From the NCBI GenBank assembly GCA_045862955.1, contig BTVI01000039.1:1-28674 (forward strand): a stretch of 28,674 nucleotides of DNA, given 5' to 3'. The stretch comes from Fimbriimonadales bacterium. Its GTDB lineage: Bacteria > Armatimonadota > Fimbriimonadia > Fimbriimonadales > JABRVX01. The notes under the pieces were generated by a model, which did no database searches, was not told the origin of the DNA, and saw only the letters and a list, made by a program, of their open reading frames with translations. Shown here in pieces: positions 1 to 28,674 of the stretch (positions are counted from its first letter, which is position 1; every line of letters starts with the position of its first letter). Both the position numbers and the translations under genes were made by a program.

Positions 1-674
1 CTGCAGGCGCAGGGCTTGCGGCCAGCGACCCCGTGCTTCGACAAGCTCAGCATGACGGGGTCGGGTGTGCGTGGGAACGTGGCGCTCCAACACGGAAGGG
101 AGCGGCGTCCGGTCGCATGCTTCAACAGGCTCAGCATGACGGGGTCGGGGTGTGCGTGGGAACGTGGCGCTCCAACCCGGAAGGGAGCGGCCAGCGACCC
201 CGTGCTTCGACAAGCTCAGCATGACGACCGTGACGATGGTCGGACCTGCAGGAGCCATCGCGGTAGAGGCAGCCGCGCCGCCTGCCTGGCCCAAGTGCCG
301 CCATGCCGAGCCCTTGGAAGGTGGAGCCACCGACCGAGGGCTCCGGAGGCACTAGAAGAAAGCACACGGGTCGGGTCGTGGCTAACACCCCTATAACGTC
401 ATGCTGAGCCTGTCGAAGCATGACCTCGAGCGACGCACGGATCCGTCTGTAGGCGCAGGGCTTGCGGCCAGCCACCCCATGCTTCGACAGGCTCAGCATG
501 ACGGGGTCGGGGTGTGCGTTGGGGGGCGCGGCGCTCCAACACGGAAGGGAGCGGCCAGCCACCCCATGCTTCGACAAGCTCAGCATGACGGGGTCGGGGT
601 GTGCGTGGGAACGTGGCGCTCCAACACGGAAGGGAGAGGCGTCCGGTCGCATGCTTCGACAAGCTCAGCATGAC
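1..674. repeat. REP-like palindrome array (family A, CATGCTTCGACAAGCTCAGCATGAC) with ~85-bp period and a higher-order duplication
   Basis: 25-mer copies at 32-56, 116-140, 201-225, 478-502, 565-589 and 650-674, plus an inverted copy at 398-422. The linkers are near-identical (GGGGTCGGG(G)TGTGCGTGGGAACGTGGCGCTCCAACACGGAAGGGAG...). Block 1-225 resembles 447-674. Confidence 0.9.
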
Positions 675-727
675 GGAGACGACTAACCCACCAAGGCGGG
701 CGAACGCGGCGATCGCACCACGGCGCC

Positions 728-1336
728 CTACTCACGCCGCGGCAGAACCCGAAAACTTGCCGACGCGGCCAACTCCCCTGTCCAAGCAGAGTAGAACAGC
801 TTCTTGGCCCGCTCGGACTGAAACTCCCAGTCACGATCCTCCATCAGCCAGGGTCGCTTATCTCTGGTGAATTGGTAGGTCGCTTCGATCACGTACTCCC
901 CTGGCTGAAGCGGGGCCGTGGTCATATGTGCGTAGCTTCCCTTCAGGTTCGGACTGTGTCCATGGAAGTCACGCTCTTCCGAAAACCACTCGCGGTACAC
1001 GACGATCTTTTTGCCGGGCGGCAGCGTAAGGAACCGGTCCTCGGCGACCGAGGGCCATACCATTACCTGGAGGAGCGGGCAGGTGGAACCCTTCTCGACC
1101 TCGACACGCCGACCACTTCGCGTGAGGACCGGGCGACAACCAGCCGCGACGGCCCCATCCCATATCACTCTCGCGATCACTATCGGTTTGTCAGTCAGGT
1201 TCTCTAGTGATACCACGACCCGAACCGTCTCGCCCGAGACATACGTCTCCTTGTCCGTCGTCACGGTCAGAGCTAGTGGCGACGCTGCCTGCTGCTGTGC
1301 AAGCAGCCAGAAGAAACATACGACTGGGACTGTCAT
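728..1336 (-). CDS. Hypothetical secreted protein (202 aa), probable Ig-like beta-sandwich
   Basis: ATG with GGGAGG SD upstream. Hydrophobic N-terminus ending QQQAA. Beta-sandwich-like segments 'LTVTTDKETYVSGETVRVVVSLEN' and 'LQPGEYVIEATY'. Confidence 0.7.
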   Translation of the reverse strand: MTVPVVCFFWLLAQQQAASPLALTVTTDKETYVSGETVRVVVSLENLTDKPIVIARVIWDGAVAAGCRPVLTRSGRRVEVEKGSTCPLLQVMVWPSVAEDRFLTLPPGKKIVVYREWFSEERDFHGHSPNLKGSYAHMTTAPLQPGEYVIEATYQFTRDKRPWLMEDRDWEFQSERAKKLFYSAWTGELAASASFRVLPRRE

Positions 1337-1501
1337 GATGCTTGCCTCCCACGCGGCCTCCAGGCCGCTATGTATAGTACTTGCGAGTCGCCGCGCTAGT
1401 TGCCGATGGCGCAGTGCCGACGCCGGGAGTACGGGTAGTGGATGCCCGCCGAGGCGAGAAACCAGGTGCCCCCAAAACCCGTCGCCATTCGGACGGTGCT
1501 G

Positions 1502-1830
1502 GTCATTCCCGCGCAGGGGCTTGCCGAAGCAGCCTCTCTCTGCACCGAAACCGAGGTGCCGACTCCGTGCCCCGGCGCGGTCCTTGAGTTGGCATCATTC
1601 CCTCGGTGCTGCCAACCGACGGACGCGGGCCGGGGCATGGAGGCTCATCACAGTCATTCCCGCGCAGGGGCTTGCCGAAGCAGCCTCTCTCTGCACCGAA
1701 ACCGAGGTGCCAAATCCGTGCCTCGGCGCGGTCGTTGAGTTGGCATCATTCCCTCGGTGCTGCCAACCGGCGGACGCGGGCCGGGGCATGGAGGCTCATC
1801 ACAGTCATTCCCGTGAAGGCGGGAGTCTAG
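1502..1830. repeat. 151-bp tandem direct repeat (2 units plus the start of a third) built from GTCATTCCCG-type REP heads and a 72-bp hairpin (family B)
   Basis: Units start at 1502, 1653 and 1804 (GTCATTCCCG...). Family B hairpins GTGCC(C/T)CGGCGCGGTC...GGACGCGGGCCGGGGCAT lie at 1567-1638 and 1718-1789. 1804-1830 is GTCATTCCCGTGAAGGCGGGAGTCTAG, an ATTCCC-N8-GGGA(A/G)T palindrome. Confidence 0.9.
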
Positions 1831-1939
1831 TGCTCCTCCCGACTTCCCTCGGACCGTGCCCGCCGCTGAGGACCACCCGTTCGCGCACTGTGAACACGAA
1901 CACCACGCCGGGGCACACTCCATCGGCAAGGCAGGATGC

Positions 1940-2515
1940 CTACCGCCCCGGCCAGCCGCCGCCGGTCCACACGGGCAAGAAGGCGCCATAGCCCATCCAC
2001 CCCAAGAACCCCTGCGCGCCGTACATCATCCAGCGCCCGCCGCCGAAGATGTAGCCGTCTGGCGGCCGGTTCATCGGCCCCAGCCACGTGTCGCGCCGAT
2101 AGCCCATCAGCAGCATCAGCACCACCGAGGCGGGGACGTTATGTACCTTGATCTTCACCACACGCTCGCCGGACGCGAGGGGTGGCTCTTCGGGGGCTTG
2201 GACGATCGGTGGCGGGTCGGCGGGCGCGGGGCCGATGACGTATACACCCGCCTCCACGCTGTAAGTGAGCTTCAGCTGCCGCAGCACCAGACGCAAGGCC
2301 GTCTCGAAGGGTACGTCCTTCACCCTGACAGTGACTTCGCCCTGCACCGAGGCGTCCAGGGTGTACTGCAGCCCCGCCTGCTGAAAGAGACTGTCCAGCA
2401 CCTGCCGCACCGGCACCCCCTCCGCCTCCAAGGACACGGAGCCGGGCGTCTGTCCCCGCGCAGAGAGGGCCACCAATGCTGCGAGCACTACTATAGCCGT
2501 AACAATCACCTTCAT
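1940..2515 (-). CDS. Secreted STN (secretin/TonB short N-terminal) domain protein, stand-alone (191 aa)
   Basis: Start reassigned to ATG 2515, giving signal peptide MKVIVTAIVVLAALVALSARG, 38 bp after the helicase stop. 'VSLEAEGVPVRQVLDSLFQQAGLQYTLDASVQGEVTVRVKDVPFETALRLVL' is an STN-like pattern, followed by a Pro-rich linker and a Gly/aromatic-rich tail. Confidence 0.75.
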   Translation of the reverse strand: MKVIVTAIVVLAALVALSARGQTPGSVSLEAEGVPVRQVLDSLFQQAGLQYTLDASVQGEVTVRVKDVPFETALRLVLRQLKLTYSVEAGVYVIGPAPADPPPIVQAPEEPPLASGERVVKIKVHNVPASVVLMLLMGYRRDTWLGPMNRPPDGYIFGGGRWMMYGAQGFLGWMGYGAFLPVWTGGGWPGR

Positions 2516-2552
2516 CTGCAGCGCCCTCAGCAGTCCGACGCCCCAGCCCGAT

Positions 2553-4742
2553 TCAGGTTTCATCCAGCCCATCAGATGCTCCAGTATCCTCTGGCGAATC
2601 AGTGTTGTTCTGGTCTTCACCCGCTAACGCCTCGAGTTCCGCTTTGCCCCACAGTACGATCCCGTTGTCATGGGCAAAGGCAATCGCGTCAGCGGTGAAG
2701 CCCGCTGGGCACGCGACGACAGGCGTGGTGCCGGCCAGCCTTTCTGGTATGGTACCGCGGAGTTCTCGAACGACGGCGACACCCACCGGTTGTGATAGGT
2801 TCTTGCACTGTATCATCAGCCTTGTCACAACACCTATTGCGTCGGAGCGCTCTGCTACGATGTCGATCCCACCGTCTCGCGACCGAGGCGTTAGGGTCAC
2901 ATTGAGGCCCTGCTCGCGCAGTCGCTCGGCTAGCCAATCCTCGAACTGCTCACCAGCCTGGTAGTGCCGAACGCGCTTCACCCGTGTTGGTGCCTCCAGA
3001 CCAAACAGCCCGAAGAGCTCACTTTCACTCAGTGCCGCAGTTAGCTCCATAGACGTATCATCAACGATCTCCTGGAAGAGCCGGCGCTTCTCCCTGAGCT
3101 TCGCCTCGATTCGCTCCTCGATCGTGTCGACACACACGTACTTGATTGCGGTCACGGGGTAGGTCTGACCCATACGGTGCGCACGGCCTTCCGCCTGATC
3201 CTCGACCGCAGGATTCCACCATCGGTCAAAGTGAAAGACGTATGAGGCAGTCTGAAGATTGAGTCCGAAACCACCGGCCCGCAGCGAAAGGATGAACAGC
3301 TTATGCCGGTCGTCTCGCAGGAACGCTTCGACCGCACGGCTCTTCTCTGCTGCCGACATGGCACCAGTGTACGTCAGGGGGTCGAATGCACTGAGACGCG
3401 CCGATAGCAACCCGACGCCGTAGCGCTCATCTGTGAACTGCGAGAACAGCAAGGCACGGTGCCCCTCACTACACAAGATCTCAAGCCGCTGTGCTATGTC
3501 CTCCAACTTGGCGGACTGGCCGGAGGATGGATCGCAGTTGCAGATCTGCTTCAGGTGGGTGATCAGCTCTAGTACGTGCGTAACGGTGACAGCGGCGTTC
3601 TCGCGAAGCCGAACAACGCCTTCTCGCTCTGCCAGATCGTATGTCCTCCTTTGTTCGGGTAGCAGCGCAATCGGCACTTCCACCACCGTCTTTGGTGGAA
3701 GGTCCTGCAAGACGTCTGCCTTTCTTCGTCGTAACTGCACGGCTGACAGAGTTTCTCGGACATCGTGCGCCACCACAGCATGAGCAGAGCGCCGCCCTGG
3801 GTCGGCGAGCAGGAAGTCCAGAATAGAGTGAAGGTCATCTACACGGTTCTCGAGGGGTGTGCCTGTGAGCGCCCACCGCCGATGCCGGGGAATGCGCTTG
3901 CATGCGATTGAGACGCGTGCCTCCCTGTTCTTGATCTTCGATGCCTCGTCTAGCACTACGACATCCCACGGTTCGCGTAGCACCGGGCTATTGTCCAGGC
4001 CAATAACATCCTCGCGCACGGTCTCGTACCCGGCAAGCTTGACGTGTGCAGGCAGTCGCCAAAGGGTGCCTCGCGCTGATGGGTCGCCCCGCACCGGCAC
4101 GACGGTAAGGTCGGGGGCCCAGAGACTGAATTCTCGAGTCCACTGCCCCAGTAGACCTGCTGGCGCAATCACGAGTGCGCGTTCGACCTCCTGCCTGTAG
4201 AAGAGTATCCTGAGCGCTGCTATCGCCTGAATCGTCTTCCCCAGTCCCATGTCATCGGCTAGCAGGAGCTCCCGCCTCTCTAGCAAAGCTTGCACCCCAT
4301 CAAGTTGATAGGATAGCAGAGGTGCGGGCCAATCTAACACTCCTGACGGAGCCAGAAGCGCATGGAGAGGCGGCTGGAGGATGGCTGCGAGTCTTCGCTC
4401 AAAGTCAAGCATCGACTCGTCGCCGCCAGGATGCTGTGGCTCTATGCGCACATCACCCTGAATGGAGTGTGTGATGGGCGTCCGCTCGCTGCAGGTTAGG
4501 TCGAAGCGGCCGATGCGGTGGCTGGTAGCGGAAGAAGCCGATAGCAGGTCCAGCCCTATGCGCGAAGCCGGACCGCATGGCTTCATGGCGGGGACCAATA
4601 TGGTTGGGGTGGGCAGACTGGATACGTCGCAGCGGGCACTCACACTAATTGGCTCAGACGGACCTGGACGCCAGTCTCGGATGAGCCCAAGAAGCGTCCA
4701 ACGGGGCTTGACATTGAGTGACGGTCGCTCCGCGGGTATCAC
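2553..4742 (-). CDS. SNF2-family (SF2) helicase/translocase fused to C-terminal Mrr-like restriction endonuclease domain (729 aa)
   Basis: SNF2 motifs: YQLDGV, LLADDMGLGKTIQ, VVLDEAS, ALTGTPLEN, LLFSQF, SLRAGGFGLNL, DRWWNPAVEDQAEGRAHRMGQ. C-terminal GEQFEDWLAERL...RDGGIDIV...IQCKN is the Mrr_cat D..QxK signature. GTG start overlaps the upstream TGA (GTGA). Confidence 0.92.
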   Translation of the reverse strand: MIPAERPSLNVKPRWTLLGLIRDWRPGPSEPISVSARCDVSSLPTPTILVPAMKPCGPASRIGLDLLSASSATSHRIGRFDLTCSERTPITHSIQGDVRIEPQHPGGDESMLDFERRLAAILQPPLHALLAPSGVLDWPAPLLSYQLDGVQALLERRELLLADDMGLGKTIQAIAALRILFYRQEVERALVIAPAGLLGQWTREFSLWAPDLTVVPVRGDPSARGTLWRLPAHVKLAGYETVREDVIGLDNSPVLREPWDVVVLDEASKIKNREARVSIACKRIPRHRRWALTGTPLENRVDDLHSILDFLLADPGRRSAHAVVAHDVRETLSAVQLRRRKADVLQDLPPKTVVEVPIALLPEQRRTYDLAEREGVVRLRENAAVTVTHVLELITHLKQICNCDPSSGQSAKLEDIAQRLEILCSEGHRALLFSQFTDERYGVGLLSARLSAFDPLTYTGAMSAAEKSRAVEAFLRDDRHKLFILSLRAGGFGLNLQTASYVFHFDRWWNPAVEDQAEGRAHRMGQTYPVTAIKYVCVDTIEERIEAKLREKRRLFQEIVDDTSMELTAALSESELFGLFGLEAPTRVKRVRHYQAGEQFEDWLAERLREQGLNVTLTPRSRDGGIDIVAERSDAIGVVTRLMIQCKNLSQPVGVAVVRELRGTIPERLAGTTPVVACPAGFTADAIAFAHDNGIVLWGKAELEALAGEDQNNTDSPEDTGASDGLDET

Positions 4743-5257
4743 GTCTCTGGTTGCGCAGTGCCGTAGGTCTCTGCAAGAGCGCGGCGTACTCGCTCAAAGG
4801 GCTCGCGCAGGAATCCTCGTTCGACGAGCTCACGCAACAGCAGGGTTGCCGGAGCGCCTTGGGATGGAGCATCGTTGACCCAGGCGAACTCGTTCACCCC
4901 TGATGACTCAGGCGGCGAGACCACGCAGGTTGGGATCAACGGCGCGACGTTCGTCCGCACATACTGCGGGGTTCCCAAGCCTTCCTCAACCACTAACAGG
5001 TCCGGCTCAGCGCGGCACGCCTCAAACAACGAGTGAGCCAGCGCGGCAGATCCTGCAGCCTCCACACCCGGTTCAGGCCACAGCAGACCGCTTGGCACCT
5101 CGATGGAATTATGAACGAACTCCACCGGCTGGCCGCGTCCATCAATCACCAACAGTCCAGCCAACAACTCCTTAGCAGATCTGCCAACGGTGACTAGGAG
5201 GTAGGCTGCTAGCGGCGCTGCGGTTGTGTGTGGTATGCGGTGATAAGGAATGGGCAC
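4739..5257 (-). CDS. Hypothetical protein (172 aa), possible RNase H-like/EndoV-like fold
   Basis: GTG start 6 nt after the upstream stop, and its stop overlaps the helicase start. Alternating beta/alpha pattern with 'LLAGLLVIDGRGQPVEF', 'PDLLVVEEGLG' and 'LREPFERV'. The fold call is inference. Confidence 0.75.
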   Translation of the reverse strand: MPIPYHRIPHTTAAPLAAYLLVTVGRSAKELLAGLLVIDGRGQPVEFVHNSIEVPSGLLWPEPGVEAAGSAALAHSLFEACRAEPDLLVVEEGLGTPQYVRTNVAPLIPTCVVSPPESSGVNEFAWVNDAPSQGAPATLLLRELVERGFLREPFERVRRALAETYGTAQPET

Positions 5258-5263
5258 TAAGTC

Positions 5264-6493
5264 TCACTCCGCCGAGGCTTCGTCGTCGTCGGATACGATT
5301 TCATCCTCTGAAAGCTCCCTGGTGTCCATGACAATCCCTTCATCCACGACCTCTCCGGCCGATCCGTAGAGCCTCTTAAGATCCCACTCTGTGATCCAGC
5401 GGCGAACCTGTGAGCGAACCGAGATGAAACCACCCTCCTGAGGCATGTGACGTGAGTCCCCCTCTTGCCAGTCATAGGCTTTGCAGTACAACTGATGCAG
5501 CGAGTACAGCGTCCGCTGGAGCTGGTCTGCAGTAGGATTGATCAATGGCACTCGCTCCTTCGCCAAGAGCTCGAGCCCAACTCGCGCGAAGTCTTGTTGC
5601 TCGGCGAAAAGCCCACCCATCGTGTCATCCAAGTGCAGGTGGTCCTGATACTTACGCCATATGTCGTCGACGGCCCCTGGCGTGAAGGCGAAGATAGGAT
5701 ACACTCCTATCCCTTGGCGTGCCAGTTGTGCCCACCATCCAATAGCCCAATAGGCCTCGAGCCGCTGCTTGCGAGGAAACCACACTAGTCTCTCCATCTC
5801 ATCGAAAAGCACCACCCAGCCTTTGCAGTCACAAGCTCGGTACAACTGAGATAGAATGACAAGGCGCTCGGGCGCGAGATGTTTGTTCTTCGGATGACTC
5901 AGGTCGTAGCCTTGGAGCTGCCCAATCTTTTTCAGCTTGGACCGAATCTCGGTCTTCTTCATCGGTTTGCCCTCAAAGTCTGCGAGGATCTTGCTTTGGA
6001 ATTCGGGATCGCTGCTGAACTCCTCATACAGTTGCAGCATCGCCACGAAACGCTCATGTATGTCGCTCCTTGCACTCGCCCACCGGCGCACCTCGCCGAA
6101 GCCGGCTGACTTCGCCCCGTACTTCGCCATCAGTTCTCTCAACGCCTGGCCCGTATAGCCTGGGGCCCTGGCAGTCTCTGCCAGGGCCTTTAGAACTACA
6201 TGAAGATTGCCTGGAGGTGTCTCGGGGCTTGCTACTACATAGCTGGTGACATACCCCCTATCCTGTGCCGTAGCTGCGATGTGGTTCAGCATGTGAGTTT
6301 TGCCTGAACCAAAACCACCTACTATCACCAGAGGGGCGACTGCCTCTCCGGCTGCGCACTTACCCAGGTCAGTGAGCACCCGCGCCTCGATCTCCACCTG
6401 GGACGTGCCGAGGGTGCTCGCGACGCTCGGTGTCGCGATGCCCGCACGGAGCGCCTCTATCGCTCTTCGAGCAAGCAGCCTCTCAGTTGTCAT
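5264..6493 (-). CDS. DUF2791 / BrxD-like P-loop ATPase (409 aa), intact motifs
   Basis: Start reassigned to ATG 6493 (ATGA overlap with the upstream stop; SD GAAGGAGG). N-terminal 'ARRAIEALRAGI', Walker A GGFGSGKTH (6296-6319), 'GYVTSYV' and Walker B 'GWVVLFDEME' are typical of DUF2791/BrxD. Confidence 0.85.
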   Translation of the reverse strand: MTTERLLARRAIEALRAGIATPSVASTLGTSQVEIEARVLTDLGKCAAGEAVAPLVIVGGFGSGKTHMLNHIAATAQDRGYVTSYVVASPETPPGNLHVVLKALAETARAPGYTGQALRELMAKYGAKSAGFGEVRRWASARSDIHERFVAMLQLYEEFSSDPEFQSKILADFEGKPMKKTEIRSKLKKIGQLQGYDLSHPKNKHLAPERLVILSQLYRACDCKGWVVLFDEMERLVWFPRKQRLEAYWAIGWWAQLARQGIGVYPIFAFTPGAVDDIWRKYQDHLHLDDTMGGLFAEQQDFARVGLELLAKERVPLINPTADQLQRTLYSLHQLYCKAYDWQEGDSRHMPQEGGFISVRSQVRRWITEWDLKRLYGSAGEVVDEGIVMDTRELSEDEIVSDDDEASAE

Positions 6494-7653
6494 AGGTCCT
6501 CCTTCAGGTGGCAAAGGATGCCTTCTGGGTTCCCTCTCTCGCCGCGTACCTCGTTCGCGATACGAGTTTGGAGCGCATCGTAGTCGCGATAGTTGCGAGG
6601 AGCAGCAGTATCGTAGTACCCTTCGGTAGTAAGTACGACAAGAAAGAGGCGACTGAAGAGCTCGATCTCGTCTAGGAACGCTCTTAGGAGATGCACCATG
6701 TGCATGTATGCCATGCCACTGTACGCCACTTCAGGTAGTTGGAACTTCTGGGTAATTGGGTCCTCGGTGCTAGACAACCGAGCAATCATGTCTACGAGCT
6801 GATCCGGCGGCGTTCCCCTCGTTATAGCGTCCTCAAGCTTATGCCGACGCTCACGCTCCCAAGCTACCTCGAGTTGGAGTCGGCGGCTATCGATCTGAGA
6901 ACGCGAGGGCTTCTTATACTCGTACGGACGGAAGTCGAGCAGGAGCAGGAGACCGGAGTACCCAGCCTTTGGCAGCCAGTGGCAGAGAGAAACCAGCATG
7001 TGACGGGCGTTTGATCGGCTGATCCGCCCGTAGATCTGATATCCCTCAAGGACTTTGCTGTCGCCAGGCTCCGCTTTGGCACCCAAGAGCCACCGCAACA
7101 CCACATCCTCGGTTGTCGGCAGATGAGAATCAGGCACAATTCGGTGGTACCCCAGAGCCGACACCGCAGCACGAAACTCCAATGCCATCGCCCGGTCCTG
7201 AACAATGTCAGCCCGTAGAGCACGCTTAAGCTCCGTCACGAAGACCTCGTGATCGAGGTCATTTGCTCTCAGGAACTGCGTAAGATCGCCGCCGACTAAC
7301 CAGTCCGACGGGATCACATAGCCAAGCTCGTGCATCTTTGTGCGAAGATGGCGGTCGGCAAGTGACCTCCAGTCGAACGACCGGGCGACTCCAAAGAAGA
7401 CATTCTCGATCCGATGGTAGTCTGGTTTTCGTCCGTCAGGACAGAGAAGTGCCGGGTCGAGAAATACCACATGCATGTCGCGGCTGCGGGCATCCTCTTT
7501 CAACGAATTAATAACTCCGTTGATTACGGAATCCGCACCACTGACAAACCTCACTGCAGAACCACCACTGGGCACGTAATCTGCGAGGTACTCCCTGGAG
7601 ATGAGATCGAGCCATTCGGTGAGAGTGATGCGCATGGATTCGGAGATGTCCAT
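6490..7653 (-). CDS. DUF2791 / BrxD-like protein with degenerate P-loop (387 aa)
   Basis: ATG with GGAGG SD. DUF2791-like segments 'EYLADYVPSGGSAVRFVSG', 'ISRSNARHMLVSL...AGYSGLLLLLD' and 'YDALQTRIANEV'. There is no GKT/S, and Walker B lacks the Glu. Confidence 0.75.
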   Translation of the reverse strand: MDISESMRITLTEWLDLISREYLADYVPSGGSAVRFVSGADSVINGVINSLKEDARSRDMHVVFLDPALLCPDGRKPDYHRIENVFFGVARSFDWRSLADRHLRTKMHELGYVIPSDWLVGGDLTQFLRANDLDHEVFVTELKRALRADIVQDRAMALEFRAAVSALGYHRIVPDSHLPTTEDVVLRWLLGAKAEPGDSKVLEGYQIYGRISRSNARHMLVSLCHWLPKAGYSGLLLLLDFRPYEYKKPSRSQIDSRRLQLEVAWERERRHKLEDAITRGTPPDQLVDMIARLSSTEDPITQKFQLPEVAYSGMAYMHMVHLLRAFLDEIELFSRLFLVVLTTEGYYDTAAPRNYRDYDALQTRIANEVRGERGNPEGILCHLKEDL

Positions 7654-7670
7654 CCCTGCCCCCTCCAGGT

Positions 7671-8489
7671 CTACACGAAGTGAACTCCCAGGAATCGGAG
7701 CTCGCGGCCTTCAGCGTCTCGCACAATGATCATGTCTTGCTGCCTTGAGGTTCCTTGCTGAAACTCGAAGTGGAGCCTGCGACCGTCTCGGGTCACTTGC
7801 TCGCCGGACTGGTGAAGGGCAGTTATGCTCTCTGCAAAAGCTGATTTGGAGTTCTCCTTCCGCCAGCCAGGAGCCAAGCAGAAGACCTCGTAGGCTTCCT
7901 TCAAGCCCAAGAGCTGGGTCTGCGGATTACGTCTCGCTTTCCATGCGCCGTACAGTGCCTCGAGCAACTCCGCAGTCTTAGCTTCCTGAAGCCGCCGGCG
8001 CGTTGACGCCAACCTATCCGCAACGAATGAGGGCCTGATCTCTGGCACGCGCTTCTTGCCCTGTGAAAGAGCCCCGTCTGCGGGTCGGGCGCGCAGGGCG
8101 ACCGGCGTACTCACCAACTCGCTTCCTTCAATACGCGCTCGCATACCGTGCCTCTCTTGCAGCGCACTGGCAATCTCCTTCTGCCAGTGGCCTTCCTGGA
8201 GGTATCGCTCGACATCAAAGCTCCATCTGGATAAGGCCGCTACCGCTTCCTGGAGACGCGTTGCGGCATCACGTGCAGTCTCAGCGTTCTTTTTGATCTG
8301 CGCCATGTGGCCCACCGCGCAAGACTTCCGCCACTGCTTCAGCGCGCTACTGACCTTGGCTGCTTGGCTCAAAGCATCCTTCAGTCCGTCCTCAAGCTCC
8401 GCCAAAGCCGGCTCAAGGAACAGCTCACCCTGGATTGGCTCCTGGTCAGCCGTAACAGTGTCCGATGCAAATAGACCACCCGCTTCCAC
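7671..8489 (-). CDS. Hypothetical protein (272 aa), N-terminal helical/coiled-coil region; first gene of the DUF2791-SNF2-Mrr operon
   Basis: GTG start with GGAGG upstream; stop 17 nt before the next ATG. Amphipathic helical N-half ('LEPALAELEDGLKDALSQAAKVSSALKQW'); alpha/beta C-half. Confidence 0.8.
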   Translation of the reverse strand: MEAGGLFASDTVTADQEPIQGELFLEPALAELEDGLKDALSQAAKVSSALKQWRKSCAVGHMAQIKKNAETARDAATRLQEAVAALSRWSFDVERYLQEGHWQKEIASALQERHGMRARIEGSELVSTPVALRARPADGALSQGKKRVPEIRPSFVADRLASTRRRLQEAKTAELLEALYGAWKARRNPQTQLLGLKEAYEVFCLAPGWRKENSKSAFAESITALHQSGEQVTRDGRRLHFEFQQGTSRQQDMIIVRDAEGRELRFLGVHFV

Positions 8490-8746
8490 TCCCGTACAAT
8501 CCCTCCGTCATACAGGATACGGGCAGGTTATTCGAGGTTGGCTTGCGGACTCCTTCTTCGCTCCTCGACCAGGGCAGCACCCCCTGTGACGAGCCTCCGA
8601 AGGCGGCGGTCCGACATCCGGCGAGTCGCTAACGTCGCGGTCGAGGCCTATCCCGCCCCGGAGCTAGTAAACGGACGTGCGGGCGCTCTGGTCGGAGTTG
8701 CACTCTTGAATCTGGCTATTCGCGACATGGCCGCGGCACCGCACAA

Positions 8747-8790
8747 CCCTCACCCCAGCCCTCTCCCTTGGGGAGGGAGAGGGAGGGGGC
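8747..8790. repeat. REP-like palindrome (family D, CCCTCACCCCAGCCCTCTCCC...GGGAGAGGG) downstream of gpmA
   Basis: CCCTCTCCC/GGGAGAGGG stem. Reverse-orientation relatives at ~28190-28238 and ~28613-28660. May also act as a 3' stabiliser or terminator for gpmA. Confidence 0.7.
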
Positions 8791-8824
8791 TCTTCCCTTT
8801 TGAAGTGGTAAGTAGGGGGTGGGA

Positions 8825-9574
8825 CTACGACTTTGCTTTGCCTTGGGCGGCGACGGCGGCTTGGGCTGCGGCGACGGCCTCGGGATCGCCCAGGTAGTAG
8901 CGGTCTAGAGGGCGGAGGTCGGCATCCAGCTCGTACACAAGCGGAATGCCGGTGGGGATGTTCAGCCCGACGATGTCTTCGTCCGACACGTCGTCCAGGT
9001 ACTTCACCAGCGCGCGCAGGCTGTTACCATGTGCCGCGATGATAACACGCTTGCCGGATTTCACCGTGGGACCGATATTCTCATGCCAAAAGGGAAGGAA
9101 CCTCGCAACGGTATCCTTTAGGCACTCGGCACGGGGTAGCTGGTCGTCTGTTAGCTCTGCATAGCGTGGGTCGTGGCCGGGGAAGCGCTCGTCCGAAGGG
9201 TCCAGCGCGGGCGGTGGCACGTCATAGCTGCGTCGCCAGATCTTCACCTGCTCTTCGCCATACTTCTCCGCGGTCTGCGACTTGTTGAGCCCCTGCAGAG
9301 CCCCGTAGTGTCTTTCGTTCAGGCGCCACGAGTTGATGACAGGTATCCACATCAGGTCCATCTCGTCCAACACGATCCACAGCGTGCGAATGGCGCGCTT
9401 CAGTACAGACGTGTAAGCGATGTCGAACACGTAGCCCTCGCGCTTCAGCGTGCGTCCGGCCTCGTGCGCCTCCTCGAATCCCTTCTCGGACAGGTCCACA
9501 TCCGTCCAGCCGGTGAACAGGTTTTCCTTGTTCCACACGCTCTCGCCATGCCGAAGCAGAACCACCTTGTACAT
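8825..9574 (-). CDS. gpmA: 2,3-bisphosphoglycerate-dependent phosphoglycerate mutase (249 aa)
   Basis: Start reassigned to ATG 9574 (SD AGGAGG). Motifs [64 protein letters not shown]. Confidence 0.97.
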
Positions 9575-9676
9575 CGTCGCGCCTCCTGGTTCCGGACTGT
9601 GAAGGTCTGAACGAATGATACCGCGAAGGGGGAAGGGGCGAGGCCGCGCTGGGCCGCTGGCTCCAAGATAGGGCAG

Positions 9677-9770
9677 AGCGCGGGCAGGCCCGCGATGGTG
9701 AAAAGCGCGGGCAGGCCCGCGCACTCCCAAAGCGATGGTGAAAAGCGCGAGCAGGCTCGCGCACTCCCAG
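9677..9770. repeat. Short tandem REP-like palindromes (family E, AAAGCGCG(A/G)GCAGGC(T/C)CGCGCACTCCCA) in the divergent gpmA/mannosidase intergenic region
   Basis: Three copies of the GCGCG(G/A)GC-AG-GC(C/T)CGCG hairpin at ~9677-9694, ~9704-9729 and ~9744-9769. The last two form a 40-bp direct repeat with compensatory G-C/A-T changes in the stem. Confidence 0.75.
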
Positions 9771-9810
9771 AGTGCACTCCCGAAGTGAGCGGGGGTTAGA
9801 GAGGATACCG

Positions 9811-12210
9811 ATGGCGAAGAAACTGCATGCAATCGGGCACGCGCATATAGACCCGGTGTGGCTATGGCGCTGGCCGGAAGGGCTCGAGACTATCCGCGCG
9901 ACGTGGCGCTCCGCGCTGGACCGCATGAACGAGTATCCGGACTTTCGCTTTTCGGCGAGCTCCGCCTGGTTCTACCGCCTGATCGAGGAAGTGGACCCCG
10001 CGATGTTCAGCGAGATTCGCGAGCGGGTGCAAGAGGGGCGATGGGAGATCGCGGGTGGTTGGTGGGTGGAGCCGGATGCCAACATCCCGTGCGGCGAGTC
10101 CCTAGTGAGGCAGGCGCTGTACGGCAAGAAGTACATCCACGAGCGGTTCGGGGCCGATGTCAGTGTCGGCTTCAACCCGGACACCTTCGGGCACCCGGCT
10201 ACCCTGCCGCAGATCCTGGCAAAGACAGGCTATACCACCTACGTCTTCATGCGGCCGAGACCCGAGGAGATGGACCTACCCCCGGTGTTCACGTGGCGAG
10301 GCCCGGACGGCTCCGAGGTGTCAGCGATCAGACTTTACGACTACAACTCCCCGTGGATGTGGGGGTCGGACCCGTCGGACGCGTCCGACTACTTCCATAG
10401 CACCTTACACCATGCAGACACGTGGACCGGCGACTACGCAATGTTCTACGGCGTGGGGGACCACGGTGGAGGACCGACTAAGGCACACATAGAGCTAATA
10501 CAGCGGCTACGAGCCGCGGGCGAGCCGGTCGAGTTCGGCACACTGTCAGGCCTTGCGCAAGCCATACGTGATAGTGGTGTACAACCACCTGTCGTGGATA
10601 GCGAGTTGCAGTATCATGCTCGTGGGTGTTACTCCGCGCACTCCGAAACCAAGCGGCACAACCGAAGGGTGGAACACCTGCTGATGGCAGCAGAACGTCT
10701 TTCTTCGATGGCCTGTCTCGCTGTGGGCAGGGAGCCACGCGACCTCGCCGATGCATGGCAGCACCTGCTGACCAACCAGTTCCACGACGTGTTAGCAGGC
10801 ACCAGCCTGCCGACGGCCTATCAGGATTCCCGCGACTTTTTCGGCACCGCAGCCACTCAGGCGCAGAAGGAGATCGTTCTAGCCACACACACCATCGCCG
10901 CTACGGTCGACACCCGTGGCGAGGGAGAGGCGCTGATCGTGTTCAACAGCCTGCCCTGGCCGGTCCGTACACCTATCGAGGTGGAGGGACTGGATCCGGC
11001 GCTCTGCGACGAAGACGGCAACCCTACGCCCATCCAAGAGGTGCAAGGCGAGACCGTAACACGCAGAAGGCGCAGTTGCTTCGTGGCCGACCTGCCCCCA
11101 CTCGGCTACCGCACCTATCGCAAGCTGCCCACTGCCACCACTGAGAGCGCTATGGTGGTCACCCCTTATGCCATAGAAAGCGATCGCTGGGTGCTCGAGT
11201 TCGACCCGCGCAAGGGCGGACTGGTGAACCTATTGGACAAGGAGCACGGCGTCGCTGCTCTCAGCGGTCCTGTCAGCTTGTGTGTGCTGGACGATCAGGG
11301 CGACACGTGGGGGCACGGGTGCGACTCGCTGGGGCACACCATCGGGTGTTTCGAGGGCGCGGAGGTGGCGGTAGAGGAGCGGGGGCCGGTTCGAGCGTGC
11401 CTTCGCGTGGAAAGCGCCTACGGACGATCCTATGCCACCCAGCGCTGGTATGTCTATGCTGGACTAGACGTGATCGAATGCCGGCTGTCGGTGGATTGGC
11501 GCGAGCAGAGGAGGGCGCTCAAGCTAGCACTACCACTCGCCCTTCGCGAACCCACTGCCACCTACGAGGTACCATACGGCTGCGCAGAGAGACCTTGCGA
11601 TGGTACCGAGCAACCTGGTGGTCAGTGGATGGACCTGAGTGGTAACGCGACGTCCCTGGACGGTACTACCATACCGTACGGCATCGGCCTGCTTAACGAT
11701 GGGGTGTACGGCTTCGATGCGCAAGGCGCCACGATGCGCGCGACTGTCTTGCGTAGTCCCATTTTCGCGCACCACGATCCCAGCGAACCGAGTGCCTCGC
11801 AGAGGTATCGCTATCAGGATCTCGGCCTCCACGAGTTCGTCTTCCGACTGTTACCCCATGCAGGCACATGGCAGGAAGCTGCCCTGCCGGCTCGGGCTTG
11901 GGAACTGAACTGCCCTCCCATATGTGTGAACGAGTACGTACACGAAGGTACCCTGCCGTCCGAGTGGGCGGGGCTGTTCGCACAACCTAGCAACATACTA
12001 CTATCGGTGCTGAAAAGAGCCGAGGACGGGGGGGGCCTCATAGTGCGAGGTTACGAGACCACGGGGCACCCGACCGGTGCACGGATTGCGATTCCATCCG
12101 CGGGCATGGAGTGGCGAGTGGCATTCGGGCCGCACGAGATCCTGACGTGGCGGGTGGATGTCGCGCGAGGGACGGTCCAGGAGGTGGACCTGCTGGAGCG
12201 AGGAAGGTAG
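9811..12210 (+). CDS. Glycoside hydrolase family 38 alpha-mannosidase (799 aa)
   Basis: Start reassigned to ATG 9811. GH38 motifs [68 protein letters not shown]. No signal peptide. Confidence 0.93.
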
Positions 12211-12285
12211 GCCCGCCGGAGCCGCGTAGCGCTGTTACTGCCCCGGTCAGGAGAGACCCTCGGTGAGATGGGGAGAGGGTTCTCT

Positions 12286-13143
12286 TGGATTCCTGTCTTC
12301 GCGGGAAGGACTTGTCCGTGCCCCGGCGCGGTCCTTGGGTTCGCTTCGTGACCGCGGTGCTGCCAACCGGCGGACGCGGGCCGGGGCATGGGACGTCCAG
12401 GCATGGAAACCTCGGTTGCCTCGACGTTCGGCTACTCGCGTGGTCGCTGCACGATAGCGTGGCGCCAGGCGGCAGCCGAAACGTCTAGGCATGGAGTGCG
12501 CGGCGACGAGGTCATGCTTCGACAGGCTCAGCATGACGAAGCTCAGCAGGACGGTATTGGTTGCGACCGGTGGACGGCTTCCGATGACATCGTTCGGGCT
12601 CGACACCTGGCAACGCCAACACCGAACACCCCTGACCGTCTACCTTTCCCGCCGCACCGGCTACCACCACACCCCTACCCATCACACCTTACCCGTCACA
12701 CCCTACCCGCCGCACCGGCTACCCACCACACCCTTCCCGTCACACTCCTACTGGTCACACCCTTCCCGCCACACCCTTCCCGCCGCACCGGCTACCCGTC
12801 ACACCCTTCCCGCGACACTCCTACCCGTCACGCCCTTCCCGTCACACTCCTACTCGTCATGCTGAGCTTGTCGAAGCATGCAACCGCAAGCCGCAGACGT
12901 TGCATCGGAGGCCGCCACCATGCCGACGGCGAGGGCGCACAGACGCGGGGGTTCCGTCTCTCGCCCCGGCGCGGTCCTTGGGTTCGCTTCGTGACCGAGG
13001 TGACGCCAAGTGGCGGACGCGGGCCGGGGCATGGAGAAAACGTCCAGGCATGGAAAACCTCGGTTGCCTCGACGTTCGGCTGCTCGGGTGGTCGCTGCAC
13101 GATAGCGTGGCGCCAGACGGCAGCCGAAACGTCTAGGCATGGA
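12286..13143. repeat. Composite repeat island between convergent genes (families A, B, C, an ATTCCC-type REP and a C-rich minisatellite)
   Basis: TGGATTCCTGTCTTCGCGGGAAGGAC at ~12286-12311. Family B at 12318-12389 and 12961-13032. Family C (TGCCTCGACGTTCGGCT...CAGCCGAAACGTCTAGGCA) at ~12417-12491 and ~13065-13139. Family A at 12513-12537 and inverted at 12856-12880. Degenerate 14-16-bp ACACCCTTCCCGTC units at ~12640-12858. Confidence 0.88.
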
Positions 13144-13204
13144 AGCGACGAGGCGGCGCAGGATGCGCCGCCTCGTCGGGCCAATCCGGCGAGAACGAGC
13201 TGGC

Positions 13205-14116
13205 CTACTCTACGGTGTCCCAGAGGAAGCGGTCGTAGTCGATCACGTTGTCGTAGTTCGCGTTCATGCCGTCCACCAGGGTGGCCACTCGGACGCTCTT
13301 CACGTGCCCGTCCAGGAACGCCACGGTGAAGCCTTCGCCGAACGGATGGAACGGGAACGCCTTGCCGAAGGCTATGGGTGAGGTGGAGCAAGCCGCGTTG
13401 TTCGGGTCACCGCGGGCCACCGAGTAGCAGGCCCAACCGAGCTGCGTAGTCGAGAACGGTGGGATCATGCCTACGGGCTTTCGGATGGTGGTGGGTGCGA
13501 AGGGCGAGTCCACCACGAAGCAGCCTCCGCCGGTAGGCGAGCCGTCGCTGGTGCGGCCATAGATGCTGTCCACGAAGATGAGGGTCGTCGCGGGAGCCAC
13601 CACTCCCGAGACGGATGCCAGCCAGGTCGTTGGGGCCTGTGCCGTACCGGTTTGATAGGCCAGCCAGTTGTAGTTGTAGCCTAGATTGGTGTGAAAGCCT
13701 TCGCAATACCGGCGCAGATAGGGGCGGTTCGCTGGGATGCTGACTTCACTGACGTTGCGGGGGTTGCGGACGTGATTATCGTCCGGGTCGCCGGGGCAGA
13801 TCAAGATCTCGTAGCTCCGCATGTAGCTCTGAAGGAGGGTCGGCCAAGCGACATCCTCGTTGCCTGCCGGGATCGTGAGGCCCCAGGTGGTGTCGAAGAA
13901 GCCCTTTTTGTTGGCCGGGAAGAGGTAGTCGTCGTAGTCGTTGGCGTACATGATTGCCGCCTTGACGCCTTGGTTGTGGTAGGACTGGCAGGCAGCCTGA
14001 TGGGCTTTCAGCCTTGCCTGCGAGAACACCGGGAACAGGATGCCGGCCAGGATCGCGATGATCGCGATCACCACCAACAGCTCGATGAGCGTAAAGCCTC
14101 GCTTCGCGTTTTTCAC
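13205..14116 (-). CDS. DUF1559 / prepilin-type N-terminal methylation domain protein with C-terminal H-Xn-DG motif (303 aa)
   Basis: GTG start. Motifs RGFTLIELLVVIAIIAILAGILFPVFSQAR..A.QAACQS, MYANDYDD, ICPGD, and C-terminal FHPFGEGFTVAFLDGHVK. Confidence 0.92.
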   Translation of the reverse strand: MKNAKRGFTLIELLVVIAIIAILAGILFPVFSQARLKAHQAACQSYHNQGVKAAIMYANDYDDYLFPANKKGFFDTTWGLTIPAGNEDVAWPTLLQSYMRSYEILICPGDPDDNHVRNPRNVSEVSIPANRPYLRRYCEGFHTNLGYNYNWLAYQTGTAQAPTTWLASVSGVVAPATTLIFVDSIYGRTSDGSPTGGGCFVVDSPFAPTTIRKPVGMIPPFSTTQLGWACYSVARGDPNNAACSTSPIAFGKAFPFHPFGEGFTVAFLDGHVKSVRVATLVDGMNANYDNVIDYDRFLWDTVE

Positions 14117-14472
14117 TCTCGTACACCTTTTGGCGCCGCATCCTCCCGGTCCCTCGGAGCGCGATGCCGCACATTCTCTAAGTATACGGACGGGTGAAGC
14201 CTCTCAAATCGTTCTAAGTAAAGTGATTCCAGCAGTTTGCCCTATGCGAGGGACAGTGCGGGCGAGCACTTGCCTAATACTGCGGGAACGGCTAGAATAG
14301 GCGGCGCTGAGCGTAACGAATGGGTTCGCCCGACCGTACAGGATCGCGTGTCGCCTGCGCCAGAGACGTCGAATTCCCGAAAATCGAACCGGATAGCGTC
14401 TCGTGGGCGCAGCATGAGGCGCCGGCTTGCCGTCGCCATAACCCGGTACAGGGCGCACGGATGGAGGTCTTA

Positions 14473-15411
14473 ATGCGTTGGTTGGCTGCAGTTTTGGTTT
14501 GTGCAGGGCTCGTGGCGGCAGGCCACTCGCAGCAGCCCGACAAGGATTATAGGTTCCAAGACTACGATCAGATCTTCGTGTCGCTGGCTCAGGAGCCGGA
14601 GCGAAACATCCGGGCGACAGTCGGCGGGGATGGTTACATCGATTATCCTTACATCGGCCGGGTGCTGGTTCGCGGGCGGACGGTAGCCGAGGTTCAGGAG
14701 GAGATCGTCAGCAGGCTGAAGGCGGGTGGCTACTTCGTAGCTCCCGAGGTTAGCATCACGATCGAGTCGTTCCGCAAGCCGCTGGCAACGGTGGTCGGTC
14801 AAGACACGGTGCAAAGGCCGAATGCGTACGAGTTCAGGCCAGGGCAACGTCTGCGCGACCTCATCGGCATGGCAGGCGGTCCGATCTACGGCGCCGCAGA
14901 CACCCGACGGGCTGTTCTTCAGCGCAAAGACAGCAACGAGCGCATCCCTGTGAACCTGCGGTTCCTTCTACAGGACGTGCGGGATGACCAGAACTACGAA
15001 CTGAAGGACGGGGACGTGCTGACCGTTCCGCGGGACGAGCAGAACTTCATAACCGTCATCGGGGAGGTCAACAATCCAGGGCCACAGGTGTACCGCGAAG
15101 GGATGAGAGTGACGGATGCGATTGCGGCGGCCCGCGGCGGCATTCCAGAGCGGGGACGGCTGAGCGCCATCACTCTGCTCAGGAAAGACCCGTACGACCC
15201 CGCCAAAGTGACCCAGATTCCGATTAACCTGTTCGATGCGATCAAGGACATCAATAAGGACTTGGTCTTGCAGAAGATGGACACGCTGGTGGTGCCCCGA
15301 ACGAACAACATCGACCTGCGCAACATCCGCGACCTCGCGAACGCAATTTACATCATCACTATCACGCTTCGGAATCGGCCTTTCGACGCCGTGACCGACG
15401 CACTGCGATAG
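14473..15411 (+). CDS. wza: Polysaccharide export protein, Wza/Poly_export + SLBB domains (312 aa)
   Basis: ATG 14473 preceded by GGAGG (alternative ATG at 14461). Signal peptide; 'VGGDGYIDYPYIGRVLVRGRTVAEVQEEI...YFVAPEVSI'; SLBB repeats 'LKDGDVLTVP' and 'VIGEVNNPG'. Confidence 0.85.
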   Translation: MRWLAAVLVCAGLVAAGHSQQPDKDYRFQDYDQIFVSLAQEPERNIRATVGGDGYIDYPYIGRVLVRGRTVAEVQEEIVSRLKAGGYFVAPEVSITIESFRKPLATVVGQDTVQRPNAYEFRPGQRLRDLIGMAGGPIYGAADTRRAVLQRKDSNERIPVNLRFLLQDVRDDQNYELKDGDVLTVPRDEQNFITVIGEVNNPGPQVYREGMRVTDAIAAARGGIPERGRLSAITLLRKDPYDPAKVTQIPINLFDAIKDINKDLVLQKMDTLVVPRTNNIDLRNIRDLANAIYIITITLRNRPFDAVTDALR

Positions 15412-15431
15412 GTTAGGTAGGGGGCGGCTCA

Positions 15432-17669
15432 GTGCAAAGTGGAATTCTTCAGTTCCTAGCGCCAGTTCGACGCCGTTGGTGGTTGGTTGCCATCATCGTA
15501 ATCCCCATCTGCTTGATCACGGCGGCGATCTCCATCTTCTCTCCCACGATGTATGACGGCTTCGTGACCATTACCGAGAAGCGGGTGGACCCACGCACGA
15601 ACGTGGAGATTTACCCGACCATGGGGGTGCAGACCGTGGACGTGGAGACGAGGCTGAATAACCTCATCAACACGATCACGAGCTGGACCGTGTTGCAGAA
15701 GACGTTTCTCGATCTCGTGCAGGCAGGCGAGTGGAAGCCCAAGTCCAATCCGGCTGCCGGCACGAAGCAGTTCAACGAAGCCATTCTGGAGTTCACCTCT
15801 GCGGTGGACATCGAGCCGGTACGTGGTTCAGAGCTGATCCGAATCCACTTCAAGGCGGATTCGCAGGACGCTGCTATGGCTGGCATTAGCCGGCTCTACA
15901 GGAACTTCCGCGACCACTACATCGAGCTGAACAGCGCCGCGGGTCTGAGAGAGCGCGAGTTCATCGAGGCGATGCTGGCGAAGGCGAGGCAGGACTTTGC
16001 AGACGTCGTGGAGCGAAGAAAGAACTACACGGCGCAGAACGAGGCGGTGGCGCTGCAAGCTTCTACATCGAGCCTCGTGAACCTGCGCGGCGAGACGCTT
16101 TCGCAGCTGAACCAGGCCGAGCGCGACTTGGCAATGTCGCAGCGCTCGCAGGCAGTGTATCAAGCCGTAAAAGCCGAAGGCCTCAAGCAACCTCTCATCC
16201 CGACCGCCACGGCGCAGGCAATGAACCCGGTCTATGATCAGATCAAGCGCCAGCTTGCATCCGTCGAGGCGGAGCTGGCGGCGCGTCTCCAGACGTATGG
16301 CCCTAACCACCCTCGCATGCGCGAGCTGGCGGAGCAGAAGCAGGCGCTGATGGAGAAAGAGGCGGAGTTGCTCCGAGCGAAGGAGGCATACCTTCTATCT
16401 GGGAAGTCCGAAACGCGAAGCTCAGAGTTGGCGGAGGCCGAAAGGAACGTCAACCTTACCGAAGCGAGCATCGTCGCTGCACGGGCCAGGAAGGCCGTAC
16501 TCGAGTTACAGCTGGAGGACATCGAACGGAAGCTGCAGCAGGTGCCCGAGAAGGAGCGCGGCCTCGCTTTGATCGAGGCGGAGTACGTCTCACGCCAACG
16601 CGACCTCGACTTGCTCCAGACTCGTCTGACCGAGGCGAAGATCAAGGAAGAGGACGCCAAGAACGTCCGCCTGACCATGGTGGACGATGCATTCGTCCGG
16701 GTGATTCCGAAGAAGACGTTGATCAAGATTGCCATCGCGTTCGGCCTCAGCTTCGCTTTGTCTGTTGGCTTGGTCCTCGTTCTCGGTCAGTTCGACGCCG
16801 GTGCATACAGCCCGACGCAGGCGGAGAACGCTCTGGGCTACCCGGTCATCGGATCGCTTCCACGCACTCGGCAGGCACAGCTCCCGAAGACGACCGAGAC
16901 GGCATCACCGCTCGCGTCTTCTTTCCAAGTGTTGTCCACAAACATCGTGGAGATGCGGAATCGGTTGCAAGGGCCGGCTATCGTGGTTGCGAGCGCGGAA
17001 CCGAATGTCGGGCGCAGCTCGGTGGCTGCGAATCTAGCGGTCAGTCTGGCGAGGGACGGTTCGCGGGTCGTGCTGGTGGATGGCGACATGCGTGAGCCGT
17101 CTCTCCACCGCCACTTCGACGTGGAGAACCGCGCTGGCCTAGCTGAGATCCTCGCTGGTACTGCAGCTATCGAGGATGTGTGCATGCCGACGCCGGTGGA
17201 CGGGCTGCTGTTGATTACTGCGGGCAAGCCGCCGGCCAACCCGGTCAGGCTGCTGCGCGACGTCGGGCTAGAGCGCTTCATCGAGCAGGTGTCGAAGGCT
17301 GCGGACTTCGTGGTTTTCGACAGCCCGGCGGGCTCTGCGTTTGCAGATGCCGACGTGCTTGCTGGAACGCTTCAGAACGTGCTGCTCGTTCACGAAGCAG
17401 GTTCTCCGGCAACGATCAGCGAGATGGAGTTCCACAAGCGACTGGAACGCCTGGGCATCAACATCATCGGAGTGGCACTGAACAAGGTTCGGCCCGAGGA
17501 CTGCTCCGGCTACATCACCTACCGACGCGCTTATGAGGCCTCGCTAATGGCGCGCGAGATGACGAGCACACCTGCCGAGAGGCCTGCACTCGACAAGCCC
17601 AAACGGGAGAAAGCCGAGGCACCGCGTCGGCCAGAGGTCGAGGCGGACGACGAGGACGACGAGGTTTAG
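15432..17669 (+). CDS. wzc: Polysaccharide co-polymerase / BY-kinase family protein (Wzc/GumC-like, 745 aa) with atypical Walker A
   Basis: N-terminal TM helix, long coiled-coil periplasmic region with YGPNHP, second TM, then a P-loop domain: SAEPNVGRSS, VVLVDGDMR.P, FVVFDSP, GVALNKV. Confidence 0.88.
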   Translation: MQSGILQFLAPVRRRWWLVAIIVIPICLITAAISIFSPTMYDGFVTITEKRVDPRTNVEIYPTMGVQTVDVETRLNNLINTITSWTVLQKTFLDLVQAGEWKPKSNPAAGTKQFNEAILEFTSAVDIEPVRGSELIRIHFKADSQDAAMAGISRLYRNFRDHYIELNSAAGLREREFIEAMLAKARQDFADVVERRKNYTAQNEAVALQASTSSLVNLRGETLSQLNQAERDLAMSQRSQAVYQAVKAEGLKQPLIPTATAQAMNPVYDQIKRQLASVEAELAARLQTYGPNHPRMRELAEQKQALMEKEAELLRAKEAYLLSGKSETRSSELAEAERNVNLTEASIVAARARKAVLELQLEDIERKLQQVPEKERGLALIEAEYVSRQRDLDLLQTRLTEAKIKEEDAKNVRLTMVDDAFVRVIPKKTLIKIAIAFGLSFALSVGLVLVLGQFDAGAYSPTQAENALGYPVIGSLPRTRQAQLPKTTETASPLASSFQVLSTNIVEMRNRLQGPAIVVASAEPNVGRSSVAANLAVSLARDGSRVVLVDGDMREPSLHRHFDVENRAGLAEILAGTAAIEDVCMPTPVDGLLLITAGKPPANPVRLLRDVGLERFIEQVSKAADFVVFDSPAGSAFADADVLAGTLQNVLLVHEAGSPATISEMEFHKRLERLGINIIGVALNKVRPEDCSGYITYRRAYEASLMAREMTSTPAERPALDKPKREKAEAPRRPEVEADDEDDEV

Positions 17670-17714
17670 TTGGTTTGGGTGGCGCCGCGGCACACGCGGC
17701 GCCACCACCTATGC

Positions 17715-18395
17715 ATGAATATGAGACTGACAAAGGGAGCGGCGCAGGCACAGACGGTCTCCGTTTTCGAAGGCCGGATACCCTATCGCCATGTGCAGTA
17801 CCGGGTGTTCAAACGGGTGCTGGACGTGACGGGCTCTGCCGTTTTGCTGTTACTGCTGTTCCCTCTCATGGCGGGCATTGCGCTGGCCATCAAGTTGACT
17901 TCTCCCGGCCCGGTGATCTTCAAGCAGCCCCGAGTGGGACTTCGTGGGCGGACCTTTATGTTTCTCAAGTTCCGCTCGATGTACATGGACGCGGAGCAAC
18001 GGCTTCGAGAAGTCGCCGGGTTGAACGAGAAGGACGGGCCTATCTTCAAGATCAAGAACGATCCGAGGGTCACGCCGATTGGTCGTACGCTGCGCAAGTT
18101 CAGTCTGGACGAACTCCCGCAACTGATCAACGTGTTGCGCGGGGAAATGAGCTTGGTAGGACCGCGCCCGCCCCTACCGCGTGAGGTGGAGAAGTACGAC
18201 GAGGAGAGTTACGTCCGGCTCTGCGTGACGCCCGGGATCACCTGCCTGTGGCAGATCTGCGGCCGCAGCGATCTGTCTTTCGCAGACTGGGTGCGGCTGG
18301 ACAAGTTCTACATAGAGCACATGTCATTCTGGCTCGATCTGAAGATTTTGCTGTTGACCATTCCTGCGGTGCTGAAGGGACAAGGGGCATACTAG
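17715..18395 (+). CDS. Bacterial sugar transferase (priming polyprenyl-phosphate glycosyl-1-phosphate transferase)
   Basis: KRVLD, SPGPVIFKQPRVG, KFRSM, DPRVTPIGRTLRKFSLDELPQLINVLRGEMSLVGPRP, PGITCLWQI. Start uncertain (ATG 17715 or 17721). Confidence 0.92.
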   Translation: MNMRLTKGAAQAQTVSVFEGRIPYRHVQYRVFKRVLDVTGSAVLLLLLFPLMAGIALAIKLTSPGPVIFKQPRVGLRGRTFMFLKFRSMYMDAEQRLREVAGLNEKDGPIFKIKNDPRVTPIGRTLRKFSLDELPQLINVLRGEMSLVGPRPPLPREVEKYDEESYVRLCVTPGITCLWQICGRSDLSFADWVRLDKFYIEHMSFWLDLKILLLTIPAVLKGQGAY

Positions 18396-18444
18396 CCGGG
18401 TGGGACAGTGGTGCTCATCGCGGGCAACGGTATAGGGGTATCGG

Positions 18445-19395
18445 TTGAATCGAGTATTGGTAACGGGCGGAGCCGGGTTCATCGGAGGTTTCGTCGTCGA
18501 GCAGCTGCTCAGTGCTGGTAAGGCCGTTCGGGTGCTGGACAATCTGTCCACGGGTTCGACGGACACGCTGGACGGTCTGGTCGGCGACTTGGAGTTCCAG
18601 CGTGGGGACATCCGCGACGAAGATGCGGTTCGTGTCGCTGTCGAGGGAGTGGACGGCATCATTCATCTGGCTGCAGACATCTCGGTTCCCGATTCGCTGA
18701 GCAATCCCCTGCACACCTACTCGGTCAATGTGATGGGCACTCTAACAGTGCTGGAAGAGGCTCGTCGCGCGGGTGTGAGGAGTTGCGTGATAGCAAGCTC
18801 GGCTGCCGTGTATGGGGAGCCAGTAGGGAGCAAGCAGTCCGAGGACTCCCCGACGATCCCCCTGTCGCCCTACGGTGCCAGCAAGCTGGCGTGCGAGCAG
18901 CTCGCCTCGCTGTACAGCCGCACGTTTTCGGTGCCGACGCTGTGTCTTCGGCTGTTCAACGTGTACGGGCCGCGGCAACGGCACGACTCGCCTTATGCTG
19001 CCGTGATTCCCATCTTTCTCTCCCGGATGATGCAAGGGCTGCCACCACAGGTGTTCGGTGACGGCCATCAGCGCCGCGATTTCGTGTTCGTCGGCGACGT
19101 GGCCCGAGCGCTGATCGGTGCACTGGGGCGTCCCGACCTCGCTCCCGGCGTGTACAACGTGGCATCGGGCATGAGCTGCAGCCTGCTGGACCTCATTGCG
19201 GAGATCAACCGCAGCTTGGGCACGTCGCTGCAACCGGAGTTCTTACGGGAGCGCGAGGGAGACATACGAGAGAGCGTCGCCGACATCTCACGCGCCCGCC
19301 ACGAGCTGGGCTTTTCGCCTGCCGTGTCGCTGGCTGAGGGAATCTCGCGAATCGTTCACGAGAGCGTGGTCCCGACGGAGGCGGTCGGTGGCTGA
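18445..19395 (+). CDS. NAD-dependent epimerase/dehydratase (UDP-Glc/GlcNAc 4-epimerase-like, 316 aa)
   Basis: TTG start. Motifs VTGGAGFIG, HLAA, SSAAVYG, SPYGASK, RLFNVYGPRQ, GDGHQRRDFVFVGDV. Confidence 0.9.
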   Translation: MNRVLVTGGAGFIGGFVVEQLLSAGKAVRVLDNLSTGSTDTLDGLVGDLEFQRGDIRDEDAVRVAVEGVDGIIHLAADISVPDSLSNPLHTYSVNVMGTLTVLEEARRAGVRSCVIASSAAVYGEPVGSKQSEDSPTIPLSPYGASKLACEQLASLYSRTFSVPTLCLRLFNVYGPRQRHDSPYAAVIPIFLSRMMQGLPPQVFGDGHQRRDFVFVGDVARALIGALGRPDLAPGVYNVASGMSCSLLDLIAEINRSLGTSLQPEFLREREGDIRESVADISRARHELGFSPAVSLAEGISRIVHESVVPTEAVGG

Positions 19396-20323
19396 AACTG
19401 CGCAAGCGGCGAGAGAGCAGGTCATCATGGGCGCAAAGCCTTTGCCCCTTGCCTTGTTCGTGGCTATGCGGCCCAGGCAGTGGGCGAAGAACTTCCTGCT
19501 GTTCGGCGGGCTCATCTTCAGCGGGAGCTTTGCGAAGCCCGAGCTGGTGCTTCGCTCGTTCGCAGCCTTCGCCCTGTTCTGCGCGCTGTCGAGCGGGGTG
19601 TACCTTCTGAACGACGTGCGCGACCGTGAGCGGGACGCGTTGCACCCCGAGAAGAGCAGACGGCCCATCGCGTGCGGCCGTGTCTCCGTCGGTCTCGCGG
19701 TCGGCATGGCAGTGGCGCTCTTGGCGGTCGGCATCGCGCTCGGCTTCGCTCTCGACATAGGCTTCGGCGCCGTTGGACTTCTGTATCTCGTGCTGCAAGG
19801 CGCATATACCTACGCGCTAAAGCAGGTCGTGATCCTCGACGTCTTTCTGGTCGCAGCCGGCTTCGTGCTTAGAGCTCTTGCCGGCGCAGTTGTTCTGGAC
19901 GTACGGTTTTCGCCTTGGCTGTTTCTGTGCACGATGATGCTCGCACTCTTCTTGGGGTTCGGCAAGCGGAGGCACGAGTTGCTGTCGTTGGGAGGGGAGA
20001 GCGGCGGGCACCGGAACGTGCTTAGGGAGTACACCGCCAGCCTGCTGGATCATGCGGTCGTGGTGAGCGCAGCGTGCACCGTAATGTCCTACGCGCTATA
20101 CACGATCCAGTCTACGACGGGTCGGTCCAACCCGTATCTGATGCTGACCATTCCGTTCGTTCTCTACGGGGTACTAAGGTACCTATACCACCTATACTCC
20201 CAGCGTGAGGGGGGCAGCCCGGACAAGCTGCTATTTCAGGATCCTCATCTCTTGCTGACCGTTGGTTTATGGGTCCTGGTCGCCATTCTCGCGATGTTGC
20301 TGGGCAAGACGGGAGTGGAATGA
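19388..20323 (+). CDS. UbiA-family decaprenyl-phosphate phosphoribosyltransferase-like protein (~311 aa)
   Basis: GTG 19388 with GGAGG SD, overlapping the epimerase stop (alternative ATG 19427). Motifs MRPRQWAKN, YLLNDVRDRERDALHPEKSRRPIACG, GFVLRALAG, KRRHEL, YGVLRY and P..LLFQD are typical of the DPPR-synthase subfamily. Confidence 0.88.
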   Translation: MAETAQAAREQVIMGAKPLPLALFVAMRPRQWAKNFLLFGGLIFSGSFAKPELVLRSFAAFALFCALSSGVYLLNDVRDRERDALHPEKSRRPIACGRVSVGLAVGMAVALLAVGIALGFALDIGFGAVGLLYLVLQGAYTYALKQVVILDVFLVAAGFVLRALAGAVVLDVRFSPWLFLCTMMLALFLGFGKRRHELLSLGGESGGHRNVLREYTASLLDHAVVVSAACTVMSYALYTIQSTTGRSNPYLMLTIPFVLYGVLRYLYHLYSQREGGSPDKLLFQDPHLLLTVGLWVLVAILAMLLGKTGVE

Positions 20324-20324
20324 C

Positions 20325-20876
20325 GTGGTCAATGGTAGTCTACCGCCCAGCATGACGGAGATGACCGGGGTCCGAGCGTGGGTACAGCGGCAGCCGGAGG
20401 CTCGCCGCCAGTTCGTGAAGTTCGCGGTGGTCGGTGCTTCGAGCACTGTGCTGGATCTGCTGACGTATAAGCTCTTGTGGTTCGTCTTGCCGGCGATTCC
20501 TTATGCGATGGCTCGGGCAGCGTTCTTTCTGACCGACCCGGTGGGCATCGCGCTGGACCTGCAGAGGACCGCTGCGGCGATGGCGAGTGTGATCTCCAGC
20601 GGAGTGGTGGGCACCGCCAACAGCTTCTACTGGAACCGCAGGTGGACGTTTCGCGCAATCGAGCATGACTTGGCAATCCGACAGATACGCAGGTTTCTGT
20701 TCGTCTCGTATACGGGCATGGCTCTGAGGGCGATGATCGTCTATGGGCTGATGCCACCGACAGGGGTCCGACCGTCGCCGATTCAGGTGCTGATTTATCA
20801 GCTCATCGCTATCATGATCGTCATGTTCTGGAACTTCTTCATGAACCGCCTATGGACATTTCGCAAGAACCGATAA
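20325..20876 (+). CDS. GtrA-family membrane protein (lipid-linked sugar flippase-like)
   Basis: QFVKFAVVGASSTVLD, NSFYWNRRWTF and WNFFMNRLWTF are GtrA signatures. Start uncertain (GTG 20325 or ATG 20352). Confidence 0.88.
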   Translation: MVNGSLPPSMTEMTGVRAWVQRQPEARRQFVKFAVVGASSTVLDLLTYKLLWFVLPAIPYAMARAAFFLTDPVGIALDLQRTAAAMASVISSGVVGTANSFYWNRRWTFRAIEHDLAIRQIRRFLFVSYTGMALRAMIVYGLMPPTGVRPSPIQVLIYQLIAIMIVMFWNFFMNRLWTFRKNR

Positions 20877-21763
20877 CGGAAGAGACCGCCGTAGAGCAGG
20901 GCAAGCCTGAGAAGCGCAAGTTTCAGCTCAAGATCCCAGAGCTGGAGACGCGTGATTGGGTGCTGATCGCGCTGCTCTTGTTCGCCGCCATTGCTCCCTT
21001 TTGGAAAATGTGGGAGTATGCCTGGCAGCAGTGGTTCAAGGATACGGGCTACTACCAGCATGGCATCTTCGTACCGCTATTGGTCGGCTACATGCTGTGG
21101 CGCCGCTGGGACGATCTACGTCAGGTAAGTGTGCAGCCTGCCACATGGGCGATTGCCATCGTCGTGCTTGGCGCGCTGGTGGGCTGGTGGGGCAGTCGTG
21201 TAGACAGCCAGGTGGTTCGGCAGTTCGGCTTCATGGTGTTCCTGTTCGGCTCGTGCCTGTATGTGCTGGGAACAAAAGTGACCCGCGCTCTGCTCATTCC
21301 GATCATTCTCGTTGGCTTCATGCTGCCTCTCCCCGACCTCGTTTTCAGTCAGATGACGAACTCGGGTCAGGTGTATTCCACCAAGTTAGCGGTCAAGATG
21401 CTCGACTTCTTAGGCTACGAGCCGCACATGGTAAACAACTCGGTGATAACGCTGGACAACTACCAGATGGAAGTCGGGGTGCCCTGTAGCGGTTTCAAGC
21501 TAACGATGGCGCTCTTGATGTTCGGGTTGTTCTTCTGTTCGATAGCGAGGTTCAACTGGTGGCGGTCGATCATCATGTTCCTCGTTCTGGTTCCCGTCGC
21601 GCTCATCGTGAACAGCTGGCGCGTCGGGATGATCGGCATCTTCGGCGAACACTTCGGCGACGCCGCTGGCAAACTGTTTCACGACTGGGGTAGCTACCTG
21701 GAGTTAGTGTTGGCATACGGTGCGCTATTCGGACTTGCGAGGTTGCTCGGATGGAAAGAGTAA
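20852..21763 (+). CDS. Exosortase/archaeosortase family protein (303 aa)
   Basis: Multi-TM protein with W....YYQHG..VP, catalytic Cys (VGVPCSG), Arg (NSWRVG) and His (FHDW). Confidence 0.9.
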   Translation: MDISQEPITEETAVEQGKPEKRKFQLKIPELETRDWVLIALLLFAAIAPFWKMWEYAWQQWFKDTGYYQHGIFVPLLVGYMLWRRWDDLRQVSVQPATWAIAIVVLGALVGWWGSRVDSQVVRQFGFMVFLFGSCLYVLGTKVTRALLIPIILVGFMLPLPDLVFSQMTNSGQVYSTKLAVKMLDFLGYEPHMVNNSVITLDNYQMEVGVPCSGFKLTMALLMFGLFFCSIARFNWWRSIIMFLVLVPVALIVNSWRVGMIGIFGEHFGDAAGKLFHDWGSYLELVLAYGALFGLARLLGWKE

Positions 21764-22407
21764 GAAAGCACGTAGTGCACATCTTTGTCGTCATGGCGTT
21801 GTGCACGATCGCCGTCGCCGTGACCCCGGTTCGACGGTACCAGGCACCCAATCAGGAGTACTACGTCGAGCGAGTCCCGAAGAGCGTCGGCGGTTTTTAC
21901 GCTCGCCACACCAGCGACATGAGGGAAGTGTGGGACGCACTCCACCCAGATGGCATCGTGTGGTCGGTGTATGAGGGTCCGGGCGTTCCGTGGATCGATT
22001 TCGTGTTTCTTTCCGGGCGGTCGTCTGATGCATTTCACGACCCACAGCTCTGCTTCCGCAACCAGGGCTGGAATCTGGACCCGCCGGCGGTGCGAAGCTT
22101 GCGGATCGATGCGCTGGGCAAGGATATACCGGTCAACGTGCTATCCATGACCAATACGAGCGGGGTGAAGGCCACTGCGATCTACTTCTTCATCGGCCCG
22201 TTCGGCTACACGGCCAATCCGTTCGTGATCAAGATGTCGCTGTTCGCTGCGAAGAGCCTCGGGATATCGGCGGGCCAGGGCTACTTCATCCGGTTCATCG
22301 TGCCCACCGAGACGTCGCAAGAGGATGATTTGGAGAAGATCAGGAGCTTTGCATCCGAGATATTTGCTGTGTTGAAAACCACGTTGCCGGAGGCGATCAA
22401 GAGCTAG
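21751..22407 (+). CDS. Exosortase-associated EpsI-family protein (218 aa)
   Basis: Overlaps the exosortase 3' end. N-terminal anchor; HDPQLCFRNQGW (H.P..C...QGW) motif; YFF near the C-terminus. Confidence 0.8.
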   Translation: MERVRKHVVHIFVVMALCTIAVAVTPVRRYQAPNQEYYVERVPKSVGGFYARHTSDMREVWDALHPDGIVWSVYEGPGVPWIDFVFLSGRSSDAFHDPQLCFRNQGWNLDPPAVRSLRIDALGKDIPVNVLSMTNTSGVKATAIYFFIGPFGYTANPFVIKMSLFAAKSLGISAGQGYFIRFIVPTETSQEDDLEKIRSFASEIFAVLKTTLPEAIKS

Positions 22408-22416
22408 GGTCCGCCC

Positions 22417-23982
22417 ATGTCGATTCAGCACCAGTTAGCCGAGATAACTCACAACATGCGGCTGTCGGTCGCGAAGCAGCGGCGCGGCTGGTTCAATGCC
22501 GTAAGCCGCGAGGCGCGGTTCAACCTCCTGCTCGCGGTTCTGTGCCTCATCGCGGCTGGGGTCTTGCTGTATCTGATGGAGGACCTGGAAGGCAAGCCGT
22601 TACGTATGGCAATCGGCTTCGTGGCGGGTCTGCTCGCCTTCGTGTTGGTAGCCCGGGCTCCGGACTCGCTCATTGGCGTTGTTCTCATCCTAAACGCTAC
22701 CATCTTCGGCTTCGGTGCGTTCAGCTCGATGATGTTGAAGTTCAACGTCTTCGAGACGCAGGAGGTGGTGCTGGCAGCACTGCTGGTCTTCGCGTTTTGG
22801 GAACATCTGCGTCAGGGGAAGCAAGAACGGGCTTCTGGGGATGCCGTGTTTGTCTCCGTGCTCCTCTTTTACTTGGTGGTGCTTGCTCAGATATTTCGCT
22901 CCCAGTTCCTTCTGAATCGCGATTGGGTGTATACGTGGGACCAGTACGGCAAGATGTGTCACTACCTGCTGCTGTTGCCGATGATCATTTACCTACGTAA
23001 TCCGGAACGTCTCCGTGCCTTCTTGTGGGTGCTGTTCATCGGCGCCGGCGTCGCTGCCTGCCAGACCTACTACTTCTTCTTCTTTGGTGCCGGTGGTTGG
23101 GGACACCTGTTCGGGTTGGTAGACGTCAGTGCGCGCGGGGCCGGGCTTGCAGTGCGTCTGCCCAGCTCAATGTTGATGGTAGCCATGACTCTGGTGTGCT
23201 TCGCCCTCTACCTGCACCTGGACGACGAAAAGAAGAAGAGGCTGTACCTGCTCGCGATGCTGGCCTTCATGCTTGCCGTAGGCATGAACAAAGGTAGGAA
23301 TGCCTACGTGGGAGTGCTGATCGGTCTGGCAACGCTCTGGCTGTTCGCACCACGGCAGGCTCGATGGCGGGCGTTCAAGGATGCGTTCTGGCTTACGGCG
23401 ATCTTCTTCGCGGCCGCTGTGGTGATCCCGCCTCTGGGTGACAAGGTCATGCACGTGGGGGAGCAGATCGGCATCCGGTTCATACAGACCTTCGATCCTT
23501 ACGAGTACGAGGAAGGCGGATATCGCGACCGAATGCGCGAGGTCGAACAAGCCTTGCCTCGATTCTATGAACATCCAATCCTTGGGCAGGGTCCGGGTGA
23601 GTACCTGCGCAGAACGTACGAGGAGACACCACTGGGAGCGCACAAGATCGTTTATCAGCCATATATGCACAACTCCTACGTGTACATCCTCGCGACTGGC
23701 GGACTGCTCACAGCCGGTGTGCTGCTCGGTATGTTCGTGGTTTGGATCGTCACCAACCTGAGGCGAGTGCGTAGACTTCGCAATCCTTACGCGCGTGGGT
23801 TCGTCTGGGGATTTGTCGCCTATATGCTTGCCATGTTAGCGAGCTCTTGGGTGCAACCCAACTTCTTCCTCGGACCACCGATCACGACTGTGGTGGTCGT
23901 AGCAGGGTTGGCCGAGGCATCGGCAAGGCGTGACCTCGAGGAACAGGCACGCATTAGGACCGAAGCCTCTGAAGCGGCGTGA
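22417..23982 (+). CDS. O-antigen ligase / Wzy-polymerase family membrane protein (521 aa)
   Basis: Many TM segments; KGRNAYVG, RDRMRE, HPILGQGPG and MHNSYVYILATGG (Wzy_C-like H-N motif). Confidence 0.82.
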   Translation: MSIQHQLAEITHNMRLSVAKQRRGWFNAVSREARFNLLLAVLCLIAAGVLLYLMEDLEGKPLRMAIGFVAGLLAFVLVARAPDSLIGVVLILNATIFGFGAFSSMMLKFNVFETQEVVLAALLVFAFWEHLRQGKQERASGDAVFVSVLLFYLVVLAQIFRSQFLLNRDWVYTWDQYGKMCHYLLLLPMIIYLRNPERLRAFLWVLFIGAGVAACQTYYFFFFGAGGWGHLFGLVDVSARGAGLAVRLPSSMLMVAMTLVCFALYLHLDDEKKKRLYLLAMLAFMLAVGMNKGRNAYVGVLIGLATLWLFAPRQARWRAFKDAFWLTAIFFAAAVVIPPLGDKVMHVGEQIGIRFIQTFDPYEYEEGGYRDRMREVEQALPRFYEHPILGQGPGEYLRRTYEETPLGAHKIVYQPYMHNSYVYILATGGLLTAGVLLGMFVVWIVTNLRRVRRLRNPYARGFVWGFVAYMLAMLASSWVQPNFFLGPPITTVVVVAGLAEASARRDLEEQARIRTEASEAA

Positions 23983-25187
23983 TTCCCGGCGAACTGCCCC
24001 CGCTCCGTCTCCTACTCGTCACCCGCGCGTATACAACCCATCGAGTCGGCGGGATGGAGAGGCACGCAAGGGACGTGGCGGAGGGGTTAGCGGCGCGCGG
24101 GCACACGGTGACAGTCTGGACTACCTCCCATCCCACTGAGTCTTCGTGCCAGTCGAATGGCAAAGTCGCCATTCGTTACTTCGCAGATACTGCACCCGGG
24201 CTCCATTCCCGGGAGTTCAATGAGGCGGTTACCCAGGCGCTTGCCGGCGACCCTTCCTTCGATCTGATGTTAGTGGAGTCTCGATCCGCGGCGATGGCCC
24301 TCGAGAAGCTGCGTCCGCCTCAGCGTCCGCCGGCTGTCATGTTCATTCACGGTACGGAGCTGTCCGAAGAGCTATCCATCATCGCCTTCGATCGGGGTCC
24401 GGGGCGCTATCTACGACTAGTAACACAGCGCGTGCCCGCAATGCTACGCTCGCTCACGCGAGCGCGGCAGAACTTCGCCGCAGAGAGAGTGGTGTGCGTC
24501 AGCCAGTACGTGGCCGATCACCTGGCAGCGGTTTATCTTGCTCCTTCCGAGAACCTGCGCGTGGTTAGGAATGGCATACCGCTGCCGCCCATGCCCTCTG
24601 GATCCGATCGGCTGGATGCACGACGACAGCTCGGACTGCCGAGCGACGCTCTGATCGCTTTGTGCATCGGTCGACTCGCGCCGGACAAAGGATTCGACCT
24701 CGCCATATCGGCCATCGGACGCATCCATCGAGAGGCACCGTGCCTGCTGCTCGTCGTGGGTGGCGGGCCCGACGAGCAACGGCTCCGTTCACTGGCCACT
24801 TCCCTGGGACTCGACGAGACCGTTCGGTTCGCCGGCGAGGTCCCTCAGACGGCGACGCTACCGTACTACACTGCTTCGGACATTCTGCTGCTGCCAGGTG
24901 TGCGGTACGAGGGCCATCCCTATGTGCTGGTCGAGGGGGCGGCCATGGGGCTCGCGGTGATTGCATCGGATCGCGCAGGGCTCGGTTCCGAACTAGCCGG
25001 CGAGCAGATGGCACTCACCATCCGTCCTGGCAGTGTGGACGACCTCGCCGACGCACTGAAGGCACTGCTGACCTCCGAAGAACTGCGCCGTAAGATGGGT
25101 GGCGCTCTGCGGAGTTACGCAGAGCGCCACTACACACTCGATGCGATGTTGGACGGCATCGAGGCCGTTATGTCCGAGCTACTCTAG
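23979..25187 (+). CDS. Glycosyltransferase family 4 (GT-B) protein (402 aa)
   Basis: GTGA overlap with the upstream gene. Motifs GGMERH, VCVS, VVRNGI, IGRLAPDKG, VGGGP and EGHPYVLVE (EX7E). Confidence 0.9.
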   Translation: MIPGELPPLRLLLVTRAYTTHRVGGMERHARDVAEGLAARGHTVTVWTTSHPTESSCQSNGKVAIRYFADTAPGLHSREFNEAVTQALAGDPSFDLMLVESRSAAMALEKLRPPQRPPAVMFIHGTELSEELSIIAFDRGPGRYLRLVTQRVPAMLRSLTRARQNFAAERVVCVSQYVADHLAAVYLAPSENLRVVRNGIPLPPMPSGSDRLDARRQLGLPSDALIALCIGRLAPDKGFDLAISAIGRIHREAPCLLLVVGGGPDEQRLRSLATSLGLDETVRFAGEVPQTATLPYYTASDILLLPGVRYEGHPYVLVEGAAMGLAVIASDRAGLGSELAGEQMALTIRPGSVDDLADALKALLTSEELRRKMGGALRSYAERHYTLDAMLDGIEAVMSELL

Positions 25188-26656
25188 AACCCGTCGGGGC
25201 CGCCAGGGACCGGAGGGCCACCGAGTTTGGCCACCGCCGTATAGGTCTCGTAGTCGTACTCGAGCACCAGCGTGCCTTCGGCGGGCACCACGGATTGCCA
25301 TTCGACTTTGTACACCGCATTGGGGTCGCCAGTGAACACCTGAGTGTCCTTGACGACTCCGCCACCTCCGACCTTGGTCAGCTTACCACGCACGGTTCGG
25401 GTGATCTTGATCGGGGCGTCGGCCTTCCGGAAGTTGGTGACCTTCAGGGTGCCCTTCATGATCACGGGCAGGAACTGGGTCTGCCCGATGGTCACCACCT
25501 TGCCTCGCTCTACCTCGACGTCGGTGCGCTCGGTGCGCAATCCGATCCCGCGGGCTAGGCGCAACTCAGCATAGGAGCCGCTCGGTGTGTACTTGATGGT
25601 CTCCTGGCCAACCGGCTTTCCGTCCTCGATGACGAATACCGGGCCGTTGGTGAAAGGCTGTCCGGAGCGGTTCTCGATCTTGAGGATGTAGCTCAACTCG
25701 TCGCCATCTGCCAGCCACTCGAACTGCGGTGTGACAGGGGTGGTGTGTTGGAAGATGGTGACCATCGCGATGTCGCCCTTTTCGAGAGACAGGCTCGGCT
25801 TGGTGTAGTAAAACAGCTCGCCTGCGCCCTCGCCTGCCAACGAGACGAGCGGGGGCGGGGGCATCGCCGTCATCCCGGGGGCTTTGGTGGCAAAGCCTGC
25901 GTCCCCCTTCTCGGTCTCCTTCAATTCGGCGGGCTCTGTCCCGGCGACGAACGTCTCGCCCTGCCCGCGGTTGGACAGGTGCGGTGAGCCCACCACGAAC
26001 AGCACGTCGGTCGAGCTGAGTGCCTCAGGGAGGTTCAGGATGTTGCCCCGAAGGGTCAGCGTGCCCATCCCCTTCCCTTTCATCTCCAGCACGTAGCTCG
26101 GCTCCCAACGAACCCCTTCCTGGATGTAACTCATCCCGATGGTGGTCACCTTCTCTTTGTCTTCGGTGGCCAATTTGATGCGCAGCGGGTACCCGACCAG
26201 CATGATCTTCTGGATCGCGTCATACCGGATGGCGGTGAACGCACCGCCGATGTCCAAGAGGATCATGTCGTCCAGCAGCTTGGACAACTTGCCAGAAAAG
26301 TTCTTGCCCGAAGCATCGATCGAGAGCTGGAGTCCGATCTTGTTCTCCAGCGCTTTCTTGATTGCCTCGGCGCCTTTGGCGTCAATCACGTTGCTCTTGA
26401 CAGACTGCAACAGCTCGATGGAATCTGCCGGGTCTCCCGGATAGACCCAGATGGTGCCGCGCACTGCGGTCGGCACCGACTTGGCGGTGGCCCAGCCGTC
26501 CTCCAGCTTCACCCTTCCCTCACGCACGTAGTAGCCGAAACCGTCCTGGAAAATCGCGACGGTCTTGAGCGACGGCTCGAAGGCCATGTTCTTGGGATCA
26601 TCGGCAATAGCCGAGCCTGCTATCAACAGCAACCCGGCGAACATCGTCAAACGCAT
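25184..26656 (-). CDS. Secreted DUF4139/DUF4140-like protein (490 aa)
   Basis: ATG with GGAGGAG SD; signal peptide MRLTMFAGLLLIAGSAIA. Motifs VAIFQDGFGY.VRE, SY...GVRWEPSY, ELFYY, LKIENRSGQPFTNGP. Confidence 0.72.
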   Translation of the reverse strand: MRLTMFAGLLLIAGSAIADDPKNMAFEPSLKTVAIFQDGFGYYVREGRVKLEDGWATAKSVPTAVRGTIWVYPGDPADSIELLQSVKSNVIDAKGAEAIKKALENKIGLQLSIDASGKNFSGKLSKLLDDMILLDIGGAFTAIRYDAIQKIMLVGYPLRIKLATEDKEKVTTIGMSYIQEGVRWEPSYVLEMKGKGMGTLTLRGNILNLPEALSSTDVLFVVGSPHLSNRGQGETFVAGTEPAELKETEKGDAGFATKAPGMTAMPPPPLVSLAGEGAGELFYYTKPSLSLEKGDIAMVTIFQHTTPVTPQFEWLADGDELSYILKIENRSGQPFTNGPVFVIEDGKPVGQETIKYTPSGSYAELRLARGIGLRTERTDVEVERGKVVTIGQTQFLPVIMKGTLKVTNFRKADAPIKITRTVRGKLTKVGGGGVVKDTQVFTGDPNAVYKVEWQSVVPAEGTLVLEYDYETYTAVAKLGGPPVPGGPDGF

Positions 26657-26757
26657 ATGCTCCTCCGCTTCCTCTCTCGAGGCACCTCGCGGTCCATGTC
26701 GGCCGCACTCACCCGCTTCGGCAGGACCGGGACCGCCTCCTGCAGAAGCTGGGAAAG

Positions 26758-28089
26758 ATGCTTCGTCGGTCCCGCCCGCTCTGGCCGATGGTCCTCCTCA
26801 GCGTCGCGTTCCTGGCGTTGTGCACGGCCTACAACTTGCGGACGCCGTATCGAACGGCCGGCTTCTACGTGCCCAGCGGACTGGAGATGCCTATCGGGGG
26901 CGACGTGGGGACCAGGGTAGCCGAGGTCATCCCGGACATCGGGGCCCCGGACGAGCGGGCGCACGTCAACTACATCCGACACCTTCTGCGCGAGCGCAGC
27001 TTCCCGGTGTTTCGAGTGGGAGACGGCGAGGGCTACGAGAACCACCAACCGCCGCTCTACTACTTGTCGTTGGTGGCGGTGGGGGCGCTCGCAGGCGACG
27101 ACACGAAGGCGGAAGGTTTCCTGCTGCGGCTAGCCACCAGCGTAATCGCGCTGGCGACTGTATGGCTGTGTTACTTCACCATGAGACGTCTGGTTGCCTC
27201 GGATGTCTTGGCCATAGCAGCCACCGCCTGTGCCGTACTTTTGCCCAGCTACGTGGCACTCAGCGCGTCGGTGAGCAACGATCCGCTGCTGATCCTGCTT
27301 TCTTGCGCCGTGCTGCTGCTGTGCGTGCAAGGTGGGCAAGAGCGCTGGACGTACCGGAAGGGTCTCGGCTGCGGAGTGCTGTGCGGGCTGGCACTCCTCA
27401 CCAAGACATCCGGCGTAGTGCTGGTGGCTTTCGCGGTGCTGGCGGTGTTGCTCACGACGCCGGGGGAGGGTGTCGGGAAACGGCTAGGCCTGGCAGTGAT
27501 CGTTGGATTGGTGGCCAGCGTCATCGCAGCGCCTTGGCTCGCGCGGAACGCGTCGCTTTACGGCGACCCGCTCGGGATGAAGATCTTCGAGGAGGGGTTC
27601 GCGGGTTCGCCACGGGCGGAGACCTTCATCGCTGCGTTCGGGGGAGGGGCGTATCTGGTGCAGTGGGTCGGGTGGTGGACGCTCCGCTCGTTGTTCGGTG
27701 TGTTCGGGTATGCGATGCTGCTGTTGCCGGGGTGGATATATGTCGTTGGCGCGATCGTGCTGCTGGTGTGTGCGGGCGGGATGGTACGAGCTCGCCTTCG
27801 GGATGGCGATGCCGCGGTTAGGCGAGGCTGGGCGCTGTGCGGGTTGCTGTTCGCCCTGGTGTTCTTAGCCTTCCTCAGGTTCAACATGACGTACTTCCAA
27901 GCGCAGGCTCGATATCTACTGCCGGCACTGAGCTCTCTGGCTCTGTTTCTCGGGGTGGGGTGGTCGGCGTGGCTGCCGGAGCGCCGCATCGCCTTTTCCT
28001 TCGTACTGCCGTTTCTGTTTCTGCTGCTGAACGTGTACGCGCTGCTTCTGATCGGACCGTCGTTCGACCGAGTCGCGATCCCGCGGTGA
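26758..28089 (+). CDS. GT-C superfamily membrane glycosyltransferase (ArnT/PMT_2 / DUF2142-like, 443 aa)
   Basis: Luminal PDERAH..YI, YENHQPPLYY, SVSND, LALLTK, PWLARN..LYGDP, QAQARYLLP; many TM helices. Start may be ATG 26788. Confidence 0.8.
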   Translation: MLRRSRPLWPMVLLSVAFLALCTAYNLRTPYRTAGFYVPSGLEMPIGGDVGTRVAEVIPDIGAPDERAHVNYIRHLLRERSFPVFRVGDGEGYENHQPPLYYLSLVAVGALAGDDTKAEGFLLRLATSVIALATVWLCYFTMRRLVASDVLAIAATACAVLLPSYVALSASVSNDPLLILLSCAVLLLCVQGGQERWTYRKGLGCGVLCGLALLTKTSGVVLVAFAVLAVLLTTPGEGVGKRLGLAVIVGLVASVIAAPWLARNASLYGDPLGMKIFEEGFAGSPRAETFIAAFGGGAYLVQWVGWWTLRSLFGVFGYAMLLLPGWIYVVGAIVLLVCAGGMVRARLRDGDAAVRRGWALCGLLFALVFLAFLRFNMTYFQAQARYLLPALSSLALFLGVGWSAWLPERRIAFSFVLPFLFLLLNVYALLLIGPSFDRVAIPR

Positions 28090-28156
28090 GGGGTTTCGGG
28101 GGCGCTCGCAGAGGGCGCCGAGGTGGCCAGGCGTCCCGAGCAGTGGTGGTGGGGCG

Positions 28157-28674
28157 ACACACGTGCTCGCGGGCCGGGGCATGGAATCGCCCCTCCCTCT
28201 CCCCCGTTCGCGGGGGAGAGGGTTGGGGTGCGGGGGGCCATCACCAGTCGCTGGCGTCGGATGCCTCGACGTTCGGCTGCTAGGTGGGTCGCTGGGCGAG
28301 GGCTCGGCGCCAGACTACAGCCGAAACGTCTAGGCATGGAAACGTGCGGTCAGCGGTCCCATGCTTCGACAGGCTCAGAATGGCGTCGCTAGTGACTCAT
28401 GCTTTGCAGCTGGTTAGAGATATGAAAGTGGTGAGGGCACACAACATGCCCTTTGCCGCGTCATGCTGAGCTTGTCGAAGCATGCGCCTGCTGCCGCCCA
28501 GGCCCTGCCCCGGCGCGGTCCTTAGGGACGAACCATGCCGTCGGTGGCTGCCAAGCGGCGGACGCGGGCCGGGGCATATACACACGTGCTCGCGGGCCGG
28601 GGCATGGAATCGCCCCTCCCTCTCCCCCGTTCGCGGGGGAGAGGGTTGGGGTGAGGGGGGCCATCACCAGTCGC
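28157..28674. repeat. Composite repeat island (95-bp direct repeat with family D, plus families A, B and C)
   Basis: 28157-28251 matches 28580-28674 with one mismatch seen. Family C at ~28262-28337, partial family A at ~28360-28378, inverted family A at ~28460-28484, family B at ~28505-28577. Confidence 0.85.

Follow-up and report, generated by a model that had tools for sequence, protein, structure and literature searches.

The window analysed here, a stretch of 28,674 nucleotides from a Fimbriimonadales bacterium, contains five co-oriented ORFs on the minus strand, named genes A to E (Table 1). A 17-nt gap separates A from B, B and C overlap by ATGA, a 6-nt gap lies between C and D, and D and E overlap by GTGA. 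These ORF coordinates and junctions are as previously described, and uphold the single translationally coupled operon proposed in the preliminary description. The region upstream of A is the likely site of a putative promoter; a promoter and terminator scan gave counts at chance level, with no minus-strand sigma-70 consensus site in that region. Five short low-depth contigs from an RNA run lay on the operon or at its edge, but do not show transcription.

Table 1. Genes and intergenic region of the locus, by position in the window
Feature	Position	Strand	Description
Intergenic region	8490..8824	.	Between the gpmA-like gene (phosphoglycerate-mutase-like) and gene A
Gene A	7671..8489	-	272 aa, unnamed family
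Gene B	6490..7653	-	387 aa, BrxD/DUF2791-like AAA+ paralogue
Gene C	5264..6493	-	409 aa counted from ATG, BrxD/DUF2791-like AAA+ ATPase
Gene D	4739..5257	-	172 aa, RNase H-like fold
Gene E	2553..4742	-	729 aa, N-terminal arm, SNF2 motor and Mrr-type nuclease domain

In two further sequencing studies the whole operon was covered by single contigs with no internal indel listed, indicating that it is not an assembly artefact, and the wide recurrence of the gene order (see below) indicates that it is not a chance arrangement. The GC content of the operon was 58.6%, against 62.7% for the genome, a value within the bottom 0.9% of 1454 windows of equal size; a low GC was also found in a sister species, which carries the operon at the identical site. 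Synonymous divergence from that species ranged from 1.45 to saturated in the operon, compared with 0.5-0.9 in flanking genes, and dN was well below dS in all five genes. No tRNA gene was present in the window, and neither direct repeats flanking the operon nor terminal repeats at its ends were among the repeats listed.

Domains and motifs of the five proteins

Families were assigned with the profiles of PADLOC-DB 2.0.0 (2023), NCBIfam 20.0 and Pfam. Both B and C exceeded the Pfam gathering cut-off of 22.2 bits for PF10923 (BrxC_BrxD) with partial coverage (24 and 53 bits, respectively), and profile-profile comparison with six intact family members gave probabilities of 99.8 for B and 99.9 for C, confirming the presence of two DUF2791 paralogs. 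The first of them had been described as dead, which is true in that B lacks Walker A, the catalytic Walker B Glu and the C-terminal lid, with no conserved GK[ST] column in the 252 rows covering the Walker A region; however, B retains the YxALxxR motif, whose R364 occupies the arginine finger position of the family and was Arg in all 232 rows covering the site, from an alignment of 260 sequences. This motif aligned with RRGLxSYxALxxR of intact single ATPases (profile-profile probability 99.8).

The host C protein carries a Walker A, GFGSGKT (K65), and a Walker B, LFDE (D231 E232), neither of which occurs in B; GxGK, DE and a sensor-II-like R360 were invariant in C (119/119), and weak IstB and DnaA matches were obtained in its P-loop region. 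The YxALxxR motif is missing from C. The idea that C wholly lacks an arginine finger was softened after its finger-equivalent column was counted (R in 60, K in 34 and other residues in 24 of 118 sequences; Thr in the host copy), and judging from these residues C may keep some finger function in other clades. In intact single relatives the Walker A and B motifs, the R360-type Arg and the finger motif are all found in one chain, and six proteins in which B is fused to a following C, five of them full-length and one truncated, were present among the 150 matches listed, plus a doubtful one (P0009). The invariant motifs divided between B and C, the single-chain relatives and the natural fusions all suggest that B and C form one heteromeric AAA+ ATPase; the Arg or Lys at the finger-equivalent column in 94 of the 118 C sequences counts against such a split.

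Gene A matched nothing in Pfam, PADLOC or NCBIfam. Its structural model (pLDDT 90.5) comprises an N-terminal helical hairpin (25-87), a small beta domain (101-150) and, at the C-terminus, an alpha/beta domain (about 170-272), the element order of which, judging from the secondary structure, may resemble a winged helix; this last domain recurs in a second gene in the relative loci L087 and L095. Fold searches with A returned only generic hairpin matches in PDB and no match of any kind in BFVD at E<=0.001. P-loop echoes apart, no significant match came from PDB sequence searches with profiles of A, its C-terminal domain, C and D.

Gene D, previously noted as a small unknown, has indeed no Pfam match, but a structure search placed its RNase H-like fold closest to endonuclease V (EndoV; Archaeoglobus 2qh9) and UvrC, with integrases and IstA ranked lower. 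The fold assignment comes from that search alone; the profile-profile comparison with 27 EndoV sequences was weak and not significant (probability 4.3, score 22.8, a score exceeded by 2 of 30 block-shuffled controls). Neither the EndoV catalytic Asp/Asp/His set nor the PYIP wedge was found in the alignment columns, whose registers were fixed by eye, using motifs together with a weak alignment: strand 1 reads G/A-Y/F-L, and Asp occurs at the end of strand 4 in 7 or 6 of 60 sequences at two candidate columns. Echoes of EndoV motifs (GLL, PD-hydrophobic and a C-terminal EPxxR) were nevertheless seen. D is likely an adaptor or a nucleic-acid sensor.

Gene E carries the Pfam domains SNF2-rel_dom, Helicase_C and Mrr_cat. 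Its N-terminal arm (about 1-110) is variable; next comes the SNF2 motor, with Walker A at 163-170, DEAS at 265-268 and motif VI at 519-526, and then an Mrr-type nuclease domain at 597-706 (Mrr_cat, 72 bits) in which E601, D627 and Q645-C-K647 reproduce the E...D...QxK of Mrr-type PD-(D/E)xK nucleases. This motif was intact in 14 of the 17 Mrr-bearing relatives. The description of the helicase as having its own nuclease thus fits the host E, but only 17 of the 44 related loci with D and SNF2 genes.

Distribution of the core and its partners

Relatives were compared at 120 non-redundant loci, drawn from over ten phyla. B preceded C in 119 of them and A was present in 112; A-B-C is a fixed conserved unit. 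Downstream of it lay D plus SNF2 (n = 44, with Mrr missing from 27, a few of these cut by contig ends), SNF2 without D (n = 6) or an XPB/Rad25-like helicase (n = 36), whereas 24 loci had no helicase despite at least 3 kb of downstream sequence, their ATPase motifs being intact. C was followed by an SF2 motor gene, or by D at a contig end, in 89 loci. Of the partners of A-B-C, D-E is found most often and is the most widely scattered, yet it is exchangeable. The gene order was conserved across phyla, with A-B-C as its constant part, and a fixed five-gene system was rejected on this variation. PIN genes sit between C and D in two loci (L054 and L068). On the C tree, partner modules were repeatedly lost, and one clade carried a different SF2 helicase in the same position. 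The N-terminal arm of E is lost wherever D is lost: the SNF2 Walker A lay 39-59 codons past the previous stop in five D-less loci, compared with 81-205 codons in 35 of 36 D-bearing loci.

The cassette was present in 47 of 301 genomes of the phylum (about 16%) and at 572 or more places in the representative genomes of GTDB; the 80 GTDB matches listed were all in metagenome-assembled genomes. No relative of C was detected in 72,556 plasmids (PLSDB) or 50,697 phages (INPHARED). The cassette was not found in the literature searched, and its metagenome-only listed hosts and its absence from these two collections may explain why it is unnamed. Neither a methyltransferase nor any other self-marking gene accompanies it. 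Strong defence-gene matches made up 9 of 150 flanking genes (6%) and 0 of 105 controls, at a threshold picked after inspection of the data and with six of the nine matches from phyla missing in the control set; any defence match was found in 19/150 and 5/105, respectively (p = 0.048). The predicted enrichment beside defence genes was therefore observed, but it is modest.

Proposed role and alternative explanations

We consider it probable that the cassette is a defence against invading DNA, in which a heteromeric B-C ATPase would act with A to load or trigger an SF2 motor that can be swapped. C, holding the ATP-binding motifs, would bind B and be activated in trans by its arginine-finger motif; A would serve as a DNA-binding or scaffold subunit, and the three together would load E's SNF2 motor or turn it on. 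D may be an adaptor docking on the E arm, possibly sensing abnormal DNA, and the Mrr domain would cut DNA; the motor of the Mrr-less or XPB-type versions would work with no nuclease fused to it. An anti-phage role of the operon is suggested by the ZorD architecture of E, the patchy presence (47/301), the repeated loss of partner modules, the low GC, the raised synonymous divergence, the defence genes in the flanks (9/150 vs 0/105) and the PIN insertions in L054 and L068. Clear defence genes are only 6% of the flanking genes, the host copy lies among housekeeping-type genes and the sister species carries the operon at the identical site, all of which count against defence, as do the lack of Mrr in 27/44 loci, the 24 helicase-less loci, and the absence of plasmid or phage matches and of a self-marking gene.

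Accessory DNA repair or genome maintenance, in which D would spot damaged or branched DNA in the manner of EndoV and A-B-C would load an SNF2/XPB-type motor to clear or open the site, with Mrr as an occasional add-on, appears rather unlikely, although it survives best among the alternatives. It would account for the EndoV/UvrC fold of D, the XPB-like partner, the lack of Mrr in most loci, the mostly non-defence neighbours, the chromosomal location in the collections searched, the identical site in the sister species, and the low dN relative to dS. A presence in about 16% of the phylum genomes with partners repeatedly lost and swapped, and a low GC in both species, fit it poorly; B, C and E have defence proteins as their closest characterised relatives, and neither the catalytic residues nor the wedge of EndoV is present in D.

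That A-B-C and D-SNF2 are two independent modules merely tending to co-locate is improbable. Strong D matches in the 301 phylum genomes all lay downstream of a C match and no more than 3 kb from it (34/34), the genes are translationally coupled, and across 34 loci the pairwise identities co-varied among A, B, C and D (Spearman 0.78-0.86), more closely than those of E (0.42-0.52), while another SF2 helicase takes the same position in one clade. The weak co-variation of E with C would agree with independence, as would the 24 loci with A-B-C alone and the distant D-like and SNF2 pairs without A-B-C, found at 8 of the 11 weak D places examined (of 14 such places). The preliminary description had considered that the two modules might occur only separately; both do occur apart, but not exclusively. 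None of the outcomes named there as refuting its reading was fully observed.

A mobile-element remnant or helper (a pair of IstB/TnsC-like ATPases beside a decayed transposase of RNase H fold) is largely excluded, for although the IstB and DnaA matches of C, the integrases and IstA in the fold list of D and the low GC recall one, D has no acidic catalytic triad, no terminal repeats were listed at the operon ends, the sister species shares the site, and intact genes are kept across phyla with none on the plasmids or phages searched.

Within the favoured defence role, a more specific and rather doubtful version is a new anti-phage family, in which an ORC/clamp-loader-like split ATPase, with the arginine finger from B, the ATP site from C and A as DNA contact, would load interchangeable SF2 motors, and D, as a dead EndoV, would sense abnormal bases such as inosine in phage DNA and license SNF2-Mrr cutting. 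Phages with fully inosine-substituted genomes are described in PMC13091555. If this were true, the use of a dead EndoV as an immune sensor would represent a novel means of detecting modified phage DNA. The division into a finger half and an ATP half makes the helicase-loader hypothesis for BrxD- and SngB-type ATPases directly testable, through single mutations (B R364, C K65 and C E232) and the natural fusion proteins.

Comparison with known systems

As stated in the preliminary description, the locus is neither BREX nor Shango; nor is it Zorya, since membership features of each are missing. Shango consists of TerB-domain SngA, a single intact DUF2791-type ATPase (SngB) and the helicase SngC. 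Both layouts run from an unrelated first gene to a DUF2791-type ATPase and an SF2 helicase, without a methyltransferase, and C gave a weak SngB match in PADLOC (E 2.8e-5, 21 bits, 81 residues, 11-91). In contrast, the cassette has two split-motif ATPase paralogues, an SNF2-Mrr helicase and D; A had no TerB/SngA match in PADLOC, Pfam or NCBIfam, in agreement with the earlier claim of no TerB protein, and its fold searches were hairpin-dominated, while SngC was not among the best 25 of 47 PADLOC families matching E.

In the BrxD-BrxHI dyad of type-2 BREX, PMC12839542 proposes that a DUF2791/BrxD-family ORC-Cdc6-type ATPase loads or activates an SF2 helicase, and such a tight link of ATPase and helicase is common to both. 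The cassette differs in having two motif-splitting paralogues in place of one intact ATPase, an SNF2 or XPB-like motor in place of the Ski2-like BrxHI, and the extra genes A and D. It has no PglW, PglX, PglZ or BrxC: none was found in the 28 window ORFs, where the reported absence of the last three was upheld, or in 150 flanking ORFs of the relatives, and the genome, 97.55% complete, also yielded no PglZ. B and C scored 27 and 44 bits against the BrxD equivalog cut-off of 350.

E resembles ZorD of Zorya type I in joining an SNF2 motor to a C-terminal Mrr-like nuclease; the PADLOC ZorD model covers residues 142-707 (E 2e-66), but the NCBIfam ZorD score was 163 bits against a cut-off of 1500. 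According to PMC11946911, E. coli ZorD has an N-terminal domain of roughly 500 residues, the protein is autoinhibited when full-length, and its C-terminal nuclease activity depends on the ATPase motif; a domain of that kind is missing from E. The ZorA/ZorB membrane motor and ZorC were unmatched in A-D (PADLOC) and in the flanks.

D shares its fold with endonuclease V and the UvrC RNase H-like domain, but is shorter than endonuclease V and lacks the catalytic set given as Asp43/Asp110/His214 in PMC13091555, and the PYIP wedge, an EndoV feature in PMC4650699. Finally, B recalls BrxB/iSTAND of BREX, likewise a P-loop-dead ORC-Cdc6-type domain without a C-terminal helical bundle beside an active relative; whereas PMC12839542 presents BrxB as evolving fast and being minimally conserved, B belongs to the BrxD family as a conserved paralogue of the neighbouring gene, and its arginine-finger motif is invariant.

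Distribution of the cassette and architecture of its loci

The five ORFs of the operon, here named A to E in reading order, with junctions of 17 nt, ATGA, 6 nt and GTGA, were borne out in the window sequence as the preliminary description had them. The cassette is real, widespread and unnamed; it has an A-B-C core (A, followed by the BrxD/DUF2791-like ATPase genes B and C), with an ATPase split between two proteins and with exchangeable SF2 motors. Judging by the taxa of its nearest named relatives, the host is probably a member of Armatimonadota. Of 301 genomes from this phylum, 54 had a match to gene C; 47 genomes (48 places) matched at E<=1.5e-20, and the weaker matches were one contig-end piece and seven places, the six readable ones being other DUF2791 cassettes. 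A pattern scan returned at least 572 relatives among GTDB representatives, the best 80 of which were all metagenome-assembled and came from Armatimonadota, Chloroflexota, Nitrospirota, Actinomycetota, Acidobacteriota, Binatota, Gemmatimonadota and others. No relatives of C were found among 72,556 plasmids or 50,697 phages.

After removal of seven duplicates, 127 classified C-bearing loci gave a biased sample of 120, made up of a single phylum and the 80 best hits, whose counts are not population frequencies; L139, where C and a helicase share one 1101-aa frame, stands outside it. B lay ahead of C in 119 loci and A ahead of B in 112 (111 scripted, plus L081 by separate view), six of the eight loci without A ending less than 1 kb upstream. 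The gene order, which the preliminary description proposed to test across phyla, is conserved for the A-B-C core. D (EndoV-like fold) with an SNF2 gene followed C in 44 of the 120 loci; 17 of these 44 carried an Mrr domain, its nuclease motif intact in 14. Downstream of C there was also D at a contig end (n = 3), SNF2 without D (n = 6), an XPB/Rad25-like SF2 helicase (n = 36, with an unannotated ~600-aa gene also upstream in 27), nothing recognisable in at least 3 kb of sequence (n = 24), or too little sequence to classify (n = 7). In a quick tree built from 123 proteins, used for partner-state changes, the XPB type was essentially one clade, and the D+SNF2, Mrr and helicase-less states were scattered, with 16, 13 and 15 changes, of which well-supported branches force at least 8, 6 and 8, respectively. 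Given this scatter, the D+SNF2 arrangement looks old and repeatedly trimmed.

Features of the window and of related loci (L-numbers)
Sequence	Coordinates	Feature	Remark
Window	1-683, 1502-1819, 12315-13143	Short intergenic repeat families, ~85-nt and 151-nt spacing, some inverted	REP-like
Window	8740-8800	Short element after gpmA-like gene, matched by many unrelated contigs	Likely a dispersed repeat
Window	12610-12860	14-15-nt tandem array	REP-like
Window	14320-28089	Ordinary exopolysaccharide cluster	Export protein, chain-length kinase, sugar transferases, exosortase, O-antigen ligase-like gene
L165	8817-10074	C split by frameshift at short duplication	Either pseudogene or assembly error
L093, L105	6773-12868, 6762-12983	Examples of mostly actinobacterial subtype (L082-L129): ~600-aa unannotated gene, A-B-C, XPB-like helicase	Best PADLOC model of helicase PbeA, partial
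L054, L068, L058	3410-4745, 11250-15351, 10228-11265	Inserted between C and D	PIN-domain genes, cyclase-ATPase-TPR protein, unannotated 345-aa gene
L087, L095	3082-4335, 6301-7506	Extra gene between A and B	Ends in second copy of A's C-terminal domain

The B-C ATPase pair

B and C are paralogous (probability 95.5). In 260 B rows there was no conserved GK[ST] column, the Walker A position reading GGSAVK, and Walker B kept its Asp and lacked the Glu; the protein stops shortly after the last core strand. B is more than the "dead" paralog of the preliminary description: the Arg of YxALxxR, a motif at the position of the family's arginine finger, was kept in all 232 rows covering the site. C was confirmed as a motif-bearing DUF2791 ATPase, with GxGK, DE and R360, its sensor-II-like Arg, invariant in 119/119 rows. 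Six intact members of the family, taken from other cassettes, combine Walker A, Walker B and YxALxxR in a single chain; in profile alignments B's YxALxxR fell on theirs, and C was without the motif. At the finger-equivalent column, C had R in 60 of 118 rows, K in 34 and another residue in 24, and Thr in the window copy, indicating at the sequence level that motif loss is complete in the window copy and partial in the family. By position, B's Arg would be the arginine finger and R360 of C would be sensor II. Five full-length fusions of B and C, together with a truncated and a doubtful one, were among the 150 listed B relatives. On the simplest reading, B and C would form a heteromer with a single composite site.

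A different cassette was seen at L143, L146 and L147, with an unknown 290-aa gene and two DUF2791 ATPases, both bearing Walker motifs but only the first YxALxxR, followed in L146 and L147 by a DEAD/Lhr-like helicase; it is possibly an intermediate stage of the motif split.

Genes A, D and E

The D model (pLDDT 91.7) matched endonuclease V in a structure search (E 4e-7), followed by UvrC, Archaeoglobus 2qh9 and PIWI; the catalytic Asp/Asp/His and PYIP wedge of endonuclease V (PMC13091555, PMC4650699) were not conserved in the D family. All 34 strong D matches in the 301 phylum genomes lay just downstream of C, and the 12 of these genomes with a helicase-less locus had no D match. Eleven of 14 weak D places were examined, eight lying ahead of an SNF2 gene without A-B-C and three without SNF2.

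The SNF2 Walker A lay 39-59 codons past the previous stop in five D-less loci, 102 in L079, which has a fused D fragment, and 81-205 in 35 of 36 loci with D, the remaining locus having an insertion and a distance of 429 codons. Another seven loci, whose Walker motif is a variant, are outside this count. Where D is absent, the N-terminal arm of E is absent too, and D probably docks on this arm. Pairwise identities across 34 five-gene loci, whose kin are not independent, co-varied at 0.78-0.86 for A, B, C and D and at 0.42-0.52 for E. Stand-alone pairs of a distant D-like protein and an SNF2 gene, without A-B-C, were observed at L166-L171, L174 and L175, with Mrr in the last two; several of these D-like proteins keep an Asp at the strand 4 end.

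E resembles ZorD in its SNF2-Mrr layout and has an intact nuclease motif, but the long N-terminal domain of ZorD (PMC11946911) is missing from it. A belongs to an unnamed family; fold searches with its model (pLDDT 90.5) gave no convincing match, and we read the order of elements in its C-terminal domain as possibly winged-helix-like.

Genomic setting and comparison with known systems

The operon block has a phosphoglycerate-mutase-like gene on one side and an STN-domain gene on the other, falls in the bottom 0.9% of the genome by GC content, and is wholly spanned by single contigs from two other studies. In the sister species G301 (L165) the operon occupies the same site and is likewise low in GC. 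Protein identity to G301 was 57-78% for the operon versus 80-96% for four flanking genes, and synonymous divergence was 1.45 to saturated (dN 0.15-0.32) versus 0.5-0.9, consistent with the replacement of alleles at a fixed site, although saturation and codon bias blur the signal.

Of 204 ORFs that flank the loci or are inserted in them, 150, truncated to 420 aa, were scanned against PADLOC, with 105 of 122 ORFs beside EndoV and gpm genes as control (17 left out as marker genes or near-duplicates). Matches at E<=1e-10 were found for 19/150 versus 5/105 (p 0.048), and at 100 bits or more for 11/150 versus 1/105 (p 0.017). Removing generic ABC and kinase matches left 9/150 versus 0/105 (p 0.012), namely Cas3, DarT, AbiEii, SoFic, a short-Argonaute partner, two PDC-S01, a DrmD-labelled model and NERD-UvrD, and the phyla of six of these nine were missing from the control. 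All the cut-offs are post hoc; the anticipated enrichment beside defence genes is therefore present as a modest signal. Defence against foreign DNA is the role we somewhat favour for the cassette, and a role in repair is rather unlikely.

A comparative study of Ter systems from 2012 reportedly discussed DUF2791 ATPases with helicases. The A-B-C-D-E cassette was not found in the non-subscription literature searched. The locus is not BREX type 2 or Shango, as the earlier proposal had it, nor is it Zorya, the membership tests for all three having come out negative. In its working it is likened to the BrxD-BrxHI dyad of BREX type 2 and the SngB-SngC dyad of Shango, but joined to a ZorD-like effector.
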